Source: Nemertoderma westbladi (Eukaryota > Animalia > Xenacoelomorpha). From it: 64,000 nucleotides of DNA. Where the stretch lies: assembly GCA_032718475.1 (NCBI GenBank), contig JAUCBJ010001939.1, positions 1 through 64,000 on the forward strand, written 5' to 3'. The position numbers and the translations under genes were made by a program. Of the stretch, positions 1 to 64,000 are shown piece by piece. Each line of letters opens with the position of its first letter. Within the stretch, counting starts at the first letter, position 1. The notes below the pieces were generated by a model. The model saw only the letters and a list, made by a program, of their open reading frames with translations. It had not been told where the DNA came from and searched no databases.

Positions 1-2
1 AC

Positions 3-3000
3 GAATCCCGCGTTCAGGAATATACCAATAATGTGTCATCTAATGAGATGTATCCAGATGTGCCGAATTATTTAAATTATATGGGGTTATATGCTTCACG
101 TGCTTTTAACACGACGGCATCGGCTTTTATTGATATGTTTTATAAAGTGTGGTTAATTGCTTCGGTGATAATGGAACGCGATGATGCTAATTATACTCTA
201 CAAGAAGAATTCCATTTTACTTCTATCGGTACAGATAATTATATTGAAAATAGCCCGGATTTTGACGAATGGTACTACGCAGTCTTTTCCCATATCGGTG
301 AAAAAATATCACAATTTATTAGGCGGGGTAGCGGCTGGAAACTTGTAACTCTATCGCGCATCAAACTTACTATTGCGTCATACTTGCGATCGGCATATCG
401 TTTTGGACATAGCGGCGATGCCAACCAATCAATCCCAACGAAATTAAAAAATAAACATTGTGTAATAAATGTACCGTGTAATGAAGGTGAATGTTTTAAG
501 TGGGCGGTCCTGACAGCAAAATTTTCAAAACATATATCGGATGATCACACACTGCGCCATGTTTCACGCCAAAGTTCTTATAATCAGTATTTAGGGTTTT
601 TTAATTTAAGCGAATTAGACTCTACCCTATCATGGAAACTAAATATTCTAAAGTTTGAAAAAAATAATCCAAATTATTTAATAAATTTATTGTATTTTGA
701 TAGAAGTAGTGAAAAAATTTCCTTTCTACGACAACCAAGTGCTAAAAAAGCTGAAGGTAAAAGATTGCTAAATTTATTGCTTATTGAACGTCAAAATTTA
801 ACCTCAACAAATCACATCGTCGGGGTTTCTAACTTAAATAGATTATTTAATGGTCGTGGGGAAGGCAATAGCGAGTATCATTGTCATCGTTGTGAGCGGT
901 GTATTCGCGGTTTCTACAGTCCAAATGCGTTAGAACGCCATAGATTGTGGTGTTGGCAAGGTGGACGTCAAATAGAGGAGATGCCATCTAAACTGAATTT
1001 ACGCTTTACTAATTACTATAAGTCTGTGAGCACACCTTTCATAGTATATATGGATTTCGAAGTGGTACTAGCCCCAACAAATAATGTAAAAAAATATTAT
1101 ATAGCCGAACATCTCCCGTCGGCTGTTTCATATTTGATTGTCTCCAACGGTGAATTAATTAACCCCCCAAATTATTTTTTGTCTACATTTAGACAAAATA
1201 TCGATAATAACTCGGTACAGAATTTTATCGATAGTCTGGTTTTTGATTTATTTAAGTGTTATGAATGGTCTACCTTTAACACACACCACCCCAAACACCT
1301 GGATCACACACAATACCAAGCTTATATGCGTACCACAAATTGCTTTAATTGTAAATCATTTTTTCGGAAAGATATAAATCCAAGTGTGATGCATCACAAC
1401 CATTACAATGGGGCTTTCATTGGTGCGGCGTGTATTTCCTGTAATAAACAATTAAGCGTTAAACGTCACCTATTCCCAGTTGTCTGTCATAATTTTTTTT
1501 TTTATGATTCACATTTAATTTTACAAAAAGGGTTTGCCGGTAGTAAATATAAAAATTGGAACATTGAAACCATTGCAAAAAATACTGACTGATATATCTC
1601 ACTCCGTATCGATATTCCAACGTCAGAAGCACTTAGCGTGCTTGGTTATGCTATTCCAGAAAAGGACGTAAGAGGGCTCCCAACCAGCAAATCAATAACT
1701 ATACAGTTTATTGATTCATTCGCGTTTATGGGATTTTCCCTTTCTGCTTTGGCTGGGTTTTTGACAAAAGATGTGTCAGATTTAACAACCGTTATTCCGC
1801 ACACCGTGAAGCAAATGAGAAAATTATATCCAAATGTTACCGACGAAATTTTACGTCGTAAGTCAGTTTTTCCTTACGAATATGTCGATTCCTTAAGTAA
1901 ATTGGAGGATACTAAATTACCACATCCAAAAGAGTTTTACAGTGAATTAACATTATCATCTATTAGCCCTGAAGAATATACATTTGCACATCTTTCGTGG
2001 GAGCAATTTCAATGTAAGACACTTTTTGATTATTTGGAAGCTTACTTACATCTTGACGTTTTGCTGCTAGCCGATATTTTTGAAAATTTTCGCGCATATT
2101 GTACTAAACATTATTCGCTTGAGGTGTCGAACTATTACACGATGGCAGGGGTTAGTTGGGACGCGGCTTTGAGATTTTCCAAGTCACATATTCGTCTACT
2201 TGCAGACCATGAAATGTATTTAACATTCGAAAATTCCATTAGGGGTGGAGTTTCTTACACCAACCTTCATATGGCAAATGCGAATATACCAGGCACAGAA
2301 ACATACGACCCTAATAAACCTGAAGCTCATTTATATAATTTAGATTTCAACAGTTTATATAGCGGTTCTTTGTCGGAGAAACTTCCTTATTCTGACTTTG
2401 AATGGTTGGATGTTGATAGTGTCGATATCATGAGTCTGGAAATTGACGATATATATGGATACTTCGCAATTGTAGACCTCGAATACCCAATGACTATTCA
2501 TGATGCCACAGCTGAGCTTCCATTTGCACCGGAGCATATTAAACTCGATAGTAGGTATCTCAGCCCACACATGAAAAGTCTTTGGCGACATTATAATGGC
2601 GATAAAATTTTCAATAGCCCAGCAAAAAATTGATGTTAACCCAATTTGATAAGTATGAGTACGGTGTGCATCTAAAATTATTGCGCTTTTATATTCATCA
2701 TGGTATGCGTTTGATTAAAGTTCATAAACTTATTAGATTTAAGCAAGGTTACATTTTTAAGGATTTTATTGAATATAACACGCAGCAAAGAAAAATTGCG
2801 CGCAATGACTTTTATGATAAGTTTCACAAAGGAACAAATAACGCGCTTTTCGGGAAAAGCATGGAGAATATACGGGACCGTGTCTCATTTCGCTTATGTA
2901 ATTCAATCGAGAAATGTGACTTATTATTATCCAAGCCGAATCACGAAAATTTAATTATGTTCACTGATTCATTATCAGGTCACGTCCTATCTAAGACTGC

Positions 3001-3661
3001 GGTTTGTTTGCATAAACCTATTTTTTTAGGCCAAGCTGTGTTGGACTTGTCAAAGTTAGATTACTACACTTTTTTCTACGATAAGTTAAAGCCCATGGAA
3101 GCCGAATTAAATTGTAGTATAAATTTGTTAGGTGGGGACACGGATTCTTTTTTTTTACAGTGTGTTGGTTTATCCCAACACCAATTTTTATCTGCGTTAC
3201 AATCAAAAAAAGTTTTAGACTGTTCAAATTACCCTATTACGCATCCGTTGTATACAGTAGAACAGAAAGGGAAATATAGATATTTAAAGGATGAAGGGAA
3301 GTCTATCCCGTTTGACCAGGTTATTTTACTTAGACCAAAATGTTATAGCTTTCGTGGGGGGTCAGTTCCAAAACGTGTCGCTAAAGGCGTAGGAAAAATG
3401 GTTATAAAAAAGAAACTCTCCCACGAATCATATTTAAAAGTATATAACGAGGTTAGCGAGCATTACGAATACAGTCAAAGGTTTCAATCTAATTTACATA
3501 AAATATACACCGTTTCACAAAGAAAAAAATCGCTAACACTGTGGGAAGATAAAAGGTACTACACATCGACTAATGAAAGTCTACCTTACGGCCATTATAA
3601 AACACATTTGGATCGTAAAGCGCCAGCCCCTAAGCTTTATATGCCGCCCATTATAGAATAG
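3..3661 (+). pseudogene. polB: Protein-primed family B DNA polymerase (pPolB), disrupted; frame open past the left window edge
   Basis: ORFs 33-1592, 1638-2633 and 2630-3661 are one gene. It has an in-frame TGA at 1590-1592 (KNTD*YISL) and a 1-nt shift in an A6 run at 2624-2629. Motifs: DFE, HNFFFYDSH, YLHLDVLLL (exonuclease); DFNSLY, KGTNNALFGK, DTDS (polymerase); N-terminal CFKWAV...H and Zn-binding CxxC segments. Confidence 0.93.
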
Positions 3662-3670
3662 CAGATTGCG

Positions 3671-4231
3671 ATGTCTTTTAGTGTTGTCAACAGTAATATA
3701 AGTTTGAGGTTGGTTGATGGGCGCATATCATTCGATGTGCTGGCTAAACGAATTCGAAATGGAAAACTCATCTTAAAGCCTTTCCAATATATCGCCAAAA
3801 TTTGCGGATGGACGTGTCTCTTTTTCCCGAGCGGTAAGGTCACTGTACTCGGTAAATCACCTAAAATAAAAAAAATTATTAAGTATATATATAAGCATAC
3901 TGATTATAAACTAACTTTTATTTCAATCAATAGCCAAACTTATATTATTAACAATCTAGACATAGACTATAGCAAATTAATGAAAACGGTTGGGTTTCAT
4001 TTTTTAGATAATTATTATAATGTGGAGGTGAAATATGAGCCGGAGATATTTAATAATATTCTTGTGCAGTTTTATCGTCGGGGTAAAACTAGTTCTAATA
4101 TTATAACATTTTGCGTTTTTTACACACGAAATGTTGTGTGTATGGCAAGACCCGAGATATTTCGAGTATTTTTTCCAAAGTTTTTGAATTTTATTGGTAA
4201 TTTAGATAGTCATTTAGGTAGAAATATTTAA
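3671..4231 (+). CDS. TATA-box-binding protein (TBP)-like protein encoded by the Maverick
   Basis: 186 aa, the size of a TBP core. LAKRIRN..KPF ~ IALRARN..KRF; TCLFFPSGKVTVLG ~ TALIFSSGKMVCTG; YEPEIF ~ YEPELF; FCVFYTRNVVC ~ LLIFVSGKVVL. Confidence 0.8.
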   Translation: MSFSVVNSNISLRLVDGRISFDVLAKRIRNGKLILKPFQYIAKICGWTCLFFPSGKVTVLGKSPKIKKIIKYIYKHTDYKLTFISINSQTYIINNLDIDYSKLMKTVGFHFLDNYYNVEVKYEPEIFNNILVQFYRRGKTSSNIITFCVFYTRNVVCMARPEIFRVFFPKFLNFIGNLDSHLGRNI

Positions 4232-4675
4232 TATTTAATTTTTTCATTTCTGGCGCCAGTTTTAGGTTTGTCCAGTGGGATCTCGTTAGGTTTTTAAATA
4301 AACACAGATATTAACATTATTCGCATTATATATATATATATATATATAACGTGTTTTATCGGTAGTCTTAGGTTGTCAAGGGCGTCAATTTCATTTCTGA
4401 CGTCGGTTTTACATTTACATAAATCTAGTCTATCTGTCTATTTGTCGGTCTTTCTGTCCGTCAGTATGTCAAAATTAATTCATTGTTCGCGTTATATAAT
4501 GTATTTTATTAATTATTATTGATGTTAGGTTTAAAGAGTGACGGTTTCTATAATTGCTCGGTTTTATCGCGTGAAAAACCCCACCCACGCATATAATCGA
4601 TACTATTTATAACGGTGGTGGTGTTTTATTACTTACTATTATTGTTCTCGTTTATATAAGTTATTAATATATGTA

Positions 4676-5137
4676 ATGAAATCACTCAAAGCTTTAATTA
4701 AACAATTTGATGGGGATTTAAAGTTCTTATCTAACGCCCCCCTCAACCGTAGAAAAACCTTCTTACGCGTCGGTGGAACCAACGAACTTATAAGTTTTCT
4801 AATTAATATTATTCTAAATGTATTAAATGGTAACGTAAAAATTCCTGAGCAAACAATCGTGAGGTTAAAACGCCATAAAAAAACAATACGCGAGATCGCT
4901 AAAAAACCAAAAGCCAAGTATCCCATTCGAATTTATCGTAAACGATTGGTGCAAAGGGGTGGATTTATAAATCTACTAATCTCCGGTTTAATGAGTGGGC
5001 TTAACGCTTATCAGAAAATATCACCCATAATAACGGCTGTAAGAGGCAGAAAATTAGCCCAATCCCGCCGGGGGTATAGACCTACTACCTCTGGCACACG
5101 CGTCAACCGTCAAGTTTCTAGGTTTCCCATCTACTGA
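4676..5137 (+). CDS. Basic Maverick virion/core protein with adenain-type cleavage motif
   Basis: K/R-rich; ILNVLNGNVKI...RLKRHKKTIREIA...QRGGFINLL pattern recurrent in Maverick small proteins; a GG motif precedes a hydrophobic/amphipathic helix. Confidence 0.7.
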   Translation: MKSLKALIKQFDGDLKFLSNAPLNRRKTFLRVGGTNELISFLINIILNVLNGNVKIPEQTIVRLKRHKKTIREIAKKPKAKYPIRIYRKRLVQRGGFINLLISGLMSGLNAYQKISPIITAVRGRKLAQSRRGYRPTTSGTRVNRQVSRFPIY

Positions 5138-5154
5138 GTGGCTACCTATCAACA

Positions 5155-5623
5155 ATGTCCCGAGAGCCGACGATATCACGGGAACCAATCACATCATACG
5201 ACGCCTCTTTCAAGATGGGTTCGGCCATGATTATTGCGGGTCCAAGTTCTTCCGGAAAAACAGTGTTGGTATCAAAAATTGTAAAAAATAAAAATTTAGT
5301 TTTTGATATAACCCCGAAGCGTGTATTATTCTTTTATGGCGCCACCCCACCAGAATTCCCGGGTATAACACATCTATTCAAAGATAGACCTACCCAAAAA
5401 GAAGATCTACCCAAAAAATAGCAATTTTATTGTTCAAGCATATAGTGACGCCACACAAAAACCATTCACACACCTTCTCTTAGACTTTCATCAAAAAACG
5501 GATGATAGTATAAGAGTTAGGGGTGATATTTTCAACCCATTAGGGCAAACTGTTTATCAACCCACGAATATGAACTCTAACACACCTCACCAACGCCCCG
5601 AGGCTCAGTCTATACCGCAGTAG
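5155..5623 (+). pseudogene. A32/FtsK-like DNA packaging ATPase with internal deletion and frameshift
   Basis: Walker A GPSSSGKT in 5155-5421. After the A6 run at 5413-5418 another frame reads NSNFIVQAYSDATQKPFTHLLLDFHQKTDDSIRVRGDIF (typical Maverick ATPase C-terminus) to TAG 5621-5623. Walker B and the central region are absent. Confidence 0.85.
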
Positions 5624-5744
5624 CGACGCCGTGCTAAAACCATTTTCACACATTGTTTAGACTTTCACCAAAATTAGGTTATTATCGGTCCATGAACGTG
5701 AACTCTAGTATATAGTATTAATATATTAATAATGATATATAACG

Positions 5745-6205
5745 ATGAAAAATAACGAGATTAGCCTCGGAAATTTTAAGAAGTTGTATCTAGTTTCTAC
5801 TTTATTAACGGATACTTATAATAATAATAATAAGAAAAGCAATAATATAATACAACCGCTAGATGGTGTGACAATTTCATCCCAGAAAGCCAAACGATTG
5901 TTGAGTTATTTGATGCGATTCTCGCGAGACAGAGTACGGTGGAGCGATAATAATAAACTCTATATAGAAAATAAACTTATTCCCGGAGCAAATATTGATC
6001 ATTTGATTGAATTGCTGACTACAAAAAAAATAAGAAGAACACCGAAATAATTCCAGGACAAGCAACATTTTTGGGGTTATTAAAACGATTAAGGATACCA
6101 AAACGATTAATTGGTCGCGGTTGGTTGAAACGGCAAAGGGTCCGCGTGACCCCTTCCAACACAAAACGCGTCGACGCGTGGAAACAATACGTAGGACTAC
6201 AATAA
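5745..6205 (+). pseudogene. Conserved small Maverick protein, frameshifted in an A8 run
   Basis: KAKRLL...VRWSDNNKLYIENKLIPGANIDHLI. After a -1 shift at 6023-6030 it continues IIPGQATFLGLLKRLRIPKRLIG...WKQYVGLQ* (TAA 6203-6205), matching my recollection of this family's C-terminal pattern. Confidence 0.6.
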
Positions 6206-6329
6206 ATCGACGTGCGGAAACAAAGCGCGGGATAACATTAAAATAGTAGTAGTAGTATGTTTTTTGAACGTTTCATATTAAGTATTAACTGTCATTGCAA
6301 GTGTTTTCTTCCACGACACGACACAACCG

Positions 6330-7415
6330 ATGGGGAGAATCGTAGAAAATCGAACAAACAAACGACTGGGAAGAATATATTACGATGTTTCAAATGCTGC
6401 CGGTTTCGCGAGCGTAACCAAACTAGCGAAAGCCGCTAAAGTTACGAGAAATCGCGCAAAAGAATGGTTGAGCTCCCAACGAACGTATTCCCTACACGCG
6501 CCGGCTAGGCGCCATTACCCGACATCAAAAATCTTCACGAGCGGTATTGGCGATCTATACCAAGCGGATTTGTGCGATATGCAACCTTTTAGGGGTGAGA
6601 ATAATGGCTACGGTTACATACTTACTTGTATTGACTGTTTTAGTCGGAAGGCGTGGGCGTTGGGTCTAAAACGTAAAACAGGGGTCGAAATTAAAAGGGC
6701 CCTAGCCACGATATTTGAAGATAGAAAACCTAAACGGCTAGCGGTTGATCAAGGAACTGAGTTTGTTAATAAATTGGTGAAAGATTTCTTACTGAACAAT
6801 AATGTTCATTTTTATACTTTAGTTAGCCAATTTAAAGCTAGTATCTGTGAAAGGCTGAATCGCACCCTCAAATCTCGCATGTACAGAATTTTCACGAGGA
6901 AACAGAATAGAGAATGGATGGGTATATTGCCAAAAATATTGGTTGCATATAATAATTCAATACATAGAACCATTGGTATGGCGCCAAACTCTGTCAATAA
7001 AAAGAATGAAACTGACCTATTTTTAAAACTATATGGGAGTGTGGGTCATCCCAATAAAAGAAAACGTCGTGCGCAGCGTCGAGTTCATTTCAAGGTTGGT
7101 GATAAGGTGCGGCTGAGTTTAGCTAGAAAACCATTTGACAAAGGTTATACACCTAATTATACTGTAGAAATTTTCAAAATTTACAGAATAAGATTGGATC
7201 GAGAGCCGTACCCTATGTACGAAGTTGCGGACTCGAATGGGCGCGTTATAAAGGGGACATTTTATCGGCATGAAATCCAAAAGGTAATAGAACCATTTCA
7301 ATTCCTACCAATTGAAAAAATAATTAAAGAAAAAGTAAATAAAAGCGGCAAAAAGCAATATTTGGTTAAATTTGTTGGTTTTGCGGCACATCGGTGGGTT
7401 GATCACGTACAATAA
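6330..7415 (+). CDS. Retroviral-like (RVE) integrase with C-terminal chromodomain
   Basis: DDE triad YQADLCDM / AVDQGTEF / ICERLNRTLK; YNNSIHRTIGMAP; FKVGDKVR...FDKGYTPNYTVEIF; chromo-like IEKII...YLVKFVGF...WV. Confidence 0.96.
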   Translation: MGRIVENRTNKRLGRIYYDVSNAAGFASVTKLAKAAKVTRNRAKEWLSSQRTYSLHAPARRHYPTSKIFTSGIGDLYQADLCDMQPFRGENNGYGYILTCIDCFSRKAWALGLKRKTGVEIKRALATIFEDRKPKRLAVDQGTEFVNKLVKDFLLNNNVHFYTLVSQFKASICERLNRTLKSRMYRIFTRKQNREWMGILPKILVAYNNSIHRTIGMAPNSVNKKNETDLFLKLYGSVGHPNKRKRRAQRRVHFKVGDKVRLSLARKPFDKGYTPNYTVEIFKIYRIRLDREPYPMYEVADSNGRVIKGTFYRHEIQKVIEPFQFLPIEKIIKEKVNKSGKKQYLVKFVGFAAHRWVDHVQ

Positions 7416-7429
7416 TTAATTATATTATT

Positions 7430-8314
7430 ATGGATTACTTACATTTAACGTTGACTTCCAACGCCAGTCTAGATAAATATCCCGATAACACTCCCAGCGA
7501 TTTCACGATTGAGTTGTCCAAACCTATCCCCGTCAGCACAGATTGGGTCGTGGGTCTAAAGGAAATACAGTATGTGTCGACCTATAGAAATATTGAACAA
7601 AGATCTGGAATTAGAATTGGCGAATATATGTATGATGAGGATTTGGAATTTCATATAGCTCCATACAATCTTATAGAAATCGATTTCAATCTTGGGCTAT
7701 ATGCTTCTATTGAGTCAATTTTAAACCATATTAGTGTTTATTTGAAAAATCCCTCAATATCCCACCACGGTTTCAAAGATGTTAAGTTTAACTACCAAAA
7801 ACATACATCAAAAATTCGTCTACATTGTGAGAAAGGCCGCTATTTCCAATTCTATGGAGATATAATAAATATTTTCGGGTTATCGAGTTTAAAAAATAAT
7901 TTAATGGGTCTTGGGGCGCTTTGGGCAATACACTATAACAAAGATGATGGTTTATTGAACTTAGGCTGTAAAGATACAAACAAATTGGATGGGGTTGAAT
8001 TCCCTGAACCTTGTGATATAACGAGGGATAGACACACAATGTTTATATATACAGATATGATTGAATCTTCTCACGTAGGACATTCGATGGCGCCTCTTTT
8101 GCGGATAATCCCTTTGAAATGGGAACCATACTCATTCATCAACCTGGAATTCAAAAACACACATTACAAACAATTAAGAAATAAAAAAGTGCTCGACACA
8201 ATTAGTATAACGCTTCGCGACCATAAAGGAAAGCATATAGTCTTTCATGGAGGTAAAACAATTTTAGTTCTAGAACTCAAAAAACAACAACGGCGACAAA
8301 AACTACAAGAATGA
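7430..8314 (+). CDS. Minor capsid protein (penton) 1
   Basis: LTLTSNASLDKYPDNTPSDFTIEL..PI...WVVGLKEI; C-terminal MFIYTDMIE...VG...APLLRII...Y......I.I.LRD..G..I.F..G...LVL. Confidence 0.88.
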   Translation: MDYLHLTLTSNASLDKYPDNTPSDFTIELSKPIPVSTDWVVGLKEIQYVSTYRNIEQRSGIRIGEYMYDEDLEFHIAPYNLIEIDFNLGLYASIESILNHISVYLKNPSISHHGFKDVKFNYQKHTSKIRLHCEKGRYFQFYGDIINIFGLSSLKNNLMGLGALWAIHYNKDDGLLNLGCKDTNKLDGVEFPEPCDITRDRHTMFIYTDMIESSHVGHSMAPLLRIIPLKWEPYSFINLEFKNTHYKQLRNKKVLDTISITLRDHKGKHIVFHGGKTILVLELKKQQRRQKLQE

Positions 8315-9114
8315 ACAGTTATTACGTTGTACTACCCTCAAACGCAAACCCCATAGAATTCCCACATAATAGCGCCAGCGATTTCCAAACAAATTTGCAA
8401 ATTCCTTTACCTTTCGCTAAAGGGCAATGGTTAATAGGTTTAACCGGTATAACGTACGTATCTAGTATCAGGTATGACAATAGCGACATTTATATAAAGG
8501 CCATAAAAAATAAAAAAATGTTTACAAGAGATGTTACTCTCCCCGAAGGATCTTTCCTATCAGTGGAAAGGATCATTGAGTACTTCAACAAAAGCCTTAT
8601 TAAAGGCCAAATTAATATAATTGATAATACAGCACGCTCTGGTAATATAACCATACATTTTAAAGGTAAACAGTTGTCGATATTTGTCAGTAAACGTTTG
8701 GGTGGTTACCTAGGATTAACAGAACACGAGGTTGATGGCAAAGGTTTTATGTGTGTGCAAAATGCTGCGGGGGATTATCACTTGCTAAGGATTGATTCGC
8801 GGAATAATAAGTACGACTGCCATAAGCATCCTAATGCTGTCGAAATACTGGAACCCAACATAAATATACATATCAATTGCGTCGAACCTCAATTTGTAGA
8901 CAATAGCGAATACCCTCTGTTGCGTAGCATACCCATAGAAGGGGAATATGGGCAAATTATTAGTCGTGAAGTTGAGGAAGTCTACTATAAAAAAGTTAAT
9001 TCAACATCTAATTTACGTTATATACGAGTTCGATTGATTGGAGATTCCGGAAATTTGTTGCGCTTTCATTATGGAAATTCAATATTGACGCTTCATTTTA
9101 TACGAATTGATTGA
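8311..9114 (+). CDS. Minor capsid protein (penton) 2, divergent paralog
   Basis: VVLPSNANPIEFPHNSASDFQTNL..PL....WLIGLTGI; NCVEPQFV...PLLRSI...YYKKV...IRVRL...G..L.F..G...LTLHF. Its ATG overlaps the penton-1 TGA (ATGA). Confidence 0.85.
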   Translation: MNSYYVVLPSNANPIEFPHNSASDFQTNLQIPLPFAKGQWLIGLTGITYVSSIRYDNSDIYIKAIKNKKMFTRDVTLPEGSFLSVERIIEYFNKSLIKGQINIIDNTARSGNITIHFKGKQLSIFVSKRLGGYLGLTEHEVDGKGFMCVQNAAGDYHLLRIDSRNNKYDCHKHPNAVEILEPNINIHINCVEPQFVDNSEYPLLRSIPIEGEYGQIISREVEEVYYKKVNSTSNLRYIRVRLIGDSGNLLRFHYGNSILTLHFIRID

Positions 9115-9188
9115 GATAGTCACAATTTAATCGATGTAAATTATTTATTATTTATTATTATCTGATTATCTGAAGTTATAGCGACTAT

Positions 9189-9785
9189 ATGGATAAATTT
9201 CTAAGTCGCAGCCGTGGGCGTGATTATTACCCGACGCTGGAAAACCCGGGAATAATAGTAGATTTCCAATATTATACGCATCTTCCGCAGATCGACCAAC
9301 ACCCCGTTGCAACCATTTATTTTAAAGAGTTTGCGGCTTATAATACTACCATCAAATCATTAGAAAACGTATGGTTTATTAATGGTCCACCCGCAAAAAT
9401 TTTAAGTTTACGCGAATACGACCGTCTCACACAACTCGCCAATATTACGCATCACATTAATTTTGACTACGGATTTATGGACCAAAGCGCATTTAAAATA
9501 TACATACAGGAATGGTTACAAGAAAAAAAACGGTTGGGGTTTCAAATATTAATACGCGGAATACCGAAATTATTTATTTTAAAAAATGAATTTAATGTGA
9601 ATGGAACACTTCTAGAAACGTACGGCATAAACGAAAAATATGCCGATTATGACACCAAATGTCTTTTTCACGATTATTCAGCAATAACAAATTGTGCCTA
9701 CCATTCTGATAATAGTGATTCTTGTTTTAATTATTGTTCTGCGAAACTCGCGGTTGGTTATGGGAAATGGTTATCATCGAATTAA
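9189..9785 (+). CDS. Maverick accessory protein, probable degenerate DEDD/DnaQ-like exonuclease with Cys/His C-terminus
   Basis: IIVDFQYY...FKEFA...HHINFDYG...ILIRG..K...LETYG...CAYH...CSAK resembles a family seen in invertebrate Mavericks (from memory); acidic catalytic residues only partly kept. Confidence 0.45.
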   Translation: MDKFLSRSRGRDYYPTLENPGIIVDFQYYTHLPQIDQHPVATIYFKEFAAYNTTIKSLENVWFINGPPAKILSLREYDRLTQLANITHHINFDYGFMDQSAFKIYIQEWLQEKKRLGFQILIRGIPKLFILKNEFNVNGTLLETYGINEKYADYDTKCLFHDYSAITNCAYHSDNSDSCFNYCSAKLAVGYGKWLSSN

Positions 9786-9899
9786 TGTATATATAATTAA
9801 TTATTGTGTTATTATATGCTACTTATATTTGTTGATTACACATATACGTAAGTAGTAAAGAATTATTATTATATGTTATAATAAATACTCATAATAATA

Positions 9900-10427
9900 A
9901 TGTCAGATTCTGATTTGTTTAAATTATATAGCGCCCCACAAATCCAACTGGGAAGCGGGAATTATAGCGATATACCCGTTTTTAAGGGTGGAAGCATTCT
10001 CCCTGGGTTTGGCCCATCTACTGGTATATGGAATAATAAGAATAATAAATTCGGCCGGCGATACACCCAAAATCGTCAGCGTGGGCGCGGAATATTAACA
10101 ACTGGCCTAGGTATATTAGCGCGCAAGTTAGGGAGAAAGGTGCTAACTAAGGCACTCCCCAAAGCAGCGAAAGTAGCATGGAAATACATAATACCAGAAG
10201 GAAAACGTATTTTACGCAGTAAAGCAGATGATTTGATAAATAAAGTGGCCGAGCGGTTAGAACCTCATCCAAAGACACGCCAAATCGCCCAACGGGTATA
10301 CAATGAATTTACAAACCCGAAAAGTAAAAAAAAGAGGAGTGGGAAACGGCGACACCCAAGTGTGGGTATGAACGTTGGGCGGAAATGTAAAAAGCGAAAT
10401 AATAAATGTCGCGATATTTTTATGTAA
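9900..10427 (+). CDS. Basic core-like virion protein upstream of MCP
   Basis: QLGSG...PVFKG...QRGRGI..GLGILARKL plus K/R-rich tail; typical position immediately before the MCP. Confidence 0.7.
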   Translation: MSDSDLFKLYSAPQIQLGSGNYSDIPVFKGGSILPGFGPSTGIWNNKNNKFGRRYTQNRQRGRGILTTGLGILARKLGRKVLTKALPKAAKVAWKYIIPEGKRILRSKADDLINKVAERLEPHPKTRQIAQRVYNEFTNPKSKKKRSGKRRHPSVGMNVGRKCKKRNNKCRDIFM

Positions 10428-10436
10428 CTTAACAAA

Positions 10437-11687
10437 ATGAGTAAATTAGAATTATCATTATTCTCGAGTAAAACAAATCAGCGAGAATATACATCTTCAC
10501 ATTTTTTGGATATCTACCCGATTTCTACTCTTGACGCGAATGCCAGGCAAATAGAGTTCTTTATACCCCAGTCAAATGTTCTATATACTGATTTAAAGAA
10601 TTCGAAATTTCACATTAAATATAAAATTACATGGGATGGTAATAGGGCTAACGACGATACAACCCTCCACCATCTTAATTACCCGGGTGGGTCACTATTT
10701 GAAAATTGTTCGTTATATTTAAATGAAAAGCTAGTTGAAACCTCGAATGGGTTCTACGCCTATAAGTCTACGTTTCAGACATTACTGTTGACAGATGCTA
10801 ACGAAAAACGCAGTATTTTAAGAGCTGGTGGGTATGAAGATACTGATAATAATCTAGGTGGGGTACCTGTCGCTACTGAGAATGACGTTCGTGGGAATTA
10901 TGTTAAATTCGTTGTGGCCCCAATTTTTTTAGACCTGGCAAGCCAGGACAAATTACTGCCGCCGGGAATTAACATTCGACTTCGTATAGACCGAGTATCG
11001 AATAATTTTTTTTTGAAAGTTGAACCCCCCGCAGGATTGGTAAACCCAAGAGTTGAAATCATGAATATTAATTTAAAAATAAAACACCACAAGATTGATG
11101 CCGAGGTTATGCGTGCGCATTTGTTGGGGTCACAAAAAAATGACTTTATTTATAACTTGTTAAAACAAGAAGTGAAAACCTTCACTATTGGTGGCGGGCA
11201 GTCCAGTTATACAGAATCGAACATAATCCAAGGAAAATTACCTAAGTATATTTTGGTTGGAATGCTTACCAACGCCAGCTTCAACGGGGAATTAAGCAGT
11301 AATCCGCTACATTTTAACCATTTCGGTTTAAATTATGCCGAACTAAACATCGACTCCCGTATTATACACGGGTATCCATATCGCCCTAACTTTCTGGAAA
11401 ACAATTTTATGTTGGAATTCGAAAGTTTAATGAACGTGTTCAAGAGCTTGAGCGGCGTATTTTGCTCGCTAACACCAGAACGGTTTCGTACCCAATTTCC
11501 TTTGATCGTATTCGATCTTACTGCGGGAGGCGACCAAAGCCATGAAATTCAACCTAGTATTCATACAAGCGGGCATTTGATTCTGAAATTTAGTAATGCA
11601 CTAGATAACACTATTAACGTTATATTAATGGCAAGCTATGACGCTCTTCTATCTATTTCGGAAGCCAAGAAAATAATAACTGAATAA
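10437..11687 (+). CDS. Major capsid protein (double jelly-roll, hexon-like)
   Basis: 416 aa; SKLELSLF, IYPIS, IEFFIP...YTDL, SLF...LYLN, YAYKS, QDKLLPPG, GKLPKYILVGM...AFNG-like..NPLHFNHF, FDLT. Confidence 0.93.
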   Translation: MSKLELSLFSSKTNQREYTSSHFLDIYPISTLDANARQIEFFIPQSNVLYTDLKNSKFHIKYKITWDGNRANDDTTLHHLNYPGGSLFENCSLYLNEKLVETSNGFYAYKSTFQTLLLTDANEKRSILRAGGYEDTDNNLGGVPVATENDVRGNYVKFVVAPIFLDLASQDKLLPPGINIRLRIDRVSNNFFLKVEPPAGLVNPRVEIMNINLKIKHHKIDAEVMRAHLLGSQKNDFIYNLLKQEVKTFTIGGGQSSYTESNIIQGKLPKYILVGMLTNASFNGELSSNPLHFNHFGLNYAELNIDSRIIHGYPYRPNFLENNFMLEFESLMNVFKSLSGVFCSLTPERFRTQFPLIVFDLTAGGDQSHEIQPSIHTSGHLILKFSNALDNTINVILMASYDALLSISEAKKIITE

Positions 11688-11751
11688 ATAAAGATCTCGC
11701 ATAGTACAAAGTAAGCGAAGCCGCGCCGCCTGTGGATACGTGCACGCTAAG

Positions 11752-12195
11752 ATGTTGGACTCTATACAATTAGCGAAATTCCCGGTGGGGCCCGAATACA
11801 TTGGTGTTTACGCAATCGACCAATTACACCTAATACATGCAAAAAAAAAAAATAAGCATAAACAAAATTATTCATTTATTATTAATAATCAACGTATAGG
11901 CCTACCAGGGCAACACTGGTCTTGCGTACGCGTGGTTAAGAGAATTGCTTATTATTTAGATTCGTTTGGTAAAGCTCCTCCGCCAAAAATATCATATTGG
12001 TTGCATAAATATACCCAAAGGCATACTTGGAATCGTAAAATATTTCAAGCGCCGCAATCGACTCAGTGTGGTCTATTTTGTCTGTATTATTTAACCGAGG
12101 TGCCGAAAAATCTTGGAGCAATGAATATATTCACCTCTAATTTGCGGTACAATGATTTATTGTTATTACTGTGGACACTTTCATTAATAAAATAA
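11752..12195 (+). CDS. Adenain-like (C5) cysteine maturation protease
   Basis: YIGVYAID, FIIN...PGQHW (His), YLDSFG (Asp), FQ...STQCGLFCLYYL (Gln/Cys); first ATG at 11752. Confidence 0.92.
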   Translation: MLDSIQLAKFPVGPEYIGVYAIDQLHLIHAKKKNKHKQNYSFIINNQRIGLPGQHWSCVRVVKRIAYYLDSFGKAPPPKISYWLHKYTQRHTWNRKIFQAPQSTQCGLFCLYYLTEVPKNLGAMNIFTSNLRYNDLLLLLWTLSLIK

Positions 12196-12723
12196 TTTAT
12201 TTATTTCGGTTATGGGTATATTCAATTGCGGTGCGTGAACATATTATTAGCGCTAATATTAATTAATAATAAATATTTATTTCTTGGGTATATAGTAATA
12301 GCAATATTTTTAATAAATATATGGGACACGACAAGTGACGCGGGTTGGGGTCTTCACACCGTAATAATTGGTATAGAGCACATTGGGACCCAACTCTTTC
12401 CGTTATATAACAAGCATCTGCCGCCCAACCTATGCGGTTAACACAAAGGCCAGAATCTCAATCCACGCTACGCACATTAGACAATAATTAAACGCTCTAA
12501 CGACAATCAAAGGTCTGGGTTCAATTTACTCGCATATGTGACTGGTTTCACAAAAGAAATAAGCCATATATAGATACGAAGCGTAGATAATTAGCTAGTT
12601 CTGTTATAGTTTATTTACTATATTAACATCGGGAATAGCGATACCGAATTCACTTTATTATTAATTACATTATTAAATTATTATAAAGTTACATTATTAA
12701 ATTATTATAAACTAAAACATATA

Positions 12724-13029
12724 ATGGCTACAGGCAGTGATAATAAATCAGTCTCGGAGGTTGCCACCGACAACAACCCCGTCCATCCAGCCGCCATCCA
12801 ACAAATACCTGTTTCCGGTAGGGTGCCCCAAACTTACGGTGTGGGGAGTCGCGGGGGTACCATTGAACCCCTTAGAAGGCCTAATACGCCGATGGCAGCG
12901 TTGTATAGGCCTATCAATTTTTATCCGGCGATTGGTAGGCCTCTTAGGCCTATTGCCATGGTATTTCCAAATAAGCGGCCCCGAGGGCGTGGTCGTGGCT
13001 TATCGCCGTGGTTCCCCCCGAAGGGGTAG
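12724..13029 (+). CDS. Hypothetical Pro/Arg/Gly-rich Maverick protein (possibly first exon of a decayed spliced gene)
   Basis: ATG in good context (ATAATGG) after an AT-rich TATA-like tract; GC-rich island in AT-rich DNA; no recognisable domain. Confidence 0.35.
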   Translation: MATGSDNKSVSEVATDNNPVHPAAIQQIPVSGRVPQTYGVGSRGGTIEPLRRPNTPMAALYRPINFYPAIGRPLRPIAMVFPNKRPRGRGRGLSPWFPPKG

Positions 13030-13203
13030 TCCCTGCAGAACCAGGTAGAATTGTTGGTGGGGTAGTCCGCCCAACTTGTGCCTGCCCCCCAAAAATGGTG
13101 GGGGAAACAAGGACGCCACCTCCCACCCAACATTAATGTAAGTAATAATTTAATTTCAACAATTAATATAATAACAATAAATAATTGCCAAAATTCAACA
13201 ATA

Positions 13204-13800
13204 GTACCCACACGCTAAAGGCTTTGCTCACTCCGCGCCGCGCGGGTACCCATATTCTAAGGCTTCGTTCGATTCATGGCTCGACCTATTTTTTCATCAA
13301 ATCACTGTATAACAGAATTATTGGCAATTAAAACTTATGTTGGCATCGGACGGCGATAAGACAACTCACCGATAGCGCCTATATACCACCACCACCTACC
13401 GAAAATTAATGTAAGTAATAATTTCGAAAATTATTATAATAACAATAATCACTTCACGGCTCGCCCCACAACTAGTTGCTTAGCAATAACTATAGAATTG
13501 TAATATTGGTGGCTGTCGTTAGTTGAATACAATAACCTTACTTCGATGCTATCACTCACTTCATGGCTCGCCCCATAGGTAGAATCATCAAATTAAAATA
13601 ATATTATAAATACTATAACCTTATACTCACTTCGTGGCTCACCCCACAACTTGTTGCGTAGTGATAAGTATAAATACAATAACCTTACTTCGATGCTATC
13701 ACTCACTTCATGGCTCGCCCCATAGGTAGAATAATCAAATTAAAATAATATTATAAATACCTTATTCTCACTTCGCGGCTCGCCCCCACAACTTATTGCT
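13204..13800. repeat. Maverick subterminal repeat cluster with TCACTTCRYGGCTCRCCCC motif (A-B-A-B-A array plus two longer copies)
   Basis: Five motif copies between 13449 and 13790 in alternating units; two ~41-bp copies at 13204-13286. Confidence 0.85.
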
Positions 13801-14268
13801 TGACAATATTGGTAGCCACCGTTAGTCTGTGTTTATTCACCTTTTTTTAGTTGTTGCGTCTGTAATAGTCTATCATGTTAAAGACTTTATTAAATAAATT
13901 GGAGATGAGCTGTTGCAACTGTAATTAAAGGTGTAATATTATGGGTTTGTTCACTTTATAACAAACGTCTGCAACCCACTTACTATATTGGGTTTTACCT
14001 ATTGCGGTTCAAGGTCAAACGCCGACCGGTAGACACGAATTAATTAAATTACTTCCGTCTGTGGACTGGCCTTATACCGCATATGTCACATATACACAGT
14101 GGTGACATATGTTACATATGCACAATGGTAACCATAGTAACCATAGTAAGTGGGTGGGGCAACAATAGTAATTATAGTAAGTAGGCGGGGCAAGAGCCGT
14201 TCGGCAAATTCTTTAACATGGTAGACTATGGCAGACACTGTCTCAATCCAGGTGTTTAGCATACTACT

Positions 14269-14555
14269 GTTATGTCTAGTGGTGATTCATCTACTGCTAG
14301 ACCACGGTGATTTAGTTGGGAGACATTCTGCCATACTTTTGCTTTAACAATGTTATGCATCTTATGGGGTTCTGCTGGCAGTGGCAACCCCATATACATG
14401 CATGATGCTTCTGAACGTAGAGTTAAAGTTTCTGATTCCAGATAATCATGTGTGTTCGATTTTCCATTTGTTTCTATGGATAAGAAATGGCATTTCTTTG
14501 TATTCAGTAGCAGGTTGTGGTCCTCAAAGTATTTCGATGCATGAATGAATTTAGA
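14269..14555 (-). mobile_element. Non-LTR retrotransposon fragment (RT thumb region), target of the Maverick insertion
   Basis: Open minus frame ASKYFEDHNLLLNTKKCHF...CMYMGLPL...KAKVWQNVSQLNHRGL that hits a stop within a few codons of entering AGTAGT. Confidence 0.55.
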
Positions 14556-14749
14556 TACTCCCCAGAGGAAACTCCAGTACTAAATTTAGCTCCCATTTAG
14601 ATGCAATAAGGCAGAGATACCGGTATAACCTGTCTAGACCCTTTAATTAAAGCAATCGTGCCGAAACGAAAACTGCATTGGCCCCCATGCGGGGGTTGAA
14701 CCAACGACCTCCGAGAGATGTGAATTCAATGTAACCACTACACCAAAGT
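14556..14749 (-). mobile_element. tRNA-derived SINE, 3'-truncated
   Basis: Minus strand has A-box TGGTGTAGTGG and a B-box-like GGTTCAACCC; homologous to the copy at 25086-25364. Confidence 0.75.
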
Positions 14750-15476
14750 GATACACTCGGTACCCCTCGAAGCTTTAGTGGGATTGGATTGAGATATCAG
14801 AATTGTCGAAAGATGCAGCTCTTAACGTTCTGTTATCAGTTTTTACTTGAAAATGTTAAATAAATAATTTAAATAATTAATAATAATTTAATTAAATAAA
14901 ACTTTTACTCTAACACCGCGATTAAACCTTAAATCAATATCATTATAGACGACCATAATCTAAATGGCACAAAATGTTTAGGCTATAGGTCAACCAATTA
15001 TTGATACCCATACTCTACACTGTACAGTAGGTTAGTTGACATAGACTAGAGTCATATTGTGCAACAAGTCGAGGAACCACGCACTCTACATACTCTCATC
15101 ACCTCGAACCCAAGTCTCACCGCGGATCCAACAAGAACAACAACAACTCAGTAACAGCACTATATCTTGACTATCAAATAAAAATGAAGAATATAGAGTC
15201 ACTCTCCTGGGCTGGCTTCAGCCTCTTCAATCCTGGCATCCACCAATAAAGTCTGGACCCTGCCGCCGCCAGCTGAACCTCAACTATTTCAACAGTTATT
15301 AAAGTAAGCAGATGTTTACCCCCCCCCCCCCCCCCCCCGCCCCCCGACCCCCGCCCCGCCGGAAAATTCATGGATGCGTAATATGATAAACACAACATAA
15401 AATATGATCCATGTACGGCCCATGGTACGAAACGGTTAAGTATCGCCTTAAACATAGTCCATCTACAGTATTTAGC

Positions 15477-15536
<60 letters not shown>

Positions 15537-17719
15537 CACTTTCCGAATACAACATTACATTGGCCAAGCAACACATCTCGCTCTCTGTGCAGTCGTGCTA
15601 TTTGCTAAAGTACTGTAAGTACTGTACGTCCAAGTTACTTATCAATATCACAATTATTGGATATAATATCTACATGTGGTCTCACCATTGCAGTGTAATT
15701 ACCGCATTCTATTTGTATGCTACTGTAGTCTTAGAGAATAATATGCCTACTACAACTGTATATTATGTAGGGCCGCGCTATTGAGACTCACATTTTGTAT
15801 ACTGTAGCAGCAATATTAAGATTTTAATAATTAAATATCACTGCAGCATACTGTAAACTTCTTATTTTCGCCCATGCGAAGAAGAATACCAGCAGGATTT
15901 CACTTTTCGGTCGACTTTTTATTGGAATTTTATATATGAAGATTTTTTTGTTTTTTTTTATTTATCGTTATTAAGTGTTTTATAGCGCTTATTTATGTCT
16001 TATAACCTGTACATATACTAATTCGATTATTGTTTTGGTTAGATTCAGCACTTCTGTAACCTGTGTTTTTGGTGAAAACCTGGTATGCTTCCCATGGGGG
16101 TATCTGCAAAGTGAAATATAACGGCAGAAAGTCTGGTATTCTTCACATGGGCCCTTAATTTCACAGTCGATAACCTACTGTATAAAATTGTGTTATTTAT
16201 AGGCCCTACTATTACAGTATCTATCATGACCTTAGGCCTACATATCTTACAGAGACCAGTTTATAGATCGGATTATGGTTTGGTTTTGGAACAGTGATTC
16301 TGCGTTATCAATAATTCATTAATCGATTAATGTATCTTAAGTACAGTAGTAATGATTCAATTTTAAGGGATGCACGGAATCTGAAATACGTAATGGTTCT
16401 TACTGGAAAAAGATTAGTTTGTTGTATTACTACCCCGACCCCGACATAACAAGGTTTGCCCATATCACAAGTTCAGTACCGGGGAAGGATGTTTGTAAGG
16501 TATATTTTCAGGAAGAGTGTAACTAATACAGTAGACGTAAATAATTCTTTGGAAATAATTAATATTGAATTCCAAGGTAAGCCACTACTGTTAGTTAGCC
16601 AGCTTGGCATACAGTACTTCAGCATTGTCTCGTGCATTGGTGCATATTTGCAATTATTTACCAATTTAGCCATAAAGAGGGCCTGAAGGTGGAGAAGTCT
16701 CCCTGTATTATAAACTTTTTTACTTTTCTAAAAAATTTACTGAACATGTGATTAAAATATGATATCATGGTTCAATGGGCGAATGCCGTTGTTTACAGTA
16801 GGAGTAGGGCCTAGTAAAAATGTTCCGAATCTCAAGAAATCTCAATCTAAATCAAAATTAACTGGTACAGTATACTGTACTTTTGTCTTTCCTTTAAAAA
16901 CTAGATGTTTTCTGATATGACTTTGTAATTGGTGTCATTCAATTATCTTGGGCCCTGCAACCTTTTTACAGGGTACTTACTCTCTACTCCACCTTTAAAA
17001 ATATTGTCATTTGGCGGAGCACACAGTAGGCCTACGGTAAATTCTGATTTCAAATCGATTACAATTTACAGTATGCCTGTGTAAGGCAGTAAGGGCCTCC
17101 GAGATAATTGCCTTCAAAGTTCAAACTTCCCCACCTAAAACAGACTGTCTGGGGTACGCTTGTTTAATAATGTCTGGCACGAAGGAAGCACACCACCGAG
17201 CTAAAATTTTAATAACGGGCTTTCTGAATCGCTAATTTCATTTCTGATATTACTTTGAATATTTGGTGGAATCTATTCTGTCGGTTCTGTTTGTTTTATA
17301 TTTTGGCGGGCAGATTGGCAAGCAGAGAGATTCCATTATTAGCCTACTCGAGCTACAGTAGTTGTAATATAAAACACATTTCTGAACTTTTTAAGTTGTA
17401 ATAAAAAAACAAATTTCCGAACATTGAACACCCCCCCCCCCCCCCCCCCCACCCACGCCTTCCCCTAAAAAAATGTTATTAGAGGGCCTCCCACAAAGTT
17501 ACGGCCTAGGGCCTCCCACAATCTAAATCCGACTCTGCACCCCCACCCCCCCCCCCCCCCCCCGCCAATCCCCATCTCCTGTCATACTTTAATTTAATGA
17601 CAGCAATACTTTATTTTATTATTTTTCTACAAATATTAATGAAATTTGAGACAGAGATAATTTTCCCCTTACCTTGTAAGTTACAATTTTTTCACAAGTG
17701 TGCGAGATTGCATTAAGCT

Positions 17720-17812
17720 GCACATTGCACCCCCACAACGCCCTATCCCCCATGACTTTCTCGAGATTATCCGCATATTCTAGGTCAATGTCCTTTAAGA
17801 GGTATCTCACAA
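17720..17812 (-). mobile_element. RTE-like LINE 3' fragment
   Basis: LLKDIDLEYADNLEKVMGDRALW matches ILKDTGLEDADDLANVMGDRELW of the copy at ~52800. Confidence 0.7.
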
Positions 17813-18529
17813 GAACCAGCCTTTTCTAATGAACTGGAGGGTAAAGAGCCTTTGGGCTCCCTCTAGTGATTCTGCGAGTCTGTATATTCGTGTCGTAGAT
17901 TTAATAATGAATAAACACAGCCTAGGGTTTATTATTACAATAGTTGGGGGTTGGGGGGGGGGGGGGGGGGGGTATACTATGGTAAATAACGCGGGACTGT
18001 TGAGGGTAGGAGAGTGGGGGCATCGGGGGGGTAGGACGGGGTAGGGCAGGTGTAGAAAAAGAGCACCTGGGATCTAGGGGTAGAACGGGAAAACATCGTT
18101 TGGGTCTATCACACTCCATGAAATGCATTCCGTTCATCTGTCAGTCTGTCATGCCCTTTGTTTAGACCAGCCTTGCACATTGCAGCCTTGGCAACAACTG
18201 TATTCTTAAATCTGTAGGCGTACTGCTGTATGTCTGTATGTTGCTTGTCTGATAGTGGATAGATACCGGTACTACAGTAGGCCTATAGAAATGTCTACAG
18301 CACAATACTGCCTGACTGCAGTACTGCAATAACAGAATACAGGAATAGGTTGGCGTTGGCCTAACCCAGCTGCCCAGTAATGAGTAGGCCTAACTACTGA
18401 ACTAGCTAACAGCAGAAACAAAGCAGTCTGGCAGTAGGTCAATAACTCATTCCACATTCTGACATTTTGCTGTTTGGAATTATTCAGTGTCAGTCCTGCA
18501 GTCCAGCTGGTCAGTCAGTTCATTGTCTT

Positions 18530-21310
18530 ATCTGGTCTAGAACGCTGGGCTACAGAATGGCAACTTACTATAGCTGCTCACAAATGTCACGTGCTATATT
18601 TTGGTGCTAAGTGCTAACAACAACCGTACCCAGTAGGCCCTATTGCCTTTACAATAAGATTCTTAAAGAAAAAACTTATTGCAAAGACTTAGGCCTAGGT
18701 GTCACAATATCAAACAATTTAAAATTTGACAAGTACTGTCGTGAGAAAGTTGCTAAGGCCTACAAAATTGTGAATATGATTTCCCGCTGTTTTTACACAA
18801 AGAATAGACAAGCCATCATGCTTGTGCTTGCTTATAAATCGTACGTACGTCCCTTATTAGAATATTGTACTCCTGTCAGCCTGTATGGTCCCCATTCCTG
18901 CCCACGTCTATTGACCTAGTCTGCTAGTTGATAGTGTACAGCGGTACTTTACACGTAGACTTTACTTACGGTGCGGATTGTCACGTAATAATTACATCGA
19001 CCGTCTCGAAGTTGAAGTTGAAGTTTTTTATTGGACGCCAAATTATAGTAATAGTGCCTACTGTAAAACGAACACAAAGCATATTAAAATTACGAAACAT
19101 ATTAAAATTGACAGCATAAATAGACATACTTAATGATCGGCCCTGCATAACGTTCCAGCATTCTGACAACATTTACAACAAAATTAAAAATAACGTTAAC
19201 CTGTTAACACAGTAACACTATTTAAAAATAATATGGTGCACCTAGGATAGCCCCATGAGGTTATACCTCGTTTCCATGGGGGTCCTATTTAAAATTCATT
19301 CTATTAATTAGCGCTCATCAAATACGGCATGAGAGTAAAAATTTAATTAAATAAAATAAATAAAATAAAATATATGAAAAGTGCAATACAATGTAAGATT
19401 TAATTAAAATATCTAAAAATAATGATCTAGAAGCAGTAAAGAGACTGAGTTTATTTGTAAATATTTACTATGATTGTTAATTATCTAAAAGTTTTTAAAA
19501 AAAATAAATATAGTTTGATTTGTCGCCTGATAGTAGTTTAAAGAAGTAGTACTTTTTTACGCTATGTTTGAAGCTTTCTAGTGACACACTGTTTTTGATG
19601 TCATCAGGGAGCTTATTCCAGAGTTTTGGCGCCGCAAACGAGAAGCACTCTGTGCCTGATACGGTTTTACGGCGTGGGACGACGGCCCTGTGCGTGTTGC
19701 CTCTTAGATTGATGTTGGCCGTATTGAGTGTAACGAGGGATCTCAGGTAAGGCGGCGAAAGCTCTCGAGTAATGCGATACATATGGGTGACGATAGTTTG
19801 GTCGATACGGTAGTCTAAGGGTAGCCACGCCATCTCCGCGAAGTGCTGGACGGTTACGTGCTCTCGCCGGTGTAAACTCAGACAAAATCGCACGCACTTT
19901 CGTTGAAGTGCATGTAATTGGCTTTTTAGCTGTTTGCTGGCACTGGAATACCAGCATGATGCAACAAAGTCTAAGTGAGGTTGAATCAGGGTGTTACATA
20001 ACAACCGTTTGGTTTCATAATCAAGCAGGGCACTCTTACGATAAAGAAAACGAAGAGTCGAGTTGCCTCGTTTAATCACCTTCGATGCCATAGGATTTCC
20101 TGATAGAGACGATTCCAACATACAGCCAAGATATTTCACTGACGTTTGTTGTTCTATTTTTTTACTCGCACACTCGATGTCTAATGGTTCTGCAGAATTC
20201 ACGCGTTGGTGGGTCCCAAACAGAATACTCTTTGTTTTTCCAAAGTTTAGTGATAGTTTATTGTCGGTTGCCCACATGAATATATTATTTAGTTTCGATG
20301 AGAGAACCGCAGAAATAACATTTGCATTGTTATGGGAATAGAGAACATTGGCATCATCTGCGAGCTTCAGTGAGATGCAATTTGAGTCTATGACGATTCC
20401 AGTAGTGGATGTATGCTTAGTTATTGGAGGTCCAATGGATGTACATAGCGGCGGGCTGGGAAGAATTGCCAGATCCATGTCATTAACATATATGAGGAAC
20501 AGTAGCACTGCGAGAAGAGCACCTTGTGGAACGCCAGCCTTTATTAAAGCCTCTGCGGAGTACACATTCCCAATAAATACGCGCTGTTTTCGATCTGAGA
20601 GATAAGAACGGAACCAATTCACTGCTGAAGCGTCGAACCCAATTAACCGTAGTTTCTCTAATAGGATTGTATGATCGACCGTATCAAAGGCCTTTTGTAA
20701 GTCAATAAGTAGAACTCCCGTCACCAACCCGTTGTCGACTGCTTCTCTAATGTAATTGTTCATGAATAGTAGGCATGTCTCTACAGAATAGTTTTTGCGG
20801 AATCCTGATTGCAGTTGATCGAGGATATTGTGAAAAATCAAGAATTCGACAAACTGAATGAACACGACTCGTTCCAATACTTTCGATAAAATGACTAAGA
20901 GCGCCACAGGTCTGAAATTACCCTTTTGCAATCTGCAATCGCGTTTGAATAGTGGCTTTACTTTGGCAGTCTTATACGTAGTGGGAAAAGTTGATGATGA
21001 GATTGATAGGTTTACTAGATGGGTCACCGACTCAGCGATTACGGAGCTGCATTTCTCAACTTTCTTTCTTTGCAACCTTTAGACTGTTAGAATTGAGACG
21101 TATTATTTTTGACCTCAAAATGGTATTTTCCATTGAGCACAATTTCTGAATTTAGTCGATCTTAACTTCGATGATTTCTTCCACCGGCCAACCAGACCCG
21201 GGTTCAGAGGTCACAATCATAAACTGTTTGTAAATAGAACCAGACTGCCAGACTCAATCAATGTAAACACTATTTTGCTAACCGTGTTGTGCCCATCTGC
21301 AAACTCTGGC
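18530..21310 (+). mobile_element. Degenerate CR1-like LINE fragment split by a younger LINE insertion
   Basis: WATEWQL...KC..L; KDLG..ISNNLKF; AYKSYVRPLLEYC at 18540-19010. It resumes ~21063 with LELRRI.FDL...RGHNHKL...NRVV. Confidence 0.75.
19008..21062 (-). mobile_element. 5'-truncated L2/Crack-like LINE; RT ORF ~21060-19495
   Basis: FRPVALL...KVLE, QSGFR, DLQKAFDTVDH, GVPQG, LADD, KYLG; (CAACTT)n 3' tail at 19008-19024. Confidence 0.9.
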
Positions 21311-21646
21311 AGTCATAGAGAGAATAGCATTTTTAGTTTTCTACCCATTCTGCCTTTGAAAATAGTGACAAAAACAGCTTATTTATAATACTGTAATAGG
21401 GCCTACAGCATACAGCAGTACAGTAAATTAATTCCTGCATTCACAGTACCGGTACTGCTGTACTGTCAGACTGTGTGCAGGTGTGGTGTGGTACGTACGT
21501 ACAGACGTAGGTCGTAGACGTCTGGACGTAGTTCTCCAGTTCTCAGTCTGACATTAGGCCTAATCCATTCAATCATTATTGTTTCTTGTGTTATTACTGT
21601 CGGCTACCGCAACCGTATCTGGCAGTCTGGTACCTAACGACTTAAC

Positions 21647-21802
21647 ATGGCGACGTCGAAACCGTCAGGGCCTAAACCTGCGGGGTCTAAACCAACCACA
21701 GATATCGAGCGGCGGAAGCAGATCAGTGTACGTCACGTTGCCGATCTGAGCAGTGTGACCAGCATTATCCAGGACTTTAATCGACACGTTCATTATACGG
21801 CT
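21647..21802 (+). CDS. PYG: Glycogen phosphorylase exon 1
   Basis: ATG...RRKQISVR (phospho-Ser site)...FNRHVHYTA, then GTAAGT donor. Confidence 0.92.
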
Positions 21803-22582
21803 GTAAGTACTGAAGTACACGGTACACCGGTACCTTTCATTGATTATGTTAATTGTAATCATGCTCATTAACAGATTAATGATACATGTCGTTAGGTAGT
21901 ACCGGTAGGCCTAATTATTTTCTTTCTTCAGCATATTTTTCAGGAAATCTTTCAGGCTTGTTATGCCAGTATGCTAGGATATGTCTTTTCTCTACCTGCC
22001 AGCTGCCACTATGACTGTATGATAGCCATGTGCGCGTGATCTTGCACAGTTCAGTAAAGACCTTCACTTTTGAATATAACAATTTATTCAATACCGGTAC
22101 TGCAATATGATACGCGATACGCGGGATCAGTACCGCAGTACCGGTACCGCAGTGGCGCATCAATCTCAACGTATCTGAATGTGTAGTCGCACCTGTACCG
22201 ATATCCGGTAGGCCTACTCCTTGTTTAAATTCCCTCTGTAATTGGTAAAGGCCCGGCCCATGGTAACCTCCCTTTAATGTGTTAAAGGTGACAAATGTAT
22301 ATAGCCAACGTGTATTTCAGTACGGTCTACCTTTTGTTCTTTCAGTCACTTTGATTAGGATTTAGGTTTTTTTTAATTAATTAGAGCTACGGTAGCTTGA
22401 CAGCACAAAATCATTATTAAAACAAAAATTTACCTCATGAATGTACCTATATACTTTATTAATAGCTTAATTTCGTTTGGATGTTCTTATTCCGGTCAAA
22501 TACGACAAATATAAGGTCGGGCCTCTATGTCTATACAATTATATATACAGTATATATTTTTTTTATCTCGCTTGTATTACAG

Positions 22583-22705
22583 ATAAAAGATCGTAATGTG
22601 GCCACTACGCGCGATTACTATAAGGCTCTGGGTCATTTAGTTCGCGATCGGTTGATCAGTCGATGGATAAGGACACAACAGTCGTATTACGAGAAAGACC
22701 CCAAG
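22583..22705 (+). CDS. PYG: Glycogen phosphorylase exon 2
   Basis: AG|[13 protein letters not shown]...[15 protein letters not shown]|GT. Confidence 0.93.
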
Positions 22706-23677
22706 GTTAATATTTAATGTAATTACAATTAATTAACATGCGATATATACGGGCCGGTCCCGGTACGCAGATACATAGTTTTTCCTGTTAACAGTTTCCT
22801 TTCCGCACAACCGAATTCTGTGGTCAGTCCAAGGGGCTCTTTTCGAGGGTATATACAGGAACTGTTTCTGCAGCTGCTAACTCTGCTTAGAGGCAGTATA
22901 TAGAAGGCACTAAGGCAGTATATATAGCCCTCGCAGTGATATGTTCTTATTATGATGCCTCAGAGTCGAGAACCTCGTACCTGTTGCTCAGCTTTAGTGT
23001 GAAGCTGGATCTCACACTTGACTGTTTACAACACAGAGGACCAGTCATGCCGTGTATAGAGGAAGATTTCTTAGATCTTTCTGCTAGCGCGGAGACTAAG
23101 TCGAGCTGTTACTGGCATTTAAGTTACCCAGGAATACAAATACTCAATAATATAAAGCGCAGGCAATAACATAATGAATACCCAAGAAACCAAATAACCA
23201 TAGCCTAACAGCAATAAATACCTCTTTAAATTACCTAATTATATTTTAACTATAAACGTTAAACCAGTTACTCTATAAAATATATTAATCGCAATATAAA
23301 TTCACCATATAAATCACCCACCCCGTGTCAGATAATAAACAGACTTTACGAAATGTTGCAGAATGAATAAAACCTTACTTTATGCGATTCGAGTTACGGG
23401 ACTTGAATTAGCGCTCTGGTGTACTTTATTCGCGAGAGTCGCTCTGAGCTGTTGTGATAATGCATTGCCTGTGATATAAATATTAGATATGAATGAAATG
23501 AATATATAAATATTGGCGTTCTGAAGTTCCATATTTTGCATCTGCTCTACGAGTTTATTTGCAAAAACTTCATGAACACTATAGGGAGATGTAGGTGTTG
23601 GATGGCATTCGTTATTAAAACGAATGAAAACGTTATTATTAGGAACGTTATTAATTTATATAATAAATAATTTGCAG

Positions 23678-23858
23678 AGGGTTTATTATCTGTCTCTCGA
23701 ATACTACATGGGAAGGACGTTAACCAACGCAATGCTCAACCTGGGGATACAAAATGAGTGTGATGATGCTATGTATGAGCTGGCGCTCGACATAGAAGAA
23801 CTGGAGGAGCAAGAGTCAGACGCTGGGCTGGGGAACGGTGGTCTAGGGAGGTTGGCTG
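23678..23858 (+). CDS. PYG: Glycogen phosphorylase exon 3
   Basis: AG|[15 protein letters not shown]...[13 protein letters not shown]|GTGAGT, phase 1. Confidence 0.95.
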
Positions 23859-25620
23859 GTGAGTATATATGGTAGGGGTGGGGAACGGTGGTCTAGGGAG
23901 GTTGGATGGTGAGTCTATAGGGTAGGGGGTGGGGAACGGTGGTCTAGGGAGGTTGGCTGGGGAGTCTATAGGGTAGGGGTGGGGAACGGTGGTCTAGGGA
24001 GGTTGGCTGGGGAGTCTATAGGGTAGGGGTGGGGAACGGTGGTCTAGGGAGGTTGGCTGGTGATTCTATAGGGTAGGGGTGGGGAACAGTGGTCTAGGGA
24101 GGTTGGCTGGGGAGTCTATAGGGTAGGGGTGGGGAACGGTGGTCTAGGGAGGTTGGCTGGGGATTCTATAGGGTAGGGGTGGGGAACGGTGGTCTAGGGA
24201 GGTTGGCTGGTGAGTCTATAGGGTAGGGGTGGGGAACGGTGGTCTAGGGAGGTTGGCAGGCGAGTCTATAGGGTAGGGGTGGGGAACGGTGGTCTATGGA
24301 GGTTGGCAGGTGAGTCTCTAGGGTAGGGGTGGGGAACGGTGGTCTAGGGAGGTTGGCTGGGGAGTCTATAGGGTAGGGGTGGGGAACGGTGGTCTAGGGA
24401 GGTTGGCTGGGGAGTCTATAGGGTAGGGGTGGGGAACGGTGGTCTAGGGAGGTTGGCAGGCGAGTCTATAGGGTAGGGGTGGGGAACGGTGTCTATGGAG
24501 GTTGGCAGGTGAGTCTATAGGGTAGGGGTGGGGAACGGTGGTCTAGGGAGGTTGGCTGGGGAGTCTATAGGGTAGGGGTGGGGAACGGTGGTCTAGGGAG
24601 GTTGGCTGGGGAGTCTATAGGGTAGGGGTGGGGAACGGTGGTCTAGGGAGGTTGGCTGGGGAGTCTATAGGGTAGGGGCGGGGAATGGTGGTCTAGGGTG
24701 GTTGGGTGGGGAACGGTGGTCTAGGGAGGTTGGCTGGGGAGTCTATAGGGTAGGGGTGGGGAACGGTGGTCTAGGGAGGTTGGCTGGGGAGTCTATAGGG
24801 TAGGGGTGGGGAACGGTGGTCTAGGGAGGTTGGCAGGTGAGTCTATAGGGTAGGGGTGGGGAACGGTGGCCTAGGGAGGTTGGCTGGGGATTCCATAGGG
24901 TAGGGGTGGGGAACTGTGGTCTAGGGAGGTTGGCAGGTGAGTCTATAGGGTAGGGGTGGGGAACGGTGGTCTAGGGAGGTTGGCAGGTGAGTCTATAGGG
25001 TAGGGGTGGGGAACGGTGGTCTAGGGGGGTTGGCAGGTGAGTCTATAGGGTAGGGGTGGGGAACGGTGGTCTAGGGTGATTGGCTAAAAGTAAAAAAAGT
25101 AAATTTTCTTCGGCCGCTTGGCCAGGGATTACGCACAAAGTCTGACGACTTATTTCCAGTGCGGTCCCCCCAGAACTTTACTCCCCAGAGGAAACTCTAG
25201 TACTCATTTAGCTACCACTTAAGGATGCAAGGCAGAGATGCGCCCAGGCTGGTCCCTTTAAAGCATTCGTGCCGAAACGAAAACTGCCCTGGCCCATGTG
25301 AGGATCGAAACCACGACCTACAGGAGATGTGAATTCAATGCAACCACTACACCAAGGTGGAACCTTGGCTGGGGAGTCTATAGAGTCGGGGTGGTGAACG
25401 GTGGTCTAGGGAAGTTGGCAAGTGAGTCTATAGAGTAGGGGTGGGGAACGGTGGTCTAGGGAAGTTGGCAAGTGAGTCTATAGAATAGGGGTGGGGAACG
25501 GTGGTCTAGGGAAGTTGGCAAGTGAGTCTATAGAATAGGGGTGGGGAACGGTGGTCTAGGGAAGTTGGCAAGTGAGTCTATAGAGTAGGGGTGGGGAACG
25601 GTGGTCTATGGAGGTTGGGT
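23829..25620 (+). repeat. G-rich 50-bp minisatellite derived from exon 3 end plus splice donor (~30 copies)
   Basis: Unit GGGGAACGGTGGTCTAGGGAGGTTGGCTGG(T/G)GAGTCTATAGGGTAGGGGT; interrupted by a SINE. Confidence 0.97.
25086..25364 (-). mobile_element. tRNA-derived SINE, near full length, with TTGGCT target-site duplication
   Basis: Minus strand: A-box TGGTGTAGTGG, B-box-like GTTTCGATCC, T-rich (TTTAC) tail; TTGGCT on both flanks. Confidence 0.82.
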
Positions 25621-25663
25621 TTTAGATGCAGGTAACAGTATTTCGCCGTTTGTTTCTTCTCAG

Positions 25664-25899
25664 CGTGTTTCTTGGATTCCATGGCAACCCTTGGTTTATC
25701 AGCTGTTGGCTATGGGATTCTCTACGACTACGGTATATTCACGCAGAAGATCGATGACGGTTGGCAGGTGGAGGAGCCCGATGATTGGCTTCGTTTCGGT
25801 AACATTTGGCAGAAGGACCGGCCCGAGTACCAGATACCCATCAACTTCTACGGACGTGTCGACGAATCGTCAGGGAAACCAAAATGGGTGGACACTAAG
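25664..25899 (+). CDS. PYG: Glycogen phosphorylase exon 4
   Basis: AG|[38 protein letters not shown]...WVDTK|GT. Confidence 0.95.
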
Positions 25900-26012
25900 G
25901 TTACAACCTTTCCCTTTATGCTAATTAAGTTAAGCTATTTGCTTACAAATATTTGAAACTCCAAAGAGACATAATGCCCAGATCCACATTACCGTTCGTT
26001 CATCCTTTGCAG

Positions 26013-26217
26013 ATAATATTGGCAGTTCCGCACGATATGCCGGTCCCTGGTTACCGTAACAACGTGGTAAACACACTACGTCTGTGGTCTGCGAAAGCCC
26101 CCCTTGACTTTAACCTCAGGATGTTCAACACTGGCGAATATATCACTGCGGTTTGTGAAAGAAACAACGCCGAGAATATCAGTCGGGTTTTGTACCCGAA
26201 TGACAACATGTTTGAAG
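26013..26217 (+). CDS. PYG: Glycogen phosphorylase exon 5
   Basis: AG|[29 protein letters not shown]...[16 protein letters not shown]|GT. Confidence 0.95.
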
Positions 26218-26562
26218 GTCAGTGAGTGGAATGCGAATATTTATTGATTACCAAACTCATAATGTAGAGCTATTATAGTGCAACCCATTCTATAATGCTG
26301 ATATCTGTCAAGATCGGACGTTTCGCAATATAACATCCGACGGTGGAATCCCGACTGAATACAATTAATACTTTATAGTCCCTCACGCTCCGATTTTTTT
26401 AAGTCGGGAATGAAATGGAATCGAGTTGGATTACTTAATGTTCACTGTGGAGTAGTTGATGTAGCCGGCTGGCGGCTATATATGCATAGGGGAGGTGGCC
26501 TGGTATAAATAACATTATAAATTAGTACCACATTGTATTGGTGATTATACCTTGTGTTTTAG

Positions 26563-26696
26563 GTAAAGAACTTCGGTTGAAGCAGGAATACTTCATGGTA
26601 TCGGCGACCTTGCAGGATATTCTCCGTCGATTTAAAGCTAACAAGTTTGGCTGCACGAAGCCAAGTCGGGCTGACTTTAGCACCCTCCCAGACAAG
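26563..26696 (+). CDS. PYG: Glycogen phosphorylase exon 6
   Basis: AG|[24 protein letters not shown]...PDK|GT. Confidence 0.95.
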
Positions 26697-26971
26697 GTGA
26701 ATGTTGGGGAAGTTCTCAGCTTCTAACTATCACTAACTCCTCTAATTAATTATTTGTATCGTTCAATACATCAGCAAAGCTTAGCCCATCAGTAGTTCCG
26801 TATCCTGGCCGTTCCGTATCAGTAGTTCCGTATCCGGGCCGTTCCGTACTTTTTGCAAAGTTTAGCTTTGTTACGTATCCTTACCGCTTCGTAGTTACGC
26901 TATGATTAGCCGTTTTCTATGGTTCCTTAACGTTCCATACTTTATCTAAGTTTAGCCGTTTTGAAGTTCCT

Positions 26972-27392
26972 GACTTTTGCTACTTGGGATCAGGAATTGA
27001 ATAAAACAAAATCTTAAGGTTCGACTATTTAGACCCGCAGTACTAAGCAGTATAGTATAAGCTAGTATAAGCAGTACTCCTCTATGGGAGGCCATACTGG
27101 GCTCTAACTGCAGAGGATAACAAATCCCTGCATGACACAATAATCATTCGTTTGGTTCACTTCACTGTATCATGTACAAAGCATATCTCCAACCAGACAC
27201 TATACAGCATTGGAGGTGTCTCATTGGTCCTCATAAGCATGATGCTAGAGCAGAGCCGCTTCCCCTTTACAGGACATTCCCTTCGCTGTGAGGACTACTT
27301 CGGTAACCTCAAAGAGGGAATATAAGCATGGTGGACTGGACAGCCCATGACTTTCTTAAGGCGCCACTTAAATGACATTGGCCTTGAAGATG
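26972..27392 (+). mobile_element. Degenerate RTE-like LINE fragment
   Basis: Nucleotide similarity to 52320-52825 (cttaaggttcgactattt..., catatctccaaccagacactata..., ggacagcccatgactttctt). Confidence 0.8.
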
Positions 27393-30300
27393 TTCTGTGG
27401 TCCCTTACAGTTCCGTACTCTCACTAAGTTTATCCGTTCTATGGTTCCGTACTCTCACTAAGTTTATCCGTTTTGTGGTTCCTTACCGTTCCGTACTCTT
27501 AATAAGTTTATCCGTTCTGTGGTTCCTTACCGTTCCGTACTACCACTAACTTTATCCGTTCTGTGGTTCCTTACCGTTCCCTACTCTTACTAAGTTTATC
27601 CGTTCTGTGGTTCCTTACCGTTCCGTACTACCACTAAGTTTATCCGTTCTATGGTTCCGTACTCTCACTAAGTTTACCCGTTCTGTGGTTCCTTACCGTT
27701 CCGTTCTCTCACTAAGTGTAGCCGTTCTACCGTTCCGTACTCCCACTAAGTTTATCCATTCTGTGGTTCCTTACCGTTACTTACTACCACTAAGTTTACC
27801 CGTTCTGTGGTTCCTTACCGTTCCGTACGCTCACTAAGTGTAGCCGTTCTACCGTTCCGTACTCTCAATAAGTTTACCCGTTCTGTGGTTCCTTACCGTT
27901 CCGTACTCTCACTAAGTGTAGCCGTTCTACCGTTCCGTACTCTCAATAAGTTTACCCGTTCTGTGGTTCCTTACCGTTCCGTACTCTCACTAAGTGTAGC
28001 CGTTCTACCGTTCCGTACTCTCACTAAGTTTATCCGTTCTGTGGTTCCTTACCGTTCCGTACTACCACTAAGTTTATCCGTTCTGTGGTTCCTTACCGTT
28101 CCGTACTACCACTAAGTTTATCCGTTCTGTGGTTCCTTACCGTTCCGTACTCTCACTAAGTGTAGCCGTTCTACCGTTCCGTACTCTCAATAAGATTACC
28201 CGTTCTGTGGTTCCTTACCGTTCCGTACTCTCACTAAGTGTAGCCGTTCTACCGTTCCGTACTCTCACTAAGTTTATCCGTTCTGTGGTTCCTTACCGTT
28301 CCGTACTACCACTAAGTTTATCCGTTCTGTGGTTCCTTCCCGTTCCGTACTCTCACTAAGTGTAGCCGTTCTGTGGTTCCTTACCGTTCCGTACTACCAC
28401 TAAGTTTAATCGTTCTGTGGTTCCTTACCGTTCCGTACTACCACTAAGTTTATCCGTTCTGTGGTTCCTTACCGTTCCGTACTACCACTAAGTTTATCCG
28501 TTCTGTGGTTCCTTACCGTTCCCTACTCTCACTAAGTGTAGCCGTTCTACCGTTCCGTACTTCCACTAAGTTTATCCGTTCTGTGGTTCCTTACCGTTCC
28601 GTACTACCACTAAGTTTAATCGTTCTGTGGTTCCTTACCGTTCCGTACTACCACTAAGTTTATCCGTTCTGTGGTTCCTTACCGTTCCGTACTACCACTA
28701 AGTTTATCCGTTCTGTGGTTCCTTACCGTTCCGTACTACCACTAAGTTTATCCGTTCTGTGGTTCCTTACCGTTCCGTAATACCACTAAGTTTATCCGTT
28801 CTGTGGTTCCTTACCGTTCCGTACTACCACTAAGTTTAGCCGTTCTGTGGTTCCTTACCGTTCCCTACTCTCACTAAGTGTAGACGTTCTACCGTTCCGT
28901 ACTCCCACTAAGTTTATCCGTTCTGTGGTTCCTTACCGTTACGTACTACCACTAAGTTTACCCGTTCTGTGGTTCCTTACCGTTCCGTACTCTCACTAAG
29001 TGTAGCCGTTCTACCGTTCCGTACTCTCAATAAGTTTACCCGTTCTGTGGTTCCTTACCGTTCCGTACTCTCACTAAGTGTAGCCGTTCTACCGTTCCGT
29101 ACTCTCAATAAGTTTACCCGTTCTGTGGTTCCTTACCGTTCCGTACTCTCACTAAGTTTATCCGTTCTGTGGTTCCTTACCGTTCCGTACTACCACTAAG
29201 TTTATCCGTTCTGTGGTTCCTTACCGTTCCGTACTACCACTAAGTTTATCCGTTCTGTGGTTCCTTACCGTTCCGTACTCTCACGAAGTGTAGCCGTTCT
29301 ACCGTTCCGTACTCTCAATAAGTTTACCCGTTCTGTGGTTCCTTACCGTTCCATACTCTCACTAAGTGTAGCCGTTCTACCGTTCCGTACTCTCAATAAG
29401 TTTATCCGTTCTGTGGTTCCTTACCGTTCCGTACTTACCACTAAGTGCAGCCGTTCTACCGTTCCGTACTACCACTAAGTTTATCCGTTCTGTGGTTCCT
29501 TACCGTTCCGTACTACCACTAAGTTTATCCGTTATGTGGTTCCTTACCGTTCCGTACTACCACTAAGTTTATCCGTTCTGTGGTTCCTTACCGTTCCGTA
29601 CTACCACTAAGTTTATCCGTTCTGTGGTTCCTTACCGTTCCGTACTACCACTAAGTTTATCCGTTCTGTGGTTCCTTACCGTTCCCTACTCCCACTAAGT
29701 TTAATCGTTCTGTGGTTCCTTACCGTTCCGTACTACCACTAAGTTTAATCGTTCTGTGGTTCCTTACCGTTCCGTACTCTCACTAAGTGTAGCCGTTCTA
29801 CCGTTCCGTACTACCACTAGGTTTATCAGTTCTGTGGTTCCTTACCCTTACGTACTACCACTAAGTTTACCCGTTCCGTGGTTCCTTACCGTTCCGTACT
29901 CTCACAAGTGTAGCCGTTCTACCGTTCCGTACTCTCAATAAGTTTATCCGTTCTGTGGTTCCTTACCGTTCCGTACTTACCACTATAAGTGCAGCCGTTC
30001 TACCGTTCCGTACTACCACTAAGTTTATCCGTTCTGTGGTTCCTTACCGTTCCGTACTACCACTAAGTTTATCCGTTATGTGGTTCCTTACCGTTCCGTA
30101 CTACCACTAAGTTTATCCGTTCTGTGGTTCCTTACCGTTCCGTACTACCACTAAGTTTATCCGTTCTGTGGTTCCTTACCGTTCCGTACTACCACTAAGT
30201 TTATCCGTTCTGTGGTTCCTTACCGTTCCCTACTCCCACTAAGTTTAATCGTTCTGTGGTTCCTTACCGTTCCGTACTACCACTAAGTTTAATCGTTCTG

Positions 30301-33300
30301 TGGTTCCTTACCGTTCCGTACTCTCACTAAGTGTAGCCGTTCTACCGTTCCGTACTACCACTAGGTTTATCAGTTCTGTGGTTCCTTACCCTTACGTACT
30401 ACCACTAAGTTTACCCGTTCCGTGGTTCCTTACCGTTCCGTACTCTCACTAAGTGTAGCCGTTCTACCGTTCCGTACTCTCAATAAGTTTACCCGTTCTG
30501 TGGTTCCTTACCGTTCCGTACTCTCACTAAGTGTAGCCGTTCTACCGTTCCGTACTCTGAATAAGTTTACCCGTTCTGTGGTTCCTTACCGTTCCGTACT
30601 CTCACTAAGTGCAACCGTTCTACCGTTCCGTACTCTCACTAAGTTTATCCGTTCTGTGGTTCCTTACCGTTCCGTACTACCACTAAGTTTATCCGTTCTG
30701 TGGTTCCTTACCGTTCCGTACTACCACTAAGTTTATCCGTTCTGTGGTTCCTTACCGTTCCGTACTCTCACTAAGTGTAGCCGTTCTACCATTCCGTACT
30801 CTCAATAAGTTTACCCGTTCTGTGGTTCCTTACCGTCCCGTACTCTCACTAAGTGTAGCCGTTCTACCGTTCCGTACTCTCAATAAGTTTACCCGTTCTG
30901 TGGTTCCTTACCGTTCCGTACTCTCACTAAGTGTAGCCGTTCTACCGTTCCGTACTCTCACTAAGTTTATCCGTTCTGTGGTTCCTTACCGTTCCGTACT
31001 ACCACTAAGTTTATCCGTTCTGTGGTTCCTTCCCGTTCCGTACTACCATTAAGTTTATCCGTTCTGTGGTTCCTTACCGTTCCGTACTACCACTAAGTTT
31101 AATCGTTCTGTGGTTCCTTACCGTTCCGTACTACCACTAAGTTTATCCGTTCTGTGGTTCCTTACCGTTCCGTACTACCACTAAGTTTATCCGTTCTGTG
31201 GTTCCTTACCGTTCCGTAATACCACTAAGTTTATCCGTTCTGTGGTTCCTTACCGTTCCGTACTACCACTAAGTTTAGCCGTTCTGTGGTTCCTTACCGT
31301 TCCCTACTCTCACTAAGTGTAGCCGTTCTACCGTTCCGTACTCCCACTAAGTTTATCCGTTCTGTGGTTCCTTACCGTTACGTACTACCACTAAGTTTAT
31401 CCGTTCTGTGGTTCCTTACCGTTCCGTACTCTCACTAAGTGTAGCCGTTCTACCGTTCCGTACTTTCAATAAGTTTACCCGTTCTGTGGTTCCTTACCGT
31501 TCCGTACTCTCACTAAGTGTAGCCGTTCTACCGTTCCGTACTCTCAATAAGTTTACCCGTTCTATGGGTCCTTACCGTTCCGTACTCTCACTAAGTTTAT
31601 CCGTTCTGTGGTTCCTTACCGTTCCGTACTACCACTAAGTTTATCCGTTCTGTGGTTCCTTACCGTTCCGTGCTACCACTAAGTTTATCCGTTCTGTGGT
31701 TCCTTACCGTTCCCTACTCTCACTAAGTGTAGCCGTTCTACCGTTCCGTACTCCCACTAAGTTTATCCGTTCTGTGGTTCCTTACCGTTACGTACTACCA
31801 CTAAGTTTACCCGTTCTGTGGTTCCTTACCGTTCCGTACTCTCACTAAGTGTAGCCGTTCTACCGTTCCGTACTCTCAATAAGTTTACCCGTTCTGTGGT
31901 TCCTTACCGTTCCGTACTCTCACTAAGTGTAGCCGTTCTACCGTTCCGTACTCTAAATAAGTTTACCCGTTCTGTGGTTCCTTACCGTTCCGTACTCTCA
32001 CTAAGTTTATCCGTTCTGTGGTTCCTTGCCGTTCCGTACTACCACTAAGTTTATCCGTTCTGTGGTTCCTTACCGTTCCGTACTACCACTAAGTTTATCC
32101 GTTCTGTGGTTCCTTACCGTTCCGTACTACCACTAAGTTTAATCGTTCTGTGGTTCCTTACCGTTCCGTACTCTCACTAAGTTTATCCGTTCTGTGGTTC
32201 CTTACCGTTCCGTACTACCACTAAGTTTATCCGTTCTGTGGTTCCTTACCGTTCCGTACTCTCACTAAGTTTATCCGTTCTGTGGTTCCTTACCGTTCCG
32301 TACTACCACTAAGTTTATCCGTTCTGTGGTTCCTTACCGTTCCGTACTACCACTAAGTTTATCCGTTCTGTGGTTCCTTACCGTTCCGTACTACCACTAA
32401 GTTTATCCGTTCTGTGGTTCCTTACCGTTCCGTACTACCACTAAGTTTAATCGTTCTGTGGTTCCTTACCGTTCCGTACTCTCACTAAGTGTAGCCGTTC
32501 TACCGTTCCGTACTACCACTAAGTTTATCGGTTCTGTGGTTCCTTACCGTTCCGTACTACCACTAAGTTTATCCGTACTGTGGTTCCTTACCGTTCCGTA
32601 CTACCACTAAGTTTATCCGTTCTGTGGTTCCTTACCGTTCCGTACTACCACTAAGTTTATCCGTTCTGTGGTTCCTTACCTTTCCGTACTACCACTAAGT
32701 TTAGCCGTTCTGTGGTTCCTTACCGTTCCCTACTCTCAATAAGTTTACCCGTTCTGTGGTTCCTTACCGTTCCGTACTCTCACTACGTGTAGCCGTTCTA
32801 CCGTTCCGTACTCCCACTAAGTTTATCCGTTCTGTGGTTCCTTACCGTTCCGTACTACCACTAAGTTTAGCCGTTCTGTGGTTCCTTACCGTTCCCTACT
32901 CTCAATAAGTTTACCCGTTCTGTGGTTCCTTACCGTTCCGTACTCTCACTAAGTGTAGCCGTTCTACCTTTCCCTACTCCCACTAAGTTTATCCGTTCTG
33001 TGGTTCCTTACCGTTCCGTACTACCACTAAGTTTATCCGTTCTGTGGTTCCTTACCGTTCCGTACTACCACTAAGTTTAGCCGTTCTGTGGTTCCTTACC
33101 GTTCCCTACTCTCAATAAGTTTATCCGTTCTGTGGTTCCTTACCGTTCCGTACTACCACTAAGTTTATCCGTTCTGTGGTTCTTACCGTTCCGTACTACC
33201 ACTAAGTTTAGCCGTTCTGTGGTTCCTTACCGTTCCCTACTCTCAATAAGTTTACCCGTTCTGTGGTTCCTTACAGTTCCGTACTCCCACTAAGTTTATC

Positions 33301-34745
33301 CGTTCTGTGGTTCCTTACCGTTCCGTACTACCACTAAGATTAGCCGTTCTGTGGTTCCTTACCGTTCCCTACTCTCAATAAGTTTACCCGTTCTGTGGTT
33401 CCTTACCGTTCCGTACTCTCACTAAGTGTAGCCGTTCTACCTTTCCCTACTCCCACTAAGTTTATCCGTTCTGTGGTTCCTTACCGTTCCGTACTACCAC
33501 TAAGTTTATCCGTTCTGTGGTTCCTTACCGTTCCGTACTACCACTAAGTTTAGCCGTTCTGTGGTTCCTTACCGTTCCCTACTCTCAATAAGTTTATCCG
33601 TTCTGTGGTTCCTTACCGTTCCGTACTACCACTAAGTTTATCCGTTCTGTGGTTCTTACCGTTCCGTACTACCACTAAGTTTAGCCGTTCTGTGGTTCCT
33701 TACCGTTCCCTACTCTCAATAAGTTTACCCGTTCTGTGGTTCCTTACAGTTCCGTACTCCCACTAAGTTTATCCGTTCTGTGGTTCCTTACCGTTCCGTA
33801 CTACCATTAAGTTTATCCGTTCTGTGGTTCCTTACCGTTCCGTACTCTCAATAAGTTTAGCCGTTCTGTGGTTCCTTACCGTTCCCTACTCTCAATAAGT
33901 TTACCCGTTCTGTGGTTCATTACCTGTTCCGTACTCTCACTAAGTGTAGCCGTTCTACCGTTTCTTACTCCCACTAAGTTTATCCGTTCTGTGGTTCCTT
34001 ACCGTTCCGTACTCCCACTAAGTTTATCCGTTCTGTGATTCCTTACCGTTCCGTACTACCACTAAGTTTATCCGTTCTGTGGTTCCTTACCGTCCCGTAC
34101 TCCCACTAAGTTTATCCGTTCTGTGATTCCTTACCGTTCCGTACTACCACTAAGTTTATCCGTTCTGTGGTTCCTTACCGTCCCGTACTACCACTAAGTA
34201 TATCCGTTCTGTGGTTCCTTACCGTTCCGTACTACCACTAAGTTTAGCCGTTCTGTGGTTCCTTACCGTTCCGTACTCTCACTAAGTGTAGCCGTTCTAC
34301 CGTTCCGTACTACCACTAAGTTTATCCGTTCTGTGGTTCCTTACCGTTCCGTACTCTCACTAAGTTTATCCGTTCTATGGTTCCTTACCGTTCCGTACTA
34401 CCATTAAGTTTATCCGTTTTGTGGTTCCTTACCGTTCCGTACTCTCACTAAGTTTATCCGTTCTGTGGTTCCTTACCGTTCCGTACTACCACTAAGTTTA
34501 TCCGTTCTATGGTTCCTTACCGTTCCGTACTACCACTAAGTTTATCCGTTCTGTGGTTCCTTACCGTTCCGTACTACCACTAAGTTTATCCGTTCTGTGG
34601 TTCCTTACCGTTCCGTACTCTCACTAAGTTTATCCGTTCTGTGGTTCCTTACCGTTCCGTACTCTCACTAAGTTTATCCGTTCTGTGGTTCCTTACCGTT
34701 CCGTACTCTTAATAAGTTTACCCGTTCTGTGGTTCCTTAAGGTTT
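27393..34745 (+). repeat. 7.3-kb intronic satellite of 44-bp and 34-bp units with higher-order structure
   Basis: GTTCTGTGGTTCCTTACCGTTCCGTACTACCACTAAGTTTATCC (44) interleaved with GTTCTACCGTTCCGTACTCTCAATAAGTTTACCC (34), giving 78-bp dimers. Confidence 0.98.
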
Positions 34746-34782
34746 CGTACCTTCTCTCACATACTTTCTCTCTCTCCTATAG

Positions 34783-35022
34783 GTGGTTCTTCAGCTGAAC
34801 GATACTCACCCTTCTTTGGCTATACCCGAGTTAATGCGTCTACTGGTGGACGTTGAGGGACTGGAGTGGGACAAGGCGTGGTCTATTACCACCCGTACCT
34901 GCGCCTACACCAACCACACTATTCTACCTGAGGCATTAGAACGATGGCCCACCTCCCTCCTCGAATCACTTCTACCTCGTCATCTTCAAATCATTTATCT
35001 CATCAATCACAACCATCTCAAG
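34783..35022 (+). CDS. PYG: Glycogen phosphorylase exon 7
   Basis: AG|[21 protein letters not shown]...[15 protein letters not shown]...[10 protein letters not shown]...HLK|GT. Confidence 0.96.
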
Positions 35023-35045
35023 GTTTGTGAGTTAATGTACTGCAA

Positions 35046-36300
35046 CTGCACTGTTATAACAAATACATTAGTGTACTGCACTGCTATAACAAATACATTA
35101 GTGTACTGCACTGCTATAACAAATACATTAATGTACTGCACTGTTATAACAAATACATTAGTGTACTGCACTGTTATAACAAATACATTAGTGTACTGCA
35201 CTGTTATAACAAATACATTAGTGTACTGCACTGCTATAACAAATACATTAGTGTACTGCACTGTTATAACAAATACATTAGTGTACTGCACTGTTATAAC
35301 AAATACATTAGTGTACTGCACTGCTATAACAAATACATTAGTGTACTGCACTGTTATAACAAATACATTAGTGTACTGCACTGCTATAACAAATACATTA
35401 GTGTACTGCACTGCTATAACAAATACATTAGTGTACTGCACTGTTATAACAAATACATTAGTGTACTGCACTGTTATAACAAATACATTAGTGTACTGCA
35501 CTGCTATAACAAATACATTAGTGTACTGCACTGTTAGTTATAACAAATACATTAGTGTACTGCACTGTTATAACAAATACATTAGTGTACTGCACTGTTA
35601 TAACAAATACATTAGTGTACTGCACTGCTATAACAAATACATTAGTGTACTGCACTGCTATAACAAATACATTAGTGTACTGCACTGTTATAACAAATAC
35701 ATTAGTGTACTGCACTGCTATAACAAATACATTAGTGTACTGCACTGTTATAACAAATACATTAGTGTACTGCACTGCTATAACAAATACATTAGTGTAC
35801 TGCACTGTTATAACAAATACATTAGTGTACTGCACTGTTATAACAAATACATTAGTGTACTGCACTGCTATAACAAATACATTAGTGTACTGCACTGCTA
35901 TAACAAATACATTAGTGTACTGCACTGTTATAACAAATACATTAGTGTACTGCACTGTTATAACAAATACATTAGTGTACTGCACTGCTATAACAAATAC
36001 ATTAGTGTACTGCACTGCTATAACAAATACATTAGTGTACTGCACTGCTATAACAAATACATTAGTGTACTGCACTGCTATAACAAATACATTAGTGTAC
36101 TGCACTGCTATAACAAATACATTAGTGTACTGCACTGCTATAACAAATACATTAGTGTACTGCACTGTTATAACAAATACATTAGTGTACTGCACTGTTA
36201 TAACAAATACATTAGTGTACTGCACTGTTATAACAAATACATTAGTGTACTGCACTGTTATAACAAATACATTAGTGTACTGTACTGCTATAACAAATAT
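35046..36300 (+). repeat. 30-bp tandem repeat (~42 copies)
   Basis: Unit ACTGCACTG(T/C)TATAACAAATACATTAGTGT. Confidence 0.98.
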
Positions 36301-36461
36301 ACAGTAAATAATTAATTGTAGGTAACTTTATATCGGTATAATAGTTCAGTCTTGAAGATTACCTAGAGTGGCCCCGATTCCTTAACACGCGACACTTTCA
36401 TTGGCTTTCTCTACGACTAATCGAACTATTTATGTTAACGTTTGTTGTTTTTGTAATACAG

Positions 36462-36625
36462 AATGTGGACAAAATGTTTCCTAACGACGCCGGCCGTATG
36501 CAGAGAATGTCCTTGGTGGAAGAGCACGGCGAGAAACGGATTAATATGGCTTACCTCAGTATCATTGGTTCGTTCGCCGTTAATGGAGTCGCGGCCATTC
36601 ACTCGGATTTACTCACGAAGACAAT
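36462..36625 (+). CDS. PYG: Glycogen phosphorylase exon 8
   Basis: AG|NVDKMFP...[31 protein letters not shown]...|GTAAG. Confidence 0.94.
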
Positions 36626-36841
36626 GTAAGATAATTTCTCATATTTGAGTCTTATATCTTTTGGATTCTTATATTATCTTCGCTGAACTTTCCGGTATTG
36701 ATAAAACACCCTTACATTATTCAATATACCAACGTGGCCCGAGCGACTACTTTATTTGGTGCGGATTTCGGGATCATGTACCGTCCATATTTTATGAATT
36801 CTCCGAACAATATTGTATCCTTCAATATAATATTTTATCAG

Positions 36842-37058
36842 CTTTAAGGATTTCTACGAACTGACACCAGAAAAATTCCAGAACAAGACGAACGGAATTA
36901 CTCCGCGACGTTGGCTGTTGCTATGCAACAGCGGTCTGGCCGACGTGGTGTGCGACAAAATAGGGGAGGATTGGATCACTGATCTATCGCAGCTTAAACA
37001 ACTGAGGAAGTTCGTTAATGACGCAAACTTCATTACGGCTGTTCAGAATATTAAACAG
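36842..37058 (+). CDS. PYG: Glycogen phosphorylase exon 9
   Basis: AG|[25 protein letters not shown]...IKQ|GT. Confidence 0.95.
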
Positions 37059-38146
37059 GTAATAATATTACTCGAGAAAAGATATTACGAAAGTATACGG
37101 TAAATATATTTAAATTATGTATGTATTAACATTTATAAATTGGATTAATGAATGAATACAACTATCTATGGTAACTGGTAAGTATACCTATATAAGTATG
37201 ACAAAAATCCCATGACCCCGGTCCTTATTAAGTATTAACACTTTCCGTTTCTCTCCTTAACTACATGGATTTTACATAGCAACAATAAGATGAGATTTTT
37301 CCAAAATTTTGTGAAAACAAACAATACTTTAACAATCCCTATCTTATTAATGTGAAAAATCCTCGCTAACATTAGTGGAAATTATTAATTTTCTTTACAG
37401 TGCAATTGCATAATTTTGTGCTATCAGTATCTTATGTTGGGCAATTGTTGTTGATATATTTGAAAATATTATATGCTACTTCTAGTTACCGAAATATAGC
37501 AATTAATATGCGACCGGTCAGTGTAAATTATATTAATTTCCCATTGAATCACAGCTTATTGTGAAATGAATTAAATTATTCTGGAACATTAATAATTTGA
37601 TCCTTATTCTCCCCTACTCTACCCTATGCTTGGCTTGTAATACGCCAATCCGCATTTCCAGCAAGAAACATAATGTATGTAATGTATATGTAATATAAAT
37701 ATATTTTTTGGAGCGTGGGATTTTTTATATATTATTATCTGTATAGTCCTAATCAACAGAGTTTGCCCTAAGTTTGTTTTAACAACTCCAGTATCCATAA
37801 TCACATAAATAATGTTACCACAGATTATCGCTTCAATGCTATATAGCGGTTCATCCTAAATCCTGTGTAAATTATACATGACAATTACATTATGGCCAGG
37901 GCCAATCAATTATTCAGAAAAAAATAAATAACAGTTACGTTTTTATTGCATTAATTAATTACAGTCATTAACGCCAGAAAGATGCTCTCCGTTTTCATAA
38001 TAATATAACATGCTCTATTTATCATGAAACTTTCATTGCTATGCTAGTTACACCCGTTCAAGGTCGACATTTCTACATGTGACATGGCCATGGCTCAAGT
38101 CGTTACAAGTGATAATATAATGTGATATATTGTGGAGCTCAAGATC

Positions 38147-38859
38147 GAGCCATTTAGCCGCGTCACAACTACCACTATGGCCGCTATGTGAGCCATTTAG
38201 CCGCGTCACAACTACCACTATGGCCGCTATGTGAGCCATTTAGCCGCGTCACAACTACCACTATGGCCGCTATGTGAGCCATTTAGCCGCGTCACAACTA
38301 CCACTATGGCCGCTATGTGAGCCATTTAGCCGCGTCACAACTACCACTATGGCCGCTATGTGAGCCATTTAGCCGCGTCACAACTACCACTATGGCCGCT
38401 ATGTGAACCATTTAGCCGCGTCACAACTACCACTATGGCCGCTATGTGAGCCATTTAGCCGCGTCACAACTACCACTATGGCCGCTATGTGAGCCATTTA
38501 GCCGCGTCACAACTACCACTATGGCCGCTATGTGAGCCATTTAGCCGCGTCACAACTACCACTATGGCCGCTATGTGAGCCATTTAGCCGCGTCACAACT
38601 ACCACTATGGCCGCTATGTGAGCCATTTAGCCGCGTCACAACTACCACTATGGCCGCTATGTGAGCCATTTAGCCGCGTCACAACTACCACTATGGCCGC
38701 TATGTGAGCCATTTAGCCGCGTCACAACTACCACTATGGCCGCTATGTGAGCCATTTAGCCGCGTCACAACTACCACTATGGCCGCTATGTGAGCCATTT
38801 AGCCGCGTCACAACTACCACTATGGCCGCTATGTGAGCCATTTAGCCGCGTCACAACTA
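38147..38859 (+). repeat. 43-bp tandem repeat (~16 near-identical copies)
   Basis: Unit GAGCCATTTAGCCGCGTCACAACTACCACTATGGCCGCTATGT. Confidence 0.98.
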
Positions 38860-39068
38860 AATTATATATTGGGAATGTTTTAATTTCACATACTGCACAA
38901 TTCTTGTCTTTAAATTTTTCACTCTCAATTATCAAGGTAAAAAGACGATAAAAAGTTTGTCCCTATTTTTTAAAACATGAATTGAGAAAAATTATGTGAA
39001 CAAAAGTACCGATAGCGGCGGCGGCATTGTACCCAGTTTGTACAACAATTGGATATTTTTATCTGCAG

Positions 39069-39216
39069 GAGAATAAGAACCGAGTGGCGACCATGTTAGA
39101 GAAACAACACGGTATTAAGATCAGCCCAACAAGTCTGTGGGACTGCCAAGTTAAACGGATCCACGAATATAAACGCCAATTACTATTTATTTTATACATC
39201 GTCACCGTTTACAACA
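39069..39216 (+). CDS. PYG: Glycogen phosphorylase exon 10
   Basis: AG|ENK...[15 protein letters not shown]...YN|GTAAG. Confidence 0.95.
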
Positions 39217-39381
39217 GTAAGTTCATTTATTATGTAATTATATTTTCTAACAATACTTTCAGGGAAAAACCTTTGTAAAGTTTATAGGATATTCAGTGCA
39301 CAAAACGTTTATTTAGATAATTCAAATGGGGGTATATTTTATATACCATATATTAAAAATAATTTATTTATTAAATTTTAG

Positions 39382-39479
39382 GATTAAAAAGGAACCCGAA
39401 GTTGAAATATTCTCCGCGAGTGTGTTTCATTGGCGGCAAGGCTGCTCCTGGTTACCATACAGCTAAGCTAATAATCAAG
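39382..39479 (+). CDS. PYG: Glycogen phosphorylase exon 11
   Basis: AG|LKRNP...[22 protein letters not shown]|GTGAG. Confidence 0.94.
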
Positions 39480-39500
39480 GTGAGAATTAGGTGGGTTGGG

Positions 39501-39531
<31 letters not shown>

Positions 39532-39852
39532 TCTCCGTCTACATAAATGGTAGATTCCAGGTTGCATTCATAGAATAGCCAGAGAAACAGTTTTTCATCT
39601 TGGCCTTATCTTATTACGTATAAATAAATGCAACTGGTTGTAAAATTCGCGGTTTGTTTGATTTGCTTATGACAGTGAATTGCGTTATATATTTATTTTA
39701 TCCCGTCCAGATATTTTTCACTAATGATAAATAAATTATTGTTTTGGGATGGAGTGACGGTAAATTCAATTATCACCCAATGTATACTTTCAACCCTAAC
39801 TGATACTCGCCTATATTGTAAACTAATTGTGATTCATTTATTCCCTTAACAG

Positions 39853-40035
39853 CTGTTCAACTCCGTCGGTAAGATTGTCAACAACGACCCGATCATAGGG
39901 GAGAAACTGAAACTAGTTTACCTCGAGAACTACCGGGTCTCGCTGGCTGAGAAGGTGATCCCTGCGATCGATCTATCGGAACAGATCAGTCTGGCGGGAA
40001 CCGAGGCATCCGGCACAGGAAATATGAAGTTCATG
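39853..40035 (+). CDS. PYG: Glycogen phosphorylase exon 12 (PLP-binding lysine motif)
   Basis: AG|LFNSVG..VNNDP...[36 protein letters not shown]|GT. Confidence 0.96.
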
Positions 40036-40629
40036 GTTGGTGAATTTTTATTTTATACTTTTTCTATCTATTTTCCCCCATTTGAGCCCTTGTGAGGTAA
40101 ATAATAATGATGAGGCTATTTATTGGTAGGCCTTACTGGGGAATTGGGTCTCCGAAGATCGTAGCCGGAAATGGTATCGTTCATTAAGTGCTTCAACTTT
40201 ACTTTCTACAGCCGGGAAAATAATCTGATGGTAGCTGTTCGAATCGTATGAAGCAACTCATATTTATTTTATAATGATTGTCCTATTTTTAACAAATACT
40301 TTACCTATACTAATTCTATCTGGATACTTGCAACGAGATATTTGTTGGGCAGTTGGGAACCGACATCAAACATTCAAATAAAATGAGCGGCATTCAATTA
40401 AATTCTTGGTATTTATTTATTATTATTGATATTGTTTATTACGGAATACAATAATTAACATAAGAATAATACGATGTTATAAAACTGGATTTATTTTGCC
40501 CAAAAGTGTTTAATCGGTGGCAAAACTCATATTTTAAAATCAGTCCCTTAAAAACACTGTATGCTGCAAATCTACTAAATGATGTTATATTTATTACAAC
40601 TGTCGAGTTTTCAAACTGGGTTTAGGTAA

Positions 40630-41319
40630 TCAGGTCTGTAAGACCCTTTGTAAGACCCGCTTGAGGTCGCCGGCCTCAAACTCAACCGTCCGTATCGCTC
40701 GCACTAACGCGACAACAGTTTGTGGACGGGCCGCTTTCAACCAAACCCGTCCGTTCACGCCCACCACGACCTCAAAGGGCGGGGCGTAACGGGCCAACTG
40801 TTTAAGAGTCGAATCTCCAGAGGTCAGCAACCTCCTAGCGTAGTCTACGTTTATGGTAAAGAGAAAGCCATCGTTGGAGAGTTTACCTAGGCCCTGGGCT
40901 TTACCGCGACTGTCTATACAGACCAACTCAGTGTCCATATCGCGGTTCGCTTGTAGTAATCTAGCGAAGACTACGTCTCCTATACTCAGCGACGGTTTAT
41001 TCCGCTTGGTGGCTCCTTCGAACGCCAGTAGCGACAACACGGCGTTGTCCGACCCGCCCCCTATGTCTACCCGGACTGAGTCAGTGGCCCGCGCGACCAC
41101 AACCCCGACCACCGAGTCGCCCACGGTGGGTAGGTAGCGACGCTGCGTACCGCGCACCCAGTACACGGGCGGAGTCCCGCGGCGCACCGACACGACGCCA
41201 GCCTTGGCGGCCAGCACGCGGTCCCCCACGGCGCGCAGTCCCGGCCCGAGTGTCGGACGGGGGGTGTCTGGGATCCCGTGGACCGCGTCGCCAGGTATTA
41301 CTACCGTTCCTACAACCAT
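40630..41319 (-). CDS. EXOSC3: Exosome complex component RRP40, intronless CDS, nested antisense in PYG intron 12
   Basis: VIPGD, LGPGL, RRYLP.VGD.VVG.V, LSLLAFEGATKRNKP, ELVC, FEVVVGVNGRVW; 229 aa intact. Confidence 0.94.
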   Translation of the reverse strand: MVVGTVVIPGDAVHGIPDTPRPTLGPGLRAVGDRVLAAKAGVVSVRRGTPPVYWVRGTQRRYLPTVGDSVVGVVVARATDSVRVDIGGGSDNAVLSLLAFEGATKRNKPSLSIGDVVFARLLQANRDMDTELVCIDSRGKAQGLGKLSNDGFLFTINVDYARRLLTSGDSTLKQLARYAPPFEVVVGVNGRVWLKAARPQTVVALVRAIRTVEFEAGDLKRVLQRVLQT

Positions 41320-41847
41320 ACCCAGGGAGTCTGCTACTCGGGTAGGTAGGTAGGCCTACCGCTAGTGCAGTAGTGGCGCTCACTGTCGTTTATGTCGATT
41401 TCTTTCGGGTGACGAAAGGATAAAATTGAGAACTCCTTTTTATTCCTGTTGTTCGTCTTCGACTGATACCGGTATAGCTTAATAATTATAGGGCAGTAGG
41501 GCGACGTGATGAAGAGAAATCATCTGTCAGCCTGTTCACTGTTAGTAAACATAGTGGGGAGGCAAAGATTGCGATACGATAATAACAAAATTCACTTTAG
41601 TTTTGTGTAGGCCTAATCATTGATCTACAAACGTATGACAAAACATGTGGCAGCAGCCAGCAGGTACAGGTTTACACGGTCGTTAATTACATTTTAAATT
41701 TCCCTCGCCTCTGTCTCGTATCCTAGACCCTGATTTCAACCTGAGTTTATATTATTTTCAATCTGGGTTGAAAAACTCGATCCATATTTTTAAATATTTT
41801 CACTTTGCCCTTTTCTGGTTTTTATCTGATAATTATCTTTTAAGTAG

Positions 41848-44800
41848 GAATTGGAATTGGAATTTTTTATTTGACATTAAATCAGTTAAAAACAAGCACT
41901 AAAGATAGCATTAAATATAACATATGAAGTGTAAGGAAAAGGTAAAGGCAACAAACCAATGTACAGTATGGTATTCAACATGTCCTAGAAAAGTATTTTA
42001 ACGGAAAACAGTACAAAACAAACATCGATAAATAAAACGCAATAATTTTTATTGTCCGTTTAAATCATGCCTAAATAAAATGACCTTCAATAAATTTTAA
42101 ACACTATTTACAACATAATTATGGTAAGACATTTCTATTTCAGGATTTAGGACCAACAAACTTAGTGGATACGAGATGAAAGGTGTAAGTGCAGCAACTA
42201 TAAAATTATTGAAATTTTACTAAAAATTATTGTAATTATGATAAGGAATTTAGGACCATACGAAGACAGTGGATACGAGGTGCAAGGTATAAATAAAAGA
42301 AACAACAACAGAATAATTATAAAAACGTTCGACACCAATAAAATCTATATTTTATGAACTGTATTTATTTCTATTGTCTTACTAAAAATATTATTTACTG
42401 TAGTTATTTATAATAAGTTTACCGTTAGAGTTAGAAATTATAAATACACAATGCATATATTATATATACTGAGACTTAATTACAGAGTTAAGCAGTGATT
42501 TGCCGTCGAGGATAACCCCATGAGAATATGTCTCGTTTTCATGAGGGTCCTCACTATATCAGGAAATATTAAAATCGATAAAGGTTCTATGAAGTTGATA
42601 CATATAGTATTATAGTGTGTTACATTTGTACATTATTGCAAATAAGTTTAAGTCGAATTGCAATAATTTAGGAAGAGCTTGAGTGTGATAAAATAAATAA
42701 TATAAAACACAATTAGGCGAATAAATATAAATATTACTAATAACCATGACTAATATCCGTTAAGTTAAAATATTCTGGGCATAGGAGTTTCACTCATAAC
42801 TTTTAGCAAGGAGTTTTCCTCCCTTCGGTTATCCCCTCCTCGTAAAATAAAATAAGAACATAAATAAAATAAAAACATAAAATAAAATGAAAACGTACTG
42901 TATATACATGAAATAGGTATTATCTTAAAAACAATAATTCAATAAACATCATAACCTTTAGGCATATAGAGTTTTCCTCCTCGATCAGTTTGTTAAGCAA
43001 GTATGATTTAACTTTGTGTTTAAAGGTCTCAATTGTTGGGGCGTTTTTTATGTCCGATGGCAACGCATTCCATAGAACTGGTCCCTGATGAGCGAAAGAT
43101 TCGCAACGAACTGTTGTGCGGTGGAAGGGGACAACAGCCTGAGAAACCCCACTACGTAAACGAGCAGAGCTGTCCGAGAAGGTAACCAAGTCCTGCAGGT
43201 AGGCTGGGGATTGGTGGTTACGAATACGAAACATATGTGTTAGTATTATTTGCTGAACACGTTCCCGTATTGGTAACCAGTTTATCAAAACTAGATCCTC
43301 TATACCGATGTGGCTACGAGGTCGACGAGACAGACAATACCGTATGCATTTCCGCAATAACGCATCTGCCTGCCTTTTTAGTTGCGATGGGGCACTTATG
43401 TACCAGCAAGGGGTGGCAAAGTCAAGGTGAGGTTGAATCAAAGTATTGACAAGAGGCCGCCGGAGCGATTGAGGGATAGATGCTGAGTTCCGATAGAGGA
43501 AGCGGAGTGTTGCATTTCCTTTACGAATAGCCTTACGAGCAGCCATTTCACCTGACAGTGATGGATCAAGAGGACATCCAAGGAAGTTAACAGTTTTTCC
43601 TGCTGGGAGACTTTTACCTTGGTAGATTACATTAAAGTTGTCAACATCTGAAAGTCGCTGATGAGTTCCAAAAAGCATAACCTCGAACTTTTCTGGGTGT
43701 ATGCTTAAACGGTTGTTTATTGCCCATGTTGACACTTTCGATAGCTTATTTGCTAATGACTTAGCTATTTCTGCAGGATTTGTGCCAGAAGTAAGTAGGT
43801 TAGTGTCATCAACATACTTTGGCGATGGGTCTGCTTGTGTATCGACAGCTGTGTTAAAGTCTACCAGAGGATGTGTAAGCAGTTCCATGTTACTTTCTTC
43901 TCTAGGATTGGCTAGCATTACCTTGTTGCTATCTACCACTGGTCCTATTGCTAGGTTGTGCTTGTTGCCCAAGGTCTTCTTGGAATTCGAAGGAGTATGG
44001 GTTGTGGCATCCAGTGTTTGGGTTAGAGAAGTACCTTCGATGGCGAGGTTAAAGTCGTTAATGTAGTCGAGAAACATTAGCACACCAAGAAGGGACCCTT
44101 GTGGAACACCTATATCAGTTGATAATACCTGTGATTTAGAGTTTGCAATTTGGACAAATTGAGAGCGACCAGTCAAATATGAGCGGAACCATAAAACAGT
44201 AGATTGTGAAAAGCCAATACATTTAAGTTTATGAAGCAGAAGGTTATGGTCAACTGTATCAAAAGCACGCTGGAGATCTATGGCTACCATTCCGACGAGT
44301 TTACCAGAATCCATTGCATTCCTTATATAGTTATCTAGAAATAGCAGGGAGGTCTGGACAGAGTGTCCAGGCCTCGAGCCGGATTGGAATTTATCAATAA
44401 TTTTTGAAGAGTGGAAGAATTCCATTACTTGGTCAAAAATTACTTTTTCTAGAACCTTGGAGACAATCTGTAACAATGATATAGGTCTGTAATTTGGGCG
44501 AATTAGGCGGTTTGCTTTTTTGTGAACAGGAGTAATCTTGGCAAGTTTGTATATTGTTGGGAAGGTATTATTGGTTATAGAAAGATTCACGATATGTGTG
44601 ATGTAGGGAGATAGGGCATTACATCCTTCCTGGAAGATGCGAGGGGGGTTGTTGTCGGGACCTGAGCTTTTGCTAGCATCCAGATTGTTTAGAATTTTGG
44701 AAACAGTAGAAGTGTTAGTATTGGAAAGAGCAAATGAATCTGGTCTTTGTTTATATAGTATTGCTGGACTTCCTCTAAATATTGAGTACTGGGTGGTGGA

Positions 44801-44900
44801 AGTTTGTCCACAAGCGATTTGGCAATTTGAGTGAAGTACATATTGAATTCATCAGCAATGCATTGGTCATTGTGAATTATTTTGTTATTATCAGTAATGT
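41848..44900 (-). mobile_element. 5'-truncated L2/Crack-like LINE; RT ORF 44590-42920
   Basis: NYRPISLL, QSG, DLQRAFDTVDH, GVPQGS, YVDD, FLG; long AT-rich 3'UTR ending in (AATTCC)n at ~41848-41865 (3' boundary inferred). Confidence 0.88.
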
Positions 44901-44989
44901 ACTGATAATTCGCTTTAAACTAATTACCACAATACATATTGAGATTGACCCAACCTTTTAAACTCAATCGTTTTAAACTATTATCTCTG

Positions 44990-45414
44990 TTATAACAATG
45001 TCGATTGAAACTAAATTTTGACCCTCATGGAAACGGGGCAAGCACCTCATGAGGCTATCCATACACTGTAACATAATAAATTCGACAATTGTATACGTTA
45101 TTAGACTTAGTTTAGCACCGTAAATTAATTTATCTGTCTTATTATTTAATACTTTTATTAATTTACCGTACTTTTTTGACATAGGCCTACTGTATTTTCT
45201 TATACTGTACTTTGAAATCATATCGATGCTTATGTAATTATCTTCCTGTATGTATATATTTTATTCAAAGTATATCTTTGTAAATAGGTCACACCATAAC
45301 TAATGAGCCACCACCTGATATATCGTAATTGTCTTACTGTATCGTATATTTATTTAAATTGTATGTGTCTTTTATTAATGGTACCGTAAACTTTGTACTT
45401 ATAGTGTTAAAAAA

Positions 45415-45445
<31 letters not shown>
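44990..45445 (+). mobile_element. LINE 3'UTR remnant with (ATCA)n tail
   Basis: Carries the same stem-loop motif (45020-45060) as the two LINEs above, in opposite orientation; ends in A-run plus (ATCA)n. Confidence 0.55.
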
Positions 45446-45493
45446 CTTAAGAAAAAAAATAAAAAAAATTATTTTGGCCTATCAAGTAGGTAT

Positions 45494-47112
45494 GTGTGGG
45501 GCGAGCCACGAAGTGAGTGAGCCTTAGCGTAGTGGTACCATTAATCAACCTGTCGTTCTGTCGCGTCCAATTTTAAACGTTAATAACTCAGCCAATCTTT
45601 GATGAAATCTACCCAAACTTGGTACACATGTTGTTTGGCAAAAGTTTAGAAATTTTCCAAGTAGAATTTCCGTGTGGCCTTCGAGAAGCTAAGATAATAG
45701 CAGTTAATTAGTTAATTAAGTTGATTACGGTAAAAACACCATTTTCAACCTGCCTTTTAAAGGAAATTAATTGTTTTACAGTATAAGATTTAAATAATTA
45801 TACTTAAAAATTATACAGATGTAATCCACATACGCCATTCTATTATAGTTTTTAATTAGTTCAAGTGATTTGCTTTATTAATTGTGTCTTTAATTGATCT
45901 AAAGTAATTAAAACGTCATAAAAAATTGATTCTCATTAAATACTGCTCATTTATTGGCTAACATGCTGGTACGATGGAAGGATGTGTGTGTAAGGCAGCT
46001 ATTTGCTGGGAATGATTATTGGTCAAGTCTCTGCTGGTGTGGAGCTAGCTGGCTTGGAGTTGTGGCTGTAGACTAACCAGAGAGGAATTGTACTGTAATA
46101 GGCAACCAGTATTGCTATTCCAGCCCAGACATCATTCTTGAAATCCAACATCCCAACATCCTTCCTGTATTGACTCTACTATAAGTGTTGTATTGCTATC
46201 TCAGGTAAATGACAGATATAATAACATAAATACAATCCATGGCATGGCTGTTGTGTAGGCTTCTGAAATAGTTTATTCCACAATGTATATGTCTGGTTAT
46301 TTTTTAATTGAATTTTTGCAAAGTAGTAAAATTAATGTTCTTAAAAATAATATTATTATTTTATATGTAACCTAGGAAATTAGCTACATTTTTTCGCTGC
46401 AGCTTTAAGAGTGTACATTGATTTAATATTATTTCAATACCCATATTACTACATCGGCATAAGATGCGTTGGCGTTGTATCACACATCTCCACATATCAC
46501 ACATCTCCACATAGATGTATCAACAGTTACTCGCACAGTTTCGAAACTTCGCATAGTTATAACTGTATAAAGATCGTCAGTCTGCGTTTAGGAAAAATAT
46601 TTTATGACAAAACAGGACAAGCGACGAGCGCAACGAGGCATATAATGAAGACGAGTACTGCGTTGACTAAATTGTTATATAAACCACCTGGCTTCACATA
46701 TTGATCGCATCCCTAGTTATTATTATTATAAAGATCGTCCTAGCCTGCGTTTAAGAAATATATTTAAATACAAAACAGGACGAACGCAAAGAGGCTTATA
46801 ATGAAAACGAGTACTGCGTTTATTATATTCCTATAAACCACCTGGCTTTGCATATTTAACGTGCGATTGGAAATAAGTTCGTGCTACCCTTCCGTGGGTG
46901 GTAGATGTCGCGGTTATGTATTGGTGGGTGGGGGGAGGGGGGGGGGGGATGTGCAGATTAAAAGGGGTGAACACGTACTGTCCCCCTTTCTTTGATTAAT
47001 TGGTGGTGTGGGTTAATATCTCATAACCTGATTTTGTGATACAGTCGCACAATTTTAATTTGTATCTCATAACTGGGCCTCGTGCTGCGCGAAGGCCCCA
47101 CGAACGTGTAAT
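45494..47112. mobile_element. Non-autonomous Helentron/DINE-1-type element, long copy
   Basis: Left end GTGTGGGGCGAGCCACGAAGTGAG...ATAACTC...GATGAAAT...AAACTTGGT as at 60056; right-end motif CGTGCTGCGCGAAG.CCCCACGAACGTGTAA at ~47081-47112; internal tandem pair at ~46567-46855. Confidence 0.55.
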
Positions 47113-47259
47113 ATTTGACGCGTTTGCATACTATGTCATGGAATATAGTGTCGTTATTCCGGTATTCGTTATTAAATTTATTGTGATATAAACTAATCGG
47201 GCGGGGAGGTATTCTAGCTTCAAGTAAAATCTTTGTAGTTTTCTCTTGAATGAATTCCA

Positions 47260-47590
47260 CCTGTCGGCGCCGAAAAAGAAAAAGCCCTGGCACCGTAGTG
47301 CAGTATGTTATACCTGGGGTTAACCAATAGATTTTGGTTTCTCGAACGTAGGTCTCTGGGAGGATTGTAGCGCACAAGCAAGTCACTCAAGTAATCAGGA
47401 GCGAGTCCATTTAGGCTTTTGTATGTCAATAGGGCTATTTTATATTCAATGCGTCGTGATACCGGAGAGATACTGGAGATTTCTTAGTACTGGGTTCATG
47501 TGCTTGTGGTCCCGCTTTTTAATTCCATTAGACGAGCGGCACTACAATCAACAAACAACATCCTGCAATCTCTTGATGTGATGTTTTACT
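47260..47590 (-). mobile_element. L2-like LINE C-terminal fragment
   Basis: RIEYKIALLTYKSLNGLAPDYLSDLL...RDLRS...YGARAFSFSAP. Confidence 0.75.
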
Positions 47591-49491
47591 TCCAAAAGTT
47601 CCGTAAACTGGTCTGCTCAACCACTAGTATCGGTGTTCGGTACCCAACTACCCAAACATATTGACCAATCAGCCAATATATGTAGTTCCGAATTCCGACA
47701 TGGCCATGAAGATGACAAAGCCAAAATTCGGCAGTCTTTGTGAAAATGTTTTGGCAAAAACCGAGCGAGGTTGGACAGTGGGTCTGAAAATTTACTCGGG
47801 CATCCTTTATGGACGACCCCGAAGCTCGAGCTATTTCCCAACCAAATTCAAATGTTTTTTTACATATTTGGAATCCTTGCACGGCCAGTGTCACTGTAGG
47901 GTCACTGTCGGGTTGAAGAATGAAGAATAACTGCACTGTGACTGATGCAATTTCGCCGGAGACACTATTTTCAAGCTATGTTCTACCCCCCACCCCCCCC
48001 CCCCCCCCCCCCACAATAAAACGACCTAATTCACCTAATTTGGATTGAGATGGGAATTGTGCTCGATTGAGACGACAACCAGGCTGACTGCGTGGATTAC
48101 TGGAACAGTAGCAACAATCAGCACATCCCGCCCTGTGAAGATCACCAGTTTTTCACCTTTCGGTTGGAATTTGATTGACAATTTATATATGAAGAATTTA
48201 TATTTTTTTTACTTTATCTTTATTCAGTTTTTTTTATGCGCTTATTTCGGGACGCAGCAAACTTCGGCGAAGGTTGGACGCGCGCGAAGATTTCCCGCGG
48301 GCGAAGATTGCATCCAACCCCAATTTCTTTCTTTATAACTAGTAAAGATTATAATTCGTTTATTGTTTTGGTTAGCTTCAGCCCTTCTTATGTAGCCGGG
48401 GTTTTTCGTGTAAACCTGCTATTTTTCGCGTCGGGGTTAACAGCAAAGTGAAATATAACAACATAAAATAATTATTATAGGAACTGGGGTCTTGTCTTAA
48501 CCTCGGATGATAGTTAATTTTACCGAAAATAACTACAGCTTGTCAACACTTTGTTACTATTAACATAAAATCTGGTACACTTCATAGCCCCCCCCCCCCC
48601 CCCCCCCCCCCCCAACGATTGCTATTTATTATGACTGACAGCTGGTCCAGTTACGGTTTATTTATCTTATGCTTATGATTGTTGTGCTTCAAGCTTGATG
48701 ATGTATGATACCATTCAGATGAATAAATACAATAAAACAAAATAAATTGCGATGGGAAATGTTTTCGAAATCCTTACAGTATACTGTCTCCTGTCTCAGT
48801 GCTGACAATGTAATTCAACAACCAGGTCAATTAAAGACCAATCAGTACGTATCCTATCACCAATTAGAAATTTCGGCACTTATAAATGGCGGAAACTGGC
48901 GGAAATGGCGGAAACTTATATAGATAGTGGAAATGCCAATGATCCAAAAAGTTTGAAAAATTATTTTAGAATGTCGGTAATGCCAAGAGGTTGGTATCAA
49001 ATTGCCCCGGTGTCAACCAACATAGCTAAACATTTATTTGTTTTACTCTTTCACAGTACACCATATTCGATATTGGTTATATAATTTCAATACCACGACA
49101 TCTCTGAATTACTAACTCTTTATTTTGCACTCTAGTCTAAAGGCAAATATAAATAACCGGTAATCAAGTATATAAATATATATAATAATATAACACGACT
49201 GGCACTGCATGATCTATGGCCTACATATGACATACAGGAGACCAACACCCGCTGGCAAACACCGGAACCAATCAAGCAGTTAGTTACAACGGTGGGTACC
49301 GGTCCCATCTTTGTTTGCTTCTAGTTGGTTGTTAGTTCTTTAGTTATCCACAAAAAAAATAACAATCATCACGAGTCACGACTATAGTCAATCAATATCA
49401 AACCATAACCATAAAAACAGTTCACCAGTAAGGTATTTTTCTCCGATGATCTCGGGAAAACAAAACGCAGTAAGGAAATCGGATTGCCGCA

Positions 49492-49698
49492 TTATGATCC
49501 AACGATGATATTGTTAATCGGAATATGGATTAGTTTAACGAAGAACCCAATGAATCCCATGATAGCGAATCCTATCGCTGTTGCCATGGCAATCTTCTGG
49601 TACTCTTTCCTGTCTGGCTTTGTGCATCTCTTAACAAGTCTCCATGAATCCTTGAGAAACTGCTTCGCTGGTTCGATGACAGGCGTTATTTGATCCAT
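49492..49698 (-). CDS. SEC61G: Protein transport protein Sec61 subunit gamma, intronless CDS, nested antisense in PYG intron 12
   Basis: MDQ...[54 protein letters not shown], 68 aa from ATG at 49698. Confidence 0.97.
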
Positions 49699-51289
49699 AA
49701 TGCAGTAAATCGTATATGAAATATTAACAATTATCACTCAGTATCTATCTATAGGGCCTAATAGTATGTAGTATATGATTCCTACAGGACCATTGGACAG
49801 GTCCAGCGGTTTTTTGTACAACTTGCTTAACTACTTAATGCACCTACAACTGTACAACACATGTACACTGAACAACTGTACAACTCTCTATTACAACATA
49901 TGTCAGTATGTATGTTGTATTCTGTACTGCTGTAGGCTGTATGCTGCTATGCAGTATGCTCATGCTACGCTACCGGCTGACCTGCTGACTTGCCTGCCTG
50001 CTGACCTGGCTATACAGCTCCATTGATGCCCCCCCCCCCCCCCCCCCCCTGCTTGCTATACAGCAGTGCTGCAGTGAGCAGATACCAGGCCAGGATACAG
50101 TGCTGTCTGGCCTGCTGGCTGTGCTGCAGTTGCAGTACAGCAGTAACCTGGTAACTTACCGGCTGACCGGTAGGCCTGGCATAACCCCATAACTGCACAA
50201 CTAACGTGTAACGTGTAACGGCACCAACGGCCACCCTACCGGCAACCGCAAACGGTAACGTCCGCGTCCAAAAACGCACCGGCAGACCGGTCAGCCGGTA
50301 CCGCCGTACCGGTACCGCACAGCTGCACAGCCGCAGCACTGCACGCCACCACATCGAAACCACACGCGCATCACTCACCTCACCAGACAAGACAGCCAGA
50401 CCAGACTGCTGGACTGACTGAAAGAGCACAAGCACACCCAACAAAGCAACAGCAAACCCCCCGAACCAAGTTACCCCAGGTACCCGGTACCCCTAATGCT
50501 GTAATGCCTACTGGCCTAACTCCACCCACTCCACACTCCAGCACTCAGACACCAGCCTAAGCCAGTAAGCTAAGAAAGACCAAAAGTCTGAAGTCAATAC
50601 CAGCTGACCGGTAATACAAAACAACCTAAACAGCTAAACGCAAACGTCACCTTACTTACAGCCTTATCAGTACACAGTAGGCCTACAGAGTAGTTAGTAC
50701 CGCTATTATACTTACATCCTAAATGGTGTAAAGAACTTAATTTTGCGAAGACTTAATTTAAATGTGTGACGTGGAAGTAAATTTAAATGTGTGTGATAAG
50801 TAAGTTTGACCTTGTACTGCATGTGACATGTGCAACGTAAATCATCAATTAATGGAGACATTACAACACTTGCATTTTATAACTGGTCCGACCTCTGGTT
50901 CTTTCTAGCAACTGTATAATGAATGTGAATTAATATTTGGATCACTTACTGGTAAACGCCTTGACGAAGTCATGTAGTTGTAGATTATATCCCTTTGTTG
51001 CTATATACCAGTACATAGAGGTGGGTGGTTCGCACGTTTATAGTTCAAAAGGCATGTTCTTTGAATAACCAGCCAGCCCCATATAACGAAAAAATATGAA
51101 ATTTTAATGATAACGTCCATTATAGCAACATGAACCCGAAGTTTGGTTAAACTTTAATAATGAAGAACGAGTAATCTAATGCTGGGTCCACTAAGTCCAC
51201 TGTGGTAATTTGAGGTTTTTGGGGTTTATTACTTGAAAGCCAGCAAGCTGGCTGGAAGGTGCCCGGGGGAAGAATCATAGCCAAGACTA

Positions 51290-52950
51290 ATTCAAATGAA
51301 CTATGTCAGTCAGCAGTAAGTAAACTTTACGCTGGAGCAGGTTGCTTCTAGTGTTGATCTTTTTGTAAATTCCAAGAAGACCAAAATCATGACAGTCAAC
51401 CTAGACAGCCCTCAAGAAATGTCTGATCGTAGGGGCATAAGCTCTAAGGATGGCTTGCTTGAGCACGTGGATGACTTCTGCTACTTGGATCAGAAAGTCA
51501 GGTGAAGACCTTCGGATATGTAATGGGATGGCATCACTGGGCAGCCTTGAATAGTCTGTCCAGGATTTGGAAGTCCCATAGAATAAAACGGAACCTTAAG
51601 GTTCGATTATTTATGGCTGTAGTAGTACCAGTACTCTTTCTTATATGGAACTCCGACTCCATGCTGGGCTCTAACTGCAGAGGATACCAAATCTCTGGAT
51701 GACACTTTAACAATAATAGTTCCATTGTGTCAAGTACAATGAACACATCTCCAATTAGACTCTACACAACATTGGAGGTTTTTCATTTGTCTCCCCTAGC
51801 TTGACACTTGAACGGAACCGCCTCCGCTTTGCAGGACATTACTTCGCCGTGAGGACCAGCCAGTGCATAATCTTGTACTTTGGCAGCCTCATGGAGTGAA
51901 TAAGCACGATGGACAGCCCATGACTTTCTTGATTCGCATCTAAAGGACACTTGCCTTGAAGATGCGATGATCTATAGCAAACGTCATGGGTGATAGGGAG
52001 TTGTGGCGGCGCAATTTTGTCGACAAGCCGGCGCAGCATTCTTAATATATATGTAATATATATATAATGCAGCTGCAATGCAGCATGCCGATCGTAGTAG
52101 TAAGTAAACTAAACAATTGTCTTAACTGTAAGTCGTGAGAGGCTAGATGACTTTGTGGCTCGTCCCACATAATAAAAAATGAAACTTTGCTACCACTAAC
52201 AAAAATATAATGTGAAGCAAATAATTTCATTATCAAGCATGTTCACAGTTAACTTTGAAAGTCTTCAGCAACTCTCTGATCGGATGAGCATAAGCTCAAA
52301 GGATGGTATGCTTGAGCATGTGGACGACTTCTGTTACCTGGGATCATGGATCCGGAAGTCAGGTGAGGACCTTCGAATACGTAAGGGAAAGGCATGGGGG
52401 CAGCCTTGAATAGGCTTTCCAGGATGGAAGTCACCGAGAATTAATCGGAAACTTAAGGTCCGATTATTTAGAGCAGCAGTAGTTCCAGTACTCCTCTATA
52501 GGAGTCCATGCTGGACTCTAACTGCTGAGGACACCAAATCTCTGGATGGCACATTCACAAGAATGCTTGCTACGCCGGGTTCATTTTGTCAAGTACAATG
52601 CACACATCTCCAACCAGACACTATATAACATTGGAGGTGTCTCATTGGTTCCCCCAAGCTTGACACTAGAACAAAATCGCCTCCGCTTTGCAGGACATTG
52701 CTTTCGCCGTGAGGACCAGCCAGTGCATAATCTTGTACTTTGGCAGCCTCATGGAGTGAATAAGCATGGTGGACAGCCCATGACTTTCTTGAGACGCATC
52801 TTAAAGGACACTGGCCTTGAAGATGCGGATGATCTAGCAAATGTCATGGGTGATAGGGAGTTGTGGCGGCGCAATTTTGTCGACAAGCCGGCACAGCATT
52901 CTTAAAATTGCAGCTGCAATGAAGCATGCCGATCCTAGTAGTAGTAGTAT
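51290..52950 (+). mobile_element. Two tandem 5'-truncated RTE-like LINE copies
   Basis: VDDFCYLGS, KVRLF.A.VVPVL, RLRFAGHCFRRE, MGDRELWR; each ends GCAGCTGCAATG.AGCATGCCGATC.(TAG)n (~52100 and ~52949). Confidence 0.87.
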
Positions 52951-54729
52951 GTTTACAAGATATAAATAAGATTACCGAATATTTATAAAAAAATGCCATG
53001 ATGCACAACCAACCGGATAAATAACAACGAATAGTGCCAAATAATAAATTTAGTATTACCCATATTACCCGGTCAGCTGAATATCTCTTCCCAGTGAATC
53101 CTATGTGTATTTCTATAAGGTTACTCACTGCTAAGTTAGGTGGCAGGCCAGCTGATTGAATTATTAGCACAGGGCCCTTCAAATGTTAGATTCATAATGG
53201 CATCTAGGGGCTGGGATTACTCTCTCAGACTGTAAACAAAGCTGTTCAATGGTGAGGGAACCAACTACACTACGTTTGTCTATGGACGGTCTTCTCATAG
53301 ACAGCTTGCTGGGTTTTCAAGTTAATTAATAGGGCTGCCTTTGATGTATTCTATGGGTTAGGCCCTCCCAATAATACTCCTAAAGCCAACTCTATGTATT
53401 CCTTTGTCTATGTCTAAGTATGTCTAAGTACATTTAATTTCGCGACAAAATAATATCAAAAATCGAAATATATCGAATACCACACATAGTATCGATCTGA
53501 AATTTTGTAACGCAAAGCAATTTACTTGCAAAATCACTACTGTTTTTATCAATTCATTGATATACAATGACCTACTATAAATATATATCTTTAGTAGGTC
53601 ATGAATAGACATTAAAATATATCTAAATAATAATTTATAATTATTTGACGACGTGTTAATTCAGAACCTGGTCAGATTTTTTTTTATATAAAAATAGTTT
53701 ATTTTATATAATCGCCGCTCAACATTTTTTTCATGAGATAGAAAGAGAGATGAATTTACAACGTCTACTACATATACCGCTTGTTTGATTCAAGCAAGGC
53801 ATTTTATTTCCACTTTGAATTTTTCCAATCCTATCTGGTTTTCTTTGTAGCCTGCGAAAGTTTGAACCAATGTTGAGTGGCAGTCCTGGTGGTACATCAT
53901 AATTCATTATAATTACCGAGGGGCATCTATATTGAATCGTTAATTAGGAGTACGAGACGCCAGGGGCAACCGGAATGCCCACTATTGGTTGATGTTAAGG
54001 ATGAACTTCGTATTATAATTGCTCATCAACTCCCTTCGTATTCAGTTTACCTGACATGGACACAATATCGTTGAATGACCTCTTATTTCATATCTCTAAG
54101 CTTTTATTGATGAATTTGTTTGATTTACGTCACATTATATTGTTATCTCTACCATACTTCAACATAGATGATTTGTAAAACTATGATGGGACTTTGCCAT
54201 GGAGCCAACGCCCCAAATATTACATTAAATTGACTGCAGTGGTCAACCAATCACATGTGGCAATGCTGCACTGTCTGGAGTTAATCCCTTTTTTTTAAAT
54301 GTACCAGATTTTATCTGAGAAACTTTTAGTCTTTTTTCGTGGCGCGTATTATAATTATAAGGCCAATCACAGCCAATCATATGAGTTTTATTGATAATAA
54401 TAAGTGGACTTTATGATTGAAAGAATGCCTTACTTAACATTTGTTCATACTCGAATGTTCTGGGATTTGAAACTTCATAAGGCAATATAGATAACAATCG
54501 TTACATACCTACCTGGCTTGTTTGATTTACATAATTATCTCTAGTCACATAAAATAAAACATACAAATTATTATCCTCGCTGTTCATTAATCCAATTAAC
54601 TTTGAACTTAAAAATGTCAGTGCATATTTTCTAGAGTGTAGCGCATAATGTCAGGGTGGATTGAAATTATTTTTTCTCTTAATTTAAGTTTTCTCTTCTT
54701 TGAAAATTGGCTCAAGTATAAGAACAACT

Positions 54730-55051
54730 GATTTAACACAATTGACAACTTTCACGTTTGACAAACTGCCCCATAAAATTACACTTGTGATTTGTGGAGA
54801 CGGGGGGGGGGGGGGGGGGGGGGGATTGATTTAGGGAAAGGAGCAGGTTACAGTGGCACGTTATTTTAATCCAAACAATAAACTAAACACAATAGAACAG
54901 GTTACAGTTTTATTTTTGAGAGTAATCAACTGTTATTTGAGTCGAATTTCCCCTGGAGAGGGATGGATTTTTAATGCGTCCAGTTTACCCCCCCTCCCTA
55001 TCTGGATTTAACACAATTGACAACTTTCACGTTTGACAAACTGCTCCATAA
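54730..55051 (+). repeat. ~65-bp direct repeat flanking a ~210-bp G-tract-containing segment
   Basis: GATTTAACACAATTGACAACTTTCACGTTTGACAAACTGC.CCATAAAATTACACTTGTGATTTGTG near 54730 and again near 55005. Confidence 0.8.
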
Positions 55052-55229
55052 AATTACACTTGTGATTTGTGATGAAAAAGGTCAAATTAACCAAATTGAT
55101 TCATTATCAATTTCTCTTCTTAGAATTGATTAAGCTTGAGTTACGAAGCTGTAATATATTTATATATTTTTTTTGAGTGAGCCCTGCAATAAAGCGATAA
55201 TAGATCAACAATAGCTCGGAAAATAGCGC

Positions 55230-56370
55230 TACTGGGACTGGTTGAAGGAATTAAGTCAAAGATCCTTCCCGCAGTTCTTACCTTTGTGGACTTAAAGAAA
55301 GCGTTTGACCTCATCCATAGAGGTAAAAGGCTGGGAATCCTAGGAGCTTATGAAATACCAGAAGTAATTGTTGCTGTCATTGGATTGTTGTATTATTGTG
55401 ACACAGAAGCTCGAGATGGTAAAACTGGGTTCTTCTCAATCCTGCCTGGTCTACTGCAAGGGGACATTATACACATTGGAACCATTACTATCACCCTGCC
55501 ACAACTGGTAAGATCTTGGGTTTAGACTACAAGATCTCAAAAGCTGCAGATATCCGGCAACTACAGTCACATACACCATAGTTGCCGATGAGATTTCACT
55601 GTTCCTAGTACGCAAGCATATGCACAACTTCTAGAAAATTGGAAAGGGCTGCTAAGGAAGTTGGATTGCATTTAAATCCGTGACCGAATACATGACTTTT
55701 AATGGAAGCTTTACCTCAATTAATTGATAATAATCAACTAAGGAAGGTTGACGACTTCCAGTACCTTGGGTCATGGATAGAGAGTAGCAAGAAAAGACAA
55801 GGGGTTATGGAAGCATGGGAAGTTAGGGAAGCATAGGCATGGGTAGCTCTATCAAAAATAGAAACCATTTGGAAATCAGATCTCTCCAGGCACCTGAAGA
55901 CTAAATTCTTTCGAGCCACAGTAGAAAGTGTACTTTTATACGGGGGTGAGACCTGGACACTGACGAAATCACTTGAACAACGAATTGATGGTTGCTACAC
56001 AATACTACTAAGGGCAGCCCTAAACATCAGCTGGAGACAGCACATGACAATCGCCGAGCTTTATGGTACAACAACACATGTATCAACAACACATGTATCA
56101 ACCACCCTCTGTAAACGCAGATTAAGATTCAGTGGGCTCTGCTGGAGAACTAAAGACAAGGTCATACCAGATCTACTTTTCTGGCAACCAACACAAGGAA
56201 AGCGTAGCTGTGGATTACCGGCTATTATATAGACAAATGTGTACAATTTGGACTTGAGAAAAACGAAATCGCGACAACTATGGAGAATGGGGAGCCTGGA
56301 AGGATCTTATTTCCACTGACTGAGCTCGCAAGCACTGAAATTCAAGAATTATCGCTCAACCTAGTAGTAG
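55230..56370 (+). mobile_element. Degenerate RTE-like LINE (second family)
   Basis: DLKKAFD.IHR, GLLQGD, VDDFQYLGSW, FFRATVESVLLYG.ETWTLT, RRLRFSG.CWR. Confidence 0.82.
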
Positions 56371-57132
56371 AGTGTTAAGCGATCACACAAAGCGATGTCT
56401 GGGGCAGTCAAGTCATATAAATACCAATAATCCTCTATCGTGATCACTAACTCGAATTTTACGGCATATATTCCTGATTATTTTATTCATTATTTCGAAT
56501 GAGCCTGATTATTATCAATCAATGCAACATGAGTTCTATAAGTCGAAATCAAAGTCAAATGGGAGTATTTGGGTTACTCGATGGCGCATTTGATCCGCTA
56601 AACGACGCACAGTGCATTGCTTTATGGCAATGAGGTTGCTTCATGGCAGGAGGGCCAAAAAGGTTAACTTTGATAAAACATAGGTTAACAATGTAATATT
56701 GAGAAAATGATAATTAACCAATTTGAGAAATTTGAATTTTGAATCATGCAAATTTCAATTTCATGAACTAAGTTTTCCTTGCCTGATCATGGACCCGTTG
56801 GACAGGGTCAACAGTGAGAGTTATTGTTTTTGTTTTGCACTAATCGTGTTTTACGTCCTTGAACAAATTTCCCATGAATGGAAAACTTCAATTTTCACAA
56901 CAAATTATAGTAATGCTTCAATTTATCAAATAAAATAAATTAATTAATTAACTTTATATGGGTGATAAGTTTCTTTCTTATGTTGAATTGATGGAATGAT
57001 TTTATTAATTTTTGCCAAGATATCACGACGTGTATGCGTTCATAATTAATTATAAAACTAACGTCAGGTGGTGGGTGAGGATTGGTCAATCCTTGACGCA
57101 GAACGGATCCACGTTCGTTTCAGTCTCGCGAT

Positions 57133-57996
57133 ATGGCCATGGATTTCGCTTTCGGTAGTATAGGGGCGATGGGTGGTGTTGTAGCCAGCCACCCATTCGA
57201 TACCGTGAAGTCCCGTCTCCAGTCCCTCGGAATGGTGAAAGACATGGCCTATCGCAACCCAATACACTGCGCGGTGACCATAGTGGAGACAGAGTCAGTT
57301 CGCGGTCTCTACAAAGGGATGATGGGTCCGTTACTAGGAAACAGCGTCGTCTACGGTGTAGTCTTTCTCGTATATGGGACCGTGAAGGGATTCTTTCCTG
57401 AGGATAACTTGAAGTCTCAGGTGATCTCGGGTATGGTAGCGGGGGCCGTTCAGTCTATAGTTGGCTCTCCAGTAGAATTAGGTAAAATACGTTTACAGAC
57501 TCAGGGCGTTAATAAGCATTTAGCCCGCGAAAAGGGCCTGTATACCAACTCGGTGCAGTGCGTTTGGGATATATACCGGCGCGAGGGGCTGAAGGGTTGC
57601 ACTCGAGGTATGCTCACTACGATCCTCAGAGATGCCCCGAGCTTCGGTGTTTATTTTCCCACCTACGACATTCTCCGGCAGAAACTCTCGCATAGCGGAC
57701 ACAAACGGGATTCTAGTCTACGGGATATGGCCATAGCCGGTGGCATATCCGGTAGCTTATCCATAGCCGTTGTGTACCCCATAGATACGGTGAAGTCTCG
57801 ACTGCAGCTGGACGGCCAGCACGGAAGAACGCGTTACCTCGGGATCCTCCACTGCGCCCGCTCCATCCTCCACGAGTCCGGAATACGGGGGTTCTTCCGC
57901 GGATTCGCCACGATGTGTTTCCGTATGTTTCCTATGAACGCGGTTACCCTCACTACAGTTACATTTCTCTATCAGGCTACTGGTCATACATTATAA
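57133..57996 (+). CDS. Mitochondrial carrier (SLC25A29/45/48-like amino-acid carrier), intronless CDS nested on the same strand in PYG intron 12
   Basis: Three PX[DE]XX[KR] signatures (PFDTVKSRLQ, PVELGKIRLQ, PIDTVKSRLQ), RDAPSFGVYF, R.FP.NA; 287 aa intact. Confidence 0.92.
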   Translation: MAMDFAFGSIGAMGGVVASHPFDTVKSRLQSLGMVKDMAYRNPIHCAVTIVETESVRGLYKGMMGPLLGNSVVYGVVFLVYGTVKGFFPEDNLKSQVISGMVAGAVQSIVGSPVELGKIRLQTQGVNKHLAREKGLYTNSVQCVWDIYRREGLKGCTRGMLTTILRDAPSFGVYFPTYDILRQKLSHSGHKRDSSLRDMAIAGGISGSLSIAVVYPIDTVKSRLQLDGQHGRTRYLGILHCARSILHESGIRGFFRGFATMCFRMFPMNAVTLTTVTFLYQATGHTL

Positions 57997-60055
57997 GTAA
58001 TAATAGTTACCAAGGCCGCACAAAGTATAGATAGACCTTTGTTTTAAATAGCGAAAAGTACTGAAACACAAATATAATAAAATCAGGTTATTTTACCCAA
58101 TATATATATTGTTTGATAGAGGCTCTGTTTGCATCCAATTACATATAACACCCAATTATACACAGTAGAATATAACTCACTTTTCCAACATTTTATACTC
58201 ATTGGGTGTTCTGTGTTTCCTTTATGACATTTGGGGATGGGCCTCATATTTGTTTCGCTTGACACACTTGTTATATTTGATGATAATATAAATTCAATCA
58301 TGGTGTCTCTCTAAAGTAAAGTAGACCCTTGTTACATCGTAAGGCAATCACCCTACCTAATTAAATCCCGCAATTGAACATTTATTTTACAGCGGAAAAA
58401 TTTGAAGGCAATTTCATAAAAGTAACATTTATAAAAAGATGAATTTAAATAAAACATTCTACAAAATTAGAAATTTCACAAAAAAGTACTATTGTGTCAA
58501 CTAACTGGGATGGGCATATGGGCTCGCAATTGACGCACTTAATACAGTGTTTTATATTGTCCGTCAACATCATTGTGTTATTTAATTAATATTAATATTT
58601 TACGTATAAAACCTATTGTAGTAAAAGTTATAAATCGTGGGATGAAATGTATGTTTGGTGAACCCCAAGTGTAGTATAATGTTTATGGTAATATCTACTA
58701 AATTGTTTATCCCTGATGATTTTTATTAAATTATCATTGGTTTTGTATTTTATATTTTTTTTATAACGTGATTCACCAATCAGCAATTAATAAAGGCAGG
58801 GATTATATGGATCAGATATATGGATTGCCTGTCTATATTTTTACAAGTCATGTCCAATCGGTAGTAAAATTTCTGCATATGGTGAAATTATCACAAAATT
58901 TCAGCCCCTGAAATCTTCCCAGGGGAAACTGTGCCCAGCAGACATCAGGCAGCGTCTCTGCAGGGTGATGCTGGGTTTTGGCAATGATATGCTACCATAG
59001 TTGTATAACACATCATTGCTTATTTGTGCGTCATATGCAACGTTATACAATTTATCCTTGAATAATCTTGATTTACGTGTAAGAATTTTATAATTCATTG
59101 ATAATTGTATCATACAATATAAAATGGGCAGAGAAACTGACAGACAGTCAGACCGACAGACAGGGTACATTTATCATGATACTGAACTTGGATTGTCTTG
59201 TTTTACTGATAGGAATTTTACATTTCATTGATAATTGTAGCATACCAGGGAAACAGACATGCGGCGGACAAACGGACATACAGACAGACATGATAATTAT
59301 AGTTCGACATACTGACTAACAGGGGCTATTGTTTTACCTGGTTATTTTATATATATATACAGACAGACAGACAGACTGACAGACAGACAGACATAAACGT
59401 CTTATAAATTTCAGAGACCTCATACGTTATAAAATATCTCAAGTAAGCAATTAAGGGTGCTTACACTGCAAAGTAATAGATAAAATATACTTAAGTACCA
59501 TATTTTTCATAGTTTGAAAATCGACAGACACATTTGACAGAGAGCCAGACAGACATGAGCGTATATTTTTTTGCAAGTCTATGTCCGATCGGTAGAGCAA
59601 CTATATGTGGAAATTATCACAAAAATTCAGCACCTCAAGTCTTCCATTTTTTTACAGCACCAGCGCAAACACCAGTGGGGGGGGGGGGGGGGGGGTGTTG
59701 AATCGACCCCCCCCCCCCCCCCCCCCGGCTCTAAGAGGGTTAAGGACCTCCATGCTCCATAACTACCACCCTAAACTACAGTATTTAATAAATAAATTAA
59801 TAAATATATAAGGTATATTTAATATATCTTATTTATTTAATATACCTAATTAATAATTCTGGCTATAAATATTTGATGGCTTCTCGTCGTATTTTGTTGT
59901 TCGAGCTGCGTCTAAAGGACAATGCAAAGAAAAGGAGAGTTTTAGAACGATTTTACACGTTCGAACACTACAGTCACATAGAGTTCTATCAAAGATGCCG
60001 TTTTGACAAAGCGGTGTGGGTTTTTTACTGGAAGAGTTCGGATAAGGATTGGTAA

Positions 60056-60387
60056 GTGTGGGGCGAGCCACGAAGTGAGCGAAGCCTTAGCATATGGGTG
60101 CCATTGGCGAGTTGTCAGTCGTCGTCGTCTGTCGTCGTAAAGTTTTGTACGCTAATAACTCGGTCATTCCTTGATGAAATTAAACGAAACTTGGTATGTA
60201 TGTAGTCCGTCAAAAGTTTAGAAAGAATCTGAAGTTTCGTCAAAAACGAACGAACGCAACCAGGCACAAGATTAGGACGAGTATTGTGTTGAAGACTTCT
60301 GACTAACGCCAGACAACTCGTTAATGGTACCCATATGCTAAAGGCTTTGCTCACTTCGTGCTGCGCGAAGACCCCACGAACGTGTAA
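60056..60387. mobile_element. Non-autonomous Helentron/DINE-1-type element, short copy
   Basis: ~40-bp imperfect inverted repeats (CACGAAGTGAGC.AAGCCTT.AGCATATGGGT.CCATT), GTC microsatellite, ATAACT...GATGAAAT...AAACTTGGTATG core. Confidence 0.65.
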
Positions 60388-61408
60388 GTTCTGCGAAGAA
60401 CAACCCGTTGTCGCCTGAGACCAAGATGCTAATATCCTACTGTACTATAATCCTACTGTAATTCCGTTTAGTGAGGTCAGTTAGTGGGTGTGCTTAGTAA
60501 GGTGGTTAGGGGGGTAAACTGGCACTAACTTAAAAGTGTTAGTGTTAGTGAGCTTGGTGCAACGGTACTAAGAAAGTCTCACTTAAGTTAGTGCCACTAA
60601 CACCGCCCTAACCGGTTAGTGGCACTAAGTAGTTAGTGGAGCTTGGTGCAACCGGCTGCTGGCCCCTTAGTCAGGGATGCTGTTTACTTATTGGTTTATT
60701 GAGTAAAAAACAACCTGGACCAACTCTGATCCCGAAGTTTAATCACTCCAATCATTAACCTTGAATGTACGTTGTTGTCAGTTATCTTGATTCTGATCTG
60801 ATCAGCGATCTTTTATTATGTAAACTACTGATCAGTATCCTTGACGCCAACATCATAAGTTATCTACGGGCTCGCCTTCTACCCACGCAACGTTACCTCA
60901 TGGAATAATATAGGTCACCAATTGGTACCCTGACTTGGTGCAACTACATATATTTTTTGATAAATCACATACAGCATTGTGATGATAATATTGTAGATAT
61001 GCTTCACGTGTTTCGCGCTCGTTTATTGCCGTAATTAAATTTATTTGCTGATAATTTTATAATGAAATGTTTAATAATTATTAATGTTTAAACATTTTTA
61101 AGTGGAAAACTATAAATTTGTTTTCTCCGCAAAGCATAATAATTGGGCCCATGTTAATAAGAAGAAGATCGTGACTTTACTGGGGCCAGAGGTAGTCGTA
61201 GAATAAACTTGGTTAATCTAATGGAAATGTTAATTGAGTAAAAATGAAGATATAAAATATGAGTTAATTAAAGAAATTAACAATTTTTGTAAAACCGCTT
61301 GATGAAAGGTTTTGCTCTCCAAAGCGCAACCATTTTTAACATAAAAGGCCTTGTACACAATACAATCCCTTTATTTCAGTTTGCAGTTTCCATAAATTAT
61401 ATTTATAG

Positions 61409-61536
61409 TTGAATGGCTCTTTGACAATCGGGACACTAGATGGCGCTAACGTCGAAATGAAAGAAGAAATGGGGTCGGAGAATATATTTATCTTCGGTAT
61501 GAAAGTAGATGACGTTGATCGATTGAGAAGCAAAGG
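61409..61536 (+). CDS. PYG: Glycogen phosphorylase exon 13 (gene continues beyond window)
   Basis: AG|[34 protein letters not shown]|GTAAGT; directly continues exon 12 NMKFM in phase 0. Confidence 0.94.
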
Positions 61537-61961
61537 GTAAGTAATTATAGTGTGGATTATCTTACAGTATGTTATGTACGCTAACAGTGCAGTTCGTTAG
61601 TTATTCTACGTTAGGATAATAGATTATACCTCGTGTGATTGATTATTGTTCGGTCGCAGGATGTCAATATGCACTGCAGTACAGAACAACCACAAGAATG
61701 ATCTAGTCCCGTATAGAAGTAATTTATCATTAATAATGCAACCAACATTTTCGTATTCTTGGCGCATCGTCATTAATCTATCTTTATAAATAATAATATA
61801 TTTGCTATATTTATTTTTGAGTTTAAAAAAATTACCCAGTTAAGGGTTATATATTTCAGTTTCAGGGTTAAGCTATCAGTAACATTTTGTTTCAATATCA
61901 GAAAGGCTAGAATAAATATGAATATAATTCATTTCAAATAATTTGTGTTAATAAACCACGT

Positions 61962-62716
61962 CTATTCCAACCCTCTCCATTATTCCAACCCCTCCATTAT
62001 TCCAACCCCTCCATTATTCCAACCCCTCCATAATTCCAATCCCCCATTATTCCAACCCCTCCATTATTCCAACCCCTCCATTATTACAACCCCCCATTAT
62101 TCCAACCCCACCGATTATTCCAACCCCCCATTATTCCAACCCCACCGATTATTCCAACACCTCCGATTATTCCAATCCCCAATTATTCCAAACCCCTCCA
62201 TTATTCCAATCCCCCATTATTCCAACCCCTCCATTATTCCAACCCCGTCGATTATTCCAACCCATCCATTATTCCAATCCCCAATTATTCCAAACCCCTC
62301 CATTATTCCAATCCCCCATTATTCCAACCCCTCCATTATTCCAATCCCCCATTATTCCAACCCCTCCATTATTCCAACCCCGTCGATTATTCCAACCCAT
62401 CCATTATTCCAATCCCCCATTATTCCAACCCCTCCATTATTCCAATCCCCCATTATTCCAACCCCATCGATTATTCCAAAACCCATTATTCCAACCCCGC
62501 CGATTATTCCAAACCCCATTATTCCAACCCCACCGATTATTCCAATCCCCCATTATTCCAACCCCTCCATAATTCCAATCCCCCATTATTCCAACCCCTC
62601 AATTATTCCAATCCCCACTATTCCAACCCCACCGATTATTCCAACCCCACCGATTATTCAAACCGCCATTATTCCAACCCCACCGATTAATCCAAACCCT
62701 CCACTATTCCAACCCC
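61962..62716 (+). repeat. 15-17-bp C-rich minisatellite
   Basis: Variants of CCATTATTCCAA(C/T)CCC(CT). Confidence 0.95.
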
Positions 62717-62724
62717 TTGTCTAT

Positions 62725-64000
62725 TACAACCACATCCATTGCGGAAAAGCCAACCAACCACCAAGGTTAAGGCTGAATCACCAGCCGATCGCCTCAATGG
62801 TTGGAAGGCCCACTTTGAAGAGCTCCTCAATAATGACAGGGTATTGCCTGATAACTTTATAGAAGTAAAAGTGTCTGAGTCTGTACTCCCAGATATTCCC
62901 ATTGGCGATATCTTGCTGCAAAGAGCATTAAGACCAATCATGCCAGTGGATTAGATGGTGTTCCCCCTGAGGTCTTTAAAATACCTGAGTGTTTAAAGCT
63001 CATCTATCCCACCATAGTAGACATGTACCGAACAACAAGAGTCCCACAAGAAATGAAAACAAATAAGTTGGTGCCAGTTCCTAAGAAGGGCAACCTAACA
63101 CTCTATGGTTCTTTTCGGGGAATCTCATTGATCTCGATTGCTGCAAAACTATACAATAGAATTATATTAAATCGCGTCAGGGATCCCATTGAGAGACTGC
63201 TCCGTGGAAATCAGAATGGGTTCCGTAAAGGTCGTGGGACCATGGAGCCCATTTTGGCACTTAGAAGGATAATTGAAGAGTTATCAAAAAAGAAAGACAG
63301 GCATCTGGCTGTTATCTTTGTTGACTTCTTCAAGGCCTTTGATTCAGTCTCTCGCTCACGTATGTTCAGCATACTTTCATTATATGGTATTCCTGATGAA
63401 ATTATTGCAGCAATGAGATCAGTATACGATGGTTCGACAACATTTGTGTCTACTGTTGACGGTGACACAGAACCATTTGAAGTGTTATGGGGCGTCCTCC
63501 AGGGAGACACACTTGCACCATTCTGTTCATAATTGTGGTTGACTATGTCCTACGCATGTCCTTAGATCATCATAATGATGATGGGGTGATGATAACTCCA
63601 CCTACTGGCTCCAGAAGTCGAGGTATTCCTGCCAAGTACCTAACTGATCGAGACTTTGCTGATGACTTAGGAGTACTCTCAGAATCACTAGAGGGAGCCC
63701 AACGGCTCCTCAGCTCATTAGAACATGCTGCTTCTAGTGTTGGTCTTTTTATTAACTCCAGAAAGACCAAAATTTTGACAGTTCACTTTGAAAGTCCTCA
63801 GCAAGTCTCTGATCGGATGAGCATAAGCTCAAAAGGATGGTATGCTTGAGCATGTGAACGACTTCTGTTACCTGGGATCATGGATCCGGAAGTCAGGTGA
63901 GGACCTTAAAATACGCAAGGGGAAGGGCAGTCTTGAATTGGCTTTCCAGGATTTGGAAGTCACCGAGAATTAATCGGCAACTTAAGGTCCGATTATTTAG
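62725..64000 (+). mobile_element. RTE-like LINE RT region, frameshifted, runs off window
   Basis: VPVPKKG, FRGISL, NQNGFRKGR, FVDFFKAFDSV, GVLQGDTLAP, FADD; 3' part near-identical to 52240-52470. Confidence 0.9.

Follow-up and report, generated by a model that had tools for sequence, protein, structure and literature searches.

A Maverick/Polinton element of Nemertoderma westbladi encodes a divergent homolog of the TATA-binding protein

The Maverick/Polinton element considered here encodes its own divergent TATA-binding protein (TBP), as supported by profile scores, protein embeddings, a structural model, a phylogenetic tree and gene context. It lies at the start of the window, by which we mean the whole analysed stretch of 64,000 nucleotides from a contig of Nemertoderma westbladi. 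The gene is an ORF of 186 amino acids at 3671-4231 on the forward strand. As the initial annotation had it, the ORF is intact, without a stop, and begins 9 bp after polB: the polB frame ends at 3661, with 9 nt between. Judged from its sequence, the product is confirmed as a true, very divergent TBP homolog.

The window starts inside the element, and all genes behind the TBP-like ORF are on the forward strand. The features are as follows (coordinates, strand, description and basis).

1..3661, +, polB, protein-primed type B, beginning before the window (DNA_pol_B_2, Pfam E 4e-11)
3671..4231, +, TBP-like ORF (P0001), 186 aa (open frame, homology)
4232..4675, no strand, AT-rich gap of 444 nt after the TBP gene (composition, repeats)
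4676..5137, +, basic 153-aa ORF (36% over 83 aa to L059)
5155..5421, +, packaging-ATPase-like gene (weak Pfam match; frame interrupted near 5420 here)
5745..6050, +, 101-aa late-block ORF with no assigned function (frame apparently disrupted close to its end here)
6330..7415, +, retroviral-type integrase (rve, E 1e-10; chromodomain match weak)
7430..9114, +, two paralogous ORFs of 294 and 267 aa, 24% identical (pairwise comparison)
9189..10427, +, two late-block ORFs, one of 198 aa (weak Maelstrom match, E 0.039), the other basic, 175 aa (Pfam)
10437..11687, +, 416-aa ORF (homologous to a large late-block gene in 9 related loci)
11752..12195, +, cysteine-protease-like ORF (Josephin, E 2.6e-4, a weak Pfam match)
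13116..14023, no strand, right end of the element, rich in repeats (a pair of 36 nt and a duplication of 147 nt; exact end approximate)

Both Maverick hallmarks, protein-primed polB and a retroviral-type integrase, are present according to Pfam. In this copy polB is broken by an in-frame stop near 1590 and a frame break near 2630. The gap behind the TBP gene includes a (TA)n stretch (4327-4348) and two copies of a 28-nt repeat (4242, 4389), and the 153-aa ORF that follows is homologous to a small ATPase-adjacent gene of L059, a TBP-bearing relative. The 416-aa ORF is likely the major capsid protein, named by position, size and homology to the related loci. The tandem paralogues are likely the minor capsid (penton) genes, on position; their ESM look-alikes fall in unnamed viral clusters. 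The part of the element inside the window showed no gene for an RNA polymerase. Queries with the capsid and polB proteins against viral contigs retrieved no relatives.

Beyond the element, the reverse strand carries a 422-aa reverse transcriptase ORF (19495-20763; RVT_1, E 3e-18), probably from a truncated non-LTR retroelement. It is followed on the forward strand (21647-23875) by exons of a glycogen phosphorylase gene of the host, the frame at 23624 being closest to the animal liver and brain forms; the presence of these exons downstream of the element points to an animal-type host genome. Large tandem arrays were observed within 23825-38859, with units of 50 nt (23825-25618), 44 nt (about 174 copies, 27444-34750), 30 nt (35045-36299) and 43 nt (38147-38859).

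The relationship to TBP proposed in the initial annotation holds: profile scores are above chance, ESM Atlas matches are dominated by TBPs, and a TBP is the best match of the structural model. A profile of 49 Maverick-borne TBPs gave 38.1 bits with the ORF and a profile of 41 cellular-type TBPs gave 19.9 bits, the query being excluded from both; the corresponding shuffle maxima, 9.8 and 6.4, are the highest among the scored ones of 2000 shuffles. When the window was cut into 1066 six-frame pieces, the ORF was the sole match. The first profile, 49 TBPs gathered by a short motif and a profile search without the query but with one family member, P0046, scored 26.4 bits, with maxima of 9.4 and 13.7 among the scored ones of 2000 shuffles and 2000 block shuffles. 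Alignment of the ORF with the Maverick-borne TBP family by hhalign has a probability of 96.6. The match to the Pfam TBP family (PF00352) has E 0.0014 and a score of 18.8, below the gathering cut-off of 22.9. TBP accounts for 28 of 30 ESM Atlas matches (best score 0.95, recognition low). The TBP core occupies the whole 186 aa.

The single protein used as a query found no relative among PDB sequences and none among the 80 candidates of a word-seeded protein search; no locus was listed for it in viral contigs, and its one match among 1.84 billion representatives was a 2465-aa protein without an aligned stretch. BLAST detected no repeat shared by the two halves. A PDB search with an alignment was set aside as circular, three of the four rows of that alignment (A1) being TBPs.

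The AlphaFold2 model made with a 71-row alignment is a predicted two-lobed saddle with pLDDT 87.9. Among 48,161 chains the top five matches are all TBPs (Z 9.7-11.8, about 165 residues), and the next fold has Z 7.3. Foldseek also lists TBPs first (E 2.6e-8, TM about 0.56). The fit is loose, with TM about 0.55-0.6 and rmsd about 4-5 A. Thus the TBP fold is the best match of the alignment-guided model, in line with the structural check that had been suggested. However, since TBPs made up the alignment behind the model, this result is partly circular, and the main weight lies with the profile tests. The single-sequence model (pLDDT 35.5, no Foldseek match at E <=0.001) is uninformative in either direction.

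The initial annotation placed TBP outside the set of core Maverick genes. The gene is not unique to this element, and a widespread family of Maverick TBPs was found. P0046, a nearer relative of the ORF (28% over 125 aa), was used as a seed and gave 67 matches; the family loci are the best 80 of 110 confirmed metagenomic matches. Two candidates, L005 and L006, were rejected as chance matches in phage DNA. At least one core gene of the window's element (polB, ATPase, integrase, capsid, protease) has a counterpart in 34 of the 80 loci, among them 12 of 16 loci longer than 5 kb and all 7 longer than 8 kb. The ORF is among the most divergent members of the family, its best identity to any other being 31%.

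The TBP-bearing relatives also contain a parvovirus-type phospholipase A2-like gene (L008:3994-4398) and a KilA-N gene (L018:7151-8011). In L081, L084 and L086 the TBP gene is on the strand opposite to the late block, the upstream words are TTAAGC or TATGCA, and the TBPs are nearer to cellular ones at N159, V161 and T215. A 566-aa giant-virus protein, encoded in L001:869-2569 and L004:7584-9284, carries a TBP-like domain at its N terminus, followed by a long basic tail.

Positions facing DNA and TFIIB were compared in columns of MAFFT global alignments comprising 71 family rows, left after 8 of 79 loci, being partial or frame-broken, had been dropped; L078 gave no profile match. Yeast numbering follows Table 1 of PMC12529657, as far as it goes. 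The initial annotation had aligned all four phenylalanines that intercalate into DNA. Three of them stand, F52, F127 and F150, corresponding to F116, F190 and F207, and they are present both in the ORF and in 71/71 family rows. The first does not: the F99 column contains proline, P37 in the ORF, as it does in 70 of 71 family rows. The residue previously taken for it, F38 of the KPF triplet, sits one column further on in a variable position, with tyrosine in most sibling contigs. A local profile alignment pairs F38 with F99 only by means of a three-residue gap, and thus the P37 register is likely but not certain.

The rest of the DNA face is changed as well. From the canonical set of two asparagines and hydrophobic residues (N69, N159, V71, V122, T124, P191, L205) the ORF has retained N69 alone, as N7. 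The second asparagine is T90, and the other positions read N9 (V71), T58 (V122), L60 (T124), N128 (P191) and C148 (L205). Some of these changes are shared with the family, which has Asn at V71 in 63, Gln at A101 in 64 and Ser/Thr at N159 in 66 of 71 rows; the ORF carries all three, and it contains the family signature N-x-N, K/R-P-x-Q, Q-S/T. The lysines K43 and K56 of the DNA face are retained. In the second lobe, P191, G210, K211 and G216 are replaced by N128, R153, N154 and A159, whereas 60, 69, 56 and 70 of 71 family rows retain them. Such a loss of residues conserved both in TBPs and in the family means that DNA binding by the ORF product may be weak or different.

The acidic stirrup is present at 122-127 (E123, E125, I126). 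Two stirrup glutamates, found in 67/71 and 71/71 family rows and both present in the ORF, are presumably E186 and E188, counting from F190. PMC12529657 names E184 and E188 as acidic stirrup residues critical for TFIIB. Thus the predicted TFIIB-binding stirrup is conserved in the ORF. Like its counterpart in cellular TBP, the helix at 66-77 is basic; in the lineage that uses the word ATAAAC (see below) it is acidic.

The TATA-like tracts noted in the initial annotation are present at the six places named there; however, they are no commoner than chance. In 1688 intergenic bases (67.5% AT) there are 6 TATAWAW clusters on the forward and 8 on the reverse strand, with 6.3 +/- 2.2 expected (500 dinucleotide shuffles, p 0.61), and the tract at 4328-4348 is a (TA)n microsatellite.

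Conserved upstream words were observed in the relatives. Pooled by group, ATAAAC precedes 75/134, 17/56 and 9/18 ORFs in three groups, and TATAAA, TTAAGC and TATGCA precede 5/8, 8/17 and 8/20 ORFs in three more; since the pooled loci are kin, these counts represent few independent cases. No word was found in two of the eight groups, E and F, which have few ORFs. The words are situated mostly 30-60 nt before the ATG. When relatives were considered singly, 6 of 9 passed correction in the 100 nt upstream, and an exact hexamer passed in 5/5 long relatives at 25-65 nt upstream (FWER <=0.025). The word varies with the DNA-facing residues: four groups with R122/M124/N205 have ATAAAC or TATAAA, and two groups with Q122/L124 have TTAAGC and TATGCA. 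The comparison covers TBP-bearing Mavericks only, and thus the reader of these words could also be the host TBP.

In the window's element no exact hexamer passed correction in any form of the test, the best FWER being 0.31 at 25-65 nt. TATAWAW, TATTAA/TATTWAA and ATAAAC (12 occurrences on each strand) were rejected as its word; a sigma-70 promoter scan does not apply to animal DNA. The following candidate was noted post hoc.

3615..11716, +, candidate word GTAA(A/G), 41-58 nt before 6 of 12 start codons

The six genes are the TBP gene and those at 8311, 9189, 9900, 10437 and 11752. The nominal p is 5e-5 to 6e-4, the FWER is 0.29-0.32, and there is no strand bias (35 against 36). The degenerate-word test also misses the true words of the relatives (FWER 0.05-0.36), and thus GTAA(A/G) remains a candidate promoter word of this element despite being post hoc and non-significant.

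On balance, we lean towards the ORF being the element's own promoter factor, recruiting host TFIIB and RNA polymerase II. To our knowledge, Mavericks have no RNA polymerase of their own. Redirection of the host polymerase, also proposed in the initial annotation, is the most likely role of the protein, the support coming from the kept stirrup and the relatives' words rather than from the TATA tracts. The TBP-like protein would be made early, together with polB. With its three phenylalanines it would straddle and bend AT-rich DNA upstream of the element's genes, and the stirrup would then hand over to host TFIIB and hence to RNA polymerase II, activating the packaging, integrase and capsid block. 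As its gene follows polB directly, it would be an early product switching on the late block. DNA binding, TFIIB recruitment and late-block activation are here ascribed to the protein by analogy with TBP biology, the herpesvirus precedent and the relatives' words. The word it would read is not ATAAAC, which most relatives use, and may be loose or degenerate. A wider proposal, which we make tentatively and consider rather doubtful, is that Mavericks carry an old family of mini-TBPs whose DNA faces have co-evolved with lineage-private words, the protein described here being a fourth type that reads GTAA(A/G).

Another possibility, in our opinion unlikely, though a TBP decoy was also raised in the initial annotation, is that the protein is a decoy or damper: having kept the surfaces gripped by host partners but ceased to read a promoter word, it would sequester TFIIB or regulators of TBP, or occupy TATA boxes, and so lower host or antiviral transcription. 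The stirrup is indeed its best-kept motif while four nearly fixed residues of the second lobe have changed; the basic helix 66-77 resembles that of cellular TBP, and no promoter word was found in this element. However, the three phenylalanines, N7, K43 and K56 on the DNA face would be needless in a pure protein decoy, and the relatives do have promoter words.

The position of the gene could also suggest a DNA-bending helper in replication, integration or packaging, acting at the termini or at the gap and having no role in transcription. Such a protein would fit the distance of 9 nt from polB, a link kept in a diverged sibling (see below), the AT-rich and repetitive gap and right end, and again the missing promoter word. 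However, close linkage to polB is not a feature of the family. The expected homologs in other Mavericks were indeed found, but their TBP gene heads the ATPase block or is situated elsewhere, not tight to polB; in L008 the order is polB...TBP-ATPase-integrase-capsid, as in the window. Besides, nearly all family rows have the TFIIB stirrup. We consider a purely architectural role quite improbable.

Copies of the element are numerous in the host. Four sequencing runs from three studies, one possibly the source of the window, yielded 4900, 3557, 1351 and 108 element contigs; the family is very abundant and of recent spread. In the three deep runs most contigs are more than 95% alike, and a more diverged group is below 90%. 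Most contigs differ from the window at the polB break sites, and thus the breaks look particular to the window's copy. For the ORF, 9 differences are listed across 327 contigs, 5 of them silent, with no listed indel; nine differences are too few to show selection on the ORF. At the level of separate pieces, one diverged contig has three gap letters, and one low-depth contig has a one-letter gap. A 711-nt contig of run X3 (two alignment records taken as one contig by length, depth and coordinates) matches polB 3183-3603 at 86% and the ORF 3671-3844 at 82%, gapless and with nearly the same spacing, the likeness picking up again at the ATG of the ORF. Decay in sibling copies, which would have spoken against the initial annotation, was thus not observed: the ORF is retained, in the diverged sibling next to polB. 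This retention makes the ORF a stable part of the element family.

These data bear on a further alternative, to which we give little credence: the ORF may be a decaying family member under relaxed selection, the element relying on host TBP and its AT-rich gaps. The very long branch in the trees, the loss of family-fixed residues and the missing private word agree with decay. However, the TBP frame is open although polB and the ATPase are broken in the same copy; no indel is listed in the 327 contigs, and the diverged siblings have no frame-breaking gaps except for the one low-depth contig. The polB, integrase and capsid proteins of the element are likewise distant from their relatives.

The phylogenetic check places the ORF among Maverick-borne TBPs and apart from animal TBPs, the host's own TBP being outside the tree. 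In a careful tree of 25 rows, including 12 of 79 family loci, it is on the Maverick side of a branch with support 98/92, and the AU test rejects its grouping with four animal TBPs (p 0.028). The quick tree (67 rows, 33 of 79 loci) has the same split between Maverick and cellular TBPs; the giant-virus TBPs sampled group with the cellular ones. The branch of the ORF is very long, 3.3-4.9 changes per column, and its place shifts between trees, and thus we claim membership but no sister group. Indeed, L081/L084/L086 appeared as the sister group in the quick tree only, in disagreement with the careful tree. Trees of the integrase, capsid and polB show different neighbours for different genes, and all three proteins are distant from all relatives. 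Recent capture of a host TBP or TRF gene followed by drift is hardly credible: although the host's own TBP genes lie outside the comparison, the ORF has no intron, no N-terminal tail and the Maverick signature residues, and it falls on the Maverick side of the supported branch, the animal-TBP clade being rejected.

With the reading as a promoter factor retained, the protein can be compared with known systems. Cellular and archaeal TBPs (PF00352; 1qne, 7o4i_O, 5fur_A, 1mp9) have the same predicted saddle, the three phenylalanines, the first asparagine, the acidic stirrup and the SGK turn of the first lobe. The differences are identity of about 18-22%, proline at the first phenylalanine site, a polar DNA face, changed equivalents of P191/G210/K211/G216, the absence of an N-terminal tail, and coding by a mobile element.

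The late TBP mimic of beta- and gamma-herpesviruses, ORF24 of KSHV, likewise combines a viral TBP fold with a DNA face of greater polarity and reads TATTWAA late promoters (PMC12529657); it serves as a model for a private late-gene promoter. ORF24 as described there is a multidomain protein of 752 aa that binds RNA polymerase II directly, has five partners and four phenylalanines, and is devoid of the acidic TFIIB residues. The Maverick protein, in contrast, is a bare core with three phenylalanines and the acidic stirrup kept, and it has neither the Pol II-binding N-terminal domain nor the extra C-terminal DNA-binding domain of the ORF24 type. Giant viruses (BFVD matches) and mirusviruses (PMC10132985) also encode TBP folds, but their genomes are large, and mirusviruses have an RNA polymerase of their own.

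A TBP-like gene has already been annotated in a Polinton-related midsize DNA virus. The abbreviation "TBP" occurs in the legend to Fig. 5 on MELD viruses with adintovirus-like PolB (Starrett et al., PMC8502044; bioRxiv 10.1101/697771); as far as the available text goes, it is a legend abbreviation, in the section on non-animal data sets, that does not specify the element bearing the gene. The text passages of PMC8502044 contain no analysis of a TBP family, its residues or promoters, and one supplement has no match to TBP or TATA. We found no paper on the Maverick TBP family or its promoters in a search that most subscription literature and Repbase lie outside, and the family is apparently wide but barely described.

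Engineered TBPm3 (I194F, V203T, L205V) binds TGTA (PMC1636458). The ORF has threonine at 203 and the small cysteine at 205, and its candidate word is GTAA(A/G); however, position 194 is leucine rather than phenylalanine. As threonine at 203 is also found in an ordinary plant TBP (P0004) and in the TBP of a giant virus (L003), the resemblance is partial and unspecific, and we treat it as a lead only.

A self-encoded TBP offers a direct and testable answer to the question of how Maverick capsid genes are timed, and such a protein supports a true viral early-to-late programme in Mavericks. The ORF is highly divergent and its promoter word is missing or loose, and thus it is a good test of the promoter-factor model. 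Few eukaryotic proteins are as conserved as TBP. A family with proline in place of one intercalating phenylalanine, a rewired DNA face and a kept stirrup would indicate the extent to which TATA recognition can be altered, and it could supply orthogonal promoter tools. If the proposed co-evolution with the lineage-private words (ATAAAC, TTAAGC, TATGCA) is real, the family would constitute a natural set of orthogonal TBP-promoter pairs plugging into host TFIIB, and a reader of GTAA(A/G) would be a natural equivalent of TBPm3, engineered to read TGTA.
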